NCBI GenBank assembly: GCA_030583805.1
Contig: CP129476.1
Location: 309,453-373,452 of the forward strand
Length of the DNA stretch: 64,000 bases
Reading direction: 5' to 3'
From: Patescibacteria group bacterium
Lineage (GTDB): Bacteria; Patescibacteriota; Patescibacteriia; SG8-24; DYFX01
Shown: in pieces, positions 1 to 64,000 of the stretch
Layout of the letters: each line of letters begins with the position of its first letter
Position numbering within the stretch: position 1 is the stretch's first letter
The notes under the pieces: generated by a model
The model's input: only the letters and a program-made list of their open reading frames with translations
The model's database searches: none
Told to the model about the DNA's origin: nothing
Made by a program: the position numbers and the translations under genes

Positions 1-25
1 GCGCCGGTGCTGCTGAATCTTGCAT
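1..25 (-). CDS. 5' end (first ~8 codons, MQDSAAPA...) of a second acyltransferase-family paralog that runs off the window start
   Basis: Reverse-strand ATG at 23-25 followed by MQDSAAPA. N-terminus and the 16 nt upstream leader nearly match those of the acyltransferase gene starting at 2102. Confidence 0.35.
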
Positions 26-45
26 TTCGGACGAGTGTAGCAAAG
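1..45. repeat. Direct repeat copy A (~45 bp) covering the N-terminal codons and leader of the acyltransferase paralog
   Basis: gcgccGgtgctgCtgaatcTtgcatttcggacg-agtgtagca matches 2078-2122 with 4 mismatches and 1 indel. Confidence 0.7.
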
Positions 46-68
46 AACGTGGTGCTCCGCACCAGCGA

Positions 69-2102
69 TTACTGCAGGACTGCCCCCTTTCTTAGCGCTT
101 TTTCGAGGGCTGGATAGACCAGCATCGCACCATCCTCGCTTAAATGATCCGAATCGAAATAGAGAAACCTCCCGTTTTTAACCAACGGACATCTCCCCTC
201 CAGGCAGTAGACGTCCGTAAAATCAAGCACGGTCACATTCGAGCCGGCATAGCTGTGCAAGAGCGCGGCCATCCACCCCTGCGCCGTCTCATGCTCTTCC
301 GTCGTAAGCGATAAGGCGTTCATTGTGTCATCCGTACGCTCGCTTCTCCTCAGCACATCTACGGGCCGATATTTTTGAAGAGGATTATCGACGACAAGAT
401 ATACATGGACGCCGATCGCACGGTACGCCTCGATCGTCTGCTCCAAGCCTTCTTGCAGCGCGCGAAAGCTCGCCCTGCGCCCTTCGTACATCGTCTCTTC
501 GGCTGACGGCCTGGGTCGCGCGATACGAATCCGATCATCGTTATAGTTCGTCCAGCGCGCGACCAGAAACACATCGCGAATGCCGTGCTCTTTGACATAC
601 TCAAAAATCTGTCGATTGCGCTGGGCATAGGGGTCAGCGTACTGCCATCCCGAATCAGGACACGACAGGCCGAGTAATGGCGGCCTGCTGCTTCCGAAAA
701 CGAAGCTTTGGCCCTTGGCTCGAGCATATGCCGCAAACGCCGGCCGCATACTTTCCGCATGGGAATCTCCGGTGACAAAGGCTGTCAGTGGAGCGTCTTG
801 CGCGCCGAGACGGCAAAACATGGCCGGATCATCAATGGAAACGCAGCCACCCGCACCAAGCTTCACGGAGCGTAGATACGTTTCGAGTTTGCGCGACACG
901 GAACGGAACGCGAAACCGTCCGACCACATCACGGACACGCCAATCACACCGAGCGCCGCGAGCGCGACCAAGAGCGTCCTGGGCGAGATGAGTTTGTCGT
1001 AGCGCACCGGTTTCTCAACGAAGCGGTACGTCAGCCAGGCGAGAATAATCGAGACAGCGACCAATCCGGATTTAAGTACCCACGACGTCTCCACGCCGAC
1101 GACGATGCGCGAGTACGAGAGGAGCGGCCAATGCCAAAGATACAGCGGAAAGCTGATGAGACCGCACCAGACCAACGTTCTCTGCGAAAGAACGCGGCGA
1201 TTGATCCAGGCGTTTGCGCCGGCGGAGATGAGCAACGCCGCGCCGAGCGTGGGCAAAAGCGCCCACCAGCTCGGAAAAAGGTCTTCCTTAATGATCACGG
1301 CGAATCCGAAAGCAAGCAGGAACGCGCCCAGTATCGCGCAGAACTGCTCAAATACTCTGGCTTTCGGCCACCATGGAATATCGCGTCCGCCGCGAATCAG
1401 CCATTTGTCGATCGTTGCGGCGATGGAAGCAAGTATCGCGGACGGACGGTGCGTCGAGCTCGCGAGCACCGCGCCGAGCAAGAGCTCCCAAGCGCGGGTC
1501 TGCGGCGCGTAAAAATCCATCACGGGCTGCGCCTTGGCGACGGCGATATTCCACGCGAACGACGCGAGCACACCGGCGGACAGCACGACGAGAGGGCGCG
1601 CGCGCAACCGGTGCACTCCCCAAAGCAGAAGAGGAAAAACGAGATAGAACTGCTCCTCGATCGCCAGAGACCAGAGATGCAGCAAGACTTTGCGGTCCGA
1701 TTCCACATCGAAATAACCGCTCTCCTCCCAAAGGAGGAAATTCGAACTGAACGTCGCGCCGCCGAGAAGATGCTTGCCCGTATGCAATAACTCTTCCTTG
1801 CTCAAGAAGAGCCAGCCCGCGACGAACGTTGCGATCAGAACGATGATGAGCGACGGAAAAATTCTGCGGACACGACGCGCATAAAATTCAAGAAAGCTGA
1901 AACTCCCTTTTTCGAGGCCGCTCAAGATGATCGAAGCGATCAGGAAACCAGAAATGACGAAAAAAATATCGACGCCCATGAAACCGGCCGGAACCCACTC
2001 AGGAAAGGCGTGGAACGCAACCACGGCCAAGACGGCGAGCCCGCGAAGGCCGTCGATATCGGGGCGGTACGTTGGGCGCGCCAGTGCTGTTGAATCCTGC
2101 AT
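69..2102 (-). CDS. Membrane acyltransferase family 3 (OatA/OafA-like) with C-terminal SGNH hydrolase domain
   Basis: N-terminus MQDSTALARPTYRPDIDGLRGLAVLAVVAFH...GVDIFFVISGFLI is the classic acyl_transf_3 start, followed by multiple TM helices. C-terminal GDSHAES...SGNH-like region. ATG chosen at residue 69 of the track ORF. Confidence 0.85.
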   Translation of the reverse strand: MQDSTALARPTYRPDIDGLRGLAVLAVVAFHAFPEWVPAGFMGVDIFFVISGFLIASIILSGLEKGSFSFLEFYARRVRRIFPSLIIVLIATFVAGWLFLSKEELLHTGKHLLGGATFSSNFLLWEESGYFDVESDRKVLLHLWSLAIEEQFYLVFPLLLWGVHRLRARPLVVLSAGVLASFAWNIAVAKAQPVMDFYAPQTRAWELLLGAVLASSTHRPSAILASIAATIDKWLIRGGRDIPWWPKARVFEQFCAILGAFLLAFGFAVIIKEDLFPSWWALLPTLGAALLISAGANAWINRRVLSQRTLVWCGLISFPLYLWHWPLLSYSRIVVGVETSWVLKSGLVAVSIILAWLTYRFVEKPVRYDKLISPRTLLVALAALGVIGVSVMWSDGFAFRSVSRKLETYLRSVKLGAGGCVSIDDPAMFCRLGAQDAPLTAFVTGDSHAESMRPAFAAYARAKGQSFVFGSSRPPLLGLSCPDSGWQYADPYAQRNRQIFEYVKEHGIRDVFLVARWTNYNDDRIRIARPRPSAEETMYEGRRASFRALQEGLEQTIEAYRAIGVHVYLVVDNPLQKYRPVDVLRRSERTDDTMNALSLTTEEHETAQGWMAALLHSYAGSNVTVLDFTDVYCLEGRCPLVKNGRFLYFDSDHLSEDGAMLVYPALEKALRKGAVLQ

Positions 2103-2122
2103 TTCGGACGGAGTGTAGCAGG
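2078..2122. repeat. Direct repeat copy B (~45 bp), start region of the acyltransferase gene
   Basis: gcgccAgtgctgTtgaatcCtgcatttcggacgGagtgtagca, near-identical to 1-45. Confidence 0.7.
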
Positions 2123-2151
2123 ATCGCGAAGCCGGCAAAAGCGCGGGAAGT

Positions 2152-2490
2152 TCAATCCAACGCCCAAGGACTTTTCTTGGGCGCGTACAGCCAGAAGAGG
2201 TCGTCGCCTTCGACGGCAATCTCGATTTTTTCGAGTTCGGAACCTTCGGGCGCTCCCCCGGCGTCAGGTACGGCCACGCCCGTTTTGCAGTCGAACTGAC
2301 CGCCATGCCAATCGCACTCGAGGACGTCGCCGGTACAGCGAAGTTTGCCGCCCATGTGGGTGCAGAAGTTGACGTAGCCGCGCAGGCCGTCGCCGGTATT
2401 CACGACGATCAGGTCCTTTCCCATCGCGCGATAGCTTTTCGCGCGGCCGGCCGCGATCTCCGAAACTTTTCCGAGCGGAATCTTTTCCAT
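2152..2490 (-). CDS. Rieske [2Fe-2S] domain protein (small ferredoxin-like)
   Basis: CTHMGGKL...CDWHGGQFD gives the CXH...CXXH Rieske cluster ligands. 112 aa. Confidence 0.8.
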   Translation of the reverse strand: MEKIPLGKVSEIAAGRAKSYRAMGKDLIVVNTGDGLRGYVNFCTHMGGKLRCTGDVLECDWHGGQFDCKTGVAVPDAGGAPEGSELEKIEIAVEGDDLFWLYAPKKSPWALD

Positions 2491-2491
2491 C

Positions 2492-4174
2492 CTAGCGGAT
2501 CACGCCTCCCCATTCGACGACGGTGAAGCCGTCGCGCACTGGGGTTTGAATGTCGAAGCCTTGAACCGGGATCGGTTTTTCAAGCGGCAAGAAGTCCATG
2601 AGCACGCGGATGACCGTATCGGGCTTAGGCGAAATTTCAAGCGGTGCGAGCGCGTCCATCGTGCGGTTGCCCATGAAGGTCACGAAGTACCACGGCGAGC
2701 CCGACATGCGCGGCTCCCAGAATTCAATGAAGTCGGCGCGCTCTTGCGTATTCAATCCGAGCGCGGAAAGTTTTTCGACCAGGAAGGCATGCACGTCTTT
2801 CTGCGCCACGACGAAGCCTTGCTTCGGCGTCTCGTACAAGCCGCCGCGTCCCTCCCAGAAAAGATACGGGTACGCTTTGCCGTCCTTCAGGTTCGTGAGC
2901 TCCCCTTTCGGCGTCGCGCGCACGTTCCAACCGCCGTCGTAGGCCGGTTCGGTCACCGTGAACCCGCCTTGCGGGTACAGCTTCACGCTGACGTCGGTCG
3001 TCTCTTCGGGGTAGAGATAGATGACAGGCTTTCCGCATTCAACCGCCGGCAAGAAGGCGGCTTTCTGGAATTTCGCGAGACGGCCGAAGGGATCGCGCCA
3101 GAAAAACAGCGGCTGTGCCTTCACGAAGTCTTCGTAAGACATCTTGTCGTCGCCGCGGCCCATCGCATAGCTGTTCTCGTAGGTATCTTTCAGCAGCGCG
3201 TGATCGGCATTCTTGAGCGCATAGACGCTCTCCCCCTGCGAGGTCTTTCCCACGGCGACGAGATCGCCCTGCGCGACGCCCTGGACGACGGAGAGGAAGT
3301 TGGACGCGCCGCAGCCTCCGACGTCGGTTGCCCAATATTCTTCCGTATTTTTCAGGCCGTCCGCCCAGGTCACGTCGGGAACATGCACGTCTTCGTCATA
3401 GAACGGGACGTCGAGCGCGTAGGCGCGAACGGTTCCGTCCGGAGCAACCGCGTAAAAACCATGTTGCGGACGAGCGACCGCTTCCGTATCCGTGTACATC
3501 GTACCGAGCGTCTCGTGGACGAATGCGATCTTTCTATCTCTCGAGTCGAAAAGAGGCGCGTCTTTCTGCGGATCCTGCTGGCCGAAAAGCGACAGCCGCT
3601 GGATGCGCATGGTCGCTCCATTCTGTTCAATCGTCGTCGGGAAGATAAGTTCCGGAATGACGTTCGTGTCGTCAATCACGAATTTTTCGGCATCAAAACG
3701 GACCGGACCGTACTCGTTCGGCTCCGAATCGATAAACGGAGAATGGTTGGCGAGAAGCACGGGCTTGCCCGACTTCGGGAGCAGCGCGTGATACGTCGTA
3801 TAATCCCCCATGTTCATCGCCGTCACGGTCACGATCACGACCATCGCGCCGGCATACGGCTCCGACACGACCGTGCCCACGCGATGCAGCTTGTCCTGCG
3901 GTGGGAAGTCGGTCATGCGCTGGCGTTCGATCATTTCCTTGTACGCTTCGGAGAAGAGATCGGGGCTCGTCATTTCTTTCGGAGCCGACCACTTCACGGC
4001 CAGCACTGCCGTCGCGCTTTCCGTCGGCGCCGAAGGCTGCTCAACGGGCGTTTGCACCGGCGTTTCTGGCGTCACGACGGCACCATCGGGCTGCCGCACG
4101 AAGGCTGCGTATGCCACCACGATCAACGACGCCGCGCCGACGACGAGCAGGATCCGAAAATAGTGCTTATTCAT
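2492..4174 (-). CDS. Hypothetical membrane-anchored/secreted protein (560 aa)
   Basis: Start reassigned to ATG at 4172-4174 (MNKHYFRILLVVGAASLIVVAYAAF is a signal anchor). The track ORF starts upstream at TTG. Pro/Thr-rich linker, then a large domain with no motif I recognise. Confidence 0.6.
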   Translation of the reverse strand: MNKHYFRILLVVGAASLIVVAYAAFVRQPDGAVVTPETPVQTPVEQPSAPTESATAVLAVKWSAPKEMTSPDLFSEAYKEMIERQRMTDFPPQDKLHRVGTVVSEPYAGAMVVIVTVTAMNMGDYTTYHALLPKSGKPVLLANHSPFIDSEPNEYGPVRFDAEKFVIDDTNVIPELIFPTTIEQNGATMRIQRLSLFGQQDPQKDAPLFDSRDRKIAFVHETLGTMYTDTEAVARPQHGFYAVAPDGTVRAYALDVPFYDEDVHVPDVTWADGLKNTEEYWATDVGGCGASNFLSVVQGVAQGDLVAVGKTSQGESVYALKNADHALLKDTYENSYAMGRGDDKMSYEDFVKAQPLFFWRDPFGRLAKFQKAAFLPAVECGKPVIYLYPEETTDVSVKLYPQGGFTVTEPAYDGGWNVRATPKGELTNLKDGKAYPYLFWEGRGGLYETPKQGFVVAQKDVHAFLVEKLSALGLNTQERADFIEFWEPRMSGSPWYFVTFMGNRTMDALAPLEISPKPDTVIRVLMDFLPLEKPIPVQGFDIQTPVRDGFTVVEWGGVIR

Positions 4175-5984
4175 ACGTCTGTTTGAGTGTAAAAATTCCG
4201 GACGCGATCGCTGCTTTGACGTCTTCGGAGACGTAGGAATCCTCCGCGAGGGTTCGCAGCAACATACCGCGTTTTTCAAAGGACATCAAGGAGGGTTGGA
4301 CGGCCCGAATCTCAATCGGCATGAGGTGAAAGACCGTTTCTTTTTCATCGGCAGCGATGCCGACCGCGAGCCCCTGGCTGGTCTCCGCGCTGAACGATTG
4401 GTCAAAAATGAAATTGCCCAGCGAGTAAAAGATCGCCTTTCCTTTATAGACCTCGATCGGCTGGATGACGTGCGGGTGCGCGCCGAGCACGACGTCGGCG
4501 CCTGCGTCGATGAACGCGTGCGCGATATTTTTCTGCGCTTGCGTGGGAAAGCGCTCGTACTCCACGCCCCAGTGCGGATAGACGACGATGAACGCGCCTT
4601 GCCGCTTCGCATCGACGATCGCTTTCGCGATTTCTTCCATGTCCCGTCCGCCGAACTGGTGGTAGCCGATTTGAACGACCGCGCGGCCCCGCACGTCGGT
4701 CGTCGCCATCACCCCGTCGCGATTCGAAGGGTCGCCGAACGGCACCAGGCCGGCTTGGCGCGTGAGCTCGCGCGCGCCTTCGAGCGCGGAGGTGCCGAAA
4801 TTCAGCGCGTGGTTATTCGCGTAGCCGAGGTGCGTAAACCCCGCGCGTTTCAACGTCGAAAGCAGCCACGGTTCGAACGGAAAGCGCAAATCGTCCGGCG
4901 CGCGCGGTTTTTGCTCTTCCGGCACGTCAATGAACACGCCTTCGGCATTGGCCGTCACGAGATCGCTTCCTTTGAACAGCCTGGGCATGCCGGCAAACAG
5001 GTGATTCGGTTCTTTGCCCTGCAGCAACGCCTCGACACCGCGCGCAAGCATCATGTCGCCGAAGGCGAGCAGCGTGATCGTTGCGTCCTTTTCCTTCTTT
5101 CCGCCTTTGTAGGAACCGACGAGATAACTCGTGACGTCAGGTTGGCCGGGGTGTTCCGTCAGTTCCGCGGAGTTCGATTGCGCGAACAGCGAAAACCGCC
5201 GCGCGCCGACGCTGTCCATGAAACGCATGACGAGACGCAGCCCTTGCCTCGAATCGATATCGACCGCGCGGGCGCCCTCGTCATCCAGCGCCCGCAGAAC
5301 GGCCAAGCTTTTACGGTCGTGGAAGCGCGCGGCCGTATCGGTCAGCTCATGCGTGAAATCGAACGATCCGACGACAAGCACGCGCGACCCGAAAATCTCG
5401 CGCATCTCCCGCACGACGCGCTCGATCTCCGCATCCGTCGCCGTCTCTTTGACGATCAGCGGCACGATGCGCGCATTCGGCATCGATTTCTTGATGAACG
5501 GCACGATGCCGGAAATCCCGTGTTCGCGCGTGAAGGGTTCTTCCTCGATCGCGGCGGCGCCGACTCGCGCCAAACGTTCAACAGCGTCGCAATCGCTTTC
5601 CAGCTGACCGTACGGCGTGCGCCAGGAGGACGGCGTCGTGAGAATCGGCGCTTGACCCGCCATGAAATGATTCGGGCTCACGAGCACGACGGTCTTCGGA
5701 CGTTCCGTCTCGACGGCTTCGAACGCCTCGGCAATCAAGGAAGCCGCCAGGAGGTGATGCGGCACGATCAATCCCTTGATGTTGGCGTCAGATGCGCGCG
5801 GCTCGGCGCTTTGATACGCCTTGTCGAACGTATCCGGCGTGCTGAAGTAGGAATACTGCAGCGACTCGGGACAAACCTTGGCGATCTCGCGCTCTTCGAT
5901 CCTGCGCGTCCAAACGAAAAAAGCGCCAAACAGCGCTGCAACAAAGAGCGTCCCGACGACGATGTTATGAGCGATCCTTCGCAT
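4167..5984 (-). CDS. Fusion protein: N-terminal MEMO1/AmmeMemoRadiSam-B-like domain plus C-terminal CapA/PGA_cap metallophosphoesterase-like domain
   Basis: N-terminal TM anchor. GLIVPHHLLAAS and SFDFTHELT resemble the Memo-family PHAGY/DFSHYG motifs. C-terminal FGDMMLARGV, ANNHALNFG, YPHWGVEY and GAHPHVIQPIEVYKGKAIFYSLGNFIFDQ are the PGA_cap/CapA signatures. Confidence 0.75.
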   Translation of the reverse strand: MRRIAHNIVVGTLFVAALFGAFFVWTRRIEEREIAKVCPESLQYSYFSTPDTFDKAYQSAEPRASDANIKGLIVPHHLLAASLIAEAFEAVETERPKTVVLVSPNHFMAGQAPILTTPSSWRTPYGQLESDCDAVERLARVGAAAIEEEPFTREHGISGIVPFIKKSMPNARIVPLIVKETATDAEIERVVREMREIFGSRVLVVGSFDFTHELTDTAARFHDRKSLAVLRALDDEGARAVDIDSRQGLRLVMRFMDSVGARRFSLFAQSNSAELTEHPGQPDVTSYLVGSYKGGKKEKDATITLLAFGDMMLARGVEALLQGKEPNHLFAGMPRLFKGSDLVTANAEGVFIDVPEEQKPRAPDDLRFPFEPWLLSTLKRAGFTHLGYANNHALNFGTSALEGARELTRQAGLVPFGDPSNRDGVMATTDVRGRAVVQIGYHQFGGRDMEEIAKAIVDAKRQGAFIVVYPHWGVEYERFPTQAQKNIAHAFIDAGADVVLGAHPHVIQPIEVYKGKAIFYSLGNFIFDQSFSAETSQGLAVGIAADEKETVFHLMPIEIRAVQPSLMSFEKRGMLLRTLAEDSYVSEDVKAAIASGIFTLKQTYE

Positions 5985-6690
5985 GCACGTCTTTGGCGTG
6001 TCCGAAGGTGTAGGCGAAACGGTCGTCGCGGATCTGGCTGCGCATCAAAAGATGCAGCTCGGCCAAGAGATATTTGCCGAAAATGGAAAAACGGCCGTCG
6101 CGCTCGAAGCGGCGCACCGACACGCGGATGCGCGTGCCGTGCAGCACGCGGAACGTGCCGATCCTGCGCGCGCGTTCGACATAGTCGTGATCTTCCGCCA
6201 ACTTGATCGATTCGTCGAAACCCTTGATGCGTTCGTGCAGGCGCTTGCGCGCGAAAATGCAAAAGCCGGGAGCGTGCGCCAGCATGAATTGCGTCGCCAT
6301 CATGTGCGCGTTGAAGACGTTGTGGGAAACGTGGTCGATCAACTTTCCGTCCATCGGCTTCACGAGACACGTCGCCGCGTCGAGCTCGCGCCGCGTGAAC
6401 TGTTCCATTTTTCCGGCGAGCCAATCGACGTCGGGCAACACGACGTCGGCATCGAGGAACAAGAGCACGTCGCCCTTCGCCGCTTCGGCGCCGCGATTGC
6501 GTCCCGGTCCCGGCATACCGCCGTCGACGACCCGCGCGCCGAACTGCAGCGCGATCTCGCGCGTCCGGTCGCTTGAGTGCGCGTCCGCAACAACAATCTC
6601 ATACCCGTCAAAGTTCTGGCTTCGAATGGAAGCCAGGAGCCTCGGCAGATACCCTTCCTCGTTGTAGGTCGGAATGATGATGCTTAGCAT
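5965..6690 (-). CDS. Glycosyltransferase family 2
   Basis: MLSIIIPTYNEEGYLPRLLASI...VVADAHSSDRT...LFLDADV are GT2 motifs. ATG at 6688-6690. Overlaps the downstream gene start by 20 nt. Confidence 0.85.
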   Translation of the reverse strand: MLSIIIPTYNEEGYLPRLLASIRSQNFDGYEIVVADAHSSDRTREIALQFGARVVDGGMPGPGRNRGAEAAKGDVLLFLDADVVLPDVDWLAGKMEQFTRRELDAATCLVKPMDGKLIDHVSHNVFNAHMMATQFMLAHAPGFCIFARKRLHERIKGFDESIKLAEDHDYVERARRIGTFRVLHGTRIRVSVRRFERDGRFSIFGKYLLAELHLLMRSQIRDDRFAYTFGHAKDVHAKDRS

Positions 6691-6917
6691 ATGTGGTTTT
6701 TTAGCTCTTTTGAGCCAAAAAACCGTATCAATGGCTATGGTAGCATACTTTGGCACTTAAAGGAAGGGGCGCGGGAAGCACGCGATCTCGACCACTCTCG
6801 CTGACACCACGACATAACAAGGGCGCCGCGCCGCTGACGAAACATCGCTCCTGTGGAAAAGCCGCGTCGTACGAGCCTGCCGCGCGAAACGCCGGAGTCT
6901 GCTATCATAGAGGCACT

Positions 6918-8072
6918 ATGCGCCGCTTCGTTCTTGCTTTCACGCTCAGTCTCACCCTACTCTCCGCCGCTCCCGCCTTTGCCGCCGAAGGCTCCAAGCC
7001 TTTTTTCTCGGAGATCGGTAGGCACTTTCTCACGGGCGCGCGCTTTTACGGCAACACCATCAGCAACCTCTCATGGAAGCTCATGGTGCGTTTGGGGTTC
7101 GACCGGTTTTTTTCGACCACGGGCGAGGGCGGCCTCTGCGACCAGAGCACGCGCTGCGCGGAAGGGCTCGTATGCCTGAACACCTGCAAGGAAGCCTCGT
7201 GCGCCCGCTTTGAAAAGCACTGCGTGATCGGACCGGCGTCGGTGCCGGTCGTCGGTGCATCTTCCATTTGCGGCGCGGAAAACTTGTGCGTCGACGGCAC
7301 GGAATGCCTCCGCGTCTGTCCGGTCGGCGCGACGTGCAGCGCCTCGCATCGCTGCGTCGCGATCCGACGACCGGGGCTCGCCTGCTCGGATGATCTCGAC
7401 TGTAAAGCTTCGTGCGGCGCTCTCTCCGCCCCTGAAATCGGCCCGGGCGCCTACGCAGCGCGCTGCGATCAAGGAAGTTGCGCTTGCGACCCCGTCGAAA
7501 TTACGCCCAACGCTGAACGCATGGCCTGCGGAACATCGACCGTGCTGCTCGGCTGCCCGACAAGCACGTTCCAAGCCTGCGCAAGAGGCGAGAACGGCCA
7601 GCCGTACGCCACCTGCCTCACCTCCCCCGAGTACGGCGGCATGTGTTTTGAAGACGCGGAATGCTCCGCCGCTGCTTGTCCGGAAGGCGCGACGCCGTTC
7701 TGCGACGAAAGCCGCGCCTGCAAATGCCGCGCCACGGAAACGAACGTTATCGCCTGCTCCAACAACGACGAATGCAGCGCGTCGATCTGCGCGCAAAACG
7801 AAATCGCGGCTTGCGTTTCCGGCGCGTGCGCCTGCGCGCCCGCCGGAGTCACCTCGGCCTGCACCACGACCTCCGACTGCTCGACAGAGTGCCCGTCGGG
7901 ATTCGAAGCCGCTTGCGAACAATCGACCTGCGTCTGCCAGCGCACGCAAGAAAACGTCCCCGTCGCCTGCCAAACGGTAGCAGACTGCGGAGCGGTCACG
8001 TGCTTGGGTGACTTTCAAAAAACCTGCCTGGATAACGTCTGCGCCTGCACGCGAACGACTGCGCCCCGCTGA
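6918..8072 (+). CDS. Secreted cysteine-rich repeat protein (hypothetical)
   Basis: Signal peptide MRRFVLAFTLSLTLLSAAPAFAAEG. About 5 tandem ~30-aa modules of the form Cx4-5(D/E)Cx3-4Cx5-9Cx5CxC, each ending in CAC, CKC or CVC. Confidence 0.65.
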   Translation: MRRFVLAFTLSLTLLSAAPAFAAEGSKPFFSEIGRHFLTGARFYGNTISNLSWKLMVRLGFDRFFSTTGEGGLCDQSTRCAEGLVCLNTCKEASCARFEKHCVIGPASVPVVGASSICGAENLCVDGTECLRVCPVGATCSASHRCVAIRRPGLACSDDLDCKASCGALSAPEIGPGAYAARCDQGSCACDPVEITPNAERMACGTSTVLLGCPTSTFQACARGENGQPYATCLTSPEYGGMCFEDAECSAAACPEGATPFCDESRACKCRATETNVIACSNNDECSASICAQNEIAACVSGACACAPAGVTSACTTTSDCSTECPSGFEAACEQSTCVCQRTQENVPVACQTVADCGAVTCLGDFQKTCLDNVCACTRTTAPR

Positions 8073-8110
8073 TTGACGAACGATCCGAAACGCGGTAGCG
8101 TTGGGCGGAT

Positions 8111-9421
8111 ATGAAGTACGGCGAGAAGATCACCTTGCGCGTCGAAGCGTTCGACGAACGCGGCCGCGGCATCGGACCATCCGAAGCCAAAAAAACGGCC
8201 GCGTCTTTTGTCATTCCAGGCGAAACGGTTGAAGGCATCTTCGTCGGACGGAAACAGGGCGTCGCCAAGATGGGAGATATCAACGTCCTGCAGCCGTCCC
8301 CCGACCGCGTGGCGGTCGAGTGCCCGCATGCCGGCGTCTGCGGCGGCTGCGCCTGGCAGCACGTGCGGTACGAGCGGCAGGCCGAGGAGAAGCGCTCCAT
8401 GGTCGCCGAGGCGCTTGCTCCAGTCGGCGTCACCGTTTCGGACTACATCCAAGCCGAAGAGAAATTCCGTCATCGCAACCGGATGGACTTCGTGTTCGGG
8501 CCGCACGGCGAACTCGGACTGAAAGAACCCGGTCGATGGGACAAGCATCTGAACCTCACGACCTGTCTCATGCTTTCCCCCGAAGCAACCGACGTGCTGA
8601 ACACGGTCCGCGCCTGGGTCCTGACCACGTCGCACAAGCCGTGGGACAACCGCAGTCACAAGGGCTTCCTGCGTTACGTCGTGATTCGCGAAGGCAAGTT
8701 TACGAACGAGCGCCTGGTCACGCTCGTGACGGCGGAGGGCGAGCTTGAAAAAAAAGAAGAACTCGTCGCCGCCTTGTCGCCGCTCTGCACTTCGCTCGTG
8801 CACGGCATCAATCCCCTGCTGACCGACCTTTCGATCGCCACGGAACTGCGTCCTCTTAAAGGAGAGGCTTTACTTCGAGAAAAGATCGGCGACATCACGT
8901 ACCGCATCCACCCGAACGCGTTTTTCCAAACCAACAGCCGCATGGCCGGCCGCCTCCTGGAACGCGTACGCGCGCTTGTCCTGGCCGGACCGCATGACCG
9001 CTTGCTCGACCTGTACTGCGGCGGCGGCTTCTTCTCGCTCGCATTGGCCAAAGACGTCACCTCCGCGCTCGGCATCGAACTCGACGCGCAGGCCATCGCG
9101 CAGGCGGAGGCGACAGCCGAGGAAAACGGCGTGCGGAACGTCACGTATCGCGCCGAAGCGGCCGAGCAGCTTTCCTGGGAAACGGAAAAGCCCGACGTCA
9201 TCATCGTCGACCCGCCCAGGAGCGGCTTGCATCCGAAGGTGAAAAAGCTGCTGCTGGAGAAAAAGCCGCCGCGCATCGTCTACGTCTCCTGCAACTACCG
9301 CACGCTCGCCATGGACCTGAAAGACCTGCTCGCGGCCTACCGCGCGGAACCGGCAACCTGCGTCGACCTCTTCCCGCATACGCCGCACATCGAAACAGTG
9401 GTACACTTAACCTTGCTATGA
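8111..9421 (+). CDS. rlmD: 23S rRNA (uracil-C5)-methyltransferase RlmD/RumA family (TRAM + Fe-S + SAM MTase)
   Basis: TRAM-like N-terminus, the CPHAGVCGGCAWQH cluster, LLDLYCGGGFFSLALA (motif I) and DPPRSGL. Confidence 0.85.
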   Translation: MKYGEKITLRVEAFDERGRGIGPSEAKKTAASFVIPGETVEGIFVGRKQGVAKMGDINVLQPSPDRVAVECPHAGVCGGCAWQHVRYERQAEEKRSMVAEALAPVGVTVSDYIQAEEKFRHRNRMDFVFGPHGELGLKEPGRWDKHLNLTTCLMLSPEATDVLNTVRAWVLTTSHKPWDNRSHKGFLRYVVIREGKFTNERLVTLVTAEGELEKKEELVAALSPLCTSLVHGINPLLTDLSIATELRPLKGEALLREKIGDITYRIHPNAFFQTNSRMAGRLLERVRALVLAGPHDRLLDLYCGGGFFSLALAKDVTSALGIELDAQAIAQAEATAEENGVRNVTYRAEAAEQLSWETEKPDVIIVDPPRSGLHPKVKKLLLEKKPPRIVYVSCNYRTLAMDLKDLLAAYRAEPATCVDLFPHTPHIETVVHLTLL

Positions 9422-10278
9422 AAGTCGGATTCGTCGCCCTTGTTGGGCGCTCCAACACCGGAAAATCGACGCTCGTGAACGCGCTCGTCGGCACCAAAGT
9501 CGCCATCACGACGCCGAAACCGCAAACCACGCGCCAAGCCATCCAAGGCGTCCATCACGGCGAGGAGGGCCAGATTATTTTTGTCGATACGCCCGGCATC
9601 TTCAGGAAGAAGCGCGACAAGGTTACGGCCCGCATGAACCAGGCCGCCAAAGGCGCGCTTGAAGGCGTCGACCTCATCTTGAACGTCGTCGATCCGACAC
9701 GCGCGATCGGCGAAGAGGAAGAGGACATTTTGCGCCTTTTGAAAGACGTCGAAGCGCCGAAGGTGCTCGTCATCAACAAAATCGACGAGCCGCGGCCGCG
9801 CTATCTCGAAGACTACCGCGCGCTCTCTACCGACTTCGCGCAGACCGTCGAAATTTCGGCGCTCAAGGGAACGCACATCAAAGCGCTCCTTACGGCCGTC
9901 TACGCGCGCTTGCCGGAGGGCGAACCGATTTACCCCGAACACCAGATCACGAACATCGACAACAAGACGTGGTACGCCGAACTGATCCGCGAAAAGGTCT
10001 TCTTGTCGCTCTATCAGGAAATCCCGTACACCACGACCGTCGAAGTCGACGAGATCGAGCGCCGTCCGTCGAAAAACAACAAGGAGATGCTCTACGTGAA
10101 AGCGCGCATCCTGACCGACGACGACCGCCACAAGCGCATGATCATCGGCGCGGGCGGCATGATGATCCGCAAGATCGGCACCATGGTGCGCAAAGAGCTG
10201 GAACAGATCCACGGCAATCCGGTCTATTTGGAGCTCGAAGTCGAAACCGACCCGCATTGGCCCGAGCGTCTCCAGTAG
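9418..10278 (+). CDS. era: GTPase Era
   Basis: GRSNTGKSTLVNALVG (G1), DTPG (G3), NKID (G4) and a KH domain C-terminus. ATGA overlap with rlmD. Confidence 0.95.
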   Translation: MKVGFVALVGRSNTGKSTLVNALVGTKVAITTPKPQTTRQAIQGVHHGEEGQIIFVDTPGIFRKKRDKVTARMNQAAKGALEGVDLILNVVDPTRAIGEEEEDILRLLKDVEAPKVLVINKIDEPRPRYLEDYRALSTDFAQTVEISALKGTHIKALLTAVYARLPEGEPIYPEHQITNIDNKTWYAELIREKVFLSLYQEIPYTTTVEVDEIERRPSKNNKEMLYVKARILTDDDRHKRMIIGAGGMMIRKIGTMVRKELEQIHGNPVYLELEVETDPHWPERLQ

Positions 10279-10294
10279 GTTATACTGGGGATAT

Positions 10295-10999
10295 ATGGAG
10301 GAAAAAATCTCAGACGAATTCGGCTGGCGCATCTTCCGCATCATGGCGGAATTTGTCGACGGCTTTCAATTGATCCGCGGACTGAACAAGACCGTATCGT
10401 TTTTCGGCTCGGCACGCTTCGGCGAGGACGACCACCACTATGAAGAGGCGCGCGAACTGGCGCAGAAGCTCGGGAAATCCGGTTATACGATCGTGACCGG
10501 CGGCGGCCCCGGCATCATGGAGGCCGGCAACCGCGGCGCCATGGAAGTCAAAGCCAACTCCGTCGGTTTGAACATCGAGCTGCCGCAGGAGCAGAGCCTG
10601 AATCCGTACACCACGCGCTCGCAAGGCTTCCACTACTTTTTCACCAGAAAGGTGATGCTCTCGTATGCGGCGCAGGCCTACGTCTTCTTTCCGGGCGGAT
10701 TCGGCACGCTGAACGAGCTGACCGAGCTGCTCATGCTCGTGCAGACGAAAAAGATCGATCCGCTTCCGATCGTCCTCGTCGGCAAGGATTTCTGGCGTCC
10801 GTTCATGAAATGGATCGAAGAGCACGTCTACGAAAACCACAAGGCGATCGACAAGGCGGACATGAACATCTACCACCTCGCCCAAAACGTCGAGGAAGCG
10901 TATCAGGTCATCACGAGCGTCGATACATGCCCGCCGAACGCGGCAAAATGCTGGTACGGCTACCAGCCGCACCAAGTCAGGGGCGCGAAATCGAAGTAA
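10295..10999 (+). CDS. LOG family protein (TIGR00730; cytokinin riboside 5'-monophosphate phosphoribohydrolase-like)
   Basis: GGGPGIMEA and PGGFGTLNEL hallmark motifs. Confidence 0.9.
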   Translation: MEEKISDEFGWRIFRIMAEFVDGFQLIRGLNKTVSFFGSARFGEDDHHYEEARELAQKLGKSGYTIVTGGGPGIMEAGNRGAMEVKANSVGLNIELPQEQSLNPYTTRSQGFHYFFTRKVMLSYAAQAYVFFPGGFGTLNELTELLMLVQTKKIDPLPIVLVGKDFWRPFMKWIEEHVYENHKAIDKADMNIYHLAQNVEEAYQVITSVDTCPPNAAKCWYGYQPHQVRGAKSK

Positions 11000-11804
11000 T
11001 TTCGTACCCGAGCTCGTTCCAATGCACCGGCGTGGGTTCAAGCGCCTTGAGCGCCGGCTGCGCCGCCGTATGTACAACGACTTTCAGAATCAGCGGGTTT
11101 TCAGGATGGTCGAGAATGAAGAGATCGGCGAACCAGCTCGAAGCGCGCACGACGCGCACGAGCGTGAGGCGTCCGTCCACGAGAAGCGGGAACGTATCCG
11201 ACGTTCCCGTTTTTTTCAAATGAAACGGCGAAGCCGCTCCCGACGTAGTCGCCGATCCGGCGTACGTGATTGCCAAGGTATTGAACGTCTGAAAAGCGCG
11301 CGAGACGACGGAGAGCGTTTGTTCGGCAAGGCCGAGCCGCCATTCAACGCCGCCCTCGTTCTGCAGCGTCTCGAACGCGGCGCGCGTCATCCAGAGGCCG
11401 CCGTTCTGCCGCGCCTCTCCTTCGCCGACGGGCCAAAAGGCCGGCAGGAGCATCGCCTCGGCATCGCCGTAGAGCGCCAGCGCGAGCGTGCCGGTCGCCG
11501 AAGCGCTTTCCCACGTCGTCGCCAAAAACGTTTCCGGCGCCGCTTCGCGCACCGTCACGCGCAACGCCCGGCTTTCGTCGCCGATCACCCCATCAAACGC
11601 CCCGGTCACGCCGAGCGTCGAGGGACGCACGGTGAACGCCAAGCCGGACTCGAGGGCGATGGAGCGAGAGGCTTCGGAAGCGGCGTTCGAGGGCGCGCCG
11701 AACCACGGCACCTTGGCGAGCGCGTTCTCAAGGCGCTCCCGCGGCGCGCAGCCGGCGCCGGAAAGCAGCAACGCCGAAAGAAGGATGACGAAGCGTGTTC
11801 TCAT
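10977..11804 (-). CDS. Hypothetical lipoprotein
   Basis: Signal peptide with lipobox LLSGAGC. Convergent 23-nt overlap with the LOG gene. Confidence 0.6.
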   Translation of the reverse strand: MRTRFVILLSALLLSGAGCAPRERLENALAKVPWFGAPSNAASEASRSIALESGLAFTVRPSTLGVTGAFDGVIGDESRALRVTVREAAPETFLATTWESASATGTLALALYGDAEAMLLPAFWPVGEGEARQNGGLWMTRAAFETLQNEGGVEWRLGLAEQTLSVVSRAFQTFNTLAITYAGSATTSGAASPFHLKKTGTSDTFPLLVDGRLTLVRVVRASSWFADLFILDHPENPLILKVVVHTAAQPALKALEPTPVHWNELGYEITSISRP

Positions 11805-11821
11805 GCCGTCATCGTATCACA

Positions 11822-12667
11822 CTAGGCAAGGACCCAGCGTCCGTTTTTCCGCTTGATCAAGCCGTCTTTTTCCAATCCAGGTAAAACGTGGAGAAGGCCC
11901 GCCAGGTCTTTTTCGGCGGCCGGACCTTTCCTCAGTGTCTCGATGACGCGGCCGCGATAGATACGATTCGGTATTCCATCCGCGTCGACGCGCTCTTTTC
12001 GCGCGGGCTTTTGTTTTGGCAGCGTCTTTACTTTTAAAATCCGAGGATAGGAACGGCAGAGCGTTTTGAGCGGGCACTCCATACAGAACGGCCGGCCCGC
12101 CTTGCAAATAGTCGCGCCGATATCCATCAATCCCTGGTTTACCTCGTACGAGAGATGTTCGGGCAACGTTTGCTCCCACAAAAGCCAGGAGCGCTCATCG
12201 AATGTTTTCGGATCCGCCGCCGGTCCTTTGAAGAAGCGGTACAGCACGCGCCGCAGATTCGTATCCGGCGCGAGCGCGCGCTTGCGGAAGGCGAACGCCC
12301 GGATCGCGCGGGCGGTATAAGGACCGATACCCTTCAAAGCAAGCAACGCCTCGGCATTTTCAGGCAGCAGCCCGTCATGCCGCGCAACGATCTCCCCGGC
12401 CATGTTGCGCAGCCGCACGGCACGCATGTTGTATCCGAGACCCTTCCATGCCCGCACGACGTCGGCCTGCGGCGCTTCGGCCAATTTCTTCCAGGACGGA
12501 AATGCGGCGACGAACTTTTTGAATAGCGGCGCGACGCGATCGACCTGCGTTTGCTGCAGCATGAACTCCGACACGGCGATGCGGTACGGATCATCCGTGC
12601 GGCGCCATGGCAAATCGCGGCCATGGGCGCGATACCATGCTGCGATCGCCTTCCACGGCAGCTTCAT
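11822..12667 (-). CDS. mutY: A/G-specific adenine glycosylase (MutY family, HhH-GPD + 4Fe-4S), short form lacking the NUDIX-like C-terminal domain
   Basis: WRRTDDPYRIAVSEFMLQQTQ, HhH-GPD LKGIGPYTA and the CKAGRPFCMECPLKTLC Fe-S loop. ATG at residue 43 of the track ORF (MKLPWKAI...). ATGA overlap with the upstream gene. Confidence 0.8.
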   Translation of the reverse strand: MKLPWKAIAAWYRAHGRDLPWRRTDDPYRIAVSEFMLQQTQVDRVAPLFKKFVAAFPSWKKLAEAPQADVVRAWKGLGYNMRAVRLRNMAGEIVARHDGLLPENAEALLALKGIGPYTARAIRAFAFRKRALAPDTNLRRVLYRFFKGPAADPKTFDERSWLLWEQTLPEHLSYEVNQGLMDIGATICKAGRPFCMECPLKTLCRSYPRILKVKTLPKQKPARKERVDADGIPNRIYRGRVIETLRKGPAAEKDLAGLLHVLPGLEKDGLIKRKNGRWVLA

Positions 12668-13362
12668 GCGGCGAGCGATGCGCGTTCCGCTGCCGTCAGC
12701 GGGCGCCAATCCCCTTCCGCGAGCTCGCCGAGCTCGACGCCTGCGACGCGCACGCGTACGAGCTTCAAGACGCTGTACCCGAGCGCTTCGCACATCCGGC
12801 GGATCTGCCGATTCTTGCCTTCCGTGATCGTGATGCGGAAGCGCGCACCGTCGCTTTGTTCCACTTTAGCGGGGCGCGTCTTGAGGCCGAGGATGCGGAC
12901 GCCTTCGCGCATCTGCTTCAAAAAGTCCTCGGTCAACGGCTTGTTGACGCCGACGATATATTCCTTTTCCGTTCCGGAGTCCGGGCGCATCAAGCGGTCG
13001 GCCAGCGCCGTATCGTCCGTGAAAATCAAGAGGCCGCTCGACGCGACGTCGAGACGCCCGACCGGAAACAGCCTGACGTCCGGAAGCTTCTTCTTGGAAC
13101 GCCGAAGCGCTTCCATGACGTTGTCGGGCGAGGATGCGTCGGTCGTCACGATGACGCCGACCGGCTTATGGAACGCGATCACGGCATGCTCGGCTGGCGG
13201 AACGACGCGCTTGCCGCCGACAGCGACTTCATCGCCGTCCTGAATCTGGTCGCCAAGCTTTGCGACGCGCCCGTTGATCGTCACCTTGCCCGCCTCGATC
13301 AGGCGGTCGGCCTCGCGGCGCGAGGATACCCCGGCGCCGTTCAAGTATTTATTGATACGCAT
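12664..13362 (-). CDS. rsuA: rRNA pseudouridine synthase, RsuA/RluB family (S4 domain + catalytic domain)
   Basis: MRINKYLNGAGVSSRREADRLIEAGKVTINGR is an S4 domain. GRLDVASSGLLIFTDD contains the catalytic Asp motif. Confidence 0.85.
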   Translation of the reverse strand: MRINKYLNGAGVSSRREADRLIEAGKVTINGRVAKLGDQIQDGDEVAVGGKRVVPPAEHAVIAFHKPVGVIVTTDASSPDNVMEALRRSKKKLPDVRLFPVGRLDVASSGLLIFTDDTALADRLMRPDSGTEKEYIVGVNKPLTEDFLKQMREGVRILGLKTRPAKVEQSDGARFRITITEGKNRQIRRMCEALGYSVLKLVRVRVAGVELGELAEGDWRPLTAAERASLAA

Positions 13363-13381
13363 GGCCCCATGCTAGCACATT

Positions 13382-13411
13382 GACAAGGGTCGAAAAGGGC
13401 GTTACGATGTC
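13382..13411 (+). promoter_or_regulatory. Sigma70-like promoter for tRNA-Gln
   Basis: TTGACA-16 nt-TTACGAT, about 8 nt upstream of the tRNA 5' end. Confidence 0.5.
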
Positions 13412-13418
13412 GGCGCAT

Positions 13419-13489
13419 TCGGGGATCGTCTAATGGTAGGACAACAGACTCTGAATCTGTTTATCTTGGTTCGAATCCAGGTCCCCGAG
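13419..13489 (+). tRNA. tRNA-Gln (anticodon CTG)
   Basis: Hand-folded cloverleaf: acceptor tcgggga/tccccga, D-arm gtc-taatggtag-gac, anticodon stem acaga/tctgt with loop ctCTGaa, T-arm cttgg-ttcgaat-ccagg, discriminator G, encoded CCA at 13490-13492. Confidence 0.85.
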
Positions 13490-13664
13490 CCAAAGAAATT
13501 AAGTTCAGGTAGACCGGAACCTCCGCCCAAAACTGACGGGGTTCCAATAGACCGGAATGCCTGAAATCGAATGTGAAAGCACTGGAGAGATCCGGTGTTT
13601 TCGTTTTGACGAAGCCTTTCCTGAGGGGTACGGTGATGTCCGAATAATAACCCTAATAAAGTGA

Positions 13665-16600
13665 GTGGTGGCCAAGCCTATTAAGAGGAAAATATACGCG
13701 GCCAATCTGACCACCCTCATGGGGTTTGGCCTATTCGGCATCCTTTCGGCCGAAGCCTACTATGTTGGATCTTCCACGGCCTCCAAGCTTGTGGGTGATT
13801 TCCACAGAGGTGATTACGGATATTGGCTGGCGACCATCTGCACGGGCTACCTGCTGTATGTCGTCGCCTATTTCATCTTGAGAGGCGGTCCGGCTGCTGC
13901 TGCGAAACTGCTTAAGAGCAGGCGCGCGGATGTCGTTGGTGTCTTCGTGGCCGGAGCACTGATGAGTATCTCGTTCGGCGGATTCGGCAGTCCCCTCTAT
14001 CAGAAATTGGCATATACACTCACCGTCTATCAAATACTCACGCTCGCCCTGCTGCCATTTGCGCTGGGACTTTTGATCTTGCTCCGAGCATTGCAGCGTG
14101 GTCCGGATCGAGAGGGCTTGCCGCCGTTTTTCATCAGCGACGTTGAGCAGAAAAACAAGACTGGCGACCTACTTGACCTTGCGGATGAGGCAGATCGGTT
14201 TGCAGAGCGCGTCTGGAACAACGGCTCAATAGAAAGCATGGTGTTCGGCATTGACGCGCCATGGGGCATCGGAAAGTCATCATTCGTAAATTTTTGCAGG
14301 GAGTCATGGGAAGGAAAACACAGAGGACGGGTCATCCTCTATAATTTCAATCCCCTAAGGTATGAAGATCGGGCGAATCTCCTTGAGAAGTTCGTCGACG
14401 GCCTTGTTCGCGTCGTACAAAAACACGCTTTTGTCCCAGAGATTAGGCCACTGGTTTCAAAATATTCTCGCTTCATCAAAAGCGCCAAAGCGTCATTCAG
14501 TTTTTTGGGGGTTGATTTCGAATTGGCACCCGGCACATATACGGTCGATGATGCCTTCGCAGATCTTGAATCAGCCCTGACCGACATCGACAGAAAAATT
14601 GTCATCGTCATCGACGATCTCGACAGGTTGGATTTCTCGGCGATTAAGGACGTCCTCTCTGTGATTAAGAAGAGTTTTAACCTGCCCAATGTTTCCTACG
14701 TCCTCTGCTACGACACTGAGAATATCAATGTGCTGGAAAGGGAACGGCCTGATGTTGAGAAAGTGACGGAGTTCCTTGAGAAATTCGTCAACGTCAAGGT
14801 GGGCCTGTACCTCGACAGCGAGACGCTCGCTAAATACGTCTCCACCAATCTCGCCAGGGCCCTAGTGGGTAACTCTCAGGCCGATCCGAAGCTGGTTTCG
14901 GCGGCGGTTGGTGGTCTCATCGACATCTATAAGTCTCCCGAATTCCACCGCTACCTGCCCTTCATCGGCGATGTTAGAAAAATCAAGAGGTTCATCAATA
15001 CACTCCTGCTTCTTGAAATCGAAAAGGCTGATTTCAAGAATAGTGATTTCGACAAGCAGGACTTGGTTCATCTGCTGTTGATCTATATTAATTATCCGAG
15101 CATCTTCCGGAAGATTTATAACGCCGAGACGAATGGGCGCCGGGGGTTCTTTTCGGTCGCCATGCCCCTCGATGATAACTACCCGAAGGATCCGAGTGCG
15201 GCGCGATCAGGACTAGAAAACACCTACAAAAACTCTACGGATTACGAGGCCTATGTGAAAAAACTTACCGATAACCAGAAATTCCTGCTCGGCAAGATTT
15301 TTGACGTTCCTCTAAGGTTGAAGGACGCGAGAATTGACGGCGTCCCTCAAGAAGCCAAGCATGTGTACGCTTGTTTCAATGGGGGCGTGTTCGGCGGCGG
15401 CCAAAATCTTGAGGCCTACCTCAATTTGATCGTCAAACTTTCCAAGCCCCAAAAGAGTGGCCAGTACAAGTTTTACGCAAATCTCAAGGACGAGATCCGC
15501 GACGGAAAGAAGTCCATCGATGATGTACTGTCAACATCCGATTTTTCGTATGATTGCCCAGAGAGCAACCGCGAACAGCTGTGGAAAGTCATCATCAACA
15601 GCCTGTCGGAATTCAAGAGTGTGGTGGGTAGCAAGCTGATCGTTCACCTGCTAGGGAATATGCAGAACTATTCCCTCTTCACAAATCAGGTGATTGGCGT
15701 CGGTTTGCGAGACGACCTAGATATTTTCCTGACGAGGCTGCTCGATCAGGTGGGTTGGAAGGATCAGAAAGGCGAGCACACCGACAACACCCCAGAAAAC
15801 ATTTCTGAAATTGCCGAATGGGTCTTTGGCGAAGGGCGGCACGCTGGTCAATCGGTTCTTTTGACACTCGCCAAAGAAGACCGCGGCACCCTCGGCCTCT
15901 ATGATCTGCTTTGCTTCCGCCTCTTTTGCAGCGCCGATCGAGGGGGTGATATCTTCAATCTTTCTCGTGCACTCTCAAAGCATGGCGACCCCAACGCACC
16001 GACAGATGGTTCAATAAGGGAGATTGCTATCGGGGAAATGCGTGAAATATCGCAAGCTGTCTTCGGTATTTTCAAGTCTCAATACATCGATCCCGGAAAA
16101 AACATTTTTGATTTAATCGATGGGCTCTCTTTGGCTGATTTTGCCGGAAAATACCAAGCATACATCGAAGGAAAGGTTACATCTGGAGAGATCGAAAATG
16201 CTGAAACTACGGTTGCCGATCTTAAGTCACGCATGAAGTCATTCATCACCTACCAACTGACCAATACCTACATCAGTAGCGGCGTCGGCTGCGGTTACTA
16301 CGACCCGTCAGGCAAAGAGGACGCTGGAGGAATCAGCCACAGCGTCAATGACTACCTTTTCGGTACGTGTTTTAACCCCAGCGTCGCCGGGAAAAATTAT
16401 GAACACTTCTTGGACTACTTGCTCATAAATTTTGCCAGCACCTTTGAATCAAGGGGTGGTCGTGAATACACCCCACATATCAATGAATTCACAAAAATCC
16501 TCGACAAGTCAAAGCTCGCAGAGTACTGGCGCGAACACGCCACCACGATCAGGGGTCTGAACCTAACTGAGAAGGAAAAGACAGTGATCACCTCAAATTA

Positions 16601-16700
16601 TTCTGCTTCGTACAAAGACGATCTGGCGGGCGTGTTTCAGGTGCTGGACAAGCTCATCGAAGAACCTGTAGTCGAGGCACCTGTCGCGCCTAGCGCTTAG
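13665..16700 (+). CDS. KAP family P-loop NTPase with four N-terminal transmembrane helices
   Basis: GTG start. Four hydrophobic helices in the first ~140 aa. FGIDAPWGIGKSSFVNF (KAP Walker A GxWGxGKS) and VIVIDDLDRL (Walker B). Confidence 0.8.
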   Translation: MVAKPIKRKIYAANLTTLMGFGLFGILSAEAYYVGSSTASKLVGDFHRGDYGYWLATICTGYLLYVVAYFILRGGPAAAAKLLKSRRADVVGVFVAGALMSISFGGFGSPLYQKLAYTLTVYQILTLALLPFALGLLILLRALQRGPDREGLPPFFISDVEQKNKTGDLLDLADEADRFAERVWNNGSIESMVFGIDAPWGIGKSSFVNFCRESWEGKHRGRVILYNFNPLRYEDRANLLEKFVDGLVRVVQKHAFVPEIRPLVSKYSRFIKSAKASFSFLGVDFELAPGTYTVDDAFADLESALTDIDRKIVIVIDDLDRLDFSAIKDVLSVIKKSFNLPNVSYVLCYDTENINVLERERPDVEKVTEFLEKFVNVKVGLYLDSETLAKYVSTNLARALVGNSQADPKLVSAAVGGLIDIYKSPEFHRYLPFIGDVRKIKRFINTLLLLEIEKADFKNSDFDKQDLVHLLLIYINYPSIFRKIYNAETNGRRGFFSVAMPLDDNYPKDPSAARSGLENTYKNSTDYEAYVKKLTDNQKFLLGKIFDVPLRLKDARIDGVPQEAKHVYACFNGGVFGGGQNLEAYLNLIVKLSKPQKSGQYKFYANLKDEIRDGKKSIDDVLSTSDFSYDCPESNREQLWKVIINSLSEFKSVVGSKLIVHLLGNMQNYSLFTNQVIGVGLRDDLDIFLTRLLDQVGWKDQKGEHTDNTPENISEIAEWVFGEGRHAGQSVLLTLAKEDRGTLGLYDLLCFRLFCSADRGGDIFNLSRALSKHGDPNAPTDGSIREIAIGEMREISQAVFGIFKSQYIDPGKNIFDLIDGLSLADFAGKYQAYIEGKVTSGEIENAETTVADLKSRMKSFITYQLTNTYISSGVGCGYYDPSGKEDAGGISHSVNDYLFGTCFNPSVAGKNYEHFLDYLLINFASTFESRGGREYTPHINEFTKILDKSKLAEYWREHATTIRGLNLTEKEKTVITSNYSASYKDDLAGVFQVLDKLIEEPVVEAPVAPSA

Positions 16701-17985
16701 CCACACTTAGATGTTGGTCTGCTAGAACAATGCTAGTTTTTACACAGAGGAGAAGCTCACGCTTTTCCTCTTTTGTTCCGTTGATTAGGACGTGGCGGAG
16801 GTACTTCTTGTGATCCAGCCGAGGCATTTTTGTGCTCGCCTCTGCACCGAGCATGGATGCCATGAAACGCTGATTCCGCTCAAGCTCGTCCTGGAATTTC
16901 TTTTTTGAAACCGCGTGGTCGATCTCCAGCTCGTCGAGGATGCCGACGAGCTGTTCAATGAGCACCTCCTCGCGAACGTACGGTTCCTTGCAGTCTTTGT
17001 CGGTGGTCCGCCCACAGTGATAGTAGACGTAGCGCTGGCGCGTGCCGTCGCGTAAGCTCTTGAACTTCTCCTGCGCTGTGACGCCGGAGCCGCACGCGCC
17101 GCACTTCATGAGGCGGGTGAAGGCAAACTCTTTCGACCCCCACTTGGTCTTTTTCTTTTCCATCGCCAGCTGCCTCTGCACGTCGTTGAACAATTCCTCC
17201 GTGACGATGGACTCGTGGGCCACCGGGAACCAGTTTCCGCTTCCGCATGGATACTCGAACCTGCCGTAGTAATAGGGGTTCCGGAGCATGAGGTAAATCA
17301 TGCTTAGCGGCAGTTTCTTGCCCTTCCGCGTTTTGAACCCGACCTCGTCGAGCCATACCTTGATCTTCCTGCCGCTGTGACCGAGGTTCGAGACGCGCTC
17401 GAACATCTCCTTGATGATTGGCGCACGTTCGGGATCGAGGAGAACCTTCTGCTCGCCCTTCATCGTTGTCTTGGTGTTGAAGTACCCGAGCGGCGACTGG
17501 TTCGGCCTCCAGCCCTGCTGCACCTTGGCACGTTGCCCCCGTTTCACGTTGACACCACGGTTGTCATTCTCGAGTTTTGCCTGACTGCACAGGATCATCA
17601 GCAGGAACTTCTCGTTCGGCGAGTTGGTGAAGTGCTGGCTCGGTGTTCGGATCTCGACGAGCTTCCCTTGATCCATGAGGTCGACGAGTGCCCCCAGGTC
17701 GCCGCCGTTGCGGCTGAGTCGGTCCGGTGCCCACGTCAGGATGCCGTTGAATGTCCCGGCGCGCACATCCGTGATCAGGCGGTTGTATTCCGGACGCTGG
17801 TTCGAGTCCTTCGCGGAGTGGCTCTCGCGCCGCGTCGCCACGACCTCCAGCTTCTCACGCTCGGCGAGCTCGAGCATCTCCTTGATCTGCGCGTCGATCG
17901 ACAGCGCCTGCCGCTCGTCCTGCTCGCTCGACTTCCGGGCGTACAGGCAGTACCGAACAGGTACGGCTTCAGTTGGCTTGTTCAT
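16690..17985 (-). CDS. Large serine recombinase (resolvase/invertase N-domain + recombinase domain + zinc ribbon)
   Basis: YCLYARKSSEQDERQALSIDAQ is the catalytic Ser region. CGACGSG in the C-terminal zinc-ribbon region. 431 aa. Confidence 0.85.
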   Translation of the reverse strand: MNKPTEAVPVRYCLYARKSSEQDERQALSIDAQIKEMLELAEREKLEVVATRRESHSAKDSNQRPEYNRLITDVRAGTFNGILTWAPDRLSRNGGDLGALVDLMDQGKLVEIRTPSQHFTNSPNEKFLLMILCSQAKLENDNRGVNVKRGQRAKVQQGWRPNQSPLGYFNTKTTMKGEQKVLLDPERAPIIKEMFERVSNLGHSGRKIKVWLDEVGFKTRKGKKLPLSMIYLMLRNPYYYGRFEYPCGSGNWFPVAHESIVTEELFNDVQRQLAMEKKKTKWGSKEFAFTRLMKCGACGSGVTAQEKFKSLRDGTRQRYVYYHCGRTTDKDCKEPYVREEVLIEQLVGILDELEIDHAVSKKKFQDELERNQRFMASMLGAEASTKMPRLDHKKYLRHVLINGTKEEKRELLLCVKTSIVLADQHLSVAKR

Positions 17986-18064
17986 AGCCCTTATTTGCCC
18001 TTACAGCCCCTTAATAGAAGGCATGTAGGACATCAATGCCGCACCCCGACCGTGAAGGCTAGGC

Positions 18065-18175
18065 TGGCCTTAAAAGCTCTTTAAAGCCATATGACACCGA
18101 CGAATCTCCGAACATCCCTGGCAATCCTGATGACAAGCATGGGGAAGGCATCCGCGAGATAGCTCGGCTATGCGA
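18065..18175 (-). pseudogene. Truncated 3' fragment of a second terminase large-subunit (terL) copy
   Basis: Reverse translation gives ...LADAFPMLVIRIARDVRRFVGVIWL*, matching the C-terminus of the intact TerL (...LADAFSMLVIRVAKDVRRFVGIIWL*). About 80% nt identity to 19360-19470. Confidence 0.7.
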
Positions 18176-18304
18176 ACCATCGAGACGAGGTCGGGATGAC
18201 ATTTTTGTCCCATAACGCACCATCATCGGATATTTGACGAGGATTAATCCACATGTTAGTCTTGCACCGGCTCACAACAACCACCCGAGCCATTGGAGGC
18301 AGAA

Positions 18305-18775
18305 ATGAAGCGCATCGTTCTTTTGACGGCGGTTCTCGCATACGGCGTGTTGACCTCGGGCTGTGTCGTGGATGACGACGGCGAGGACCTAGGGGTCACG
18401 GAGCAGGAGGTTACGGTCAACGACACACTGCCCACATCTGGGAGTAAGACGGTCAGCGTAGCCGTCTATCCTGGTGCACCCTCAGACATTATCATGAGTT
18501 CTCCGTCTTCCGGCAACTGGAAGTTCGAGACGTACGGCAGCCCAATCAGTCTGGGTGGTTGCTCGGCCGGCGACTTCATCGTCTACACCTACTGGCGAGA
18601 CACAAGCGTCAGCTCGACGTGGAACTACTGGCCAGGAGGCGGGCCGGTCTGTTACCCGACATCCGGGTGGTCGACGAACCTGTACAGCGGGAGCAGCACC
18701 ATTCAGTACAAGTTCGAGTACTACGCGTACGGCGGTTATGGCGAAACCGTTTACGCGAAGTTCACGAAGCAATAG
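18305..18775 (+). CDS. Hypothetical lipoprotein (Trp/Tyr/Ser-rich)
   Basis: GGAGG SD 5 nt upstream of the ATG. Signal peptide with lipobox LTSGC. Confidence 0.6.
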   Translation: MKRIVLLTAVLAYGVLTSGCVVDDDGEDLGVTEQEVTVNDTLPTSGSKTVSVAVYPGAPSDIIMSSPSSGNWKFETYGSPISLGGCSAGDFIVYTYWRDTSVSSTWNYWPGGGPVCYPTSGWSTNLYSGSSTIQYKFEYYAYGGYGETVYAKFTKQ

Positions 18776-18816
18776 TCGAGGGCTCGTACGTCGTGCTAGT
18801 ATGTGAATACAGCACG

Positions 18817-19287
18817 ATGTTTTTAAACCCAAACCATATGTCCATGCCCAAGCGTGTCCGGGAACTACTTTCCACAGCGTCCTTGTTGTTTTTTGTGTGG
18901 CTTTCCGCATTTAGTGGCGATTTCATTGCCGCGCGCACATTCCAAATGAATGATGCCTCCATCCGCAATCCTTGGTGGTCAGTAATCGTAATAGGGTTGC
19001 TCCAACTGATGTTCATGTACGTCGGAGCGCAAGCCATACTGCATATTCTTAAACCCGGCCGCGTCAATAAAAAGCTAGGATTACTTACAGCCCTAATCGC
19101 GTGGCTTTCACTAGAAAAAGTTCTCGCGTTTCCTCGATTGCTTGCGACTCTGCTTCCCAACGGGATTATCGGTACAAACACCGCTCTTTCTACGGTTATC
19201 GTAATTGCAGCACAACTTTCGGTGACGTATCTGCTGGTGTTGATTATCTCGCGCTTGTTGCTTACGGGAGAGGGTGATAGCAAGTGA
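18817..19287 (+). CDS. Hypothetical integral membrane protein (~4 TM)
   Basis: MFLNPNHMSMPKRV... start inside the longer track ORF. Multiple hydrophobic helices. Confidence 0.5.
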   Translation: MFLNPNHMSMPKRVRELLSTASLLFFVWLSAFSGDFIAARTFQMNDASIRNPWWSVIVIGLLQLMFMYVGAQAILHILKPGRVNKKLGLLTALIAWLSLEKVLAFPRLLATLLPNGIIGTNTALSTVIVIAAQLSVTYLLVLIISRLLLTGEGDSK

Positions 19288-19369
19288 CGATTGGGAGCAT
19301 ATAGTTACCGGGAGTAGCTAATGCCTTTCTGCTTGTGACTGTCTGGCTTGTGCCGCCCTTAAAAACCCC

Positions 19370-20860
19370 TTAAAGCCAGATGATACCGACGAATCGCCGA
19401 ACGTCCTTGGCAACCCTGATGACGAGCATCGAAAAGGCGTCCGCAAGATCGTCGTGTCGCTCCGCGCCGAAGCCGACGAGCTGGCGGATCAGGTCATCGC
19501 ATCCGGTCTTCGGAAAGTAGATGTTGCCGAGTTCCATCTCTCGCGCCGCCAGCGTTAGTCGCGCCCGCTTGTCCATGCCCTCTGGACTCACGCCGTAGGT
19601 CGTGAGGTTCGCGTGCTTCATAGTCTCGATCGCCGCGCGTTGAAAGGCGACGTCCTCGACGTAGAAGCGGTGGTACTTCCGATCCGTCATCGTCTTGGTG
19701 AGCTTGGCGGCCTGGATGATCCCTTCGAACGTGAGGTGCTTGTTCGTTACGAACGGCAGGATGTAAACGCGATAGTCCTCACAGAAACCCTGTCGGTCGG
19801 ATTTCTTGTACACGGCAGCGGTGACCATCGCGGTGTAGTCAGCCGACTCGCGCTGTGAAATCGCGAGATCTATACCAGTCGCCACAAACTCGAAGTGCCA
19901 CCCCGGTTCAAGAATGTTCGGCGGCTCGTCCGGAAGGCCCGCGTATCGCTTAATCCATTCCGGCTGCACGACCTGATCTCGGTCGGGCACGATCTCCTGC
20001 ATATACTCCCTGCGAAAGGCCCACTGGTCACCGATCTTTCGCTTGAGATCCTCGATGTGCTCCATCGTCGGGAACTTGGCCGGCCACGCGGGACACCCGT
20101 CTATGACGATCGGGTACTGGCGATAAATGCCGGTCAGTTCCTTTTTCTCAATCTCGTCCTTGAGACGGGCGACAAGCGATTCCTCGTGGAGGAGGTTGCC
20201 GACGATGAAGATGTTGCAGGAGTCGCCGCCCGCCGGGATGACTTCCGATTTCAGCCATCGATATCGCTTCTCACGGATCTCGCTCGAACGAACTGAATCG
20301 AGGTCCTCGACGTCGTCGATAATGATCAGGTCGGGGCGGTTGGAGTGGTTCTTGAGTCCTCGGAGTGAGCTGTCCGCCGAAAGCGCGACAATCCTCGCCT
20401 TGTATCGCGGTAGGACAAGCGAGTTCTCGTTCCAAATATCACCCACGTTGAACGGGCCGTAGTCATTGATGAGGCGGGCGTTCGTTTCCAGCTCAGACTT
20501 TATGTTGTAGAGGATCTGTTTGGCCTGCGGCTCGGTCTTGCTGATGATCAGGATGAACTTCTTGCGTCCCGTCACCGCCGCCCAGATGGGATACGAAAGC
20601 GAGGCGATCGTGGACTTGCCCGAGTTCCTGAAGGCGACCACGACACGGAGCGGGTCTGCACATGACTCCGTCAGCCGGAAGATCTCTTTATGAAAGAGGG
20701 CGAACGGCACCGTCATGTGCTCGCCGAGATACGTCATGAAGAACCACAGATGACTTTCCGTGGTGAGACCGATCCGAAAGGCGCGCTCCTTCTCGATACG
20801 CGAGAAGGTTTCCTCAAGAGATCCGTTTTGAGGTTGAATTCTTTCCTGCATCGCCGTCAT
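19370..20860 (-). CDS. terL: Phage terminase large subunit (TerL; ATPase + RNaseH-like nuclease)
   Basis: AFRNSGKST (Walker A), LIIIDDVED (Walker B), ATGIDLAISQRESADYTAMV in the nuclease domain. Start taken at MTAMQERIQ, overlapping the terS 3' end. Confidence 0.85.
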   Translation of the reverse strand: MTAMQERIQPQNGSLEETFSRIEKERAFRIGLTTESHLWFFMTYLGEHMTVPFALFHKEIFRLTESCADPLRVVVAFRNSGKSTIASLSYPIWAAVTGRKKFILIISKTEPQAKQILYNIKSELETNARLINDYGPFNVGDIWNENSLVLPRYKARIVALSADSSLRGLKNHSNRPDLIIIDDVEDLDSVRSSEIREKRYRWLKSEVIPAGGDSCNIFIVGNLLHEESLVARLKDEIEKKELTGIYRQYPIVIDGCPAWPAKFPTMEHIEDLKRKIGDQWAFRREYMQEIVPDRDQVVQPEWIKRYAGLPDEPPNILEPGWHFEFVATGIDLAISQRESADYTAMVTAAVYKKSDRQGFCEDYRVYILPFVTNKHLTFEGIIQAAKLTKTMTDRKYHRFYVEDVAFQRAAIETMKHANLTTYGVSPEGMDKRARLTLAAREMELGNIYFPKTGCDDLIRQLVGFGAERHDDLADAFSMLVIRVAKDVRRFVGIIWL

Positions 20861-21317
20861 TTTTCGGTTTCGAGTTGGCCTCTGTCTCTGCCAGCCCAGT
20901 TTCGCCGCCGGCCGCCTCCGCGAGAAGCGCAACGGATTGTCGGATGATCTCTTTCTGTGTATCCGAGATCTCGACGGGCTCCTGCTGTTGCGGCGCGAGG
21001 AGTTCGACTTTTGTCGCGTATGCGCGGTGGTGGTGCTTGAGCCAGAAGATCACGGCCGTGAGGTTTCCTTCCCTAATGGCAGTCATGAGCTGTGACTCAG
21101 CCATGTCGTTCACAAGACCCGCGCCGGTCTCAACGGCCTCGTCGACGGCGGCGGCGAACGCCGCGTCATCCTTCCGCCAGCGGTAAAATGTTGCGCGGCC
21201 GATCCCGACCTTTTGGCAGGCTCCTTGAACGATCGGCCGCTTGCGTAGCTCTTCGACCAGAACCTCTTTCTGCTTTTCCTGCCGTATGGTGACGGCGTCC
21301 TTCTTCTCAGTCCCCAT
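20814..21317 (-). CDS. terS: Phage terminase small subunit (TerS, HTH + FWLK motif)
   Basis: HTH CQKVGIGRATFYRWRK and NLTAVIFWLKHHHRAY, resembling Terminase_2-family small subunits. Sits immediately upstream of terL. Confidence 0.65.
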   Translation of the reverse strand: MGTEKKDAVTIRQEKQKEVLVEELRKRPIVQGACQKVGIGRATFYRWRKDDAAFAAAVDEAVETGAGLVNDMAESQLMTAIREGNLTAVIFWLKHHHRAYATKVELLAPQQQEPVEISDTQKEIIRQSVALLAEAAGGETGLAETEANSKPKNDGDAGKNSTSKRIS

Positions 21318-22638
21318 ATGAGATGCGTGTGGCCTTGAGGCCTGTCAGGTTCTCCCAGCGCTTCCGGATGACCTCGGCGTACACGGGGCTTTTCTCCATC
21401 AGGAAACATCGGCGCTTGAGCTTCGTCGAAGCGATCAGCGTGCTGCCACTCCCGCCAAACGGCTCGATGACGAGGTCGCCGCGCTTCGTGAGCATCTTGA
21501 TGTATGGAATCAGGATTTCGGTCGGCTTCGTGCCGAAGATGACGCCCTGACCCGAGTGCTTTTCGTCGGACGAGCGGAACTCGATGAAGTCCGTGGGGCA
21601 GTTCTTTTTGCCCTTCTCGTAGGACTCCCATTGCGGCTTGCCGCTGATGGCGTAGAGGGCGGTCTCGTACTCCTCTTGGAGCGGGGCGTCTTCCGGCTCA
21701 TTGTTGTATGGGACGTCGCCTGACGCGCCGACCATGGCGATGTCATGCTTATTGAAGAACCGGTATTTCGACGAGAAGCCCTGATGCCGGTTTTCGAGAT
21801 GCCACACGATCATGTTCTTCACCTTCCAACGCTTCTCCATCTCGTCCCAGATCGTCCGGATGTTCTTCCAGTTTTCAAACACGATGATGGCGAAGTTTGG
21901 CTTGGCCGACGCCGCCACGCTGTTCATCCATAGCTCGGTGAAGTTGTCTGGCAGGGACTCGGTCTCGAGGTAGCGTCGGTCCCGCTTATAGCCGAAGCCG
22001 GTCACCGGATCGCCGTGCTTCTTCTTGCCCTTCAGGTAATCGAGAATGTAAGGTGGGTCCGTCATGCACATGTCGGCCTTCTCGCTGCCCATGAGCTTCT
22101 GGAATTCCGCTTCGACGGTCGAGTCCCCACACATGAGGCGACTGTCGCCGAGCGCCCAGACATCGCCCTTCTTGATCTCGATCTCGTTGATGTCCAATTT
22201 TTCGAGCTCCTTCTGTAGGTCGAACGTCTCTGGCGTATCCTCGACGTCGAAGATGCGGTCGAGTTCTTGACTCGAGAACCCGACGTCGGACAGGAATGAC
22301 TCGTCAAACTTGGCCAGCATTTCCCAATCGAACTCTCCGGTCGTGAGGTTGCTTCGGACGTTATACTCCTCGAACTCTTCCATTGTGAGCTTCCGATTCG
22401 GGACGCGCACGTCGATTTCTTCCTCCCCGCGCCCAAGCGCCAGCAGAATCTTGATCCTCTGATGCCCGGCGATGAGACGATTATCCGTATCGATCGCGGG
22501 GATCTCTACGAGATTGAATCTTTCAAGCGACCGCTTGAGCTGTTCCACTTGCTCGTCGGAAATCTTGCGAGGATTTCCCTCCCACGGCAGGATCTCCGCG
22601 ACCTTTCTTTTCTCCGTAAGCCAGTGAAGGCTGTCCAT
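21307..22638 (-). CDS. ParB-like nuclease N-terminal domain fused to N6-adenine/N4-cytosine DNA methyltransferase
   Basis: LIAGHQRIKILLALG (ParB/Srx fold), MTDPPY (motif IV DPPY) and EPFGGSGST (motif I). 11-nt overlap with the terS start. Confidence 0.85.
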   Translation of the reverse strand: MDSLHWLTEKRKVAEILPWEGNPRKISDEQVEQLKRSLERFNLVEIPAIDTDNRLIAGHQRIKILLALGRGEEEIDVRVPNRKLTMEEFEEYNVRSNLTTGEFDWEMLAKFDESFLSDVGFSSQELDRIFDVEDTPETFDLQKELEKLDINEIEIKKGDVWALGDSRLMCGDSTVEAEFQKLMGSEKADMCMTDPPYILDYLKGKKKHGDPVTGFGYKRDRRYLETESLPDNFTELWMNSVAASAKPNFAIIVFENWKNIRTIWDEMEKRWKVKNMIVWHLENRHQGFSSKYRFFNKHDIAMVGASGDVPYNNEPEDAPLQEEYETALYAISGKPQWESYEKGKKNCPTDFIEFRSSDEKHSGQGVIFGTKPTEILIPYIKMLTKRGDLVIEPFGGSGSTLIASTKLKRRCFLMEKSPVYAEVIRKRWENLTGLKATRISYGD

Positions 22639-22710
22639 AAAAAATGGTCATGATGAGTTATCACCATGACCATATCAATCGACAGGTTCGGGTCGTGGGA
22701 AGTCTGACCC

Positions 22711-23520
22711 CTATGATTTCCCACGCTTCCGGAATCGTTTTTTCCTTGTTTTCTCAAGATCCTTCACGATGTAGCGAACCGCATCAGATTTCTTGTCGGT
22801 GCCCAAAAGTTCCGATGCAATTTCGGCCGTCGTGGTCTTGTAGGGCTTCTGTTCGACCGGATCAAACTGTTCCCCCCGTCGGTACCACTCTTCGATGCTG
22901 AGATCGCGGTCGATGTGCTTCATCGGCTTGTAACGCGGCATACCCCTATGCTTTGCGAACCATTCGACCTGCTGCATCGCGAGGCGGATATCTTCTTGGG
23001 TCGGTATCGTATAGAACGTGACTGGGATGTGTCGCACCGTGCTGAGCCTTTCGTTTGATCTCAGCTCTGTCCAAGGTCCGATGACAAAATTATGATACGG
23101 GGCAGTTATCCTGCCTTGGACGATGTACGTGTCAACGTGGTTCTGATAGTTCTCCGGGAGGTTAAACTTTTCGACAATGAAACGCGCCCTGCCCGATCGG
23201 TAGTTGATGGGCACCTCCTCGCGGTAAAGGTTGATCCGCCTGTAGTACTCGTCTGAATTTATTTTCTTGGCCTTCCATTCATCGGTGATAGCTCGACCGC
23301 GGGCATAATAATCAGGCTTTCCAAGAACTGCGTCGCTGGCGGCAATCCACGAATCCGACCAGCGCTTCATGTCATCGTCAGTCTTTAACCCGCCGCCCGC
23401 GATTCCAAGCGTCTGTCGCACCTCCGCGACGATATTCTGAAACTCCTTGTCAGAAACAAGGAGTTTCATATTCGCCAAATTGGCTTCGTAGCATTTCGGG
23501 TGCTTGTGCGGCTTCGCCAT
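22711..23520 (-). CDS. Hypothetical protein (269 aa, basic C-terminus)
   Basis: Clean ORF in the low-GC island, divergent from the Type III mod gene. No motif I recognise. Confidence 0.5.
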   Translation of the reverse strand: MAKPHKHPKCYEANLANMKLLVSDKEFQNIVAEVRQTLGIAGGGLKTDDDMKRWSDSWIAASDAVLGKPDYYARGRAITDEWKAKKINSDEYYRRINLYREEVPINYRSGRARFIVEKFNLPENYQNHVDTYIVQGRITAPYHNFVIGPWTELRSNERLSTVRHIPVTFYTIPTQEDIRLAMQQVEWFAKHRGMPRYKPMKHIDRDLSIEEWYRRGEQFDPVEQKPYKTTTAEIASELLGTDKKSDAVRYIVKDLEKTRKKRFRKRGKS

Positions 23521-23765
23521 ATAAAAATACTGAGATAGTCAGCGTCTGAGAGACTTATTCAATCAGACGGATCAGTTTGGGTGTCGCTATGAACTTATTG
23601 AAGTGCTGGGTCTCCATAAGGCTATTATATGCCGCAGAAAACCTGATCCGCCAGTTTTGGAAGACCTAAATAACCTTAACGAGACAGGCGGAATGCCTAA
23701 AATCCCCTTAAAAAGCAAGTCCTCTAAAGAACTTCACTTTTTCCAGTTTCTAAGCTACTCTTTGT

Positions 23766-23881
23766 CTGTCTAGACCCAACCCGAACAGGGCAAGTTTTGC
23801 CTATTTCCGGATCGCGCGCATAGAGCGGCATCCGGATAAAACAATCCTCGCACGATCCGTGCTTGGGTTGGGTCTAGACAC
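23766..23881. promoter_or_regulatory. Inverted-repeat-rich control region between divergent genes
   Basis: gtctagacccaacccgaaca (23766-23786) and its complement cttgggttgggtctagac (23860-23879), about 75 bp apart. Internal palindromic tccgga sites. GGGTGTCGCT direct repeat at 23578 and 23886. Confidence 0.5.
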
Positions 23882-23940
23882 CTCCGGGTGTCGCTTTGTT
23901 TTTATAGGCATCCGGCGGGCTTACACGTCATCTGTAGCCC

Positions 23941-25662
23941 ATGCCTCAAAATCCTGCCCAACTAAAAGAAGGAGAGCTGCTGCTTCGTGTTGCGGAGCTT
24001 GAATCCGAGATAAAAAAGTTAAAGGAGAGAAAAAAGTACGGTCTCGTCTGGGAGGATCGGTCGGAAGACGTGGTTTTGCAATGCCGCGAAAATGTTCCGA
24101 TTCTTCAAGAATACAAGGCGCAAAAAATCGTCACTGATGAAGCAACGTCCGCAAACATCCTAATCGAGGGCGATAACTATCACGCCCTCTCCGTGTTGAA
24201 CTATACCCATCGAGAGGCTTTCGACGTAATCTATGCCGACCCACCTTATAACACTGGCAATAAAAGCTGGCGGTATAACAACGACTACGTTGAGAAGGAC
24301 GACGATTTCAAGCACAGCAAGTGGCTATCCTATATTCACAAGCGCCTCCTTTTGGCGAAAAACCTACTGACGGATTCGGGCATCCTGATATTTGCTATTG
24401 ACGATTATGAAGCCCACACCCTGCGTCTGCTCCTTGATGAGGTCATGGGTGAGGATAATCGCCTCGGCACGATAGCTGTAGTACACAATCCTCGCGGAAG
24501 AAACGACGATCAATTTTTTGCGACCCAGCACGAATACATGCTCGTTTACGCAAAAGATCATAGCAGGGCTGAAATAGGAAACTTCGAACTCACGGAAGAA
24601 GACCGCAACCAATATAAAAAACATGATGAGATTTCTCCGTACGCAGAAACGTCGTTTATGCGCACTGGAAACAACTCAAACCATCACGAAAGACCCAAAC
24701 TTTTTTACCCCATATTTTTTAATCCGAGAACCCGGAAGCTCTCTCTAAAATTAGAGAAAGGGGGCATCGAAATACTGCCAATCAACGAAGCGGGTGAAGA
24801 GAAAACGTGGCGCTGGGGTAAAGAGACTTTTGAAAGGCTGTGCGACACCGATCTTTTTGTAAAGACTGTTAAGGGCAGGGATCGGATTTTTAAGAAAAGA
24901 AGACTAACGGTCGATACGGGAAAGAAACCAAAGAGCGTCTGGTATAACTCCAGGTATGATGCCTCGACACAAGGCATCATGGTTTTGCAGGACATTTTTG
25001 GCCGCGGCAATCATTTCAATTACCCAAAATCATTGCTCTTGATGGAGGATATTTTGGAGATCACTTCAAAGCCAGACTCGCTAGTCCTCGATTTTTTTGC
25101 TGGAAGTGGCACCACTGGTCACGCCGTTCTCAAGCTCAATAAGAAAGATGGCGGCAACCGTCGCTTCGTACTGTCTACGAACAATGAAAATAAGATTTGC
25201 GAGGAGGTAACCTATGAACGCCTGAAACGCGTTATAAAGGGTTATACGAATAGCAAAGACAAAAATACTGTGGGCCTCGGCGGAAATCTGACTTACTACA
25301 AAACCGCCCTCGTGAGCATCGACCAGCTTCAGAAGGTATCTGACGAAGCAAAAATCAAGATTGCATATCAGGCAGGCGAGATGATTGCCGTCCGGGAGAG
25401 CACGCCGGATGAGTTAGAAAAAAATGACTGGTGGCAGCTGTTCGGGGGAAGCGGAAAAATCATGGCCGTCTACTTCAAGGAGGACAAGGCCAGGCTATCC
25501 GACCTCGTAAAGAAACTCGAAAAAACAGGCCGCCCGGTCGTGCTGTATGTCTTCGGTTGGGGCAAGAACGAATACAAGAACGAGTACGGGTCGGGAAAGA
25601 TCCGCGTCGAGGACATCCCCGAACCTATCCTTGAGGTCTACAAGGAACTGAACCGTCTCTAG
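23941..25662 (+). CDS. mod: Type III restriction-modification system methyltransferase (Mod)
   Basis: DVIYADPPYNTG (motif IV) and DFFAGSGTTGHA (motif I). N6-adenine MTase beta-class layout, followed by res. Confidence 0.9.
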   Translation: MPQNPAQLKEGELLLRVAELESEIKKLKERKKYGLVWEDRSEDVVLQCRENVPILQEYKAQKIVTDEATSANILIEGDNYHALSVLNYTHREAFDVIYADPPYNTGNKSWRYNNDYVEKDDDFKHSKWLSYIHKRLLLAKNLLTDSGILIFAIDDYEAHTLRLLLDEVMGEDNRLGTIAVVHNPRGRNDDQFFATQHEYMLVYAKDHSRAEIGNFELTEEDRNQYKKHDEISPYAETSFMRTGNNSNHHERPKLFYPIFFNPRTRKLSLKLEKGGIEILPINEAGEEKTWRWGKETFERLCDTDLFVKTVKGRDRIFKKRRLTVDTGKKPKSVWYNSRYDASTQGIMVLQDIFGRGNHFNYPKSLLLMEDILEITSKPDSLVLDFFAGSGTTGHAVLKLNKKDGGNRRFVLSTNNENKICEEVTYERLKRVIKGYTNSKDKNTVGLGGNLTYYKTALVSIDQLQKVSDEAKIKIAYQAGEMIAVRESTPDELEKNDWWQLFGGSGKIMAVYFKEDKARLSDLVKKLEKTGRPVVLYVFGWGKNEYKNEYGSGKIRVEDIPEPILEVYKELNRL

Positions 25663-25666
25663 TGAT

Positions 25667-27994
25667 ATGTTTCCACTCAAGCCATTCCAAGAGCAGGCGG
25701 TCGCAAAGCTGAAGAACGAGTTTCTTTCTCTTTGGAAGTCGCCTCACCATAATGTACCGCTCGTCTTCAAGTCGCCAACGGGTTCCGGCAAGACGATCAT
25801 GCTCGCGCAGTTCCTGCGCGACATCGTGAGCGATCCGCGCTTTCAAGGCAACGATGTGGCGTTTCTGTGGTTCTCGTTCAGCGAGGACTCCTACGTCCAA
25901 AGCAAGGAGAAGCTGTTCGCGTACTACGGCGGCGCTTCAGAGCTGGACCTGCTCGATCTGAACGACCTCACCCGAGGCAGGCTTCAGAAAAATAACGTCT
26001 TCTTCATCAACTGGCAGAAGATCAAGGGTAAGTCGAAGGACAGCCGAAAACTACGGCGCGAGAACGAATGGGGCCTGACATTTGATAACGTCATCAATAA
26101 GACCCACGAGGACGGACGCAAGCTCGTGGTCATTATCGACGAGGAACACGTCGGGGCGGATACGGACCTTGCGCTTGAGGTCATCGACGGCCTCATCCGT
26201 CCGAAGGTCACCATACGTGTCTCGGCGACGCCCAAGTACATTCCAAATGCGGAAGAGATCGCCGATGGGAAGGGCGGCTTCGTCAACGTAAAACGGGACG
26301 AGGTGGTTCTGGCCGGACTCATCAAGGAAAAAATTATCTTCCAGACGGAAGAAGACCTCAACAAGAAGGAGTTCAAGAGCGCCGACCAGGACGAGATTCT
26401 TCTTGAGCTTGCTTATCGCAAGCGACTCGATCTGATCCGCTGGTACAAGGAGATTGGCATCGATATCAACCCACTCGTCCTCGTCCAGCTCCCGAACGAT
26501 GATCAAGAATCGAAGACGAATGTCGCAACGAAACGCGGCATCGTTTCCGACTACCTCAAGCGGAAAGGTGTTTCGGAAAGCGAGATAGGCGTTTGGCTTT
26601 CGAATGAAAAGGTGAACCTTGAGAACATCGAGGCGAACGAGTCGCCTGTCTCTTTCCTTTTATTCAAGCAGGCGGCCGCGACCGGCTGGGACTGCCCGAG
26701 AGCGGGAGTGCTCGTCATGTTCCGCGAGATCAAGAACCCGACGTTCGCCATCCAAACGGTCGGCCGCATTTTGCGCATGCCGTTGGGTTCCCATTTTCCG
26801 CGTCCCGAACTCAACGTCGGCTATCTGTACACCAACTATAAAAGGAACGAGGTACTGGCCGAATATGCGAAATCGAAGTCCGACAACCGGCCGGCGATCA
26901 ACGGGAGCTATCGTAAAGCAGACGTGAAGTCGATCACGCTCGATTCGGTCTTCATGAGCCGTACGGACTACAACGACCTAGGCGACACCTTCCAGGCGAT
27001 ATTTGGGACGGCAGCCGATGGTCATTTCGGTATCAGCGACAAAGACGGCAAGCAGACTGCTCTCGATAAGCTCGCCAAGAAAGGCTTCGATACGTCGCCG
27101 AAGGTCACGAACGGCCTCATCGTCGGCGTCGAGATCGACGACTATGACAACTTCATCCAGGAGCTTGTCGCCGAGGGTGCGAGCCACGATCAGGAGATGT
27201 CGGAATACGACCTTGAACGCCTCTACAACCTCCTCTGCTTCAAGCTGATCGCCAAACAGACCGATGAACAAAAGAAGTTCGCGCCCGAGCGCTCTTGGGG
27301 AAAGCTCAAGACGGCGCTCAACGTCTGGATGATCGGACGTACGAGGGAATTCCGCCGGGCTGCCTACAGAATGATCGTCAATGACCTCCTGAACCCCGCA
27401 AGCGTCCTCGCACCGCTCATCGGCTCCTCGTTGGCGCTATATCGCCCTCTTCGAGAGCAAGAAGTGAACAGGCGTTCCGAGCGGTCGAAACGCACAGAGA
27501 CGATTGATCTCCCCCGCGAGGCACTGTTCTTCACTGATCAGTACACGGAGATGAAGGTGAAGAAATGCGCGATGTCGCCCTTCTACATCGAGAAGGACTA
27601 TCAAGGGGAGGATAATGAAAAGGGGTTCATTGCCTTCCTTGAGAGCCATAAGAATGTCCTCTGGTGGCACAAGAACGGTGATATCGGGAGCGAGCATTTT
27701 TCGATCTCGTACTACAACCCGGACGAAAACAAGGAGAGGCTCTTTTATCCCGACTGGATCGTGAAGACGCCTGCCGCCGTCTGGATCATTGACACCAAGC
27801 AGGGAGCGACGGCCGAGCTCGCCGACACCAAGCATAAGGCAGAGGCGCTACAGGCCTGGTTAAAGAGCAGGAAAGGCTTTGCTGGAGGCATAGCCGTTCA
27901 AGACGGCCCGAACGGGTGGAAACTGAACAGGAACTCTAAATACTCCTATGCGCCCTCGTTCACAGGATGGGAAGCCTTTAATGATTTGCTGTGA
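25667..27994 (+). CDS. res: Type III restriction enzyme Res subunit (SF2 helicase + endonuclease)
   Basis: FKSPTGSGKT (Walker A) and VVIIDEEHV (DEEH box). Immediately downstream of mod. Confidence 0.9.
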   Translation: MFPLKPFQEQAVAKLKNEFLSLWKSPHHNVPLVFKSPTGSGKTIMLAQFLRDIVSDPRFQGNDVAFLWFSFSEDSYVQSKEKLFAYYGGASELDLLDLNDLTRGRLQKNNVFFINWQKIKGKSKDSRKLRRENEWGLTFDNVINKTHEDGRKLVVIIDEEHVGADTDLALEVIDGLIRPKVTIRVSATPKYIPNAEEIADGKGGFVNVKRDEVVLAGLIKEKIIFQTEEDLNKKEFKSADQDEILLELAYRKRLDLIRWYKEIGIDINPLVLVQLPNDDQESKTNVATKRGIVSDYLKRKGVSESEIGVWLSNEKVNLENIEANESPVSFLLFKQAAATGWDCPRAGVLVMFREIKNPTFAIQTVGRILRMPLGSHFPRPELNVGYLYTNYKRNEVLAEYAKSKSDNRPAINGSYRKADVKSITLDSVFMSRTDYNDLGDTFQAIFGTAADGHFGISDKDGKQTALDKLAKKGFDTSPKVTNGLIVGVEIDDYDNFIQELVAEGASHDQEMSEYDLERLYNLLCFKLIAKQTDEQKKFAPERSWGKLKTALNVWMIGRTREFRRAAYRMIVNDLLNPASVLAPLIGSSLALYRPLREQEVNRRSERSKRTETIDLPREALFFTDQYTEMKVKKCAMSPFYIEKDYQGEDNEKGFIAFLESHKNVLWWHKNGDIGSEHFSISYYNPDENKERLFYPDWIVKTPAAVWIIDTKQGATAELADTKHKAEALQAWLKSRKGFAGGIAVQDGPNGWKLNRNSKYSYAPSFTGWEAFNDLL

Positions 27995-28461
27995 ACAAGA
28001 GTCGTCACCTTGAGGTACTAATAGAATCCGTGAGAGATAAGTGTGACTTCCTAGCTGAGGCGAACAACACGTTAGATGGGAAAGCTGCGACATTAATGGG
28101 CTTTGAGATCACCCTCGGCATAGGCTACGCGTCATTGGTACTTGGAAATGTGGGTGGTACTAATCATGACGAGGGTGTCGCTGGGTTATTCATGTTGGGC
28201 ATGTCTGTAGCTTCTCTGCTGTACGTGAACTGGCCCCGAGATTACACGACGACCTGCGTCGATCTTTTCGAACACACAGAATACCTGGAGAAGGGGACGG
28301 GAGATTTGTTGCTCCAATTAACGAGTGATGCACAGAACGCCTTCTCTCAAAACAACCAAAAATTGAAAACCAAGGCCAGGTTCTATAAAGCTGCGATCGT
28401 CCTGCTTCTCGTCGCTACATTCTTGTTCCTGATGTCAAAATCACCAAACTTCTATGTCTGA
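27991..28461 (+). CDS. Hypothetical small membrane protein (3 TM), translationally coupled to res
   Basis: ATGA-type overlap with the res stop. Hydrophobic segments ITLGIGYASLVLGNVGG, VAGLFMLGMSVASLLYV and AAIVLLLVATFLFLM. Confidence 0.55.
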   Translation: MNKSRHLEVLIESVRDKCDFLAEANNTLDGKAATLMGFEITLGIGYASLVLGNVGGTNHDEGVAGLFMLGMSVASLLYVNWPRDYTTTCVDLFEHTEYLEKGTGDLLLQLTSDAQNAFSQNNQKLKTKARFYKAAIVLLLVATFLFLMSKSPNFYV

Positions 28462-28644
28462 TACTCGACAACCCCAACCTCAACCCAAGCCGATCGAGCT
28501 TCCGAAACCGAATCAGGGAGAGACTGTGACAAAGGGTGGCTAGAGCCCACAACACGAATCTCAACCCCATTTCCAGACCATGTGTAAATATGCGTGAGTT
28601 TCTGGTGTGGTCGAACCAGCGAAGAATTATAGCATCGGCCGTCC

Positions 28645-30009
28645 TCATACGTGTGCACATTGTAGTACCGCCACAAACAGACTCTCTACCTCATTCTCGA
28701 TTTCATTAGGCCCAACTCTATAAGACGACGATAAGGGATCCGAAATCACAATATAACCCGTCGGGGCGAAGGCACTAGTTGGCAACATAAAAAACTTCTC
28801 GACCTGCTCAGCGCCGGTGGTATCCACCGCCACTGCCAGTACTCTGTCGAACCAGCGCTGATGCTCCTTGATCAAAAAACACCATCGCCCGATATTGTCT
28901 GGCCCTACGGTACGAGCGGCATAAAGTACGGGAATCATCCGGGCAAAACGGATTGCCTCGGCGGAATCCAAGCCCTTCCGCACTAAGTATGAACGCAGTT
29001 CCTTGAGAACAGATTTGCGCGCCTTCCGAATAGCTCTCTCGCCAGCTTTGCATCTGGATGGGAGAATCCAATAAAGCCTTTCTTGGGCGAGCTCGAAGGT
29101 CTGCTTGTCGATAATTGCTGGAATGGCGTTTTCTGTTTTGATCCATTCGCTACGCGGATTCTTCCGATGTCCCTTCTTCAGCTTATTCCAAGTTTTGTTA
29201 TATACGAGTGTGCCGGTATAGACCTCGTTCATCAGTATTCGAATGATCTTAGTTTTGTTCCATGTCCCGCCATTGGGCGAACGGACTTCCGATGCATTGA
29301 GCATCCCAACGATGCGATCCAAGCCCAGCCGTCTCGTCACGAAATACTGAAAAATATCCTGTACGGTCTGGGTTGTTCCATCATCAGCAGGAACGAATAC
29401 GACACGTTCATTCGCTATGCACTTGTGCTCGCCTTTTCTCAAAACCCGCACCGGCTTCTTATCGATGTCTAGAAGAAATCTGGCCAATCCGAAGCAGGCA
29501 ATGCCACCGTTTGAATAACCCTGCTGTGATGTTCTTATACATCCCTTGGAGACCTTGTCACTAAGCTCGGCGCTGTACTGGCCCGCCATGATTCGATGGA
29601 AAGGATTTTCCATCTGCGCCATCGGTGACTCGTCCGGCTTCGGAAGACCACGAGAGAGGTAGACGACAGGCCTCCCGTGTTTTTTGCAGAGAAACTGATA
29701 ATGAGCTGACTCATCCTGATCTTGAAAGCGCCCCCACCGGGACACGTCGAGGACCAATACAAAGTCGAAGACGGGTGCCTCTGGATTCAAAACCCACTCG
29801 TCAAACAACCTTTGGAATCCAGGTCGCCCGGCTGTGAGGCCACTTTTACCCTCATCGACTTCCTCATGAATGATGTCGATGCTGTGCCGATCGGCGAATC
29901 GCTGTACCTGTTCTCGTTGAATTGGGACCGAATTCTCCTGTTTATCCTCCGCTGAATGACGATAATACGCAACGGCCTTTTTCCTAGTGACGCCTCCAAA
30001 CAAGCTCAT
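28645..30009 (-). CDS. Large serine recombinase (second copy, distinct sequence)
   Basis: AVAYYRHSAEDKQENSVPIQ is the catalytic Ser region. Recombinase domain with a Cys-containing C-terminus. 454 aa. Confidence 0.85.
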   Translation of the reverse strand: MSLFGGVTRKKAVAYYRHSAEDKQENSVPIQREQVQRFADRHSIDIIHEEVDEGKSGLTAGRPGFQRLFDEWVLNPEAPVFDFVLVLDVSRWGRFQDQDESAHYQFLCKKHGRPVVYLSRGLPKPDESPMAQMENPFHRIMAGQYSAELSDKVSKGCIRTSQQGYSNGGIACFGLARFLLDIDKKPVRVLRKGEHKCIANERVVFVPADDGTTQTVQDIFQYFVTRRLGLDRIVGMLNASEVRSPNGGTWNKTKIIRILMNEVYTGTLVYNKTWNKLKKGHRKNPRSEWIKTENAIPAIIDKQTFELAQERLYWILPSRCKAGERAIRKARKSVLKELRSYLVRKGLDSAEAIRFARMIPVLYAARTVGPDNIGRWCFLIKEHQRWFDRVLAVAVDTTGAEQVEKFFMLPTSAFAPTGYIVISDPLSSSYRVGPNEIENEVESLFVAVLQCAHV

Positions 30010-30022
30010 AAGACCGCCTCGC

Positions 30023-30889
30023 TTAAATCAACTCGATCAGTAACTTTTTCAGCTGTTGAAGCATCGGCTTCTCGTCAGTCGAGAACTCAACTGCATTTTT
30101 CTTTTTACCCGCAATTGCTTGGATCAATTCATCGATCAAGAGTGAAAAACCTGATTGCTGAGATCGTTCTTCTAGTTCCTGAATGGTCATGTCCGGGTCG
30201 GTTAGGAACGCGTAGAGTGCGTCTTCGTTCACGGCCGCACGGATGAAGATGCGTTTTAGTGTTCTGATGTCTTGGGCATTGGTAATCACGTCGTAACTGA
30301 TTTTCTCGAAAATGGTGCGGATAATGGCATCGACTTCCAGGTTTTTAATCTTCCGAATCTTGGGTTTCATTTTCAAGAATTCCACCCGATAACTTTCTTT
30401 CAGCTGATAGCGTTCCATCATGGCGATGTGCTCGACATTTTGATCCCGCATTTTTAGAACATAGGTTACTGTGGAGTGTGACAGGTGCAGTGCATCAGCC
30501 AGTTCGACCGTCGATTTATAGCCCATCGCTGATTTGATTTTAACGAAGGCGTTGGAGCGTTCGGCAGGCGTCCACTGGCGCTTGTTGTTTTGAATCTCAA
30601 ATCGTCTCAGCTCGAACTCCCCCGGATCCATTTTCGGATATACTCGGCAAGGAACGGCCGTGAGGCCGATTTCCTTGGCACACTCAAAACGACGGTGGCC
30701 GTCGAGAATCAGGTAACGGTCCTTGTCGATCTCGCTCACGGCCAGGGGCATCTCAATACCCATATCCTTAATTGAGACGAGTAGGCGGTTGTGTTCGCCC
30801 TTTACTCCGAATTCTTTACGAGGTTGGTCGGGATCCATCGCTATCTGGGCAACAGCTATCTCACGAAACACGGGTTTGTATTTTTCCAT
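30023..30889 (-). CDS. ParB-like protein (ParB N-terminal nuclease-like domain + HTH)
   Basis: LILDGHRRFECAKEIG is the ParB box. HTH LADALHLSHSTVTYVL. ATG at 30887-30889; the track ORF begins at an upstream TTG. Confidence 0.75.
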   Translation of the reverse strand: MEKYKPVFREIAVAQIAMDPDQPRKEFGVKGEHNRLLVSIKDMGIEMPLAVSEIDKDRYLILDGHRRFECAKEIGLTAVPCRVYPKMDPGEFELRRFEIQNNKRQWTPAERSNAFVKIKSAMGYKSTVELADALHLSHSTVTYVLKMRDQNVEHIAMMERYQLKESYRVEFLKMKPKIRKIKNLEVDAIIRTIFEKISYDVITNAQDIRTLKRIFIRAAVNEDALYAFLTDPDMTIQELEERSQQSGFSLLIDELIQAIAGKKKNAVEFSTDEKPMLQQLKKLLIELI

Positions 30890-31099
30890 ACAGGACAAAG
30901 AGCAAACGAGTTGTACCCGTTTTTACCCTTTTTTATGTTTTACGCTCGGAGTGATTATTTTCACTCCCGAATGGGAGGAAGTTAACGAAGTGGGTGTTTT
31001 TTGTCAAGAAAATATAGGAGTGTTCGTGACATTGACGCATGGGGCCTGTCAGCGTACAGTTGAGTTATATTTGTACGCATTATAAGCTTACGTAAGACT

Positions 31100-31450
31100 A
31101 TGAGTAATAATCAGACCCTTGGGCAGCGCATCAGGGAGCTGAGAGACGAGAAAGACCTCTCCCTAAGAGACTTTGCGGTGAAGCTCAAGCTTTCTCCCGC
31201 CTTCGTCTCTGACGTAGAATTAGGTAGGCGCTACCCCAGCGAGGACGTCATTGCAAAGATGGCATCGGTGCTGGGTGTAAAATTGAAAGACCTCGAGGCA
31301 TACGACCCCAAGCCAGTCGTTGAAGAAATAAAAAGACGCACCCTTCAGATTGATCCTGAGCTCGGTATTTTAATGCGCGGCAATCTAAAGAGCGATGCGG
31401 ATTACGAGGAGTTGAAGAAATTTTTGAGAACGAAAGACAGCAAGAAGTAA
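31100..31450 (+). CDS. XRE-family HTH transcriptional regulator
   Basis: LGQRIRELRDEKDLSLRDFAVKLKLSPAFVSDVELGRR is an HTH_3 motif. Confidence 0.85.
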   Translation: MSNNQTLGQRIRELRDEKDLSLRDFAVKLKLSPAFVSDVELGRRYPSEDVIAKMASVLGVKLKDLEAYDPKPVVEEIKRRTLQIDPELGILMRGNLKSDADYEELKKFLRTKDSKK

Positions 31451-31454
31451 CACG

Positions 31455-32177
31455 ATGCTGCTATTCCCCACCGAAAGCTCGCCGTTCACGGAACGGACCG
31501 TCTATAAGCCGGCCGAGTTGGAATTGATGGCCATGGATGAGCTTCGGAAAGCTGGACTGCTCCCGCGCACCCCTGAACCGATCCGCATCGAGGCCTACGT
31601 TACCAAGAGGTATAATCTGACACCGGACTACAGCGCACCCCTACCCGATGGGGTTCTTGGCCTTACACGCTTTGGTGCCAAAGGACCGACTGACATTCTC
31701 GTCTCGAAAACACTGGGAGACGATCTCTCGGACGTTGGAAGGCGGAGAACCAATGCGACACTGGCTCACGAAGCTGGTCACTGCCTCCTTCACGGTCCTC
31801 TTTTCGCAGTGAGCGGTCGGGTCGGTGGTGGGATCTTGGAAAGAGGCGGTGACAGTCACGGAGCCGATGCAGGTATTGATACTTCTGATCCCAGCATCCT
31901 TTGTCGTGAGATCGGCACTGACGTGCCCACCTACAACTGGGTGGAGTCGCAGGCCAATGCCATGATCGGTCCACTCCTGATGCCGCAACCTCTCGTCGCG
32001 TCGTTGCTCAAAATCGAGTTCGGCATGAGCTTGCCTACCCCGAAGACCGGCGTCATCTCCCTAAGCAAGGACGATGCGGCCACCATCGTCAGGAAGCTGT
32101 CGGAAATTTTCGATGTGAATCCGGCCGTGGCGCGCCTTCGCATCGAAAAGATGGGGTTCAACATCCCCCGGACTTGA
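31455..32177 (+). CDS. ImmA/IrrE family metallo-endopeptidase
   Basis: HEAGHCLLH (HEXXH). Directly downstream of the XRE regulator, in the ImmR/ImmA arrangement. Confidence 0.8.
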   Translation: MLLFPTESSPFTERTVYKPAELELMAMDELRKAGLLPRTPEPIRIEAYVTKRYNLTPDYSAPLPDGVLGLTRFGAKGPTDILVSKTLGDDLSDVGRRRTNATLAHEAGHCLLHGPLFAVSGRVGGGILERGGDSHGADAGIDTSDPSILCREIGTDVPTYNWVESQANAMIGPLLMPQPLVASLLKIEFGMSLPTPKTGVISLSKDDAATIVRKLSEIFDVNPAVARLRIEKMGFNIPRT

Positions 32178-32592
32178 CACGGATATTTTTTTACTTGCGC
32201 TGTCTTCAAAATAAGCGTACATTGTACGAGATGGTTCCCGTCGGAAACGGAAACGACGGCCTTGAAGGGCCGCCGTTCCCGGCGCCGATGCGGGGTCGGT
32301 ACAGGGCATCTCGGGAGAGAAGCTGGTCGAACTGTACCACGGAAGCGGCCGCCGCCTCCACCCCGCCAAGCCCGGGATCTATTCACCGAAGACTGCGTAT
32401 GGCCCAAAAACCTGCGTCCAAGACGGTGCATCGGAGCTCGGAGTCTGGAAAGTTCGTGACGGAACGGTACGCCGACCGCCACCCCCGGACCACTGAGACC
32501 GAGCGCATCAAGAGGACGGGTCGCAAGTGACCGAACCTGCGCGGGACGGCCGGTGTAAGGGCCGCCGTCCCGCCAAGGTGCGGCACGCGAAA

Positions 32593-32901
32593 ATGGGCCA
32601 CAGCAGGACTCAAAATATGGATCTACTCGGCTATACATTCCAAGGTCCGTACTCCATCGACGGCAAGTTCAATGACGTCCCCGGGATCTACCTCATCCTC
32701 ACGACGGCGCGGAATAAGGTCGTGGACGTCGGACAGACCGACAAGCTCGGTCAGCGCATTCCGAACCACGACCGTAAGCCAGACTGGCGTCAGTGCGGCA
32801 GCTGCGAGTTGTGGTTCCATCATGAAGCCAACGAACAGACTCGGCTGACGAAGGAATCCCGGCTCCGCGCGACCTACGATCCGCTTTGCGGAGAAAGGTA
32901 G
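32593..32901 (+). CDS. GIY-YIG nuclease domain protein (small)
   Basis: PGIYLILTTARNKVVDVGQTDKLGQRIPNH matches the GIY-(~10)-YVGQT-L-R-H pattern. Start ambiguous between MGHS at 32593 and MDLL at 32617. Confidence 0.55.
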   Translation: MGHSRTQNMDLLGYTFQGPYSIDGKFNDVPGIYLILTTARNKVVDVGQTDKLGQRIPNHDRKPDWRQCGSCELWFHHEANEQTRLTKESRLRATYDPLCGER

Positions 32902-33018
32902 ATCGACGCGGTTCGGCGACTAGGAAATACCGGGAGGGCGCATTCGGGCGCCCTCCCGGTCAAGTCCGACTCGCCGTATTTCATCCGTCTTTAAGAAAAT
33001 CTTCTATGTAATAATCCT

Positions 33019-33417
33019 ATGGACCCCAATACCCCTACACTCATGTTCCCGCCGGACTTCTGGCAAAAGGCTATAACAGACGGAACCGCTCAGGCGGCTA
33101 CCATCCTGCGCCCCATTTTCACACAGGCCGCGCTAGCGATCTGGCATCATGCACCGGCCATCATCGCCGTCGTATCCCTACTACTCGTCATCGCTCTATT
33201 CAAAGCCGCTTTCGGCTATTGGGGCATGCTGGGTAGCCTGTTGTACCACATCTTCTACTTCAGTATCTTCGGAGTAATCCTCTGGGTGCGAGGCCCCGAA
33301 CTGCTGTTCAGTGATTATTACGAGCTCATCGGCCTTATTCTGAACCCGATCTGTTACTGGCTGACCGGGCTTATACTCCAGAGGTTCCGACTTAGACGGA
33401 CGCATGCGTTCATCTAA
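33019..33417 (+). CDS. Hypothetical membrane protein (3 TM)
   Basis: Hydrophobic helices. Last ORF before the island-boundary terminator. Confidence 0.5.
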   Translation: MDPNTPTLMFPPDFWQKAITDGTAQAATILRPIFTQAALAIWHHAPAIIAVVSLLLVIALFKAAFGYWGMLGSLLYHIFYFSIFGVILWVRGPELLFSDYYELIGLILNPICYWLTGLILQRFRLRRTHAFI

Positions 33418-33579
33418 GACCGGGTGTTTGGCGACTCTTGAGACACTTCGCAGCTAGCCCATTTCAGTCCCAAGGTGTCTCAATTAGCCTTGACCGGAAC
33501 GTCTCCTGAGAATCGCTGAAGGACTGTCTCAAAAAGTCCTAACACATACGGGTCCTGACAGGTACGTCGAGCCATGAAA

Positions 33580-33607
33580 AAACGCCCGTCGTCCGGGCGT
33601 TTTTTCT
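33580..33607. terminator. Bidirectional rho-independent terminator
   Basis: aaaaaacgcccgtcgtccgggcgttttttc is a GC hairpin flanked by an A-run and a T-run. Confidence 0.7.
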
Positions 33608-33645
33608 TACGTGGATATTTTTTCCAGCAGTGTTACACTGCATAC

Positions 33646-34425
33646 ATGATCATCGACGCGCACACTCATATCGGTTTCGGGAAAGCGATCACCAAGTCGG
33701 CGAAGCAGCTGCTTGCCGAGCTCGATCGCGGCCACGTCGACAAGGCGATGGTTTTTGCCGGTGCTATCAACGCGTGCACCAACGAAGCCTTGCTGAAGGA
33801 AATCGCGCCGCATAAGAAGCGCTTGTTCGGCGTCGGTTCGGTATCGCCGAACGGCCCGAAGTCGTATCGCCCGTCCCTGGCCTCGATGGAACGCTGGCTG
33901 AAAAGCGGCGAACTGCGCGCGATCAAGTTCTATCTCGGCTACGAGCCGTTCTATCCGAACGACAACCGTCTCCGCCCGTATCTCCGCCTGCTGCAGAAAT
34001 ACGACCGTCCGGCGATCTTCCACAGCGGCGACGTCTACAACGTCGTCAAAGGCGCGAAGCTGAAGTACGCGCACGCGCTCCACGTCGACGATCTCGCCTC
34101 GGAAATGCCAGATCTCAAAATCATCATCGCCCACCTCGGCAGTCCGTGGATTATCGACGCCGCGCAGGTCTGCTACAAGAACGAGAACGTCTACGCGGAT
34201 TGCTCCGGCTTCGTCTACGGCGATTTTACGCCCGTGAAGCGCAAGGAGTTTGCCTGGGTCTGGAAGGAGTTCGAGCGCGTCACCGAATCGAACGGCCGCA
34301 TCCTCTTCGGCAGCGATTGGCCGATCAGCGACGTCCGGCCTTATATCGAGGTCGTTCGCAAGCTAGCCGGCCGTCATTCGGCAGCGGTTTTCCACAAAAA
34401 TGCCGAGAAACTGTTCGGCATTTAA
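33646..34425 (+). CDS. Amidohydrolase-family metal-dependent TIM-barrel hydrolase
   Basis: MIIDAHTHIGF N-terminal metal-binding HxH, HSGD, and HLGSPW. Start moved downstream of the terminator that sits inside the track ORF. Confidence 0.8.
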   Translation: MIIDAHTHIGFGKAITKSAKQLLAELDRGHVDKAMVFAGAINACTNEALLKEIAPHKKRLFGVGSVSPNGPKSYRPSLASMERWLKSGELRAIKFYLGYEPFYPNDNRLRPYLRLLQKYDRPAIFHSGDVYNVVKGAKLKYAHALHVDDLASEMPDLKIIIAHLGSPWIIDAAQVCYKNENVYADCSGFVYGDFTPVKRKEFAWVWKEFERVTESNGRILFGSDWPISDVRPYIEVVRKLAGRHSAAVFHKNAEKLFGI

Positions 34426-34564
34426 GCTCAGGCATTGACGTTTCCCGCAGCGCGTGCTATTCTACAACCTTAATCAGGAGCCCCATTTCATGGGGCTGGA
34501 CTCGATCCCGTAGCGGCAGTTGTCGTGACCTAGGGGCCTCGGGTCACTGACACTATCTCTCCAC

Positions 34565-36037
34565 ATGTCGCAACCGCTCCCGTCCGGCGACGGCCAGGCC
34601 TTTCATGGTCTCGGCATCGCTCCTAAATTGCTGGAAATCCTGGGCAAGCACAATTACCAGGTGCCGACCCCGATCCAGCACAAGTCCATCCCCGTCTCCA
34701 TCGAGGGGAAGGACATGATCGGTATCGCCCAAACCGGTACCGGCAAAACGCTGGCCTTCGGCGTTCCTATGCTCCAGCGCCTCGCGATCCACAAGGGCCG
34801 CGGCTTGGCGCTTTTGCCGACCCGCGAGCTCGCGCTCCAGGTCGACGAAACGCTCCACAAGATCGGCAAGGACATGGGCATCCGTACGGCCGTCTTGATC
34901 GGCGGCGCGTCCATGCGCCAGCAGATCGACAACCTCCGCCGCAACCCCCACGTCATCGTGGCGACCCCGGGCCGCCTGATCGACCACTTGCAACAGAAGA
35001 CCGTCGATCTCTCCGACGTGAAGATTCTCGTCCTCGACGAAGCCGACCGCATGCTCGACATGGGTTTCTTGCCGCAGATCAACCGCATCCTCCGCACCGT
35101 GCCGAAGGAGCGCCAGACGATGCTTTTCTCCGCCACCATGCCGGAAGACATCGTCTCGATCGCCGCGAACCACATGAAGACGCCGGTACGCGTCGAAATC
35201 GCGCGCCAGGGCTCCTTGGCCGACACGGTCGCCCAAGAAATGTACGTCGTGCGCAAGGATCAGAAGATCCGCTTGCTCGACAAAGTGCTCGAGGAGCACA
35301 AAGGTTCCGTCCTTGTCTTCACCCGCACGAAATTTTCCGCCAAGAAAATCGCCCGCGCCGTCCGCGGCATGGGCCATGGCGCCGACGAAATCCATTCCAA
35401 CCGCAGCCTGAACCAGCGCAAAGCGGCTCTTGAAGGATTCAAGACCGGCAAGCACCGCGTCCTCGTCGCCACCGACATCGCCGCGCGCGGCATCGACGTG
35501 ACGGGTATCGAGCTCGTCATCAACTTCGACGTGCCGGAGAATCCGGACGACTACGTCCACCGCATCGGCCGCACCGGCCGCGCGGGACGCCTCGGCAAGG
35601 CCATCACCTTCGCCCAGCCCGACCAGGGCAGCGAGGTGCGCGACATCGAGCGCCTGACGCGCAAGATGCTCCCGATCACCCCGATGCCGAAAGATCTTCC
35701 GCCCGATCGCCCGATGCACCACGAAGCCGAACGTCCCGACCTGGGCGTCTGGCAGCCGCGCAGCGGAAGCCGCGGTGGCTACCAAGGCCGCTCCGGCGGA
35801 CACGGCGGAAGCCGCGGCGGCTACCAAGGCCGCTCCGGCGGACAGGGAGGCTACGCGCCGCGCCAGGGAGGCTCCGGGAGCCACTCCGGCGGCCACAGCC
35901 AGGCCTCAAGCTCGTCCCACCAGGGACAGAGCCAGGGCGCCTCGCAAAGCGGCTCCCACGGCCGTTCCAGCGGCTTCGGCGGCAAGAAGGGCGGCAAGCG
36001 CCGCATGCCCCCGAAAAAGTTCTACTACGCGATTTAA
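34565..36037 (+). CDS. DEAD-box ATP-dependent RNA helicase with C-terminal RGG/Gly-rich tail
   Basis: Q-motif, AQTGTGKT, LVLDEADRML, SAT, HRIGRTGRAG. C-terminus RGGYQGRSGGHGGSRGGYQGRSGG. Confidence 0.95.
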   Translation: MSQPLPSGDGQAFHGLGIAPKLLEILGKHNYQVPTPIQHKSIPVSIEGKDMIGIAQTGTGKTLAFGVPMLQRLAIHKGRGLALLPTRELALQVDETLHKIGKDMGIRTAVLIGGASMRQQIDNLRRNPHVIVATPGRLIDHLQQKTVDLSDVKILVLDEADRMLDMGFLPQINRILRTVPKERQTMLFSATMPEDIVSIAANHMKTPVRVEIARQGSLADTVAQEMYVVRKDQKIRLLDKVLEEHKGSVLVFTRTKFSAKKIARAVRGMGHGADEIHSNRSLNQRKAALEGFKTGKHRVLVATDIAARGIDVTGIELVINFDVPENPDDYVHRIGRTGRAGRLGKAITFAQPDQGSEVRDIERLTRKMLPITPMPKDLPPDRPMHHEAERPDLGVWQPRSGSRGGYQGRSGGHGGSRGGYQGRSGGQGGYAPRQGGSGSHSGGHSQASSSSHQGQSQGASQSGSHGRSSGFGGKKGGKRRMPPKKFYYAI

Positions 36038-36068
36038 TAAAACACCCCCGGCCTGTCCGGGGGTGTTT

Positions 36069-36377
36069 TTATTCGCTTTCTTCCAGTACGAGGCGCTTTT
36101 CGAAACCGCCGCGCTCCAGCTCTTTCTTTTGCCGTATCGCCTCGACCTCGCGAGGATCGAAGCCGAGCCGCAGGCAGATCGCCTTGATCACTTCGAGAAT
36201 GTCGGCCAGCTCTTCGGCGTTGCGGTCGCGATCGAATTCGTCGACCTCTTCTCGCAGCTTGGCGACCAAACGCGCCAAATATTCTTCGTCGTCCGCGCAG
36301 GCATGAAACGTGGCGCGCTTGCCTTTCGAGGCGATGATCTCCGGAATCAAGTCGCGAACAAGCTTGTCGTAGCGCAT
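36069..36377 (-). CDS. MazG-like nucleotide pyrophosphohydrolase (small all-alpha NTP-PPase)
   Basis: KLVRDLIPEII...LREEVDEF...ELADILEV is the MazG-type EExxE pattern. 102 aa. Confidence 0.75.
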   Translation of the reverse strand: MRYDKLVRDLIPEIIASKGKRATFHACADDEEYLARLVAKLREEVDEFDRDRNAEELADILEVIKAICLRLGFDPREVEAIRQKKELERGGFEKRLVLEESE

Positions 36378-36383
36378 AGAGAG

Positions 36384-37931
36384 TCAGCCCGCCGCGACCG
36401 TGCCGCCGAATTCCTTCACGAGATCGGCAAAGCCGTCCGGGAGATTCGCCGACGCCTCGACTTGGATATGCGGGGAAGGCTCGACAAGCCCGTCGGTGCG
36501 CTGCGCGACCAGAACCGCCTTCACGCGCATAGCGCTTCCAAGAACTTCACCAAGCGCGGCTTCAAACGATTCGCGATGCCGCTTGTCGTTCAAGCGGTCG
36601 CGGTACATGGCGTACTGGAAGCCGACCGTCAGAAGGCCGCCATCGCAATTCAAAAGCTCGGCGGCGCCGAGCATATACGGCAGTCCGTGATTCCGCTTCT
36701 GCGCGGCCATCAGGATTTCCGTCCACTTTTCCTTCACCTGCGCGAACGCTTCGGAGTTCTCCGGAGACACCGCCTCAACGCGTTCGGCCTGCATCGGCGC
36801 GGGCGCCGCCTCGGGCGAAGCGGCTGCCGTCGGCTCCGGTTTGGATGCGGGCGCCGTCGGCGGCGCGGGCGGCTCATGTCTCGGCGGCTCCTCCTTGGCA
36901 CGCGCGGGCTCGGCGCACCATTCAGCCAGGAGCAGCTCGAAACCGAGCTCCGGCGGATCCAGGCGCTTCATCTCGCCGTGCGCGCGCACAAGGCGCTCAA
37001 GCAGCGAAGATCTTGCCGCAAGGCCGTTCCCGGCGTCTTTCATCGAAGCAAGCGCCGCTTCGCGTCCGCGTTCGACGAGCTCTGAAACGATCCGGATCGG
37101 ATCGGCTCCGGCGGCAAGAAGCGCTTCCCAGCTCGCCAGGGTTTTCGAAGCGTCGCGGGCCACGAGCGCGGACATGAGATCATTCACCGCTTCCGAAGAA
37201 ACGATCGGCAGTACGAGCGCCGCCGTTTCGGCCGTAATCTTCTTCTCGCCGAGCGAAAAAATCTGGCTGAGCAGGCTCTCGGCGTCACGCAGGCAACCTT
37301 CGCTGAGGCGCGCTACGGCTGAAAGCACGTCTTCCTCAACCGTTACTCCTTCTTTTGCGGCGAGTCCGTTCAATCTCTCGACCAGTTCCGCAGACGGAAT
37401 TTTGCGAAAATCGAAACGCTGGCAGCGCGAAACCACCGTGGCTGGCAGCTTGTGCAGCTCCGTCGTCGCCAAGATGAAAACGACGCGCGCGGGCGGCTCT
37501 TCGAGCGTTTTCAAAAGCGCGTTAAACGCCGACGTCGAGAGCATGTGCACTTCGTCGATGATGAACACCTTGTAGGCCAGCTTGGACGGGGCGAAGCGCG
37601 CGTTCTCGATTACCTGCTCGCGCACGTTATCGACGCCCGTATGGGACGCCGCGTCGATTTCAACGACGTCGAGCGCGCGACCTTCGGCGATTTCGACGCA
37701 CGCATCGCAGCTGCCGCACGGCTCCCCGGCCTTCGAGCGTTCCCGGCAATTGAGCGCCTTCGCGAAAATACGCGCCAAGCTCGTCTTGCCGACGCCACGC
37801 GGACCGGAAAACACATAACTGTGCGCGATGCGCTCCGTGGCAACCTCATTCGCGAGCGCCGTTTTCACGTGCTCCTGTCCGGCGACTTCCGCGAACGTCT
37901 TGGGCCTGTATTTTCGATACAGTACGGTCAT
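36384..37931 (-). CDS. dnaX: DNA polymerase III subunit gamma/tau
   Basis: YRKYRPKTFAEVAGQEHV, GPRGVGKTS (Walker A), zinc module CGSCDAC, IIDEVHML. Confidence 0.95.
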   Translation of the reverse strand: MTVLYRKYRPKTFAEVAGQEHVKTALANEVATERIAHSYVFSGPRGVGKTSLARIFAKALNCRERSKAGEPCGSCDACVEIAEGRALDVVEIDAASHTGVDNVREQVIENARFAPSKLAYKVFIIDEVHMLSTSAFNALLKTLEEPPARVVFILATTELHKLPATVVSRCQRFDFRKIPSAELVERLNGLAAKEGVTVEEDVLSAVARLSEGCLRDAESLLSQIFSLGEKKITAETAALVLPIVSSEAVNDLMSALVARDASKTLASWEALLAAGADPIRIVSELVERGREAALASMKDAGNGLAARSSLLERLVRAHGEMKRLDPPELGFELLLAEWCAEPARAKEEPPRHEPPAPPTAPASKPEPTAAASPEAAPAPMQAERVEAVSPENSEAFAQVKEKWTEILMAAQKRNHGLPYMLGAAELLNCDGGLLTVGFQYAMYRDRLNDKRHRESFEAALGEVLGSAMRVKAVLVAQRTDGLVEPSPHIQVEASANLPDGFADLVKEFGGTVAAG

Positions 37932-37949
37932 GACAGGCCTATGCGTTTC

Positions 37950-38690
37950 TTAGATCTGCGGCTTCTTCCTGATGATGTTTTCGACGGCCGCCCACTTCGA
38001 CGGCGCGTTCTTCGGCACGAGGATGACGGCTTCGTCGCCGGCTTCGGCCTTGTAATAGGTGACGGAGGCTTTGATGACTTTCCACGAGCGTCCGCCGGCC
38101 ACGACGAGGAACTGGCTCGTCTCTTGATCGAAGGCGAGCGAACCGATCAGTCGCTGGCGTTCGATGGGGCCTATCTGCTTGTAAATGAAGTTTCCGCGTC
38201 CGCCGATCGTGAGTTTCAGCATGTCGCCCTCAACGAGCTTGGACTTTGAAGCGTAATTGGGCGGCACGGCGTAGCTTTTGCCGTCGTCGCCGACCATTTC
38301 CTGGCCGTCGAAGACGCCTTCGACGACGCGATCGCCCGACGCAAACGCGTCCGCCGCGTTTTGGGACGGCGGAACGAGCGGGATAGCCGTGACGTTCCAA
38401 GTCTGAGCCTCTTGCACGAGACCGGCGGGAGCGCTTTTCGCTTCCGGCGCCGTGTCGTCAAGGAGTTTCAAAGCGTTATCAATCGAATCGCGGACGTTTT
38501 TAAGGATTGCGCGCAACGTCGCGGCCTTTGACGGCGCGACATCGGTGCGGACGACCGCTTCCACTAATGCATCAAGACGGTCCGTTTTTTCTTTCGTCGC
38601 AACGCCGTCGGCAGATACCGGGCGTCCTTCCTGATCGATCTCTTCCGTGAGCCATTCCATAGTGAACTTTTGTTTGATTCTTCCTGTCAT
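37950..38690 (-). CDS. Hypothetical protein (246 aa)
   Basis: Clean ORF upstream of dnaX. No motif I recognise. An alternative start MEWL lies at 38660. Confidence 0.5.
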   Translation of the reverse strand: MTGRIKQKFTMEWLTEEIDQEGRPVSADGVATKEKTDRLDALVEAVVRTDVAPSKAATLRAILKNVRDSIDNALKLLDDTAPEAKSAPAGLVQEAQTWNVTAIPLVPPSQNAADAFASGDRVVEGVFDGQEMVGDDGKSYAVPPNYASKSKLVEGDMLKLTIGGRGNFIYKQIGPIERQRLIGSLAFDQETSQFLVVAGGRSWKVIKASVTYYKAEAGDEAVILVPKNAPSKWAAVENIIRKKPQI

Positions 38691-38738
38691 CTATAGCATA
38701 CGGATTGCCGCCGCGCCATCTGGACATTCTGTGGATAG

Positions 38739-41192
38739 TTACAGAAGTCGCAGCCGTTCGCGGATTTCCGCCTCGACGATCTCGCGATCGCGACCGTACT
38801 TGAGACGCGAGAGCTGCTTGATAGCCGCCGTCAGCCGCGTGTCCGGTTTTCGCAGCGGGCCCATCGCCATGTTGAAGGGGCGCGAGGCGGTATTGTCGAT
38901 CAAGAGCTTCGTGTTTGCCGTATACGCTTCGACGTTTACGAGATCGAACGGCGTGAAGACGGGCGCGAATTCCTTTCCAAGGAAGTCGGCATCCTCCGGA
39001 CCGACGCGGAAAGCGACCATCGTACCGACGTTGCCGAAGACCGCGTCGCGAATCGCCGTATCCCCCTTCTGCGAGATCTGGCCGATATATTGGTGCGCGA
39101 TCGTCAGGTCGAGACCGTATTTACGCGCTTCGGAAAGGATCGTCGAAATCGAATCGGTGATGAAGTTCTGGAACTCGTCGATATAGAGGTAGAAGTCCTT
39201 TCGCTCTTCGGCCGACAGGTCGGTGCGCGAGAGCGCGGCCATCAGAATCTTACCGACCAAGACCATGCCGATGAGATACGCGTTCAAGTCGCCGAGCTTG
39301 CCCTTTGAGAGGTCGAGTAGCAGGATCTTCTGCTGATCCATCGCTTCGCGCACGTTGATCGCGCTCTTCTGCTGGCCGATGATCGGCCGGACGATGTCGT
39401 TCGTGATGAACGGCGTGAGTTTCGACGTGATGTACGGAACCATGTTGGCGAGCGAGGCTTCGCCGCCGGCTTTCGACGCTTCCTTCAGCCAGAAATCCTT
39501 CACGACCTGCGTCTTGCACTTCGAAAGCTTGTAGGCGCGGAAACGCTCGTCGGAGAGCACGCGCGGAATTTCCATGAGCGTCGAGCCCGAGGCCGGGTCG
39601 TCCATAACGAGAATCATGGCGTTCCGCATGTATTGCTCGAACATCGGGCCGCCCGTCGACTTGAGGTCGTAGAGCTTGTCGAAGATCTTGAGCATCTCGT
39701 TCACGACGAACGTCTTCTGTTCCGGATAGCGCTCGTCGTATTCAAGGAGGTTCAGCCCCATCGGGCGCTCGGAATCCGCCGGCGAGAAATAGATCACGTC
39801 GTCGGCACGCTCCTTCGGCACGAAGGCCAAGCAATCCTGCGCCAAGTCACCGTGCGGGTCGATGACGCACACGCCGCGCCCAGCCTCGATATCCTGCCGC
39901 ACCATCGACTTGATGAGCTCCGATTTACCGGAACCGGATTTACCGATGATGTACATGTGGCGGCGGCGGTCGGCCTGCTTGATACGGACGGCGTGCTCTT
40001 GGCCGCGATATTTCACAACACCGAGCAAAAGCCCTTCCTTCGGAAGATTCGACGGCGGCGGCGCTTTGCGGGCGGTCAGCCATCGGATGTTGGGCGTTTC
40101 GGTCGAGCTGAGCGGAAGATGCCAAAGGCTTGCGAGCTCGTCCGGCGTCAGCACCATGCGCCGCTTATCGTGGAAAATGCGCAAAATAAAGTCGCTCACG
40201 ATTCGGCTTTTGCCTTCGCTAATCCGCTTGAACGCATTGCCGTATTGCGGGCTCGAAAACTGATTGAAAGCACCGATCAAATTCCCAAGCACGAGCTCCG
40301 CCCGACCCGGCGTCGGCGATGAAGCGACCAGGTTCACGTTGGCGTCGAGTCCGAGCTGACCGACCTTCTCTTCGATCGATTTGACCATTTGCTCCTCGAG
40401 CGGCGACAGGCGGTAGTCCTTGGCCTTCTCGCCTGTCTTTTCCTCTTGCGACGCGCGCTTGATGACGCCCGAACCCTTGCGCGCCTGGGCGTACGAACGC
40501 CCCTGCTGCATGAGCGAGGCGATCTTCACGCCTTTTTCGCGCCAGGATTTCTTCGCGGAGCGCACCAAAATCTGGATTGCAGCGCCGTCGCCCGCCTCGA
40601 CTTTTGCCAGAGCGTTCGTGAGCGCGTTCAAAGGATCCGTCTCCAGTTTCTTGTAGGTATGGATCGGGAAAAAGTTTTCGCGTCCGAAAACGAGATGCGC
40701 GCTCGCGATCGTGCCGTTCGGCTGGAAAACGTTGTAATCGGAAACCTCCTCGATTTGCGCGAGCGGGTACTGGGCGTGCACTTGCTGCTCCATGAACTCG
40801 CGGAAGCGCTTCGGAACGGCGATGTAAAACGAAACGAGGCCGGCCGTCGCCACGATTTCAAAGGCGATGACGTCCCCGCGCCCGGCCAGCCAAGCGCGGA
40901 AGCCCCGTTCGGCCTTGAGGCCGCCGACGCTTTTGAACACGCCTTCCGCCACGGCGATCGCGGCTTGGATCTCCTGCAAAGATTTATCCCGCTGGCCCCC
41001 ATCTTTTTCTCCGGATTCCTTCGGCACCGTGACGAGCAGCACGACGTTATCGAACCCGCGCGCGACCTCCGCTCGGGCAGTCAGGATGCGGCGGATGATC
41101 CGCACGGCGGCCAAAAACGCGAAAAGCCCGAGCACGTACGGCACGGTCGACAGTGCGATCGCCAAAAAATCGGGGACCTGAAACGGATTCAT
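38739..41192 (-). CDS. VirD4/TraG/TraD-like type IV coupling-protein-family ATPase
   Basis: N-terminal TM helices. IIGKSGSGKSELIKSM (Walker A), VIDPHGDL, YIDEFQNF (Walker B-like), and the 817-aa size are consistent with T4 coupling proteins. Confidence 0.7.
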   Translation of the reverse strand: MNPFQVPDFLAIALSTVPYVLGLFAFLAAVRIIRRILTARAEVARGFDNVVLLVTVPKESGEKDGGQRDKSLQEIQAAIAVAEGVFKSVGGLKAERGFRAWLAGRGDVIAFEIVATAGLVSFYIAVPKRFREFMEQQVHAQYPLAQIEEVSDYNVFQPNGTIASAHLVFGRENFFPIHTYKKLETDPLNALTNALAKVEAGDGAAIQILVRSAKKSWREKGVKIASLMQQGRSYAQARKGSGVIKRASQEEKTGEKAKDYRLSPLEEQMVKSIEEKVGQLGLDANVNLVASSPTPGRAELVLGNLIGAFNQFSSPQYGNAFKRISEGKSRIVSDFILRIFHDKRRMVLTPDELASLWHLPLSSTETPNIRWLTARKAPPPSNLPKEGLLLGVVKYRGQEHAVRIKQADRRRHMYIIGKSGSGKSELIKSMVRQDIEAGRGVCVIDPHGDLAQDCLAFVPKERADDVIYFSPADSERPMGLNLLEYDERYPEQKTFVVNEMLKIFDKLYDLKSTGGPMFEQYMRNAMILVMDDPASGSTLMEIPRVLSDERFRAYKLSKCKTQVVKDFWLKEASKAGGEASLANMVPYITSKLTPFITNDIVRPIIGQQKSAINVREAMDQQKILLLDLSKGKLGDLNAYLIGMVLVGKILMAALSRTDLSAEERKDFYLYIDEFQNFITDSISTILSEARKYGLDLTIAHQYIGQISQKGDTAIRDAVFGNVGTMVAFRVGPEDADFLGKEFAPVFTPFDLVNVEAYTANTKLLIDNTASRPFNMAMGPLRKPDTRLTAAIKQLSRLKYGRDREIVEAEIRERLRLL

Positions 41193-41638
41193 AGCTTCAG
41201 GATCTTATCGGTTTTGATCTTCGCCTCCTGCGTCAGGAAAAACCGGTTGACGCCGGGTATCATCTTGAGCCAGCGGGCGAGCATGTTCAGCACGAGACGC
41301 GCGTTGACCTTCGCGTTCCGCACCATCTCGACAATCACCGCGGTAATACGTTCCCCCTCTTTCCGAAACTTCGCCTGCATCTCAGGTGTCATTTTCCGGA
41401 AGGCATCGCCGAGATCCTCCTCGAGAATAGCTTCGACCGCACGCACGGACGGATCCTTCGGCGCCGCAATAGGCGCCGGTGCAGGAGAAGCGACAGGCGC
41501 GGCTGGAACGGGCTCGGACGGCTGTTCAACCGCAGGCGTTGGAGACTCGAACGAAGCCCCTGTTTCAGGGACTTCGTTGCGTTGCTCCGGAATCGCCGGA
41601 ACCTCTTCAAAACCGGGCTTCGATCCTCCTGGAGGCAT
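41189..41638 (-). CDS. Hypothetical Pro/Ala-rich protein (150 aa), translationally coupled to the VirD4-like gene
   Basis: ATGA overlap with the VirD4-like start. ATG at residue 103 of the track ORF. Confidence 0.5.
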   Translation of the reverse strand: MPPGGSKPGFEEVPAIPEQRNEVPETGASFESPTPAVEQPSEPVPAAPVASPAPAPIAAPKDPSVRAVEAILEEDLGDAFRKMTPEMQAKFRKEGERITAVIVEMVRNAKVNARLVLNMLARWLKMIPGVNRFFLTQEAKIKTDKILKL

Positions 41639-41711
41639 AGGCGTTGACGTCTTCAGTATACCATACCTATACTGGCTCTGGTGCGTCACAAACCCCAAAG
41701 GGACGGAGCGC

Positions 41712-42347
41712 ATGCCAGTGCCAAAAAAGGATCGAAACGGTTTCTCGCTTCTTGACCGCGGACAGCGGCGGAAGCAGCGGATTCCGCAAGGGCTCGAAGA
41801 TCCGAAACCGCAGCCGCAACCAACGGAGGTGCCCGCCGTCACGGTTCGCAGAAAGCTCACCGCGCGCGAAATGGCCGCAAGAAGCCTTCCGCTCGACGGT
41901 ACTTCCCTCAGCGAACCTGTCGCGCTGCTCAACATTCCCCGCACGGAACTTGGCGCCGATCTCGTTCTCTACCTGATCGCCGCGTATCCCGATACGAGCC
42001 TGCTCACGAGCCAATTGGAGTATGTTCGTCTCGGCGACATCGCGCTGATCGAAAAACCCGAGACCATCGCGATCCCAGCCCAGCTTCCGCCCCTCGCGGA
42101 AGCGCCGCCGATCGCCTGGATCCCGGTCCGCCACGCCTCTCGGATGGAGAAGCGGGACAACGGCGTGCTCGCTGACACTCCGATCCGGATTCCGAACATT
42201 CCGGACTCGGAAGGCGGCCGCGCAGTGTTGGACCAGATCTTCAACGACTACGCCTCCCGCGAGGCGTACGAGTACCTTCTCTACACGTCCGAGAATGGTT
42301 TTTCCCCGGTCTACGTGCTGGCTGCCGCCAACCGGCCGCCGCGCTAA
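41712..42347 (+). CDS. Hypothetical protein (211 aa)
   Basis: ATG (MPVPKKDRNG...) within a long shadow ORF. Divergent from the gene at 41638. Confidence 0.45.
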   Translation: MPVPKKDRNGFSLLDRGQRRKQRIPQGLEDPKPQPQPTEVPAVTVRRKLTAREMAARSLPLDGTSLSEPVALLNIPRTELGADLVLYLIAAYPDTSLLTSQLEYVRLGDIALIEKPETIAIPAQLPPLAEAPPIAWIPVRHASRMEKRDNGVLADTPIRIPNIPDSEGGRAVLDQIFNDYASREAYEYLLYTSENGFSPVYVLAAANRPPR

Positions 42348-42384
42348 AACCGCAACTCCGCGATCGCCCGCGGAGTTTTCATTT

Positions 42385-43758
42385 CTAGGCTTTCTTCAAT
42401 TTTTGACCTTGCGGCGTATCTTCCGCGACCCAGCCCTTGGCCGCAATCTCGTCACGCAAACGATCGGAGGCCGCCCAGTCCTTATTGGCACGGGCTTCAG
42501 CTCGCATCTGTGCGAGCGCCTGCACCTCATCCGGGATCTGCTGCGATTTTGTCTCAAAGAGTCTCAGGCCGAAAATGCCGTCGAAAGCGCGCATAAACGA
42601 AGCGCCTTCATTTTTATCGATATTCCCCTTGTTCGCTTCGGTCATGAAGCCGTGCACGATCGCCAGGACGGCGGACACGTTCATATCGTCGTCCATTGCC
42701 TCCACGAGACGCGTTTCATAGGCGCCTTTCACCGGATCCGCGCCGGCAAACTGCTCCGTCACTGAGCGCATCTGCGCCAACGTGCGTTCCGCCGCTTTCA
42801 AGCCTTCGAACGTGAAATTAAACTGCGTGCGGTACTGCGAAGACAGCAACAGGAAACGCACGGCCTCGGGCGAATACCCTTTTGCGACGAGATCAGGCAG
42901 CGTGTACGTATTCCCCTTTGATTTAGACATTTTTTCGCCCTCGACCAAGAGGAACGAAACGTGCAGCCAATGCTTGGAGAACGGCGCATGATTGGCGCTT
43001 TCGGACTGGGCGATTTCGCATTCGTGGTGCGGGAACTTCAAGTCTTCGCCGCCGATATGGAGGCTCAGCGTGTCGCCGAGGTACTCCTTGGCCATCGCCG
43101 AGCATTCCAAATGCCAGCCGGGGTAGCCCTGGATGCCGCGCGGCCCCTTCCATTGCATGACATGGTTCGGATTGTGGATCCAAAGCGCGAAGTCGGCCGG
43201 ATGTTTTTTGTCGTCCTTTACCTCGACGCGCGCGCCGGCGACAAGATCATCGACGGAGTTGCCGGAGAGCTTGCCGTAGTCCTTGAAAGAAGCGACGTCG
43301 AAATAGACGTCGTTTTTCTCCGTGACGTAGGCGTGCCCCTCTTCCAAAAGCTTTTCGACGAGCGCGACCATCTGCGGGATGTGCTCGGTGGCGCGCGGAT
43401 GCTTCCAGGCACGTTTGAAATTCACGGCATCGAGATCGCGAAAGAACGCTTCTTCGTAGAAGCGAGCGATTTCTTCCGGCGTTTTACCCTCCTTCGCGGC
43501 TGAGGCCGTCATTTTATCCTCGCCCGTGTCGGCATCGTTCAGCATATGCCCGACGTCGGTGATGTTCATGACGAGTTTCACTTCCAAACCGCGGTACTCC
43601 AAATACCGGCGCAAGAGATCGGTCGTTAAAAACGTCCTCAGGTTTCCGATCGAAGCGTATTGATACACCGTGGGCCCGCAGGCGTATATCGTGACGGGCG
43701 CGGAACCCCCCTCCGGGAATTCCTTCAATTTCCCACGCAAAGAATCGTACAACAGCAT
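42385..43758 (-). CDS. cysS: Cysteine--tRNA ligase
   Basis: [17 protein letters not shown] (HIGH region), the Zn-binding Cys residues, and KMSKSKGN. Confidence 0.95.
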
Positions 43759-43802
43759 AGTTGTGCTATACTATCATCAACTTAGTCCTATCACAATTCC
43801 GT

Positions 43803-44363
43803 ATGGACATGAAGAAAGCGGCCCTTGCCGCCCTTGGCTTGGCCGTTGGTTTCGTGGCCGGGTACGGGACGGGTCGCGTCTCGACCGGCACGCCGATCAA
43901 TCCCCTTTCCGGAGGGAAGGGCGGCTACGAAGAGGGATATGCAGCGGCGGCAAAACTCATTGCCGACTCTGGAGTGTTTCCGCCAGCACCGACAGAACTT
44001 TCCTCTTTAAGCGGCGTGGTCGTTGCTGTTGAGGGGCCATCCGTCGCTTTTGACGCCAACCTAACCACACTGAACCCGCTCGTGCAGCTTGAAGGCCCGA
44101 AACGCCGTGTTGTACTCCTCACCGCTGATACGAAGATCGTTCGTATGGAGGAACAGAGCCCGGAGGATTTTGCCCTGTCTCTTGAGAACTTCAACGCAAC
44201 TGTCGCTGCTGGGGAGCCCAGCCCTCCGCCGCAGCTTGCGAAAGAGGTTCCGTACACCTCGCCGCTCAAGGCGGGAGACATGATCACCGTTGCGGCTGCT
44301 ACGAACATCTTGTCATCCGAAATGTTCGAAGCAACCACAATCATCGTCTCCCCCGCTCCGTAA
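43803..44363 (+). CDS. Hypothetical membrane-anchored/secreted protein
   Basis: MDMKKAALAALGLAVGFVAGYG is a signal anchor. No motif I recognise. Confidence 0.5.
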   Translation: MDMKKAALAALGLAVGFVAGYGTGRVSTGTPINPLSGGKGGYEEGYAAAAKLIADSGVFPPAPTELSSLSGVVVAVEGPSVAFDANLTTLNPLVQLEGPKRRVVLLTADTKIVRMEEQSPEDFALSLENFNATVAAGEPSPPPQLAKEVPYTSPLKAGDMITVAAATNILSSEMFEATTIIVSPAP

Positions 44364-44450
44364 CGCACAAAGCCCCGGAACGCTTCCGGGGTTTTTGTTG
44401 TATGTAAAAAGCAAGGCAATGAGCCTTGCGATGCCTGTCGATGCAGCCGA

Positions 44451-44969
44451 TTACGGCTGGCCGAATTCGCGAACGTCGGAACAGATGTGCCCGGCTACCG
44501 GGTACTCGAGCGCATTCTTCACCAAGCGGCCGGTGAGGCGCGTCGCGCCGTCGTCGCTGATCTCGAATCGGCCGATCATTTCCACGTAGAGACGGCCGTG
44601 ATCGCCGGGAACGTCCTTCCAGACGTGGAAGTGACCGTCCGAGCGGACGCCCGACTTCTCGAACACGTAGGAACGGGATCCGTCCGTGTTCACGAAGGTC
44701 ACCGTGAAGGTGTACAGGCGCAGCGGCGCAGCGTTCTCACGAACCACGTCGACGTGAACCTCCGAACCGCCGACCGTCACGATCTGCTCGGAGCCGTCCT
44801 GGCAAACCTGGGTGAAACGTTCGATCTCGGCAGCATAGCTGCCTTCCGGGTAGGCGTCGCCCGACCAGGTCGCAGGCTCCGGCGACGCTTCGTCGACGGG
44901 TTCCTGGTTGGAGCCGAAGCACGCCGAAACGATCATGCAGAACGAAAGACAAAGAACGGACTTGAACAT
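44451..44969 (-). CDS. Hypothetical lipoprotein
   Basis: MFKSVLCLSFCMIVSACFGSN contains a lipobox. Start at residue 19 of the track ORF. Confidence 0.55.
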   Translation of the reverse strand: MFKSVLCLSFCMIVSACFGSNQEPVDEASPEPATWSGDAYPEGSYAAEIERFTQVCQDGSEQIVTVGGSEVHVDVVRENAAPLRLYTFTVTFVNTDGSRSYVFEKSGVRSDGHFHVWKDVPGDHGRLYVEMIGRFEISDDGATRLTGRLVKNALEYPVAGHICSDVREFGQP

Positions 44970-45068
44970 GGCATCCTCCTCTTGTGGTACGCGGAATCTA
45001 TCATGGAAACGCCCACTTGTCAAGACGCTCCAAATGCCAAAAACCCCGGTTACCCGGGGCTTTCTTGC

Positions 45069-48000
45069 TCAGTTTTTGATCAAGGCCTTCAGCTCATTAA
45101 GCTCCGCGCGAAGCGCATCGATCTCTTTCGCCTGCGCCTGCACTTCCTGATCCAGCTCCTTGATGGCGTTGATACTGATGTAGGTGAAGTCGCTTGGATC
45201 GACCATGTAAACCTCGGTCCTGGTCGTGTCCTCTGGTTTCAACTTTCGATAATCGGTTCGGACCATGGACGGAGCGACTTTTTGAAGTTCCTGCGCGATC
45301 ACGCCGACGCTCTTATACCCCTCTGGCATTCCGCCCAAACCGTTGTACGTGTAGTTGACCGGATTGATCTCACGAATCACCGAGAGGCCATTTGTATAAG
45401 GGGTCACGTCTTTCTTCAACCGCTCGTCGGACGTCGCCGACCAGCTTCCGCCACCTGGCTTCGCCGCGCCGCCGGAGGCCACATAAATTCCCCAGGCCGT
45501 GGCACCGCTGGCTGAAGCGTGGATCGCCGTGTTCTGCGTGGAGCTATTGGCAGCCGTGAAGACTCCCGCATAGTTGATTCCGGATCCCACCGCGGTCGCC
45601 ACTGAATAAACACCATATCCACCCGAGGTCGTCGCTACAGCATGAAGGCCACGAGAAGAACCGCTGGCATACACGCCAGTGGAACCGGATGTCGCATAGA
45701 GTCCGTAGATGCTTCCTGTCGTTTGAATACCCCAACCACCGACTGCTGCCGCGCCATTCACACCGAGAGTATCCGTAATCCTTACGCGACCCTGCGCATA
45801 AAGCGCTGTGTCGTAGGATTGGAATGCCTGAGCATACAAGGCTGTTCCGCCCGACTGCGATGAGCCGAAGTAACCGCCGTAAGACGTTCCCGCACCGTTC
45901 ACACCTATCGATCCGCCGGCACCATACAGCGCCGTGCCTCCGGCCTGCACCACGGCACTGACGCCGCCGACCGTACCGCGAACGGAGAGCGCCGTGTCAA
46001 ACGATGAGAAACCAACGCCCGTGTTGCTAATACCGATGTAATTGTTGATCTGGCGTCCACGTGCGGCGACCGTATCGAGCGTATCCTCTTCCGCGCCGCA
46101 GTTGTTCCAAGTTCCACCTTCGTAGCAGCGAAGCTTGTTGTTGATGGAGTTGTAATACAGCATGCCGTTCACGCCGGCCGGGTTCACGCCCATGCTGCCG
46201 AGCACGAGCTCGCCGCCGATCGTCGTGCGATCCGTCGTCGCATTGCCGAGCGTCGCGTTATCCGCAACCCAGAATGTGCCGTTCACCGTCAGCGTGGAGC
46301 CGGGACCAGCCAAACCGATACCGACGCGGTTGTTGGCGGCATCGATGTAGAGCGTGTTCGAATCGATGTTGAGGCTGTTCGGAATAGCAACGCTTGATCC
46401 TGTAATCGTCAGGGTGTCGAGCGCCGCGTTACCAATCGTCGTATTGCCGTTGACCGCGAAGTTTTGCGCCGCCGTGACCGTTGCGCCATCGTCCGTCAAC
46501 GTCGAGTTGCCAAGCGTCGTGGCAGCCGTGAATTTCGGAATCGTGTTGACCGAACCGCTTCCCGCCATACCGCCATCACGGCAGTCTTGCCATGCGCCGT
46601 TTTCAAAGCAGCGAAATTTGTTCGTCGTGGTGTTGTAGTACATGCGGCCGTTCGTACCGCCGATATCGTTCGCTGATAGACCGAGAATCAGCGATGCGCC
46701 GTTGCCAATCTGAGCTCCGCTCGAGAAAAGGGCGAGGCCGGAAGAAACGCGAAGTGATGTGAAATCGCCACCCCAGCCGGAACTAGAGCCGCCGTACACG
46801 CCCGCGCCAGATGTCGTCGAATAACCGTAGACACCATAGACGGGCGAGATGCCGTACACGCCGGTGGACTGACCGCTACCCATAATACCGGTGGAGGCGG
46901 CTCCTGAAGCCACGACCTGAACCGGTGTCGCCCCCGCACCCGCATTGTTGACGCTGATAACAGGCACGGAGATCGAGTTCGCATTAAAGACTCCGTAGAC
47001 GCGCATCGCGTACGAGGCATCCGGGGCACCGCCGACGCCAATCGTGGCGCCGTTGTCCCAGATATTCGAGTTGCCCACGACACTTCCGTTTACCGTGAAC
47101 TTCGCGAGACGGTATTGTTCGCCCGTACCTTCGATGCCCGCCTGGCAGTTCACGCCGTTCGCGAGACAAACCGCTTGGCCTCCAGAGTAGATCGTGCCGG
47201 CCGCGCTCACGTTGCCGTCGACATCGACGCTGAAGCGGTCCGTGTTCTCGGCTTGAAGAAGCATGATATAACCACCCGCAAACTGATCGACGTTTCCGTA
47301 AATCAAGTTTTCACCAGGGTTCAGCAACCGCACGTCCGGGCCGCCGAACATCACCATGCCCTCGATATCAACCGTACCGTTTTCGTTCAAAGACATGACC
47401 TGCGAGTTGTCTCCGGCCAGCCAGTAATAGGCGTTCGAGGAGTCGTTATCGGCGTCGATGCGGTAATACATCGAGCCGTCAGCGTACTGATTGAAGGCGT
47501 TTTCACCGGTGCCGTACACTTCAATGCCGCCGACCTGGTTCGTGATCGACATGACCGTACCTCCGGAAACGTTGTTAAACGTCGTGTTCGTGTTGAACGT
47601 CTTCGCGCCGGTAAACGTTTGCGTGTTGTTCAACAAGGCAACGTTGGAGGAAAGACGAGCATCATTCAACGTGCCGGACGTAATGTTGTTGGCATTGATG
47701 TTCGTGATACCGCTACCATCGCCGCCAAGCGCGGCATCAAGGCCGCCTTGCACATGAAGCCTGCCGGGTACGACAACGCTGTTGGTCGAGGAGTACGTCA
47801 TTGAACGCACTCCGTTCGTCACGACCGTCATCGTATCGGCTGACGGGTGATAGATACCGGTGTTCGAATCGCCAGCAAACGTGTAACCAGGCGCGCCTAC
47901 CGAACCGACCGGCACGTACAACGCGCCCGTCGTCACGGCTACGCCGCCGTTGTTCACCGTAAGCCGTTGTACGCCGCCCGTCGTAACGCTGACGTTGTCA

Positions 48001-48461
48001 GTGCTCGCCCAATAAAGGCCCGTGTTCGGGTCACCGCTGAATGTGTATGCGGGGAGACTGACGGAACCTGTTGAAGCGGTGATGGGGCCGGACGTCGTCA
48101 CTGCGCCGTCGATACCCACGCGGAAGCGATCGGCAGCACCTACTTGAAGAAGCATCAAACTGCCAGCCGTAGAAGTACCGCTGACATTTCCGTAGTAAAG
48201 ATTTTGTCCCGAAGCGTTCAAAACGGGGGTGCTAGCGCCGGCCTGGAACGTTGCGCCGAGCTTGCCGTCGCCTGTGACGTTAATGCTCGCATTCTGTGCC
48301 GCGCTCGTAATCGGAATATTTTGAATGACGGCCGGGCTGCAGTTCGGAGGCGTGCAGGTAGGCGCGGCAAATTGCGCGTGTACGCCTCGTGCGCCAAAAA
48401 CCAATGCGATCAAAGCGACGAGCGAAACGAAAATCTTGCGGCCGGTCGTATCGATGCGCAT
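45069..48461 (-). CDS. Large secreted Gly/Thr/Ser-rich fibre-like protein with C-terminal intramolecular-chaperone (Peptidase S74 / tail-fibre chaperone) domain
   Basis: Signal peptide MRIDTTGRKIFVSLVALIALVFGARGVHA. Long degenerate G/T/S/A-rich repeats. C-terminal SDERLKKDV...VNYTY...coiled-coil resembles the endosialidase/tail-fibre auto-chaperone domain. Confidence 0.65.
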   Translation of the reverse strand: MRIDTTGRKIFVSLVALIALVFGARGVHAQFAAPTCTPPNCSPAVIQNIPITSAAQNASINVTGDGKLGATFQAGASTPVLNASGQNLYYGNVSGTSTAGSLMLLQVGAADRFRVGIDGAVTTSGPITASTGSVSLPAYTFSGDPNTGLYWASTDNVSVTTGGVQRLTVNNGGVAVTTGALYVPVGSVGAPGYTFAGDSNTGIYHPSADTMTVVTNGVRSMTYSSTNSVVVPGRLHVQGGLDAALGGDGSGITNINANNITSGTLNDARLSSNVALLNNTQTFTGAKTFNTNTTFNNVSGGTVMSITNQVGGIEVYGTGENAFNQYADGSMYYRIDADNDSSNAYYWLAGDNSQVMSLNENGTVDIEGMVMFGGPDVRLLNPGENLIYGNVDQFAGGYIMLLQAENTDRFSVDVDGNVSAAGTIYSGGQAVCLANGVNCQAGIEGTGEQYRLAKFTVNGSVVGNSNIWDNGATIGVGGAPDASYAMRVYGVFNANSISVPVISVNNAGAGATPVQVVASGAASTGIMGSGQSTGVYGISPVYGVYGYSTTSGAGVYGGSSSGWGGDFTSLRVSSGLALFSSGAQIGNGASLILGLSANDIGGTNGRMYYNTTTNKFRCFENGAWQDCRDGGMAGSGSVNTIPKFTAATTLGNSTLTDDGATVTAAQNFAVNGNTTIGNAALDTLTITGSSVAIPNSLNIDSNTLYIDAANNRVGIGLAGPGSTLTVNGTFWVADNATLGNATTDRTTIGGELVLGSMGVNPAGVNGMLYYNSINNKLRCYEGGTWNNCGAEEDTLDTVAARGRQINNYIGISNTGVGFSSFDTALSVRGTVGGVSAVVQAGGTALYGAGGSIGVNGAGTSYGGYFGSSQSGGTALYAQAFQSYDTALYAQGRVRITDTLGVNGAAAVGGWGIQTTGSIYGLYATSGSTGVYASGSSRGLHAVATTSGGYGVYSVATAVGSGINYAGVFTAANSSTQNTAIHASASGATAWGIYVASGGAAKPGGGSWSATSDERLKKDVTPYTNGLSVIREINPVNYTYNGLGGMPEGYKSVGVIAQELQKVAPSMVRTDYRKLKPEDTTRTEVYMVDPSDFTYISINAIKELDQEVQAQAKEIDALRAELNELKALIKN

Positions 48462-48523
48462 AAGGCGTAATGGTTGATGTGCCCAGTATACCTTATTTCG
48501 CTTAGATCCGACCTTGGGGATAA

Positions 48524-49579
48524 CTACACCCCTTCGTCACGCAATTCCTCAAGCAGCTGTTTGGATTTCCTGGAGAGGTGGCGTGGGGTGCGGATCCGCA
48601 CGCGCACGTAGTGGTCGCCGCGGCCGGAAGCTTGCAAACGCGTGATGCCGCGATGCTTAAGGCGGATTTCCTCGCCCGCTTGGACGCCCGCCGGGATTTT
48701 GACCGTCAGGGAGCCGTCGAGCGTTTCGATTTCCTTTTCGGTGCCGAGCGCGGCGTCGGCGAAACCGATTTCGAGATTGGAGTAAACGTCAAAGCCGTCG
48801 CGTTCGAAACGCGTGTCAGGCTGGATGCGGATGTGCAAGTACAAATTACCGCTCGGCGCGCCGTGCGGCCCAGCTTCGCCGCCGCCTTGCACGCGGATCG
48901 TTTCACCATGATCGATGCCGGCCGGGATCTTGACCGTCATCGACGTTTTCTCGCGCTTCACGCCCGCGCCGCCGCAATCCTTGCATTCCTTTTCCGGAAT
49001 ATTGCCGGCACCGCGGCAAGCGCCGCACGTCGCGACCGCCTCGAAGCTGCCGAGGATCGTGCGCTGCATCTGGCGCACGCGGCCTTGGCCGCTGCACGTC
49101 TTGCAGGTGATCATTTTCGATCCGGGCGGAATGCCGGTGCCGGAACAGGCGCTGCAAGCGACGGGCTTGTACAGCTCCAGCGTCTTTTCCGCGCCGAACG
49201 CTGCTTCGCTGAACGAAATGGTCACGTTGACCTCGATGTCGCCGCCGCGCGCTTGCCTCCGGCCGCCGCGTCCGCCGCCGAAGCCGAACATGTCGCCGAA
49301 CATCTCTCCCAAATCCCCCATGTCGAAATTGGCGCCTTGGAAGCCGCCTTGCCCGAACCCGCCGAACCCCGGTCCGGCCGAGCCGAACTGATCGTACTGC
49401 GCCCGTTTTTTGGCGTCGCCGAGCACTTGGTAGGCCTCGTTGATTTCCTTGAACTTGGCTTCGTCGCCGCCTTCTTTGTCGGGGTGGTATTTGTGCGCCA
49501 AAACGCGGAAGGCTTTTTTGATCTCGTCTTCCGAAGCGCCCTTGCTAATTCCGAGGATTTGGTAATAGTCTTTAGACAT
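48524..49579 (-). CDS. dnaJ: Molecular chaperone DnaJ
   Basis: J-domain with HPD (YHPDK), a G/F-rich region, and four CxxCxGxG zinc repeats. Confidence 0.95.
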
Positions 49580-49597
49580 CGGTGGTCATTATACAGG

Positions 49598-50269
49598 AGG
49601 CCCGCCATGCACCTCTGCGAAACGTGTCGCGCGGAGCGCGAATGGGATACGGACGAAAGCGTGCGGTGGCAGATCGCTGCCAATCTCGCCCGCTCCGAGC
49701 GTGACCCGGCCAAGGCCCGCTGCGCGGAGTGTACACAGATCGGGTCTGGCGCGCCGACCTTCATCAGGAACCCGCTCTTCCAGATCTGTCGGAAGTGCGC
49801 GGAGCGCCTCGACCAATGCCAGCACTGCCGGAAGCCGATGTCTTCTTCGTCGGTTGCGGGATGCGGCGAGGTCTTCGAGACGCTCTTCGATGCCTACGTG
49901 ACGCTCGTGAAGACGTACGGCCGATCGACGGCGCGCACGCTGCTCGCCGCGGCGGACCTTTCGTCGGCGGAAGCCCTGCACGTTCCGACGCTCGTCGAGC
50001 TGGACGTCGGCCTGGTCGATTCCATGCAGCCGCACCAGCGGTACCACTACCGGCTGAAGCGCGATATCTGGACGAAGGTCTGGGGACAGCTCGGCTTCAG
50101 CGTGGTGCCGCCGCGCTGCGAGGCATGCCCGCCGCCGGCGCGCGCCGCGCCCGCGATGGTCCGAGCCGCGCATTGCGAGCATTGGACCGCGGGGAGCAGC
50201 GCCGTCTGGTGCCTGCCCTGCGCGGTCCTGAACCGCCAGTGCGCGATCTGCGAGACCTCTACCGAGTAG
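49598..50269 (+). CDS. Cysteine-rich zinc-ribbon protein (7 CxxC motifs), hypothetical
   Basis: AGGAGG SD 7 nt upstream of the ATG. CETC, CAEC, CRKC, CQHC, CEAC, CLPC and CAIC pairs. Lies between dnaK and dnaJ on the opposite strand. Confidence 0.6.
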
Positions 50270-50276
50270 AGGTCTT

Positions 50277-52160
<1,884 letters not shown>

Positions 52161-52161
52161 A

Positions 52162-52566
52162 TTATTTCCCCTTGACTTCAATCTTAATTTCTTTCTTCTT
52201 GCCTTCTTCGGCTTTCGGGATGGTGATGCGGAGGAGTCCGTGCTCGGACGTCGCTTCCGCTTTCTCGCCGATGACTGGCGCGGGCAGGGCGATCTTGCGC
52301 TGGAAGGCGCCGTAGCGGACTTCTTTATAGAGATAATCCTTCTCGTCGACTTCCTTACGGTGTTCCGTCTTGCCGCGGAGCGTCAGCACGCCGCCTTCGA
52401 CCGTGACTTCGACGTCTTTCGGATCAACGCCCGCAAGCGCCGTCTCGACGACCACGTCGCCCGCGTTCTCATACACGTCGACCGCCGGGATGAAGCCTTT
52501 GGAGAGATCCATCAAACCACGATCGAGATCCTCAAGAGGGTTCTGGTTTTTTGGAAGCAAGGACAT
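52162..52566 (-). CDS. Hsp20/alpha-crystallin family small heat-shock protein
   Basis: Alpha-crystallin domain [39 protein letters not shown]...GLLRITIPK. Confidence 0.85.
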
Positions 52567-52573
52567 ACACAAT

Positions 52574-52867
52574 TTACTTCGCCAACGCCTTGAAGCTTGC
52601 GCCGACGGTGTCAAACTTTACCAGCTTGTTCTGGGTTTGGACGCTCAGCTTGATGCTGTTGAGTCCCGCTTTGTGTTTCGGGAGGTCGGCCAGGCGGATT
52701 TTTTGGTCGCGCATTTCGGTGCCCTTATCGCCAACGACGCGGGTCGGGACGGTGACCAGCATGTCGCCGCTCAAGCGGAAGAACATCAAGAACTTCGGCC
52801 ACTCTTTAAAAGAGAAGCTGTGCTTTTCGTATTCTTCGTCCCATTCAAGATCGCTTTTGAGCAACAT
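52574..52867 (-). CDS. Hypothetical protein (97 aa) inside the heat-shock operon
   Basis: Clean ORF between grpE and the hsp20 gene. No motif I recognise. Confidence 0.45.
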   Translation of the reverse strand: MLLKSDLEWDEEYEKHSFSFKEWPKFLMFFRLSGDMLVTVPTRVVGDKGTEMRDQKIRLADLPKHKAGLNSIKLSVQTQNKLVKFDTVGASFKALAK

Positions 52868-52870
52868 AGT

Positions 52871-53356
52871 CTATTTGTTTACGATGACTTTTGCGGGCCG
52901 TACCGTCTTGCCGCCGATCTCGTAGCCGGCTTGGACTTCTTTCAAGATCGTGCCGTGCGGCTTGCCTTCGTCTTCTTCGCCGACCGCTTCGTGCTTCGTC
53001 GCGTCGAAGGTTTCGCCGGCGGTTTTGATGATCGTGAGGCCGAGGTTTCGGAGCGCCTCTTCAAGCTGCTTTTGGATGAAGCCGACGCCGACCGCCCAGT
53101 TCACGACCGTCTTGTCGTCGGACTTCGGCATGTGCGCCAACGCGGTGTTGAAGTTGTCGAAGATGGGCAGGAAGCGCTCGACGACGCGCAGTGTCGCGTA
53201 CTGCCCCATCTCGGCGCGTTCGCGGGCGACGTCTTTTTGGAGATTCTGGTAGTCGGCCAGCGCGCGTTTCCAGTTGAGCTCCATTTCCGCGCAGAGCTGC
53301 TCGGGCGTTTTTTCCGGCGTCTCCGCGAGTTCTTCGTTTTTCTTTTCTTCTTCCAT
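52871..53356 (-). CDS. grpE: Nucleotide exchange factor GrpE
   Basis: GrpE coiled-coil plus beta-domain, ...NYQNLQKDVARE...KHEAVGEE. ATG placed immediately after the hrcA stop. Confidence 0.9.
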   Translation of the reverse strand: MEEEKKNEELAETPEKTPEQLCAEMELNWKRALADYQNLQKDVARERAEMGQYATLRVVERFLPIFDNFNTALAHMPKSDDKTVVNWAVGVGFIQKQLEEALRNLGLTIIKTAGETFDATKHEAVGEEDEGKPHGTILKEVQAGYEIGGKTVRPAKVIVNK

Positions 53357-53357
53357 A

Positions 53358-54047
53358 TCAGGTTTTGAGCGTTTCAACGGCCGTTTCAAGAAGAGCGAGG
53401 TCGGTGTCGTAGTCCATGCGCATCGGACCGAGGAGGCCGAGGAGGCCGATCGGCGAACGCACGACGAGGAGGCCGCATTCGGCGCCGAACGGATTTTCCG
53501 AACCGATCAGGATGCGCGTTTCGGAACCGACTTCGGGGAACATTTTTTCCATCGTCTCGTCGAGATGGTCGAGCACGCGCGACATCGAGGCGACGAGCGA
53601 GAGCTGTTTGAACTCCGGCTTGGCGAACAGATTGGCGAGGCCGGTGTAATAGACGTCGCGCGGAGCGAAGGCAGCGAGCGCCGACTCGTTCGCGAGTTCG
53701 GCGAGCGCTTTGGCGACGCGGCGCAACTTGTCGCTTTCTTCTTGCGCGGCCTCAGCGGCTTCGGCGAGCGCGGTCGCAGCGGCGGCTCCCGGTTTTTTCT
53801 TTTCGAGGAAACGATCGACGTAGTAGCGATAGCCTTTTTCGCTGGGCGCGCGTCCGGCGGAGGTGTGCGGCTGGAGCAGGAAGCCTTGTTCTTCGAGCGT
53901 CGCGAGTTCGTTCCGGATCGTCGCCGAGGAGACGTCCAGGCCGGATTCATCGGCCAGCCACGCCGAACCGACCGGCTCGGCGCTCTGGATGAAGCGCCGG
54001 ACGGTCAGTTTCAGCAGGATTTCTTGGCGAGAATCAAGCTGTTCCAT
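53358..54047 (-). CDS. hrcA: Heat-inducible transcription repressor HrcA (short form)
   Basis: Winged-HTH N-terminus PVGSAWLADESGLDVSSATIRNELATLEEQGFL. First gene of the operon, with CIRCE immediately upstream. Confidence 0.85.
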   Translation of the reverse strand: MEQLDSRQEILLKLTVRRFIQSAEPVGSAWLADESGLDVSSATIRNELATLEEQGFLLQPHTSAGRAPSEKGYRYYVDRFLEKKKPGAAAATALAEAAEAAQEESDKLRRVAKALAELANESALAAFAPRDVYYTGLANLFAKPEFKQLSLVASMSRVLDHLDETMEKMFPEVGSETRILIGSENPFGAECGLLVVRSPIGLLGLLGPMRMDYDTDLALLETAVETLKT

Positions 54048-54052
54048 AGTTT

Positions 54053-54079
54053 CTAGCACTCAGATTATACGAGTGCTAA
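54053..54079. promoter_or_regulatory. CIRCE operator (HrcA binding site)
   Basis: cTAGCACTC-agattatac-GAGTGCTAA matches TTAGCACTC-N9-GAGTGCTAA. On the reverse strand the N9 spacer contains TATAAT, with TTGACG about 15 nt upstream. Confidence 0.9.
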
Positions 54080-54103
54080 CGAACCGTCAAGCGCGCCGCC
54101 AAG

Positions 54104-54565
54104 CTTGACAAATCGATCATTTTATGGTAGGTTTTCATGGCCATGATCGCCCATGGATCATGGAGAAGAGCTCGTCTCCGAGCCCTTGGACAACATCCGC
54201 CACTTTGGAGTTATTAGCGTCAAAATCTTCCGATTTCGCCCACGAAAGGCTTGCCTTTCCGGGGGCTGGATTCCTTAGGGAGTCCAGTGTGGTCGGTGTG
54301 AGTATGACGTGAGGAGCGAAACTTTTCCCACAAGGATATAAGGTGGGAAGACCAAGCCGACGCCTGTCGGTTTCCCATTCACCTTCGGGTGGATGCATGG
54401 GTCTGGCGAACTTTTTTCCCCAACGGTAACCGACTGGTCGGCAACAGGATCGCCGACCCCCGACCATACCCGGACTTCGGTCCAAACACGGTCAGCGCAT
54501 CCTACGCCGCCAGTCGGTTACCGATCTCTCTCATCCACGGACCCTCTTGGGTCCGTTTACGTTTG
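54104..54565 (+). ncRNA. Candidate structured ncRNA unit 1 (promoter-like TTGACA-17-TAGGTT to terminator-like hairpin), identity unknown
   Basis: No credible ORF. Long inverted repeat ggtaaccgactgg...ccagtcggttacc (54421-54433 and 54509-54521). Hairpin ggaccctcttgggtcc plus a U-rich tail at 54539-54565. Confidence 0.3.
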
Positions 54566-54593
54566 TCTTGACTTTTGGCAAAAAATCCGGGAT

Positions 54594-54990
54594 GCTTGAC
54601 ATGGCGGGTCCGATCTGCTAGAACGTAGCCATCGCGGAGTACGGAACAGGTGTGCGGCATCCGCTGAAGCGCACGGCCGAAAAGGGACGAGGTGGTCCCG
54701 CTATGACCCACTGAGGCTGTCCATACCCCGCTTCGTTTCAAAGAAAGGTTGCTCTGTTTAGAGCAAGCCTAGGCACCTGTTCGGTCGATGGCTCGTCAGG
54801 CAGAGAAGCTCGAGGCTTGAGAGGCCTCAACCCCCAGAGCAATCTCACCTGGCTATCATCGATGGCGTACGCGCGAGCCCTCCCAGCAATGGTTGAGAAC
54901 CGCGTGTCCAGGCCGATGCGGCTATGTCGCAGGGCATTCGACGCCAAGAACAGACCGGACTTCCCTTGTGAAGTCCGTTTTATTTTTTCG
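54594..54990 (+). ncRNA. Candidate ncRNA unit 2 (~370 nt) between a TTGACA-17-TAGAAC promoter-like element and a strong terminator, identity unknown
   Basis: No credible ORF. Multiple local hairpins (gtgcg...cgcac, gaggcttgagaggcctc). Terminator ggacttcccttgtgaagtcc plus gttttatttttt at 54955-54987. Confidence 0.35.
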
Positions 54991-55094
54991 CACGCCCCCC
55001 CCCTTGCGGCTTGCACAGAAATAAAGAGGGGGGCCAGCGGCGCTTCCGGTCTCGTCGACAGACGGGAACCTCGGTGCAGGATCGGCATTTCTCA

Positions 55095-55157
55095 GCGGAC
55101 TCTTCAAGGGTCCGCTTTTCATTTTATAAAAAGAAAAAGTCCTGAGCATCAGGACTT
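55095..55157. terminator. Bidirectional rho-independent terminators
   Basis: Plus strand: gcggactcttcaagggtccgc followed by ttttcatttt. Minus strand: agtcctgatgctcaggact followed by tttttcttttt. Confidence 0.65.
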
Positions 55158-55385
55158 GCGACCGGGACGGCGACGAGGTCTGAGCGGCGGGGGCTTCGGC
55201 TTGGTTGCCTTGGCCGGCGCGGCTTTGCGTGCCTTCTTCGTCGCCGGAGAAGGACGCGTCGGCGCGGGCGAACGACGGACAGACAGCGTTATTGGGGCGA
55301 CGAAGTCCTTTTGCAGGATGTCCGTCTCAAGATCAGCGCCATCCGTCTTCACGACCCGAAATGCCTCGGGGTGGTCGAGATCCAT
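55149..55385 (-). CDS. Hypothetical small protein with Lys/Ala/Pro-rich basic tail (histone H1/HupB-tail-like)
   Basis: MDLDHPEAFRVVKTDG...KKARKAAPAKATKPKPPPLRPRRRPGRKS. Its stop abuts the minus-strand terminator. The start is uncertain; the track ORF extends to 55553. Confidence 0.35.
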   Translation of the reverse strand: MDLDHPEAFRVVKTDGADLETDILQKDFVAPITLSVRRSPAPTRPSPATKKARKAAPAKATKPKPPPLRPRRRPGRKS

Positions 55386-56163
55386 GACGACGATCTTCGA
55401 TCCGTTCTCCTCAGCCGCCGCCTGCTCGACGGCGGCACTGATCGAGAGGGCAATGAGCGAGAAGTTCAGGCCGCGCGTTCTTGATCCGATCACTTCTTCC
55501 TCCAAAGCCCGCCCAGCAGGAAGCCGAGCCAGGACGCGTCGAGGCGCTTGCACGCCTTGTCCACGAGAGCCAGGAGATCGACCACGCGAATCAGCGCGTT
55601 CTTTCCTTCGGGACCGCCGGAACCCATAGTGTTTCCTCCTGGGGCAAGCGTTGCACGAAAAAGGCTGTGCGTCAACATAAAAGCTCGGCGCATGCGCCGA
55701 GCAGGATCAAGAACGCTTCGTCCGTCGTTGACGGCGCGGCCTACGAGTGACCCGTTTCCGCTCCGAAGCATGGCGCACGACAGGTTCGCCGTCGCGCATG
55801 GTCACGGTAGCCAGCAGTACGGGTCGGGCGGTCCACACGATGCTTCGCCGTCGTTGCCCAACGGCCGGACCAAGGACGATGGCTTGCTCTCCTCGCTCGA
55901 AGAGATACGACCCCCGCCCCAAAGACAGCACGCGTACGGGCAAGACGTTTCTTGGGTCAGCCGCGGCCGCATAGGATGCGGCCCGAACGGCCATTTGCAC
56001 CGGATCGAAAGCGCCACGGAACGGGTCGGGACGAAACGGAACGTCTTCCGGCAACGCAACATTGTCCTGGATGCGTTCGAAGCCGCCATTCAATGGCCGC
56101 ACACGCTTGCTTGACATGTCTACCTCCGAAAAAGGTATAGAAGAAAATGGCCTACGTGTCAAT

Positions 56164-58896
56164 CTAGAGCCAACGTTTCGGAATCATGCCGCGGCGGATC
56201 AAGAGCTTCCACCCCTCGACGCACCAAAGCACCGACGAGCTCACGAGGATCGCCATGCCCCACTCCCTCCAGCCGACGGCGGAAAGGCCGAAGACGCGCT
56301 GGAGCGCGGGCACGTAGATAATGAGCGCGGCGAGCGCGATCGAAACCGCGACGCCGGCCGGCACCCAGCGGTTGGAGCGGAAGCCGAGCGTGAAGACCGA
56401 TTCCGTGGCCGAACGAAGACTGAAGACATTCCAAAGCTGGAAGAAGGTCATGGCCAGGAAGGCGACGGTGCGGGCATAGGTTTCGCCGTCGCGTCCGTCG
56501 GCCCAGCGGAACATGAGGAGCGTGCCGGCGGCCATGAGCGCGGCGGCGAGCGCAGTCAGAATGAACACGCTGCGTGAAAGCATCCGTTCATTCTTGCGGC
56601 GCGGCGGATTGGCGAGCTCGTCGCCATGGCGTCGTTCGGCGGCGAGGGCGACGCCGGTGAAGCCGTCCGTCACGAGGTTCAGCCACAAAATTTGCGCGGG
56701 CAAAAGCGGGATCGGCAGCGCGAGCACGAGCGCCGCGAGAATCGTCACGACTTCGCCGACGTTCGTCATGACAAGATACGAAACCGTCTGCTTGACGTTG
56801 CGGTAGACGATACGGCCTTCTTCGACGGCTGCGACGATGGAAACGAAATTATCGTCGGCCAGCACCATTTCAGCGACTTCCTTCGTGACGTCGGTGCCGG
56901 TGATGCCCATCGCCACGCCGATGTCGGCGCGCTTGAGCGACGGCGCGTCATTGATGCCGTCGCCCGTCATTGCCACGGTGTGGCCGAGATCCTGGAGTGC
57001 TTTCACGACGCGGAGCTTCGTCTGCGGGGAAACGCGCGCGAAGACCGCGGCGCGCGCAAGAATGCCGCGCAGCGCTTCGTCGGAAACCGGCGCGACCTCG
57101 GCATCGATGAACACCTTGCCGGCGAGATCTTCGTCGCGATCCAAAATGCCGACTTCGCGCGCGATCGCGACGGCCGTATCGCGATGATCGCCGGTATTCA
57201 TGATGACGCGGATGCCGGCGCGGCGGCATTCGAGAATCGCTTCGCGCACGTCTTTGCGCGGCGGATCGATCATGCCGACGAGACCGAGCATCGTCAGGCC
57301 GTGGAGATCTTTTTCGTGCAGCTCGACATGGGATACGTCGACGCGTTTGTAGGCGATCGCCAGCACGCGCAGCGCCCCATCAGCCATCTTCCCGGTTTCC
57401 GCCTCCAAGCGGGCGCGCATCTCCGGCGTCATTGCATGCGCCGCGCCTTGCTCGGCGACGAAGTCCGTCATCGCCAAAATCGGCTCGAAGGCGCCCACGA
57501 TCATGATTTCGCGCGTCGGTTTGTCGCCGGGAGCCACGTATTCGTGCAAAATCGCCCGATACTTGCGTTCGGACGTGAACGGGATCTCGTCTACGGTTTT
57601 TTCGGTGCGCAAAAGGTCGTTTTTCTCATACCCGCCCTTGCCGGCCATCACGACGAGCGCGGCTTCCGTCGGATCGCCTGAAGCGATCCAGCGCTCGTCA
57701 CGCCGCTCGACCGCCGCGCGGTTGCAAAGCGCGGCCGCGCGCAGCAAGTGGAGGAACGAGGGGTGCTCGGCCGGCGAGGCCTTCTTTCCCTGGATCAGGA
57801 ATTCGCCTTCCGGCGCCCAGCCTTCTCCCGTCACTTCGATCTCATGCGTCAACGTGAAAGCCTTGCGCACCGTCATCTGGTTTTCGGTCAGCGTTCCGGT
57901 CTTGTCGGTGCAGATGACGTCGACCGTGCCGAGGGTTTCGACGGCGGGCAGGCGGCGCGTAATGGCGTTGCGACGTGCCATACGCTGCACGCCGATCGCG
58001 AGCACGACGGCGAGCACGGCCGGCAAGCCTTCAGGAATGCTGGAGACCGCCATCGCGACGGCGACGAGGAACATTTCAAGCGGTTCAAGCCCTTGGCGCA
58101 CGCCGATGAAGAAAATCAATCCCGCGCAGGCGATCGCCGCGACCGCCAAGCCGCCGCCGAGCCGGTCGACCCGACGTTCAAGCGGCGTTTTTTCGCGCTT
58201 GATCACGGAGAGCGATTGGGCGATTTGGCCGAATGCCGTGGCGCGGCCGGTGGCCGTGACGACGCCGACGCCCTCGCCGGAGACGGCCAGGGTTCCCATG
58301 AACGCCATCGAAGATCGATCGCCGATCGCGGCGCGCTCGGAAACCGCTTCAAGCTTTTTCGACGCCGGCAAAGATTCTCCCGTGAGCGCCGCTTCGTCGA
58401 TCGTGAGATCGCGCGCGTTGATCAAACGGAGATCGGCCGAGATGCGGTCGCCCTGGGCGATCAAGACGATGTCGCCCGGAACGAGCGACGACGATTCGAT
58501 CCGTACCGCGTGATCGCCGCGTTTGACGGTAACGCTCGGCACGACCATCGCCTTGAGCTTGGAGAGCGCGGCTTCGGCCTTGCGCTCTTGGGCATAGCCG
58601 ATGAGCGCGTTGGCGAGCACGATGATGCCGATCGCCGCCGCGTCGAGCGGATGTCCGGCCAGAAGCGAAATGACGGCGGCCACGAACAGCACCCACACGA
58701 GGGCGCTCTTGAACTGTTTCAGAAACAAAAGGAACTTCGACGCCGGCGGCTCGGCGGGAAGTTCGTTCGGTCCGTAGGTCTCAAGGCGCGCTGCGGCCTC
58801 GTCGTCGGACAGTCCGGCTGCCGACGACGTGAGCGCGAGCAGGACTTCATCCACGCTGAGCGCGTGCCATGCGCGATTATTGGTTGTCTTCAGCAT
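56164..58896 (-). CDS. Cation-transporting P-type ATPase (P2-type, Ca2+/Mg2+-ATPase-like)
   Basis: ICTDKTGTLT (phosphorylation site), TGDHRDTAVAIA, TGDGINDAPSLKRADIGVAMG, 10 TM segments. ATG at 58894-58896 (MLKTTNNRAWHALSVDEVL). Confidence 0.9.
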   Translation of the reverse strand: MLKTTNNRAWHALSVDEVLLALTSSAAGLSDDEAAARLETYGPNELPAEPPASKFLLFLKQFKSALVWVLFVAAVISLLAGHPLDAAAIGIIVLANALIGYAQERKAEAALSKLKAMVVPSVTVKRGDHAVRIESSSLVPGDIVLIAQGDRISADLRLINARDLTIDEAALTGESLPASKKLEAVSERAAIGDRSSMAFMGTLAVSGEGVGVVTATGRATAFGQIAQSLSVIKREKTPLERRVDRLGGGLAVAAIACAGLIFFIGVRQGLEPLEMFLVAVAMAVSSIPEGLPAVLAVVLAIGVQRMARRNAITRRLPAVETLGTVDVICTDKTGTLTENQMTVRKAFTLTHEIEVTGEGWAPEGEFLIQGKKASPAEHPSFLHLLRAAALCNRAAVERRDERWIASGDPTEAALVVMAGKGGYEKNDLLRTEKTVDEIPFTSERKYRAILHEYVAPGDKPTREIMIVGAFEPILAMTDFVAEQGAAHAMTPEMRARLEAETGKMADGALRVLAIAYKRVDVSHVELHEKDLHGLTMLGLVGMIDPPRKDVREAILECRRAGIRVIMNTGDHRDTAVAIAREVGILDRDEDLAGKVFIDAEVAPVSDEALRGILARAAVFARVSPQTKLRVVKALQDLGHTVAMTGDGINDAPSLKRADIGVAMGITGTDVTKEVAEMVLADDNFVSIVAAVEEGRIVYRNVKQTVSYLVMTNVGEVVTILAALVLALPIPLLPAQILWLNLVTDGFTGVALAAERRHGDELANPPRRKNERMLSRSVFILTALAAALMAAGTLLMFRWADGRDGETYARTVAFLAMTFFQLWNVFSLRSATESVFTLGFRSNRWVPAGVAVSIALAALIIYVPALQRVFGLSAVGWREWGMAILVSSSVLWCVEGWKLLIRRGMIPKRWL

Positions 58897-59458
58897 GGGT
58901 CTCGCGGATTTCGGAGAGCAGCACGTTCTCGACGCGGATGCCGCGCGGGAAGAAGATGCGTTCCAGCTCCTGCTTGGTTTCAATCTCGATTTGGTCGCGC
59001 TTGCCCGAGAGCGCGTCCGCGAACGAGAAGCGCGCGCTGATCATGCGCATGCGGCTTCGGATCGTCGGCCGGACGATTTTCTGGACGAAGTCGTCGCCGA
59101 TCGTCTGCCAAATCGTGGGAACTTGTTCGATATCGAGGCGGAGCAGCACCGTACCTTCGACTGAAACGCGCTTGCCGTCGGCCGTCTGGGCTACGACCGG
59201 CACGTCGCCGAGCGCGCGGGCGTGCGACGGGTCAAAATCCCTCGAGATCGAGTATTCAAGCGTCTGCGTATTAAAAAGCTTGGCTTTCTGCCAGAACGGG
59301 ATCTTGAGATGCAGGCCGGGCATCATCACCTTTTTCAAAACGCCGCGCCCCAAATCATAGACGCAGGCTACATAGCCCGGCGGCACGTGAATGAAGAGTC
59401 CTTTCAGGACGTCTTCAACCACGAACGAATACATCATTTGGTCGAGTCGGTCGGCCAT
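58877..59458 (-). CDS. SPFH/Band 7 domain protein
   Basis: LFIHVPPGYVACVYDLGRGV...NTQTLEYSISRDFD resembles prohibitin/HflC-like domains. ATG at residue 120 of the track ORF. Confidence 0.6.
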   Translation of the reverse strand: MADRLDQMMYSFVVEDVLKGLFIHVPPGYVACVYDLGRGVLKKVMMPGLHLKIPFWQKAKLFNTQTLEYSISRDFDPSHARALGDVPVVAQTADGKRVSVEGTVLLRLDIEQVPTIWQTIGDDFVQKIVRPTIRSRMRMISARFSFADALSGKRDQIEIETKQELERIFFPRGIRVENVLLSEIRETHAEDNQ

Positions 59459-60096
59459 AGCGCGCGGCGGATAGTTGACACGGTCAAGGAAAATACCATC
59501 GATGTCAGGACGAACAGGCTCTTGGCCATCGGCAAGATCGACAATACCACGACCGCAAAGGCCGGGAAAGCGTAGCGATAGATGGCATCCTTCTTCTGCA
59601 AGAGATGCGCGACCTTCCTTTGTTGCAGGGAAATTTCGACGAAAAAGAGGACGCCGACGGCGAGCGCCCAATACACGTTGCGCTTGCCGAGCTCCGTACC
59701 GAAGAACGTGGTGTTGATCGGCTGGGAAAAGCTGCCGTAGATGCCGCGCTGGAACACCTGGTACAGCACGATCATGACGACGAACTGGACGAGCAGGATC
59801 GTCGCCTTCGCCCAATGGCTCACCCTATGTTCCTTGAGAAACGCGCGGATATGCTCCCCCGCCAGCACCTCGTCGTGCTTGAAACGCTCCTGGATCTCGG
59901 CGACCTGCGACTCAAGATGCTCGTACCGCGCCGCGTCGCGCTCCGCCTTGATGGTGAGCGGGATAAGGGCGAGGCGCAACAAAAACGTCATCTCGATGAC
60001 CGCCACGCCGAGGTTGCCGAAGGCGACGGTTTCGTAGAAAAAAATGAGGAGATCGAGAAGCGGCGCGACCAGGAAATTTCGCCAGAGTTCGATCAT
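59434..60096 (-). CDS. yidC: Membrane protein insertase YidC/Oxa1 family (short form)
   Basis: MIELWRNFLVAPLLDLLIFFY...GNLGVAVIEMTFLLRLALIPLTIK and 5 TM segments. 220 aa. Confidence 0.8.
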   Translation of the reverse strand: MIELWRNFLVAPLLDLLIFFYETVAFGNLGVAVIEMTFLLRLALIPLTIKAERDAARYEHLESQVAEIQERFKHDEVLAGEHIRAFLKEHRVSHWAKATILLVQFVVMIVLYQVFQRGIYGSFSQPINTTFFGTELGKRNVYWALAVGVLFFVEISLQQRKVAHLLQKKDAIYRYAFPAFAVVVLSILPMAKSLFVLTSMVFSLTVSTIRRALWPTDSTK

Positions 60097-60103
60097 AGGG
60101 GTC

Positions 60104-61060
<957 letters not shown>

Positions 61061-61114
61061 AAAACTACGAGGGCAAGTGCCCATCGTAGTCTTTTTTTTC
61101 GACCCTCGTCAATC

Positions 61115-61591
61115 CTAGGCCTTGGGCGCCATCGGCATCGAGGCGTCGTGTTCGCCCGAACCTTTTTTCATCATCCAAGCGTCGATCGCATAGGCGCCGG
61201 CTCCCGAAAGAAGCAAATTGACGGAAGCAGCCAACAGAACGACTTCCAGTTCGATCTTCGCCCAGCTGGAGAGGCCTTTGGCGGCCAGGATCGCGACAAC
61301 CATCGTTGCGGCGTGAAGGAAGGCGATCGGGCGGACGGCGAAGCCCAGAATCAGGAGCAAGCCGCCGAAGAACTCGACGCCGCCGATAAACGGCGCCATG
61401 ATGCCCGGCATCGGCACGCCGATCTTGTCGAAGAAACCCGTCGTCATTGCCAAGCCGCCGAAGAGCTTCATCTTTCCGTGGTAGACGAAGACGGCGCCGA
61501 CAGCGACGCGGAGAATGAGCTTCGCCCAGTCGGTGTTGCACGGCTTACGCAAGTGCATCATAAACGGACTGTGCATGAGCTTGTGAAACAT
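61115..61591 (-). CDS. DoxX family membrane protein
   Basis: WAKLILRVAVGAVFVYHGKMKLFG is a DoxX signature. 4 TM segments. Confidence 0.75.
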   Translation of the reverse strand: MFHKLMHSPFMMHLRKPCNTDWAKLILRVAVGAVFVYHGKMKLFGGLAMTTGFFDKIGVPMPGIMAPFIGGVEFFGGLLLILGFAVRPIAFLHAATMVVAILAAKGLSSWAKIELEVVLLAASVNLLLSGAGAYAIDAWMMKKGSGEHDASMPMAPKA

Positions 61592-61632
61592 AAAAAATAT
61601 GAGGTTAATGCGCTTTAAACATAGCATACGAC

Positions 61633-61661
61633 TAGACAAACTTCCAATCGCGTGCTATCTT
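61633..61661 (+). promoter_or_regulatory. Sigma70-like promoter for tRNA-Glu
   Basis: TAGACA-17 nt-TATCTT ending about 11 nt before the tRNA 5' end. Confidence 0.5.
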
Positions 61662-61672
61662 CCTTAGCGCCC

Positions 61673-61748
61673 GCCGCGTTCGTCTAGCCCGGTCCAGGAC
61701 GTCGCCTTCTCACGGCGAAAATCAGGGGTTCAAATCCCCTACGCGGTA
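61673..61748 (+). tRNA. tRNA-Glu (anticodon CTC)
   Basis: Hand fold: acceptor gccgcgt/acgcggt (G1-U72), D-arm gtc-tagcccggtccag-gac, anticodon stem tcgcc/ggcga with loop ttCTCac, T-arm agggg-ttcaaat-cccct, encoded CCA at 61749-61751. Confidence 0.75.
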
Positions 61749-61755
61749 CCAAAAA

Positions 61756-61787
61756 AGACCTCACCCTTGCGGTGGGGTCTTTTTTTC
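61756..61787 (+). terminator. Rho-independent terminator after tRNA-Glu
   Basis: agacctcacccttgcggtggggtct followed by ttttttt. Confidence 0.8.
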
Positions 61788-61812
61788 TGATAAGCAGCAA
61801 GCGGGAGGAACC

Positions 61813-62628
61813 ATGCTCGCACTGACCGACGCCCTTTTCGCCCGCCACGGCCACTCCGAAGCGAATCTTGCGACGCAGTTGCTGAGGCAAGGCGACCAGG
61901 AGAAGGCCGCGCAGCTCTTGTCCGGCCGCCATCCCGACAACGTCCGTCTCACGAGCTTGGGCCGCGCGCAAGCCGAGCGGCTTGGCGACTGGCTGCGGAC
62001 CGCAGCCCGGCTGCGCATCGATCATTACCGCACATCGTCCCTTCCGCGCGCGATCGAAACGTCCGGACGCCTCCGGCTTCCGAACGCCGCCTGGCTGATC
62101 GAACCACTTCTCGTCGAACGCAGCCTTGGCACGATCACGCTGCCGGAGACCGGCGCGCACGTACCCGCGTGGGAAGCCCACGCGCGGGCGCAGATCGAGA
62201 AGCCTCTCACCTGGGAGCCGCCCGGGGGCGAAAGCATCCTGCACGTCGCCAAGCGCGTCCGATTCATGTTGGCGAGCCTGCAGCACGAAACGGGCGCCAT
62301 GCTCTGCGTCACGCACCGCGAGACGCTCTGGGCGATCCGCACGCTTTTCGAACACCTGTCGAAAGACGCGTTTGAAGCCGCCTATCGCTCCCGCGCCCCC
62401 GAACACCGGATCTGGAATTGCGAGCTGTTTCACTACAGTCGACGCGACCCGGCGACCGGAGCGCTCTCGCCGACGTTCGACTGGATGCGCCGCGTGCGTA
62501 TCCATGAAAGCGCGCCCGCGCAGGAAACGGTCTGGAAGCACATCGCGCGACCGCGTCATTCCAACGACGACCTCCTCGCGATCGCCGCGAGCCACCCCTC
62601 AATCCTCGAACCGGATGAAACGCCTTAA
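61813..62628 (+). CDS. Histidine phosphatase family protein (phosphoglycerate mutase-like)
   Basis: ARHGHSEAN (RHGxSxxN catalytic motif). GGGAGG SD upstream. Confidence 0.8.
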   Translation: MLALTDALFARHGHSEANLATQLLRQGDQEKAAQLLSGRHPDNVRLTSLGRAQAERLGDWLRTAARLRIDHYRTSSLPRAIETSGRLRLPNAAWLIEPLLVERSLGTITLPETGAHVPAWEAHARAQIEKPLTWEPPGGESILHVAKRVRFMLASLQHETGAMLCVTHRETLWAIRTLFEHLSKDAFEAAYRSRAPEHRIWNCELFHYSRRDPATGALSPTFDWMRRVRIHESAPAQETVWKHIARPRHSNDDLLAIAASHPSILEPDETP

Positions 62629-62683
62629 ACCGACGCTGTCGGTTCTTTTTTTGCAAATGAAAAACCATCCGAACAGGATGGTG

Positions 62684-63340
62684 TCAGCGCGAGGCGATGA
62701 CGTCGTCGACGTTGGATTCGACGATCGGCGGTTCGTTGCCCGCGAGAAGCTCCACGCGGCGCGCGCGGTACCAAGGACCGAGCACGTCCGTCGTGAGCAA
62801 GAGCAGCACGGCCCAAAGGAAGCACGAGGCCACCAAGTTGATGCCGTTCAAGATATCCGCATCCGGCCGAAACGCTCCCAGCATGAACGCCAGCGAGATG
62901 AGTCCGGCGACGGCGTAATCGACCGGGAAGAGGCCGAAGACCCACCAGCGGCCGTCGTGCCATTCGATTTCTTCCTTCTTGAAACGCTTCAGGCCGTAAG
63001 CCGGATTCAAGACGAACCAGAGGAAATCCCAGGTCGGGCACACGAGGAAGAACAGCGCCAAGGTCATGCTTTCGTTCTGCCAGGTGAACGGCGTGCCCTG
63101 GAAGTAGCAGAGATGGAACGCCGCGAGCTGGAGCGTGAACATGCAGCCGTGATAGCCGGTGACGGGGCGGCCGCCGAAGAAGATCACCTGCACGAGACGG
63201 AACAGTCGTCCGCCCTGCGTGCGGCGCCAGGTCGGAAGCGATGCGGCCCAGCCGCGCGATCCTTCGATGTGCACTTCGAGCGCGGCGGAAAGCAGAGCCC
63301 AGACGAAGAACACGATGATCTGCAGGAACGAAAAGGGCAT
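62684..63340 (-). CDS. Hypothetical integral membrane protein (~6 TM)
   Basis: MPFSFLQIIVFFVWALLSAAL... Multiple hydrophobic helices, Trp-rich. Confidence 0.5.
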   Translation of the reverse strand: MPFSFLQIIVFFVWALLSAALEVHIEGSRGWAASLPTWRRTQGGRLFRLVQVIFFGGRPVTGYHGCMFTLQLAAFHLCYFQGTPFTWQNESMTLALFFLVCPTWDFLWFVLNPAYGLKRFKKEEIEWHDGRWWVFGLFPVDYAVAGLISLAFMLGAFRPDADILNGINLVASCFLWAVLLLLTTDVLGPWYRARRVELLAGNEPPIVESNVDDVIASR

Positions 63341-63436
63341 CGGTCTCTCCTTACGTGGCAGCCGGACGTTCCCACAAAATTTCGTATTCGTCAATACAAA
63401 AAAGGTACGCGGATGCGTACCTTGCTGAGAACGGCC

Positions 63437-63946
63437 CTAACGGACTTTGGACTTACCGTTGACCCAGAAGTCAACGAGTTCGGCTTGATCCTTGTCGCGC
63501 TTGGGATGATCGAGAAAGAGCTGGCAGTCCTTCTGCTTGTCGGCGTGTCCGAGAAAATGCTCGGCCGCGCAGAGGCAGTAGAGGTACCGAGCGTCGAGCG
63601 AACCGGCCTTGAGGGGTTTCAGGATCTCGATGGCGAGACTGTTCTGATTCTCCTCGTAGGCCCGACAGCCGTCGTCCGCCGTACGCGGAGCAGCGGGTGC
63701 CAGAACGGCATCGCGCGGCGCCGGAGCGACGATCTCTTGGAACGCGCCCGCATCTTGCGCGGACGACGCGTCCGAACCTCCGAGCGTTCGGCTGTTGAAG
63801 ACCGTCCATGCAAGCATGGCGAGTCCGACGAACACGGCGGCGGCTGCGAACCCCTTCAGGAACGAGACGTACCGCGGTCGCCTCTTTGCCGGCGCGAGCG
63901 ACTCCACCGAAACCGGTGGAGGCGCGCTCGTGCGGCGCGGACGCAT
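63437..63946 (-). CDS. Hypothetical membrane-anchored protein
   Basis: Basic N-terminus, then TM FAAAAVFVGLAMLAWTV, then a periplasmic domain with 5 Cys. Confidence 0.45.
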   Translation of the reverse strand: MRPRRTSAPPPVSVESLAPAKRRPRYVSFLKGFAAAAVFVGLAMLAWTVFNSRTLGGSDASSAQDAGAFQEIVAPAPRDAVLAPAAPRTADDGCRAYEENQNSLAIEILKPLKAGSLDARYLYCLCAAEHFLGHADKQKDCQLFLDHPKRDKDQAELVDFWVNGKSKVR

Positions 63947-64000
63947 GGCGGCCGGAGGAGGAGGCGGGGGCGTACTCGGCCTGTGCGGACGAGGAGCGGG

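Follow-up and report, generated by a model that had tools for sequence, protein, structure and literature searches.

A predicted secreted fibre resembling phage tail fibres, with an S74 chaperone end, at a conserved chromosomal locus of Patescibacteria

The MAT (mosaic adhesive trimer) fibres of Bdellovibrio, which were experimentally shown on the cell surface, combine a signal peptide, a conserved beta-rich N-domain of ~130 aa, a trimeric shaft, and tips that are either of the S74 or of a non-S74 type (Caulton et al. 2024, PMC10769870). There are 21 MAT paralogues in Bdellovibrio bacteriovorus, and in one of them, Bd3182, self-cleavage of the S74 domain at its SDxxxK motif is abolished by the S782A substitution; the MATs listed in other taxa exclude Patescibacteria (PMC10769870). 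Another report (PMC12206443) describes how the ultrasmall Patescibacteria (CPR bacteria) find and hold their hosts as largely unknown, with type IV pili as the main candidates so far. Our literature search combining CPR with S74, tail fibre or MAT retrieved no prior description of such a protein in these bacteria.

We examined a window of 64,000 nucleotides from a Patescibacteria (CPR) metagenome-assembled genome (MAG), in which the reading frame for a protein of 1130 aa given by the original prediction was confirmed, with an ATG start and on the minus strand (Table 1). This protein is 100% identical to an NCBI entry from a Patescibacteria MAG, 'tail fiber domain-containing protein'. Like the S74 subgroup of MATs (e.g., Bd3182), the fibre gene is a non-phage chromosomal gene for a protein of about 1000 aa, whose order is signal peptide, family-conserved N-terminal module, long shaft, and S74 domain with SDxxxK; its relatives also carry S74 and non-S74 ends on a common chassis, and its producer, like Bdellovibrio, would live by attaching to other bacteria. 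It differs from the MATs in being present at one locus per genome rather than as 21 paralogues, in coming from Patescibacteria, and in being known from sequence and predicted models only.

The neighbours had been predicted to be dnaJ and a lipoprotein, with no phage genes flanking the fibre, and this was found to be the case: dnaJ lies upstream (48524-49579), a gene for a 172-aa lipoprotein lies downstream, and phage genes are absent for at least 14 kb on either side. The flanks, of a housekeeping kind, comprise hrcA, dnaK, dnaJ, cysS, a VirD4-like ATPase gene and dnaX. Scanning of the dnaJ-fibre spacer revealed neither a terminator nor a sigma-70 consensus, and the fibre gene may possibly be co-transcribed with dnaJ. 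The lipoprotein gene has its own promoter-like site (TTGACA-17-TAGATT at 45023-44995) and a dN/dS of 0.30, and was found at some S74-type loci only; since several S74-type loci do not have it, we rejected it as an obligatory partner of S74-type fibres. Two further candidates were rejected: tblastn returned the fibre gene alone, leaving no paralogue in the window, and a template/variable repeat of the type used by diversity-generating retroelements (DGR) was discarded because the fibre gene has no nucleotide repeat anywhere in the window. Elsewhere, at ~13.6-31 kb, the window also contains a prophage-remnant/defence island, in which a large terminase is encoded along with two serine recombinases.

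Table 1. Features of the fibre locus (positions within the window; aa numbering of the fibre protein)
Feature	Position	Strand	Remarks
Lipoprotein, 172 aa	44451..44969	-	Lipobox VSAC; from translation; variable accessory neighbour
Probable intrinsic terminator	45044..45059	-	Hairpin CCCCGG-GTAA-CCGGGG then TTTTT, 10 nt past fibre stop; palindrome also listed by scan
Fibre gene	45069..48461	-	Stop codon 45069-45071; from open reading frame list and translation
C-terminal intramolecular chaperone, aa 1011-1130	45072..45431	-	S74 core 1011-1067, beta-rich linker, coiled-coil helix 1090-1129; predicted cut before Ser1011
Catalytic motif S1011-D-E-R-L-K1016	45414..45431	-	Ser codon 45429-45431, Lys codon 45414-45416; from sequence
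Distal variable region / predicted mature tip, aa 800-1010	45432..46064	-	GxYG-type repeats
Fibre shaft, aa 224-1010	45432..47792	-	G/S/T/A/N-rich; three conserved Cys pairs 432/439, 618/627, 779/788; beta-hairpin motifs aa 605-627, 766-788
Two phage 'tail fibre repeat' units, aa 136-223	47793..48056	-	P.YTF.GD.NTG.Y...AD....T.G..R; PHROG 28766 match at aa 185-220
Conserved N-terminal module, aa 30-130	48072..48374	-	Proposed cell-proximal retention end
Invariant mature N-terminus, aa 30-48	48318..48374	-	QFAAPTCTPPNCSPAVIQN; family signature, Cys36/Cys41
Predicted signal peptide, aa 1-29	48375..48461	-	MRIDTTGRK / IFVSLVALIALVFGA / RGVHA; predicted signal peptidase I cut after A29; hydropathy and A-x-A rule
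dnaJ-fibre spacer	48462..48523	-	62 nt; without terminator-like hairpin

The C-terminal end, originally predicted to be an S74 auto-chaperone with a coiled coil, was recognized by Pfam PF13884 (Peptidase_S74) over aa 1011-1067 and profile positions 1-57 of 58, with an E-value of 5e-14 and 52.8 bits against a gathering cut-off of 22 bits (57.9 bits for the isolated C-terminus). The Ser-Lys dyad is intact, with Ser1011 and Lys1016 having the spacing of SDxxxK and aligning with SDRRIKKD of phage S16 gp37 (6f45), and a S[DS]x[RK]xK motif appears in 19/19 S74-type family members. In the AlphaFold2 (AF2) model this domain has a pLDDT of 78-87 and a helix at aa 1090-1129, and its best structural match in Foldseek was the ICA domain of MyRF (7dc3; E 7.6e-5, TMt 0.66, rmsd 3.3 over 121 columns), with the endosialidase (3gw6), 3gud and S16 gp37 (6f45) chaperones also retrieved. 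Sequence searches of the PDB found 6f45 with the isolated C-terminus and 7dc3 with the family profile, and nothing with phmmer of the full-length protein; in phage genomes, tblastn matches were limited to aa 1011-1130, at 32-38% identity. The S74 HMM, dyad and fold are thus those of phage fibres and tailspikes such as K1F endosialidase (3gw6), T5 pb1, S16 gp37 (6f45) and GA-1 gp12 (3gud), and we infer from family membership that the domain trimerises; its release by autoproteolysis is predicted. MyRF, which unlike the present protein is a eukaryotic membrane-bound transcription factor with another role and no fibre, is another non-viral use of the S74 trimerise-and-cut device.

At the opposite end, the expected signal peptide has the classical n/h/c layout (MRIDTTGRK, a 15-residue hydrophobic core that is the sole hydrophobic segment of the protein, and VHA/QF with A-x-A before the predicted cut), and the A-x-A/QF junction keeps its position in 27 relatives while the signal peptide sequence itself varies. 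Directly after it comes the family-defining mature N-terminus QFxxPTCxPPxCxPxVIQN; in 27 sequences with overall identity down to 28%, A29, Q30, F31, P34, C36, P38, P39, C41, P43, V45, I46, Q47 and N48 are invariant. Nowhere is the protein better conserved than in the N-terminal module that begins here, where family members are 57-74% identical to the reference; its AF2 model is of too low a confidence for the fold to be read. Among 1.84 billion representative proteins, phmmer with aa 1-135 retrieved only 44, essentially the CPR family plus isolated repeat units, making the family rare and its N-terminal module without detectable sequence similarity beyond this small CPR group, so that a common origin with the Bdellovibrio MAT N-domain is no more than possible. 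Four closely spaced Cys pairs are conserved (36/41, 432/439, 618/627 and 779/788), and would fit an extracytoplasmic protein.

A search for anchors in the fibre protein retrieved no lipobox, LPXTG motif, SLH or other wall-binding domain, or second transmembrane segment, and the fibre may therefore be released rather than retained. A soluble fibre or tailspike-like protein could then act on neighbouring cells as a polysaccharide-binding or depolymerising factor or as a bacteriocin-like agent, the more so as S74 also serves enzymes such as endosialidases (Pfam description 'Chaperone of endosialidase'; 3gw6). Neither Pfam nor NCBIfam (in which the fibre protein has no match) nor PHROGs, however, revealed a domain of catalytic or toxin type; the invariance of the N-terminal module speaks for a conserved partner on the producing cell, and the MAT precedent is surface-retained (PMC10769870); we therefore consider release quite unlikely.

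The resemblance to phage proteins goes further than the chaperone, to which the original prediction had confined it. Phage-like short fibre proteins (P0051-P0084) match the two tail-fibre repeat units at aa 136-223, where the AF2 pLDDT is 75-85; PHROG tail-fibre families 5481, 5668 and 1980 match aa 839-1129, and PHROGs 14572 and 28766 gave further matches. The tail-fibre repeats and PHROG matches therefore mark the protein as a whole fibre to which an export signal and a new N-terminal module have been added. Internal repeats, read by eye and from family searches, include the unit NLxYGNV...LLQ...DRF, which occurs twice (aa 87-127 and 385-424), two YYN..N.K.RC.E.G.W..C hairpins (aa 605-627 and 766-788), and short GxYG-type repeats at aa 520-560 and 830-1000. 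The long, degenerate G/T/S/A-rich repeats originally claimed are therefore real in the sense of recurring units within a G/S/T/A-rich shaft, but not as simple tandem repeats, none of which appeared when the protein was compared with itself by BLASTP. The AF2 monomer of the full protein is poor (mean pLDDT 52), in which beta segments at aa 440-480, 600-630 and 760-790 are modelled with confidence and the remainder of the shaft with low confidence, a pattern consistent with what would be expected of an intertwined trimer.

Sequence divergence is concentrated towards the distal end of the shaft: aa 901-1000 form the most divergent stretch and have the highest dN (0.33-0.45), with family identity falling to 13-17% at aa 931-990. 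No lectin or adhesin domain was recognisable at the tip by Pfam or NCBIfam. This combination of a conserved N-terminus with a variable distal end gives the protein a polarity like that of a receptor-binding fibre, and it shares with the phage fibres listed above, in addition to this conserved N-terminus and variable C-terminus, a G-rich shaft ahead of the cleavage site and tail-fibre repeats near the N-terminus.

Comparison of orthologues at the one locus revealed three different ends behind a common N-terminus: S74, a module we term type B, and a Cys-rich knob. The type-B module, absent from the window's own fibre protein, is carried by orthologues P0004, P0005, P0006, P0020 and P0022 and ends in a coiled coil. 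It had no match in Pfam, PHROG or PDB sequence searches, and BLASTP against a PF11962 protein was insignificant; structure comparison alone resolved its identity. Its model is confident (pLDDT 88), and the best PDB fold matches are the phi29 gp12 autochaperone 3gqh (E 1.7e-5) and 3suc, pointing to a phi29-gp12-type autochaperone, an end that distinguishes these fibres from the MATs. Searches with this module and with the N-terminal 266 aa returned only proteins of about query length, mostly fragments, and are unfit for estimating the breadth of the family; they were used for repeat assignment and for a deeper alignment.

The gene order dnaK-dnaJ-fibre-cysS-VirD4-like-dnaX recurs, as far as the contigs extend, in 11/11 GTDB species genomes that have a relative, and additionally in 3 metagenomic contigs; dnaJ is directly upstream of the fibre gene in all 11 genomes, and each genome has one fibre gene. 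The fibre gene thus belongs to the core genes of a small CPR clade, in which it occupies a single locus and is inherited vertically, and is not prophage cargo. Against its orthologues it has a dN/dS of 0.10-0.11, with dS saturated, indicating that it is functional and not decaying. Positive selection was not supported, with dN/dS at or below 0.22 in every 100-codon window of the gene (dS again saturated).

These data also bear on whether the protein is instead the tail fibre of a domesticated or decaying prophage, tailocin or contractile injection system, assembled in the cytoplasm. The PHROG tail-fibre matches and the S74 domain would agree with such an origin, as would the prophage-remnant island with its large terminase and serine integrases elsewhere in the window (13.6-31 kb), but we consider it very unlikely: the fibre, unlike those of phages, carries a signal peptide as well as conserved Cys pairs and is encoded outside a virion structural module, with no tail, baseplate or capsid genes nearby; its dnaJ-cysS position is the same in every genome examined, with the island outside the conserved syntenic block; none of the 2.9 million viral contigs of IMG/VR carries the N-terminal module or a family member; and the dN/dS of 0.1 excludes decay. 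A phage-like architecture could also be that of a decoy, an anti-phage defence protein mimicking phage receptor-binding proteins, in CPR genomes, which PMC6509639 describes as poor in classical defence systems. PADLOC had no match for the fibre protein, the locus has no defence-island context, and there is no precedent for such a decoy, making this extremely improbable.

The single copy at a core-like fixed locus, the possible co-transcription with dnaJ, the overall purifying selection and the tip without a recognisable lectin or adhesin domain might alternatively point to a general structural element of the envelope, such as a spacer, an S-layer-associated fibre or a sheath component, that has kept a phage-type folding device without specific host recognition. 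In such an element, one would not expect close orthologues to have exchanged their distal modules, or conservation to be lowest at the distal end. The fibre also changes faster than nearly all flanking proteins (38-72% identity between genomes in which the flanking proteins share 56-96%). We therefore regard a purely structural role as unlikely.

With moderate confidence, we favour the explanation that the gene product is secreted and forms a homotrimeric surface fibre resembling phage tail fibres, autoprocessed and serving host-cell contact, functionally analogous to the MATs and possibly related to them. The role would probably be that of an adhesin in host-cell recognition, and the organism is probably a symbiont living on other cells (an episymbiont). 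In the mechanism we propose, the pre-protein would be exported by Sec and cut by signal peptidase I after Ala29, as suggested by the canonical, position-conserved signal peptide, with which the Cys pairs agree. The last 120 residues (S74 core and coiled coil), whose fold and HMM matches are described above, would then form a trimer and serve as a template on which the G-rich, beta-helical shaft ahead of them folds, whereupon Ser1011, activated by Lys1016, is predicted to cut the chain ahead of itself, removing the chaperone and leaving a mature tip that ends in ...GGGSWSAT. The invariant module (QFxxPTCxPPxCxPxVIQN and ~100 aa) would keep the ~980-residue fibre on the cell, and the fast-evolving distal end would touch a ligand, the most plausible one being a surface structure of the bacterium on which the CPR cell lives; retention and ligand contact are suggested by the conservation gradient, by the exchange of tip modules between orthologues and by the precedent of Bdellovibrio. 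The trimer, its cleavage, its place on the cell surface and its ligand are all inferred. A more far-reaching possibility, which we raise tentatively and consider doubtful, is that the fibre is the primary host-recognition organelle of this CPR clade, that its swappable tip sets which bacterium can be attached to, and that the QFxxPTCxPPxCxP N-terminus is a previously unknown mount for fibres on the patescibacterial envelope.

A surface fibre with a co-opted phage chaperone, which the original prediction had proposed, is not unprecedented, the Bdellovibrio MATs having the same design (PMC10769870). The advance is therefore incremental and not categorical, since the protein was already deposited under an automatically assigned name and the principle was published in 2024. 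What the locus adds is that two unrelated phage autochaperones, S74 and the phi29-gp12-type, are exchanged at one orthologous chromosomal locus. It also carries the MAT-fibre concept beyond the proteobacterial predators, into a phylum whose envelope is very different and is assumed here to be of the monoderm type. For CPR biology, the fibre locus provides a concrete, sequence-defined candidate for host attachment that resembles a phage receptor-binding fibre re-used by the cell; since its tip modules differ among close relatives, metagenomes offer a way of relating them to the hosts that occur alongside.

The open reading frame proposed for the fibre protein is present on the minus strand, with an ATG start and 1130 codons. 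The predicted S74 C-terminus, for which a Pfam search had been suggested, was recovered as a Peptidase_S74 (PF13884) match at aa 1011-1067 (E 5e-14, 52.8 bits, with 22 as the gathering score; 57.9 bits when the C-terminus was searched alone). The domain starts with S1011-D-E-R-L-K1016, so that the S74 match and the SDxxxK Ser-Lys dyad, the absence of either of which had been named as grounds for rejection, are both there. In searches of PDB sequences this stretch aligned with SDRRIKKD in gp37, the long-tail-fibre protein of phage S16 (6f45, E 7.6e-6), and a profile of the fibre family reached the ICA domain of MyRF (7dc3). An AlphaFold2 monomer of the whole protein was poor (mean pLDDT 52); aa 1020-1130 were modelled confidently (pLDDT 78-87), with a 40-residue terminal helix. 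Foldseek matched this C-terminal model to MyRF ICA (E 7.6e-5, TMt 0.66), to the intramolecular chaperone of endosialidase (3gw6), to the chaperone of GA-1 (3gud) and to S16 gp37. The fibre protein is a bona fide S74-domain protein.

By sequence rules the protein also carries the signal peptide that had been predicted: its n-region is basic, its hydrophobic core of 15 residues is the only hydrophobic segment of the chain, and VHA|QF follows. Four narrowly spaced cysteine pairs (36/41, 432/439, 618/627 and 779/788) would fit an oxidising, extracytoplasmic destination.

In 27 full-length relatives, with identity down to 28%, the signal peptides vary and the mature N-terminus directly after them is invariant (A29|Q30-F31-x-x-P34-x-C36-x-P38-P39-x-C41-x-P43-x-V45-I46-Q47-N48). 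When aa 1-135 were used as the lone query against 1.84 billion cluster representatives, only 44 proteins were retrieved at E ≤ 1e-3, and the N-terminal module is therefore rare and lineage-specific. Two short relatives, P0097 (191 aa) and P0098 (183 aa), have the same signal peptide and QF..PTC..PP.C N-terminus and stop after ~150 residues, their tails containing Cys (...ACCK and ...ACYK, respectively); they could be truncated versions or represent minimal family members. Conservation along the chain falls from 57-74% at aa 31-120 to 13-17% at aa 931-990 and rises again in the S74 domain, with the dN maximum at aa 901-1000. This gradient has the polarity of a receptor-binding fibre, whose mounting end is constant and whose distal end varies; the distal end would become the free tip after removal of the chaperone. 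Between these ends, aa 136-223 hold two "tail fibre repeat" units (PHROG 28766) and are matched by many short phage-type fibre proteins, and PHROG tail-fibre families cover aa 839-1129.

In a pattern scan of one genome for each of 185,579 GTDB species, relatives turned up in only 11 genomes, whose titles read Patescibacteria, Minisyncoccota or, for TPA MAGs, "uncultured Gammaproteobacteria". In all 11 the fibre gene directly follows dnaJ, and the array dnaK-dnaJ-fibre-cysS-VirD4-like-orf236-dnaX is intact wherever the contig is long enough. Separate look-ups of the related proteins P0002, P0003, P0005, P0012, P0011, P0024 and P0019 gave the same locus. Across the GTDB loci the flanking proteins are 56-96% identical to those of the window, and the fibre 38-72%. 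Nei-Gojobori dN/dS of the fibre gene against its two closest orthologues was 0.10-0.11, compared with 0.05 for dnaJ, 0.03-0.045 for the VirD4-like gene and 0.07-0.08 for cysS, all rough values because dS exceeds 1. The fibre gene is clearly kept by purifying selection.

MAGs titled "uncultured Gammaproteobacteria bacterium" (TPA) or "Candidatus Baltobacteraceae bacterium" carry the CPR-type dnaJ-fibre-cysS-VirD4-like locus (L010, L012-L015, L017, L018 and L020), with DnaK or the VirD4-like protein 83-96% identical; these MAGs have probably been mislabelled taxonomically or binned wrongly. In P0024 and P0019, two of the more distant members examined, a gene for a polytopic membrane protein of 169-170 aa lies between dnaJ and the fibre gene. 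This protein may act as a membrane partner or anchor; its gene is absent from that position in the clade of the window.

Read along the minus strand of the window, the order is CIRCE, hrcA, further small heat-shock-operon genes, dnaK, an opposite-strand gene, dnaJ, the fibre gene, the lipoprotein gene, the opposite-strand gene of a small membrane-anchored protein, cysS, two small ORFs, the VirD4/TrwB-like ATPase gene, orf236 and dnaX (see table). The neighbours are thus those originally named, with dnaJ upstream and the lipoprotein downstream. HrcA probably controls the heat-shock cluster that lies upstream of the fibre gene, since a CIRCE element stands where hrcA begins. The 62-nt spacer between dnaJ and the fibre gene contains no terminator, and a hairpin with a T-run lies 10 nt past the fibre stop codon. 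The lipoprotein gene, which has its own TTGACA-17-TAGATT site, evolves fast (dN/dS about 0.30); the equivalent position holds a homologous lipoprotein at the loci L002 and L003, one unrelated in sequence at L007, and none in other relatives, S74-type loci among them. The small membrane-helix protein had no Pfam, PHROG or PADLOC match; eight GTDB loci have a contig extending past the fibre gene, and the protein was detected in seven of these (L014 was unscored). The VirD4/TrwB-like ATPase, 82-93% identical across the clade and always a few genes away from the fibre gene, has weak PADLOC matches to mad8 and HerA; the title of a bioRxiv preprint reports a type IV secretion system in Patescibacteria.

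Features of the fibre locus and of the island in the window, and of two related loci
Feature	Position	Strand	Remarks
tRNA-Gln	13419-13492		beside island
KAP NTPase	13665-16700		PADLOC PifA match
Serine integrase	16690-17985		island
Large terminase	19370-20932		PHROG 38, E 1e-72
ParB-DNA methyltransferase	21307-22638		island
Type III R-M mod/res pair	23941-27994		island
Second serine recombinase	28645-30009		island
ParB-like	30023-30898		island
VirD4/TrwB-like ATPase	38739-41192	-	817 aa; TrwB_AAD_bind, TraG-D_C, precomputed DUF8128
Small protein	43803-44363	+	single membrane helix at N-terminus (MDMKKAALAALGLAVGFVAGYGTGRVSTGTPINPLS...); convergent with fibre/lipoprotein unit
Lipoprotein	44451-44969	-	172 aa, lipobox VSAC; directly downstream of fibre gene
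Fibre gene	45069-48461	-	1130 aa
CIRCE inverted repeat	54053-54079		start of hrcA; CTAGCACTC-N9-GAGTGCTAA, near-perfect, 1 mismatch, 0 expected by chance
Polytopic membrane protein gene	L021 1475-1984; L022 2328-2840		4-10 nt upstream of fibre gene

As originally claimed, the flanks are free of phage, with no phage structural genes within 14 kb of the fibre gene. A mobile or prophage-remnant/defence island adjoins tRNA-Gln at about 13.6-31 kb, outside the stretch whose synteny is kept in relatives, and its GC3 (0.54-0.60) is below that of housekeeping genes. Phage genomes match the fibre only at aa 1011-1130 (32-38% identity), and the family N-terminal module was absent from all 2.9 million IMG/VR contigs scanned. 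Since neither its genomic context nor its signal peptide is that of a virion tail fibre, the protein is not one.

Three kinds of C-terminus go with the family N-terminus: S74 followed by a coiled coil in 19 proteins, a different ~190-aa module plus a coiled coil in five (P0004, P0005, P0006, P0020 and P0022), and a small Cys-rich knob in four (P0017, P0021, P0087 and P0088), with a C.CPNG.F motif in 3/4 and a ...YC[YR]K[PF] terminus in 4/4. P0005 and P0021, of the second and third type, occupy the same dnaJ-cysS locus. The ~190-aa module (C.DIAEVY...PGDVV...STSPG...ALAGRVPVKV...PGDLLTSS..PG.AMKA) had no match in Pfam, PHROG or PDB sequence searches. It was modelled confidently from a 37-sequence alignment (pLDDT 88), and since the best PDB structural matches of the model were the phi29 gp12 C-terminal autochaperone (3gqh, E 1.7e-5; 3suc, E 3.1e-5), orthologues appear to have swapped one phage trimerisation autochaperone for another. 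Such a swap would be hard to explain unless the job of the C-terminal module is to assist trimeric fibre assembly. The phi29-gp12-like module (~150-190 aa; consensus ..DxAE..PGDV..STxPG..ALAGRVPVKV..PGDLLTSS..PGxAMKA..) is also present in many environmental proteins (P0116-P0149), including P0117, a partial protein labelled Candidatus Woesearchaeota, a DPANN archaeon.

The closest known system is Bdellovibrio's superfamily of mosaic adhesive trimers (MATs), whose 21 proteins have a signal peptide, an N-domain of ~130 aa that is conserved and beta-rich, and a trimeric shaft, ending in S74 in 13 cases (SDxxxK; cleavage is lost in the S782A mutant) and in non-S74 tips in 8; MATs sit on the cell surface, and one of them binds glycans of the prey (PMC10769870). 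MAT-like proteins are listed there for other predators (Micavibrio, Omnitrophica, Uabimicrobium and the FCB group), with Patescibacteria not among them. By analogy, the CPR fibre may be MAT-like in its working. Whether it belongs to the superfamily depends on N-terminal domain homology, and sequence searches argue against close relatedness. The pre-protein would be exported by Sec and cut after Ala29, and C-terminal trimerisation would template an intertwined beta-helical shaft. Ser1011/Lys1016 autocleavage is predicted in front of Ser1011, after ...GGGSWSAT, by analogy with the MAT protein Bd3182, whose crystal structure stops at A781, preceding catalytic S782 (PMC10769870); for T5 pb1, a 133-residue C-terminal chaperone is likewise described as a trimeric intramolecular chaperone (PMC4690869). 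Scaled from the ~550 Å model of Bd3182, the fibre would measure roughly 50-70 nm. The invariant N-terminal module would retain the fibre on the cell, and the variable tip would bind a ligand.

These results support the original prediction of a cell-surface fibre or adhesin with a co-opted phage chaperone, and the finding is real. The general principle, reuse of a phage fibre and its S74 chaperone as a cellular surface fibre, is already known, and a 100% identical protein is deposited at NCBI from a Patescibacteria MAG with a 1.17-Mb contig under the automatic name "tail fiber domain-containing protein". In our full-text literature searches, no paper connected S74, tail-fibre-like or MAT proteins with CPR. 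New are the CPR-specific, single-locus orthologous fibre family, which has a distinctive N-terminus that is invariant, its strict placement beside dnaJ, and the swapping of ends (S74, phi29-gp12-type and Cys-knob) among orthologues. Since an episymbiotic lifestyle is reported for all cultivated Patescibacteria (PMC12206443), and given the Bdellovibrio precedent, the fibre may serve attachment to a host bacterium, and the family is a potential handle on CPR host recognition.

Follow-up and report, generated by a model that had tools for sequence, protein, structure and literature searches.

Organization of the heat-shock locus

The window, by which we mean the whole 64,000-nt stretch of Patescibacteria DNA that was analysed, contains a heat-shock locus in which a plus-strand gene for a cysteine-rich protein lies between dnaK and dnaJ. 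The genes and features of the locus are as follows.

48524-49579, minus strand: dnaJ (Pfam DnaJ, DnaJ_CXXCXGXG and DnaJ_C), with no Shine-Dalgarno sequence upstream
49588-49593, minus strand: TATAAT, 8 nt ahead of the ATG of dnaJ, a candidate -10 box from which dnaJ would be transcribed leaderless
49589-50182, minus strand: Arg-rich ORF of 197 aa, a shadow and not a gene
49595-49600, plus strand: Shine-Dalgarno sequence AGGAGG, 6 nt before the ATG, read from the sequence
49607-50269, plus strand: zinc-protein gene, 220 aa plus stop
49607-49840, plus strand: putative N-terminal CRIPT-like zinc module, residues 1-78
49850-50086, plus strand: central alpha-helical domain, residues ~82-160, slightly acidic (AF2 models, alignment, charge)
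50108-50266, plus strand: putative C-terminal CRIPT-like zinc module, residues 168-220
50252-50286, plus strand: intrinsic terminator of the gene, the best terminator match in 48300-54500
50277-52181, minus strand: dnaK (Pfam HSP70, 855 bits), likely start ATG 52160 preceded by GGGGA
52162-52614, minus strand: hsp20 (Pfam)
52574-52867, minus strand: orf97, a conserved 97-aa ORF, alone in the cluster in having no Pfam confirmation
52871-53389, minus strand: grpE (Pfam)
53358-54059, minus strand: hrcA (Pfam)
54053-54079, plus strand: CIRCE operator with 1 mismatch, overlapping the hrcA promoter TTGACG...TATAAT

The plus-strand gene faces dnaJ head-to-head across a 27-nt spacer and meets dnaK tail-to-tail, with 7 nt separating the two stop codons. 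An earlier note on this DNA had described the gene as placed divergently between dnaK and dnaJ; it diverges from dnaJ and converges on dnaK. The CIRCE operator at the hrcA end is the single copy in the window, where 0 would be expected by chance, and no second CIRCE is present near dnaJ in the window.

The view that dnaK and dnaJ are normally adjacent, also taken in the earlier note, is an overstatement because the distance between them differs greatly from one bacterium to another (PMC12077118). Intergenic elements elsewhere give differential expression of dnaK versus dnaJ, and the Salmonella dnaK-dnaJ intergenic region with the tpke11 sRNA is likewise an element between the two genes that permits unequal expression (PMC12077118). 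The present locus differs from the Salmonella case in that a whole protein gene, antisense in orientation and with its own terminator, fills the spacer, and in that dnaJ seems to be transcribed leaderless from a promoter of its own.

Identification of the plus-strand gene

The reading frame runs from the ATG at 49607-49609 to the TAG at 50267-50269, and the identical protein is deposited in GenBank as WKZ29463.1 ('hypothetical protein QY323_01890', Patescibacteria group bacterium), encoded on a contig of 1.17 Mb. A start at 49598, which would give 223 aa, had been proposed before; this position lies inside the Shine-Dalgarno sequence and holds no start codon, so that a 9-nt correction leads to the ATG at 49607 and to 220 aa. 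The GC contents at the first, second and third codon positions are 0.63, 0.54 and 0.86, similar to those of the genes on either side (GC3 0.68-0.80). Among 5.8 billion proteins searched, 19 are full-length homologues, with 35-100% identity and E values of 1e-19 to 1e-148, far beyond chance.

The alternative is that there is no gene on this strand, and that the region either encodes the 197-aa product of the minus-strand ORF or serves as a long dnaK-dnaJ spacer without translation. The minus-strand ORF is indeed uninterrupted within the window, but its codon positions show the mirrored pattern that a shadow predicts (GC1 0.85, GC3 0.65), and its product has neither a Pfam match nor homologues. 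In a comparison of 12 orthologous loci, none has a stop codon in the plus frame, and 7 have stops in the minus frame; the nucleotide differences among these loci concentrate at the third codon position of the plus frame (0.46, versus 0.35 at the first and 0.32 at the second). Frame-specific conservation thus favours the plus strand and not the opposite one. The spacer reading is further opposed by a plus-strand gene with a conserved Shine-Dalgarno sequence and terminator, and by the result that no Rfam RNA family matches in the region. Taken together, the codon-position GC, the homologues and the comparison of frames among orthologues refute the absence of a gene, which we regard as extremely improbable. 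The plus-strand ORF is a real protein-coding gene and the minus-strand ORF is its shadow, as the earlier note had supposed on both counts.

Control elements at the two ends of the gene

The 27-nt spacer between the gene and dnaJ is occupied by closely packed signals. The Shine-Dalgarno sequence of the gene and the TATAAT of the opposite strand are separated by 1 nt, and the spacer holds a conserved 15-mer, TCATTATACAGGAGG. Each of the 15 loci has a Shine-Dalgarno-like sequence (GGAG, GGGAG or GAAGGA) ~11-12 nt ahead of the ATG. The TATAAT hexamer is kept in 11 of the 14 loci in which the gene adjoins dnaJ, at 8-9 nt before the dnaJ start; the variants TATACT (L016) and TAGAAT (L010) both still fit TAnnnT. 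In L001, where 30 nt are inserted, the hexamer has stayed next to dnaJ and the Shine-Dalgarno sequence next to the gene.

In many other genes of the window, a -10-like box precedes the start by 6-10 nt and a Shine-Dalgarno sequence is missing; genes led by AGGAGG are a minority. From its position and conservation, the TATAAT before dnaJ is probably the promoter of a leaderless dnaJ mRNA. No -35 box for it is evident, and a consensus scan finds no full sigma-70 consensus promoter in 48300-54500. Within the 5' coding region of dnaJ, no convincing promoter of the plus-strand gene itself was found; conservation of the J-domain protein sequence masks any signal there.

At the 3' end, an 11-bp stem at 50252-50276 is followed by the T-run TTATTTTTT. 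The stem includes the last codons of the gene and its TAG stop, and the T-run is the complement of the Lys-Lys-stop end of dnaK. The hairpin and the T-run occur in 15 of 15 loci, with the stop codon inside the stem in 13 of them, and the stems covary, for instance GGGACTTCAT/ATGAAGTCCC, GGCCCTA/TAGGGCC and CGCGACTAC/GTAGTCGCG. With its GC-rich stem-loop, T-run and compensatory changes, the element qualifies as a Rho-independent terminator. Since the hairpin lacks a U-run on the minus strand, it would not provide a canonical terminator for dnaK.

Conservation of the position

The head-to-head order of minus-strand dnaJ and the gene is found in 14 distinct loci (the window, L001, L004, L005, L006, L010, L012, L015, L016, L017, L018, L019, L022 and L023), mostly with a spacer of 17-27 nt, and dnaK is tail-to-tail with the gene wherever the contig extends far enough; in L001, which comes from Hainich H41 groundwater, a GIY-YIG gene is interposed between the gene and dnaK. 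The order is retained at 27-31% protein identity (L019, L022, which encodes P0037, and L023) and at the edge of the clade, where DnaJ identity is 60-64%; beyond the clade, the DnaJ homologues of other Patescibacteria plateau at ~53-55%. Orthologous dnaK-dnaJ spacers without the ORF would have contradicted the earlier note; in the relatives, the gene is present at this position.

The entire neighbourhood is syntenic in these loci, from hrcA to dnaJ and including a 168-aa ORF and a giant Peptidase_S74 protein, sometimes also CysRS or a P-type ATPase. The 168-aa ORF of the relatives is absent from the window. Because the whole neighbourhood is syntenic across a shallow clade, position alone is weak evidence of a functional link. 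P0038 (25% identity), the most distant of the members looked up, stands by itself beside a tRNA synthetase, equipped with its own Shine-Dalgarno sequence, AGAGGAGG, and its own terminator, and there is no dnaK or dnaJ near it at that locus.

Architecture of the protein and its metal ligands

The protein is soluble and consists of two cysteine-rich modules around a helical core. It contains 16 Cys in total. All seven of the CxxC motifs counted in the earlier note are present (C4/C7, C39/C42, C61/C64, C71/C74, C171/C174, C202/C205 and C212/C215), and the eighth ligand pair is C190-x-H192. Four pairs (C4/C7, C39/C42, C61/C64 and C71/C74) belong to the N-terminal module, which is delimited by its conserved ligands, by Pfam Cript and DUF2039 matches in family members and by the internal repeat; the other four (C171/C174, C190/H192, C202/C205 and C212/C215) belong to the C-terminal module, which is delimited by conserved ligands and a profile match to CRIPT. 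The two modules form an internal repeat that shares C-x2-C-A-x5-C-x2-C-x-ST (hhalign E 1e-4).

The ligands conserved among 29 diverse aligned members are 15 Cys and 1 His, and besides these ligands there are few invariant residues, which include Q72, D95, K102, G105 and R149. The conserved residues of the central domain are D95, K102, G105, R149 and R152. Individual members carry Cys-to-His swaps at C7, C61, C64 and C174, as is usual for metal ligands and not for disulfides. Metal binding, which had been suggested from the CxxC motifs before, is thus well supported by the conserved ligand set and by the swaps. The overall charge is near neutral with a pI of ~8; the N-terminal module has a charge of ~+4 (median) and the core ~-2.

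By analogy with the nested arrangement of CRIPT, described below, we infer four Zn per protein, i.e. two structural Zn in each module. The predicted sites are C4/C7 with C71/C74, C39/C42 with C61/C64, C171/C174 with C212/C215, and C190/H192 with C202/C205.

AF2 models reach pLDDT values of 86 and 89, and place the inner ligand pairs on a beta-hairpin that leads into a helix. This secondary structure is compatible with a nested zinc topology.

Comparison with known zinc proteins

Pfam and NCBIfam scans of the window protein return nothing significant. The resemblances to known systems that the earlier note had drawn are not borne out. For an Hsp33-like zinc centre, there is no match in Pfam, in NCBIfam, or among PDB sequences or folds. 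A DnaJ-like zinc centre would be expected to resemble PF00684, for which the protein has no match at E<=1, nor does it show the CXXCXGXG spacing; the adjacent DnaJ matches PF00684 with 52.9 bits and has its own normal zinc centre. Both the DnaJ zinc region (PF00684) and Hsp33 resemble the present protein in being cysteine or zinc modules of chaperone systems encoded near dnaK, but they differ from it in fold, and no CxxC motif here is followed by GXG. Regarding the anti-sigma-like character, there is no zf-HC2 match and no adjoining sigma factor gene, the neighbours being dnaJ and dnaK. What stands of the earlier note is a real, zinc-binding gene of conserved position, without the likeness to Hsp33, DnaJ or anti-sigma factors.

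Hep1/Zim17 (zf-DNL) proteins are small tetracysteine zinc proteins that act as Hsp70 escorts of mitochondria and chloroplasts. They would offer a functional analogy if the protein partners DnaK, but there is no zf-DNL match in the Pfam scan and the architecture differs.

The RING finger is a further candidate that we reject. C3HC4_3 (PF13920) scores 16.2 bits over residues 60-80 only, below the Pfam threshold of 27 bits, and the C3HC4 spacing is wrong. A full-length profile run against the PDB gives only weak RING and RBM22 matches, with IAP RINGs at E 0.02-0.2. Like PF13920, the protein has eight ligands in each module and a tail of the form C-x2-C-x6-C-x2-C, but the interval from H192 to C202 is x9 rather than x2-3. 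To judge from the analogy with CRIPT, its topology is probably nested and not the cross-brace of a RING.

The nearest known domain is CRIPT. Pfam Cript (PF10235) is matched by 19 of 29 family members at E<=0.1, the best at 1.1e-7, and P0005 and P0050 carry precomputed PF10235 matches; the window protein itself has no match to it at E<=1. Proteins made of the stand-alone C-module, which are short and metagenomic and carry the module singly or in tandem, score 36.7 (P0044), 26.8 (P0046) and 35.7 bits (P0047), against a Pfam Cript gathering score of 25.5. The top PDB match of the C-module profile is human CRIPT (7dvq_0) with an E value of 0.029. In this alignment, W-C-x2-C-A-x5-C-x2-C-G of the C-module is paired with Y-C-Q-G-C-A-Y-K-K-G-I-C-A-M-C-G of CRIPT. 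Both modules are composed of four Cys-type pairs ending in C-x2-C-A-x5-C-x2-C-G, and align to YCQGCAYKKGICAMCG of CRIPT. Structure searches of the AF2 models find nothing significant; in a Foldseek search with the better model, CRIPT is the top match at a non-significant E value of 0.86.

To our knowledge, the CRIPT domain is essentially eukaryotic. In 7DVQ, CRIPT binds two Zn in a nested manner, through C3/C6/C83/C86 and C58/C61/C73/C76 (PMC10676203). The present protein has in common with it four CxxC-type pairs per module, the terminal signature [W/Y]C-x2-C-A-x5-C-x2-C-G and a beginning M-x-(x)-C-x2-C. On the other hand, CRIPT is a eukaryotic protein of ~101 aa with one module, whereas the protein here is bacterial, has 220 aa and combines two modules with a helical domain; one of its ligand pairs is C-x-H instead of CxxC, and it ends in -ETSTE where CRIPT ends in a class I PDZ ligand (-QTSV). 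The match is weak, and the modules appear to be distant relatives of the CRIPT domain of eukaryotes. Since the window protein falls below every Pfam threshold, we call it CRIPT-like and not a member of the CRIPT family.

Distribution of the family

An exhaustive HMMER search gives 31 matches among 1.84 billion representative proteins, ~24 of them full-length (200-243 aa), and full-length homologues reach as low as ~25% identity. Pattern scans with a 12-sequence alignment locate the family at 4 loci among 185,579 species genomes, at 3 loci in JGI metagenomes and at 0 loci in viral contigs. Two of the species-genome loci are labelled Patescibacteria or Minisyncoccota and two 'uncultured Gammaproteobacteria', tags that we take as binning labels. 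The family is a rare, clade-restricted orphan of Patescibacteria. It evolves fast, with 27-31% identity where DnaJ retains 60-64%. A literature search retrieved nothing on the family or on zinc proteins embedded in dnaK/dnaJ of Patescibacteria.

Two origins by transfer were considered and rejected. Scanned against PHROGs and PADLOC, the window protein has no significant match, and the rarity of the family and the count of 0 loci in viral contigs speak against a phage or mobile-element origin. Horizontal transfer was suggested by a raised GC content (0.62-0.70 versus 0.58), but all orthologues have this composition and the gene occurs in one clade only.

Discussion

The best overall explanation of these data is that a lineage-restricted gene, whose product would carry four Zn, splits dnaJ from the HrcA operon and encodes a zinc-stabilised adaptor linked to DnaK/DnaJ. 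We favour this explanation tentatively, and judge that it stands a slightly better chance of being wrong than of being right. According to it, the gene would separate dnaJ from a CIRCE/HrcA-controlled operon of hrcA-grpE-orf97-hsp20-dnaK. dnaJ would instead be transcribed without a leader from a TATAAT promoter of its own, outside the sole CIRCE, and the promoter of the plus-strand gene may lie within the 5' coding region of dnaJ. If so, the two initiation regions overlap, and because of these overlapping control elements and of the convergence on dnaK, transcription of the gene and expression of dnaJ probably interfere. The arrangement would uncouple DnaJ from the output of DnaK.

The protein itself probably acts like CRIPT, i.e. 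as a small zinc-stapled adaptor, if the analogy between the modules extends to their role. It would bind a protein or RNA partner, and would work or be co-regulated with the DnaK-DnaJ machine, being presumably neither an enzyme nor a redox switch. We infer an adaptor linked to DnaK/DnaJ as the preferred function. A bolder version, which we consider rather doubtful, is a dedicated zinc-dependent partner of DnaK-DnaJ, representing a new class of co-chaperone or escort that is built from prokaryotic CRIPT-like modules and analogous to Hep1/Zim17, together with an antisense or promoter-occlusion switch that would set the DnaJ:DnaK ratio.

Nearly as likely as the preferred reading, and quite possible in its own right, is that the CRIPT-like zinc adaptor has a job unrelated to chaperones, such as binding RNA or a ribonucleoprotein, and is only a passenger of the locus. 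Its position would then persist through a shallow syntenic clade and through the entanglement of its Shine-Dalgarno sequence and terminator with the promoter of dnaJ and the stop codon of dnaK. As described above, it is the whole neighbourhood that is conserved and not the gene alone, and P0038 is a self-contained unit elsewhere. The fast evolution of the protein relative to DnaJ points in the same direction, as do the mildly basic character of the N-terminal module and the role of CRIPT in the minor spliceosome, where it stabilises the U12 snRNP (PMC10676203). Against this, the gene is kept under purifying selection at exactly this spot in every dnaJ-linked locus seen, in reduced genomes of 1.2 Mb, and its control elements overlap those of dnaJ, which makes some co-regulation hard to avoid.

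Two other functions are less probable than these. The protein may be a transcription regulator, either a zinc-finger DNA-binding protein acting on the control region that it shares with dnaJ or a factor of the anti-sigma type; the divergent layout with the conserved 15-mer in the 27-nt spacer, the frequent binding of nucleic acids by zinc modules and the overall pI of ~8 speak for such a role, which we nevertheless rate as unlikely. The 15-mer is not palindromic and is fully accounted for by the Shine-Dalgarno sequence and the -10 box, no DNA-binding or anti-sigma family is matched and no sigma gene is nearby, and the charge is only mildly positive, with an acidic central domain. An Hsp33-like holdase that is activated by redox or heat through a zinc switch, or a co-chaperone with a DnaJ-type zinc centre, is suggested by the many zinc-bound thiols and by the heat-shock locus, and strikes us as distinctly improbable. 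The protein resembles neither Hsp33 nor the DnaJ CXXCXGXG domain in sequence or fold, its CxxC motifs are followed by no Gly, and the four predicted zinc sites, which would clamp the module ends, look structural. Moreover, a structural zinc site can accommodate Cys-to-His swaps, whereas a thiol switch would be weakened by them.

We return to the DnaK/DnaJ-linked adaptor as our preferred reading and to the biological meaning of the locus. Patescibacteria have minimal genomes with few regulators, and a conserved extra gene in their only heat-shock locus is a specific lead on the tuning of proteostasis. With a Shine-Dalgarno sequence 1 nt from the candidate -10 box of the opposite strand, the locus may be a compact and testable example of regulation encoded by gene order; at the other end, the stop codon of the gene falls within the stem of its terminator, and the T-run doubles as the stop codon of the neighbour. 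The family is undescribed, and its link to CRIPT in a bacterium is unexpected. If the protein is a true partner of DnaK/DnaJ, it would represent a new type of co-chaperone. If it has no chaperone partner, it would be a bacterial CRIPT-like zinc module, which could illuminate the biochemistry of CRIPT, a poorly understood human disease gene.

Heat-shock operon and flanking genes

The heat-shock cluster contains a small gene between grpE and hsp20, and dnaJ, located beyond the zinc-module ORF, is directly followed by the gene of a giant protein:
52574-52867, minus strand, 97-aa ORF between grpE and hsp20
45069-48461, minus strand, giant protein of 1130 aa directly downstream of dnaJ

The 97-aa ORF yields no match in Pfam or PHROGs. 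Its length (97 aa) and position are unchanged in the relatives' loci L001, L004 and L016, and its sequence is highly conserved, with visibly well over half of the positions identical. With it, the heat-shock operon has a second member that is both uncharacterised and specific to the clade. In some relatives, though not in the window, the 97-aa ORF (or grpE) is separated from hsp20 by an additional gene of ~180-225 aa (L001 9412-9999, L016 9065-9610 and L022 1067-1741); that of L001 encodes a J-domain-only protein.

The 1130-aa protein is rich in Gly/Thr/Ser/Ala, carries a Peptidase_S74 (endosialidase intramolecular chaperone) domain at its C-terminus, and is located downstream of dnaJ in every relative as well, where a 168-aa ORF, absent in the window, usually separates the two. 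In L001, a 30-nt palindromic insert (CCACGT...ACGTGG) has been gained in the dnaJ/ORF spacer region (5944-6000), and an inserted 99-aa GIY-YIG gene (6670-6969) separates the ORF's terminator from dnaK. The junction seems to be a target of small mobile insertions.

Expression signals and RNA genes

54030-54110, minus strand, hrcA promoter (CIRCE + TATAAT + TTGACG)
13419-13489, plus strand, tRNA gene
61673-61748, plus strand, tRNA gene

In the hrcA promoter, the TATAAT -10 box sits within the 9-nt spacer of the CIRCE inverted repeat, with TTGACG 15 nt upstream, an arrangement in which HrcA binding would directly occlude the promoter. The hrcA start is likely the ATG at about 54047 rather than the GTG at 54059.

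Most window genes lack a Shine-Dalgarno sequence, those led by AGGAGG or GGAGG being a minority (e.g. 49607+, 44965- and 61813+). Because many genes instead have a TAnnnT -10-like box just 6-10 nt 5' of the start codon, as at 10295(+), 11804(-), 13362(-), 43758(-) and 49579(-), the sequence suggests that leaderless mRNAs are widespread in the source organism. Apart from the two tRNA genes, the 64-kb window has no Rfam match.

Stand-alone C-terminal modules

Four mini-proteins of 53-142 aa (P0044, P0046, P0047 and P0048), encoded on metagenomic contigs of 0.7-4 kb, consist solely of the C-terminal module of the 220-aa protein, in single or double copy, and exceed the Pfam threshold for CRIPT. 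They may represent a wider reservoir of CRIPT-like domains, possibly a prokaryotic one.

Follow-up and report, generated by a model that had tools for sequence, protein, structure and literature searches.

Candidate structured RNA genes in the gap beside hrcA of a Patescibacteria genome

The window analysed here is a 64,000-nucleotide stretch from the genome of an ultra-small bacterium of the Patescibacteria (Paceibacter/Minisyncoccota-like), in which an interval of about 1 kb adjoining hrcA (54100-55160) is without a credible protein gene. From its sequence, the space that separates hrcA from the following gene is best explained as a cluster of three plus-strand non-coding RNA units, each with a putative terminator of its own. 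Comparison with relatives indicates that the middle element, Unit 2, belongs to a new RNA family inherited beside hrcA in part of the lineage, and it is very probably a genuine structured non-coding RNA gene. We found no prior description of these RNAs in the literature searched.

Layout, promoters and terminators of the interval

The flanking genes are hrcA-grpE-hsp20-dnaK, a P-type ATPase and small proteins without Pfam domains. Relatives were compared as contigs carrying hrcA (loci labelled L001 and so on), and the content of the locus varies among close relatives, with Units 1, 2 and 3 present in differing combinations. An earlier note on this DNA had described two promoter-to-terminator units in the interval; both were seen (Units 1 and 2), and every element that it described is present, with coordinates off by no more than 1-2 nt. 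A third conserved unit (54995-55125), closed by a plus-strand terminator, had been missed. The back-to-back terminators that had been placed at 55095-55157 were found at 55094-55116 on the plus strand and 55157-55137 on the minus strand. The minus-strand terminator (55134-55157 in its full extent) is that of a convergent 134-aa gene (55149-55553), which had also been overlooked, and it forms the right-hand boundary of the RNA cluster. L068 has a 134-aa gene in a position equivalent to that of this minus-strand gene.

Units 1 and 2 share the promoter type of the organism, TTGACA-N14-TGn-TAGnnn, with an extended -10. The predicted Unit 1 promoter (54105-54133, plus strand) consists of TTGACA at 54105-54110, a 17-nt spacer ending in TGG, and TAGGTT at 54128-54133. 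Similarly, the predicted Unit 2 promoter (54596-54624, plus strand) has TTGACA at 54596-54601, a 17-nt spacer ending in TGC, and TAGAAC at 54619-54624. The pattern TTGAC-N15-TGNTA has five matches in the window against 0.10 expected by chance, and the remaining three copies each directly precede a long ORF, in one case a DEAD-box helicase gene. The identical type of Unit 2 promoter is kept in L001, L003 and L068, and TTGAC-17-TGnTA(G/A)nnn equivalents occur in L002, L005, L006 and L074. The transcription starts given below for Units 1 and 2 are predictions made solely from these promoter motifs.

Terminator-like sites number 10 in positions 53800-55800, where 2.4 are expected. The intrinsic terminator of Unit 1 (54537-54566, plus strand) is a hairpin followed by a T-tract (TTTACGTTTGT), and it looks weak because this tract is interrupted. 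That of Unit 2 (54956-54988, plus strand) is formed by CGGACTTCCCTTGTGAAGTCCG plus TTTTATTTTTT, and a terminator closes every Unit 2 homologue. The TTGACA-17-TAGGTT promoter and hairpin/U-tract claimed previously for Unit 1 were both located at the sites given, and the TTGACA-17-TAGAAC promoter and terminator claimed for Unit 2 were both located as well.

None of the seven ORFs in the region (62-270 aa) has a Pfam match. Substitutions among the Unit 2 homologues display no codon periodicity (15/17/12, 18/20/16 and 19/21/24), and the homologues differ by many 1-2-nt indels that break the frame. Together these observations bear out the earlier view that the interval holds no convincing ORF. A long ORF does run across Unit 2 in L068; it is not conserved, and a coding reading of it was rejected. 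A check for a pseudogene found no disrupted protein gene, and a tblastn search of the window with a membrane protein of the relatives was blank.

The Unit 2 family and its predicted fold

The predicted Unit 2 transcript (54631-54988, plus strand; ~358 nt) represents a conserved structured family found at 9 loci; the RNA is ~360 nt long in this genome, and lengths in relatives span 250-510 nt. Eight further Patescibacteria contigs (L001, L068, L003, L002, L005, L006, L072 and L074) have a homologue next to hrcA, and their HrcA proteins are 71-96% identical to that of the window. These nine sequences, all of a single narrow clade, were aligned by hand to fit the structure, with the interiors of variable loops masked. 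In this alignment the seven helices comprise 39 base pairs, which are 94.8% paired, and 23 of the 39 change on both sides. The compensatory score was matched by none of 500 shuffles, and sliding the partners by 1-3 columns drops the pairing to 32-42%. RNAalifold, when run on an unfitted MAFFT alignment, recovered helices Pb, Pc, H2 and Pd, with compensatory change at 9 of 20 pairs. Because ~14 G-U cells in the alignment would become A-C mismatches on the opposite strand, the strand of Unit 2 is fixed as plus. Across relatives, the covariation analysis gave a clearly positive result for Unit 2 and a modest one for the 3' domain of Unit 1.

The comparative model suggests a conserved core of seven helices, in which P0 and an AGGCGA segment lead into Pa, and Pa encloses the H1 arm and a Pb/Pc-H2/Pd junction. 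Helix P0 (GGUU...AGCC) occupies 54747-54769 on the plus strand and is followed by the junction at 54771-54776, which reads AGGCAC in the window and AGGCGA in relatives. The P0 hairpin is found directly 5' of the AGGCGA segment in all nine homologues, with compensatory change in three of the four pairs counted. The core itself (54777-54953, plus strand) is closed by Pa, which pairs 54777-83 with 54947-53 and covaries at four of its seven pairs, for example CUGUUC/GAACAG versus CUAUCCC/GGGAUAG versus UCAUCCC/GGGAUGG.

Within the core, arm H1 (54784-54863, plus strand) has a closing stem that covaries at five of five pairs and a variable interior, and it always exposes a C-rich motif. In the window this motif is CCUCAACCCCC (54825-54835); the loop in relatives reads GCCUCCCCCUC, UUUCCCCCUCC, CCUCCCCGC, GUCCCACCC, ACCCCGCCUC or again GCCUCCCCCUC. 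The motif is predicted to be unpaired or placed in a loop in eight Unit 2 homologues; for L068, the H1 arm used in the fold was incomplete and the motif was read off the sequence. It is not identical among homologues, with CCUCC present in only four of nine and L006 having only CCCACCC. The remainder of the core is a three-way junction (54864-54945, plus strand) made up of Pb (54864-68/54941-45), Pc (54869-75/54901-07), H2 and Pd (54911-54936). H2 (54880-54900) is an invariant hairpin, CUCCC..GGNNGAG, followed by AAC.

The minimum-free-energy fold of 54747-54953 alone is the same as the comparative model, and the same architecture emerges when the window core, L002, L003 and L005 are each folded singly. 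For Unit 2, the predicted fold has a z-score of -3.3. An optional 5' domain (54634-54731, plus strand; closing stem 54634-44/54721-31) is limited to the window, L001, L068 and L074. It includes a hairpin (54684-54699) with a Shine-Dalgarno-like loop, GAGGUG, and then an AUG. The ORF after this AUG is 3, 3, 18 and about 115 codons long in the four loci and is therefore not conserved. Intramolecular kissing of the Shine-Dalgarno-like loop with the C-rich loop of H1 through 4-6 bp is possible in four homologues, the others being without the 5' domain. As for a riboswitch-like switch, an alternative pairing of 54641-52 with 54774-85 is possible in the window and L001, but the matching upstream sequence is missing from L068.

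A covariance model built from the family scores 52-95 bits on its nine training loci; it picked up nothing further, either elsewhere in the window or in 18 more hrcA loci. Among relatives of similar HrcA identity, L004, L062-L066, L071 and L076-L079 showed no member of the family next to hrcA. In a strict scan of 241 million metagenome records for the pattern GAGAACCGC..CCRGGC..TTCGRCRCC, 49 loci matched, each by chance and within the coding sequence of an unrelated organism. Unit 2 is therefore rare or poorly sampled.

Units 1 and 3

Unit 1 is best explained, on comparative grounds, as a second and more variable candidate RNA, whose sole conserved part is a 98-nt multi-hairpin domain. The predicted transcript (54140-54566, plus strand; ~430 nt) is rich in hairpins, and its predicted fold has a z-score of -5.9. 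The unit is lineage-specific; it does not occur in genomes with 96% HrcA identity, nor in the closest relatives L001, L003 and L068, which have a gene for a 159-193-aa membrane protein in its place. This is the protein for which tblastn gave no match in the window. Only the domain at 54425-54522 recurs, in two other lineages, with homologues upstream of hrcA in L071 and L076-L078; outside these 98 nt, Unit 1 displays no conservation at all. In L071, a same-strand gene comes after the Unit 1-like RNA.

The domain (plus strand) consists of a closing stem, GGUAACCGACUGG/CCAGUCGGUUACC, three inner hairpins and the motif GACCCCCGACC, which Unit 1-type RNAs bear together with further C-rich loops. 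A 13-bp long-range inverted repeat had been reported in Unit 1; this repeat is real, perfect and in fact 14 bp long (54424-54437 with 54510-54523), and it is given here as the 13-bp closing stem of the domain. Compensatory change occurs at three positions of this stem across three lineages, a modestly positive result from a comparison of three sequences, on which the inner structure is ambiguous. The earlier note had read the region as structured non-coding RNAs of unknown class. With a negative Rfam scan and a covarying Unit 2, that reading is supported, with the qualification that conservation in Unit 1 is limited to the 98-nt domain and does not extend to the unit as a whole.

Unit 3 (54995-55125, plus strand) is a small conserved element with a C-run/G-run hairpin at 54995-55033, a second hairpin at 55050-55067, the conserved stretch ACGGGAACCUCGGUGCAGGAUCGG and a terminator at 55095-55125. 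At z = -1.35, the stability of its predicted fold is unremarkable, and it shows weak covariation. Homologues occur in four other lineages (L001, L068, L003 and L076-L078). In L001, L068 and L003, a DUF3592 gene lies just downstream, and the terminator is ~20-25 nt before the start codon; no gene follows Unit 3 in the window or in L076. From this arrangement, Unit 3 is best explained as a putative leader of the DUF3592 gene in relatives that has been orphaned here.

Known RNA classes and possible functions

The units were compared with all 4227 families of Rfam 15 by cmscan. At gathering thresholds across the whole window, Units 1-3 had no match, and relaxing the threshold to E<=10 for the 1.9 kb of 53900-55800, or to E<=1 for seven homologous loci, brought up no credible match either; the top matches were TCV_Pr (E=6) and engA (E=3.6, wrong strand). 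None of the Rfam riboswitch families matches the units, and neither does RsaE. ARAGORN identified a tRNA-Gln and a tRNA-Glu in the window and no tmRNA, whether standard or permuted. As these families are currently modelled, RNase P RNA, tmRNA, 6S, SRP, OLE, GOLLD, HEARO and ROOL do not include the units.

Several specific classes were considered and rejected. RNase P RNA (RF00010/RF00011) gave no covariance-model match in the window or the seven homologous loci; the pairing of its P4 helix (GGAAAGUCCGG-like with ACAGAAxCCGGCUUA-like strands) does not occur in the Unit 2 structure, and Unit 1 is without the motifs. The GUCCRGGC segment of Unit 2 pairs locally in Pd, with GGCUUA/UAAGCC covariation in L002. 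For tmRNA, a tRNA-like acceptor/T-arm end and a tag reading frame are both missing, and Rfam and ARAGORN are negative. 6S RNA is one long bubbled hairpin of ~180-200 nt, while Unit 2 is branched with seven helices, and the Rfam 6S search is negative. No Rfam match to SRP RNA (helix 8/domain IV) was found at permissive thresholds, and OLE, GOLLD, HEARO, ROOL, raiA and other large Rfam ncRNAs gave no covariance-model match.

We consider it probable, from their signals and distribution, that the units are stand-alone, trans-acting non-coding RNA genes of new, narrowly distributed families. For Unit 2, the 3' neighbour is a convergent gene in L002, L005, L006, L072 and L074, and it is Unit 3 in the window, L001, L003 and L068. 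This variation is evidence against a cis-regulatory role, and because no gene is consistently downstream, Unit 2 is most likely a stable folded RNA that acts in trans.

How such an RNA might act is suggested, more tentatively, by its C-rich loop. As an independent gene that has an extended -10 promoter and an intrinsic terminator to itself, Unit 2 would produce a covarying scaffold that presents single-stranded C-rich motifs (CCUCCCCC-like) in H1. These motifs and the invariant CUCCC/GGNGAG hairpin could pair with G-rich or Shine-Dalgarno-like mRNA sequences; alternatively, the C-rich motifs and the H2 hairpin could be a docking site for a protein partner. Pairing of the C-rich loop with RNA targets is a possibility raised by analogy, and we regard it as less than likely. 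RsaE and RoxS bind their targets in this manner, through C-rich regions that pair with G-rich or Shine-Dalgarno stretches (PMC6158497, PMC8216469). Among Firmicutes, the C-rich sRNAs (RsaE/RoxS, S. aureus RNAIII and the Rsa RNAs with UCCC motifs) are likewise encoded on their own, each between a promoter and an intrinsic terminator, and they expose C-rich loops such as those predicted in Units 1 and 2. In contrast, RsaE/RoxS measure ~100 nt, fold into two or three simple hairpins and have a seed that is strongly conserved, whereas Unit 2 measures 250-510 nt, is built around a seven-helix junction that covaries, conserves its C-run less strictly, and bears no sequence or Rfam similarity to them. 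The multi-helix junction, which is more elaborate than base-pairing sRNAs usually need, was counted against the C-rich-loop model.

That elaborate architecture is the argument for reading Unit 2 as a protein-binding scaffold or sponge, the RNA part of an RNP, with the junction and H2 as docking site. The seven-helix core and the invariant AGGCGA, CUCCC..GGNGAG-AAC and CCAGGCC elements are kept while the peripheral arms are free to vary, a conservation pattern that characterises RNP or ligand-binding RNAs more than seed-type sRNAs. However, no protein gene is consistently linked to Unit 2, the neighbours differ between loci, and several close relatives lack the RNA at the hrcA locus. We consider the scaffold reading rather unlikely.

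A more far-reaching proposal is that Unit 2 is the founder of a Patescibacteria-specific RNA class (an RNP subunit, ligand-binding or catalytic RNA) serving translation or proteostasis, and that the gap upstream of hrcA is a hotspot of RNA gain and loss. The tie to translation or proteostasis is proposed because of the fixed position by the hrcA-grpE-dnaK operon and the anti-Shine-Dalgarno-like elements; we regard the proposal as speculative and its odds as low. The raiA motif, OLE, ROOL, GOLLD and HEARO are, like Unit 2, intergenic, hundreds of nucleotides long, multi-helix and recognised by covariation. Unit 2 differs in being smaller than OLE, GOLLD and ROOL, in being confined to one Patescibacteria clade as far as sampled, and in its synteny with hrcA. 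Most orphan structured bacterial ncRNAs were without an assigned function at first description.

It is improbable that the units are cis-acting leaders, that is, riboswitches or attenuators that control a downstream gene via their terminators. Like such leaders, Unit 3 and perhaps the Unit 1-like RNA of L071 are upstream of a same-strand gene and end in a terminator; Unit 3 directly precedes the DUF3592 gene in L001, L068 and L003. Unit 2, on the other hand, has no consistent downstream gene, being followed by a convergent gene at five loci and by another terminated unit at four, and it has no conserved alternative pairing between Pa and the terminator. Unit 3 itself persists without a downstream gene in the window and in L076, and no riboswitch family matches.

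It is very improbable that the region is decayed coding sequence or a non-functional spacer with chance GC-rich hairpins. Such decay would fit the unconserved part of Unit 1 outside the 98-nt domain, where relatives have a protein gene. Against this, the tblastn search is blank, and Unit 1 has a z-score of -5.9, an intact promoter and terminator, and a domain in common with L071/L076. For Unit 2, covariation excludes decay.

There is very little chance that one of the units is a highly divergent RNase P RNA, tmRNA, 6S or SRP RNA. The length of ~360-430 nt would fit, as would a single copy in the sequence examined and a strong promoter and terminator, features shared with RNase P RNA and tmRNA, and Patescibacteria are known for unusual RNA biology. 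However, besides the Rfam and ARAGORN negatives, the structure is without a P4-type helix, a tRNA-like end or a long hairpin with a central bubble, and the units lack a P4/CR-I/CR-V core, an acceptor/T-arm end and a tag frame. Additionally, their distribution is patchy among close relatives, being missing beside hrcA in some, with Unit 1 absent where HrcA is 96% identical.

An origin as guides or partners for mobile elements or defence systems (the omega RNA of IscB or TnpB, an IS110 bridge RNA, a retron/DRT ncRNA, or a TIGR/CRISPR array) would account for the differing locus content of close relatives, yet it is highly unlikely, since the flanks hold no nuclease, recombinase or reverse-transcriptase gene, and so no TnpB, IscB, IS110 recombinase, Tas or Cas gene, the region has no tandem or interspaced repeats or repeat array, BLAST of phage and plasmid collections gave no match, scans of viral contigs with Units 1, 2 and 3 gave none or chance-only matches, and HEARO and similar Rfam families are negative.

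The preferred reading thus remains that of stand-alone RNA genes, with Unit 2 as the firmest case. New structured-RNA candidates are reported by the hundreds, and the present result is bounded in that the family looks narrow. Patescibacteria, of the candidate phyla radiation (CPR), have tiny genomes with very little non-coding DNA, and for this reason a full kilobase given to three RNA units is notable. To our knowledge, almost nothing is known of regulatory RNAs in this group. Unit 2 would add a covariation-supported seven-helix fold without an Rfam counterpart in an uncultivated lineage. With a search model for CPR genomes, predicted transcript ends and the C-rich-loop hypothesis, it may offer an entry point to RNA-based regulation in these bacteria.

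Unit 2 and its predicted fold

Searching the neighborhoods of hrcA in related genomes revealed a homolog of Unit 2 (predicted transcript ~54631-54988, plus strand) in eight further contigs: L001, L068, L003 and L002, whose HrcA is 93–96% identical to that of the window, and L005, L006, L072 and L074, at 71–73% (L numbers denote hrcA-bearing loci of related genomes). Each homolog lies on the strand opposite hrcA, between hrcA and the ATPase region, and each carries a TTGAC-17-TGnTA-type promoter and an intrinsic terminator. Variation in a 5' domain and inside several arms gives the family a length range of ~250 to 510 nt. The core runs from a purine-rich linker through hairpin P0, the junction AGGCGA and the 5' strand of helix Pa to a long arm, H1, which is followed by a three-way junction (Pb, Pc capped by H2, and Pd), the 3' strand of Pa and the terminator. 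H2 is an invariant hairpin, CUCCC..GGNGAG, followed by AAC.

Covariation was analyzed in nine sequences from one narrow clade, using a condensed, hand-built alignment which was fitted to the structure and in which variable loop interiors were masked with N. Across its 39 pairs in seven helices, 94.8% are paired, and 23 pairs have changed on both sides. None of 500 column shuffles reached the observed values (a shuffle count, not a probability), and sliding the 3' partners by 1–3 columns lowered pairing to 32–42%. RNAalifold, applied to a plain MAFFT alignment of the 3' core, recovered Pb, Pc, H2 and Pd with compensatory changes in 9 of 20 pairs, including a 3-bp extension of Pc. Single-sequence minimum-free-energy folds of the window core, L002, L003 and L005 have the same architecture. 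Additionally, ~14 G-U cells would turn into A-C mismatches if the opposite strand were read, which assigns the RNA to the plus strand, and the homologs differ by many 1–2-nt indels and by substitutions without three-base periodicity, indicating that the region is not protein-coding. ORFs of the Unit 1–3 region had no match in Pfam, consistent with the earlier note, which had seen no convincing ORF here. That note had also proposed structured ncRNAs, to be checked by covariation; for Unit 2, the paired changes and the agreement with RNAalifold bear this out, and on this comparative evidence we consider it a conserved structured RNA.

A covariance model of the 3' core scored 52–95 bits on its nine training loci and found no second copy in the window and none in 18 other hrcA loci. 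Several relatives lack Unit 2 beside hrcA at the loci examined, and a strict pattern scan of a metagenome collection returned chance hits only. The distribution of Unit 2 thus looks narrow.

Several further features of Unit 2 were observed. Within the 5' domain, at 54684-54713, a hairpin whose loop is a good Shine-Dalgarno sequence, GAGGUG or GGAGGUG, is followed 7–8 nt on by an AUG, an arrangement conserved in L001, L068 and L074. The resulting ORF has 3 codons in the window and L001, 18 in L074 and ~115 in L068, so no peptide is conserved. A 12-nt inverted repeat pairs 54641-54652 with 54774-54785. Through this repeat, CUGUUC, the 5' strand of Pa, could pair with an upstream GAACAG instead of the 3' copy (54948-53), and the full-length minimum-free-energy fold adopts this alternative pairing. 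Because the upstream copy is present in L001 but missing from L068, a switch is possible, not conserved. In L072 (~3915-3700, minus strand), AGGCGA followed by a helix (UCAUCUC ... GAGAUGA) occurs a second time, upstream of the canonical core and with a separate C-rich loop, GAGCCUCCCCAGC. No terminator lies between this module and the core, suggesting a tandem two-domain version of the RNA.

Transcription signals and the hrcA locus

All elements listed in the earlier note were found in the sequence. Unit 1 (predicted transcript ~54140-54566) has the plus-strand promoter TTGACA-17-TAGGTT (54105-54133), a perfect long-range inverted repeat of 14 bp (54424-37 with 54510-23) and a plus-strand hairpin with a T-tract (54537-66). 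Unit 2 has the promoter TTGACA-17-TAGAAC (54596-54624) and a strong terminator (54956-88), both on the plus strand, and facing terminators follow at 55094-55116 (plus) and 55157-55137 (minus). A generic sigma-70 scan scored no promoter, owing to the atypical -10 hexamers. The promoters of Units 1 and 2 nevertheless contain an extended -10 TG, and the 64-kb window has five copies of the motif TTGAC-N15-TGNTA where 0.10 would be expected. The remaining three copies (18234-18258 and 34435-34459, plus; 45023-44999, minus) lie directly upstream of long ORFs, one being a DEAD-box helicase gene with a leader of ~100 nt. This excess and placement argue that the motif is the real promoter type of the lineage, which apparently depends on promoters with an extended -10 and a TAGnnn-like hexamer; a standard sigma-70 scan misses these. 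Terminator-like sites around Units 1–3 are enriched (10 versus 2.4 expected), and the predicted folds of Unit 1 (z = -5.9) and Unit 2 (z = -3.3) are unusually stable. The terminators of Units 1–3 (54537-54566, 54956-54988 and 55095-55125) and their homologs have a common module, (U)CUC..CGGAC(U/C)C ... G(A/G)GUCCG-U-tract, and the promoters of Units 1 and 2 have GCTTGACA in common; these could be lineage-typical signals or reflect module duplication.

The neighboring chaperone operon (minus strand) has the gene order hrcA-grpE-(97 aa)-hsp20-dnaK. A canonical CIRCE operator, CTAGCACTC-N9-GAGTGCTAA (54053-54079), lies 6 nt upstream of the hrcA ATG (54047, minus), which has no visible Shine-Dalgarno sequence. 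The CIRCE spacer contains TATAAT and a -35, TTGACG, is found at 54090-54085 (minus), placing the hrcA and Unit 1 promoters back to back, ~14 nt apart. To the right of the gap, the next credible genes (all minus) are a 134-aa ORF (55149-55553), a 45-aa ORF that has GGAGG as ribosome-binding site, and the P-type ATPase gene. Compared with L068, the window is ~490 bases longer between the stop codon of the ATPase gene and the 45-aa gene (55630-56162). The extra segment holds a 151-aa arginine-rich ORF (55707-56162, minus; no Pfam match), followed by a strong terminator (55702-55683, minus). This ORF may encode a genuine small protein, or it may be a further non-coding unit.

The window belongs to a genome of the Patescibacteria (CPR). 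Its HrcA is 93–96% identical to that of MAGs labelled Patescibacteria group bacterium and Minisyncoccota, and shares ~72% identity with HrcA from a Candidatus Paceibacter MAG. Contigs L002, L005, L006 and L007 are titled 'uncultured Gammaproteobacteria bacterium' despite 72–96% HrcA identity to the window, and these bins are probably mislabelled.

Units 1 and 3

The gap between hrcA and the P-type ATPase gene is a variable locus (window 54100-55160 compared with L001, L003, L068, L002, L005, L006, L072, L074, L071 and L076), whose content differs from relative to relative: RNAs of the Unit 2, Unit 3 or Unit 1-like type are combined with genes for a 159–193-aa membrane protein and a DUF3592 protein and with other small ORFs. 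Units 1 and 2 co-occur in the window alone, and the comparison indicates that it has lost both protein genes. In the closest relatives (L001, L003 and L068), the membrane-protein gene takes the place of Unit 1 and is preceded by a TTGACA -35 at the equivalent position beside hrcA. Unit 1 was considered as a remnant of this gene and rejected, as the window holds no trace of it.

The recurring part of Unit 1 is a 98-nt domain (54425-54522), also found in the long gene-free regions upstream of hrcA in L071 and L076-L078 (HrcA 72–77% identical to that of the window). Sequences common to the copies include GAUCGYCGACCCCCGACC and GGUCRGCG, and the 13-bp closing stem has compensatory changes at three positions across the three lineages. 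Outside this domain, Unit 1 and the L071 and L076 RNAs do not align with each other. Covariation gives the proposal of a structured ncRNA modest support for the domain, through its closing stem; Unit 1 as a whole is mostly lineage-specific.

Unit 3 (54995-55125, plus), closed by the terminator at 55095-55125, has conserved counterparts in L001, L068, L003 and L076-78; the shared core reads ACGGGARMCUCGRUGCA. Covariation is weak and the fold is not unusually stable. A DUF3592 gene lies immediately downstream in L001, L068 and L003; in the window and L076 no gene follows, and in L076 the element is directly preceded by a -10-like sequence, TGnTATAAT. Unit 3 may be a leader orphaned in the window or an independent small RNA. 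The L076 element (~1560-1415, minus strand) starts GGCC-AGGCGU-CUAUCC, like the P0/AGGCGA/Pa 5' start of Unit 2, and the two units may be distantly related.

Possible roles of the RNAs

Unit 2 is best read, from its sequence features, as a trans-acting stable RNA. Among its conserved single-stranded features, a C-run in arm H1 stands out most (CCUCAACCCCC, GCCUCCCCCUC, UUUCCCCCUCC, CCUCCCCGC and similar), and comparable C-rich loops occur in Unit 1-type RNAs. Because the C-rich loops of RsaE and RoxS in Firmicutes bind their targets by base-pairing at G-rich or Shine-Dalgarno regions (PMC6158497, PMC8216469), we tentatively favor, with low confidence, an analogous role for Unit 2, in which the H1 loop would base-pair with targets. 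A protein-binding scaffold, which the elaborate conserved junction fits almost as well, is an only slightly less likely alternative to base-pairing. A cis-regulatory role is unlikely, since Unit 2 is framed by a promoter and a terminator of its own and the gene that follows is not constant, being convergent in five loci. Its position beside hrcA may be simple inherited synteny, and a link to heat shock is only a lead.

Known families, as modelled in Rfam, and tmRNA are ruled out as the identity of the units. The Rfam scan suggested in the earlier note (Rfam 15) detected only two tRNAs across the whole window at gathering scores, two noise hits in 53900-55800 at E<=10 and, at E<=1, nothing in the corresponding stretches of seven related loci, and ARAGORN found no tmRNA. 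BLAST against phage and plasmid collections likewise gave no match. As no Rfam family matched and no prior description was found in the literature, Units 1–3 are, as candidates by sequence, new families of a well-known type of bacterial RNA, the structured ncRNA with a gene of its own.
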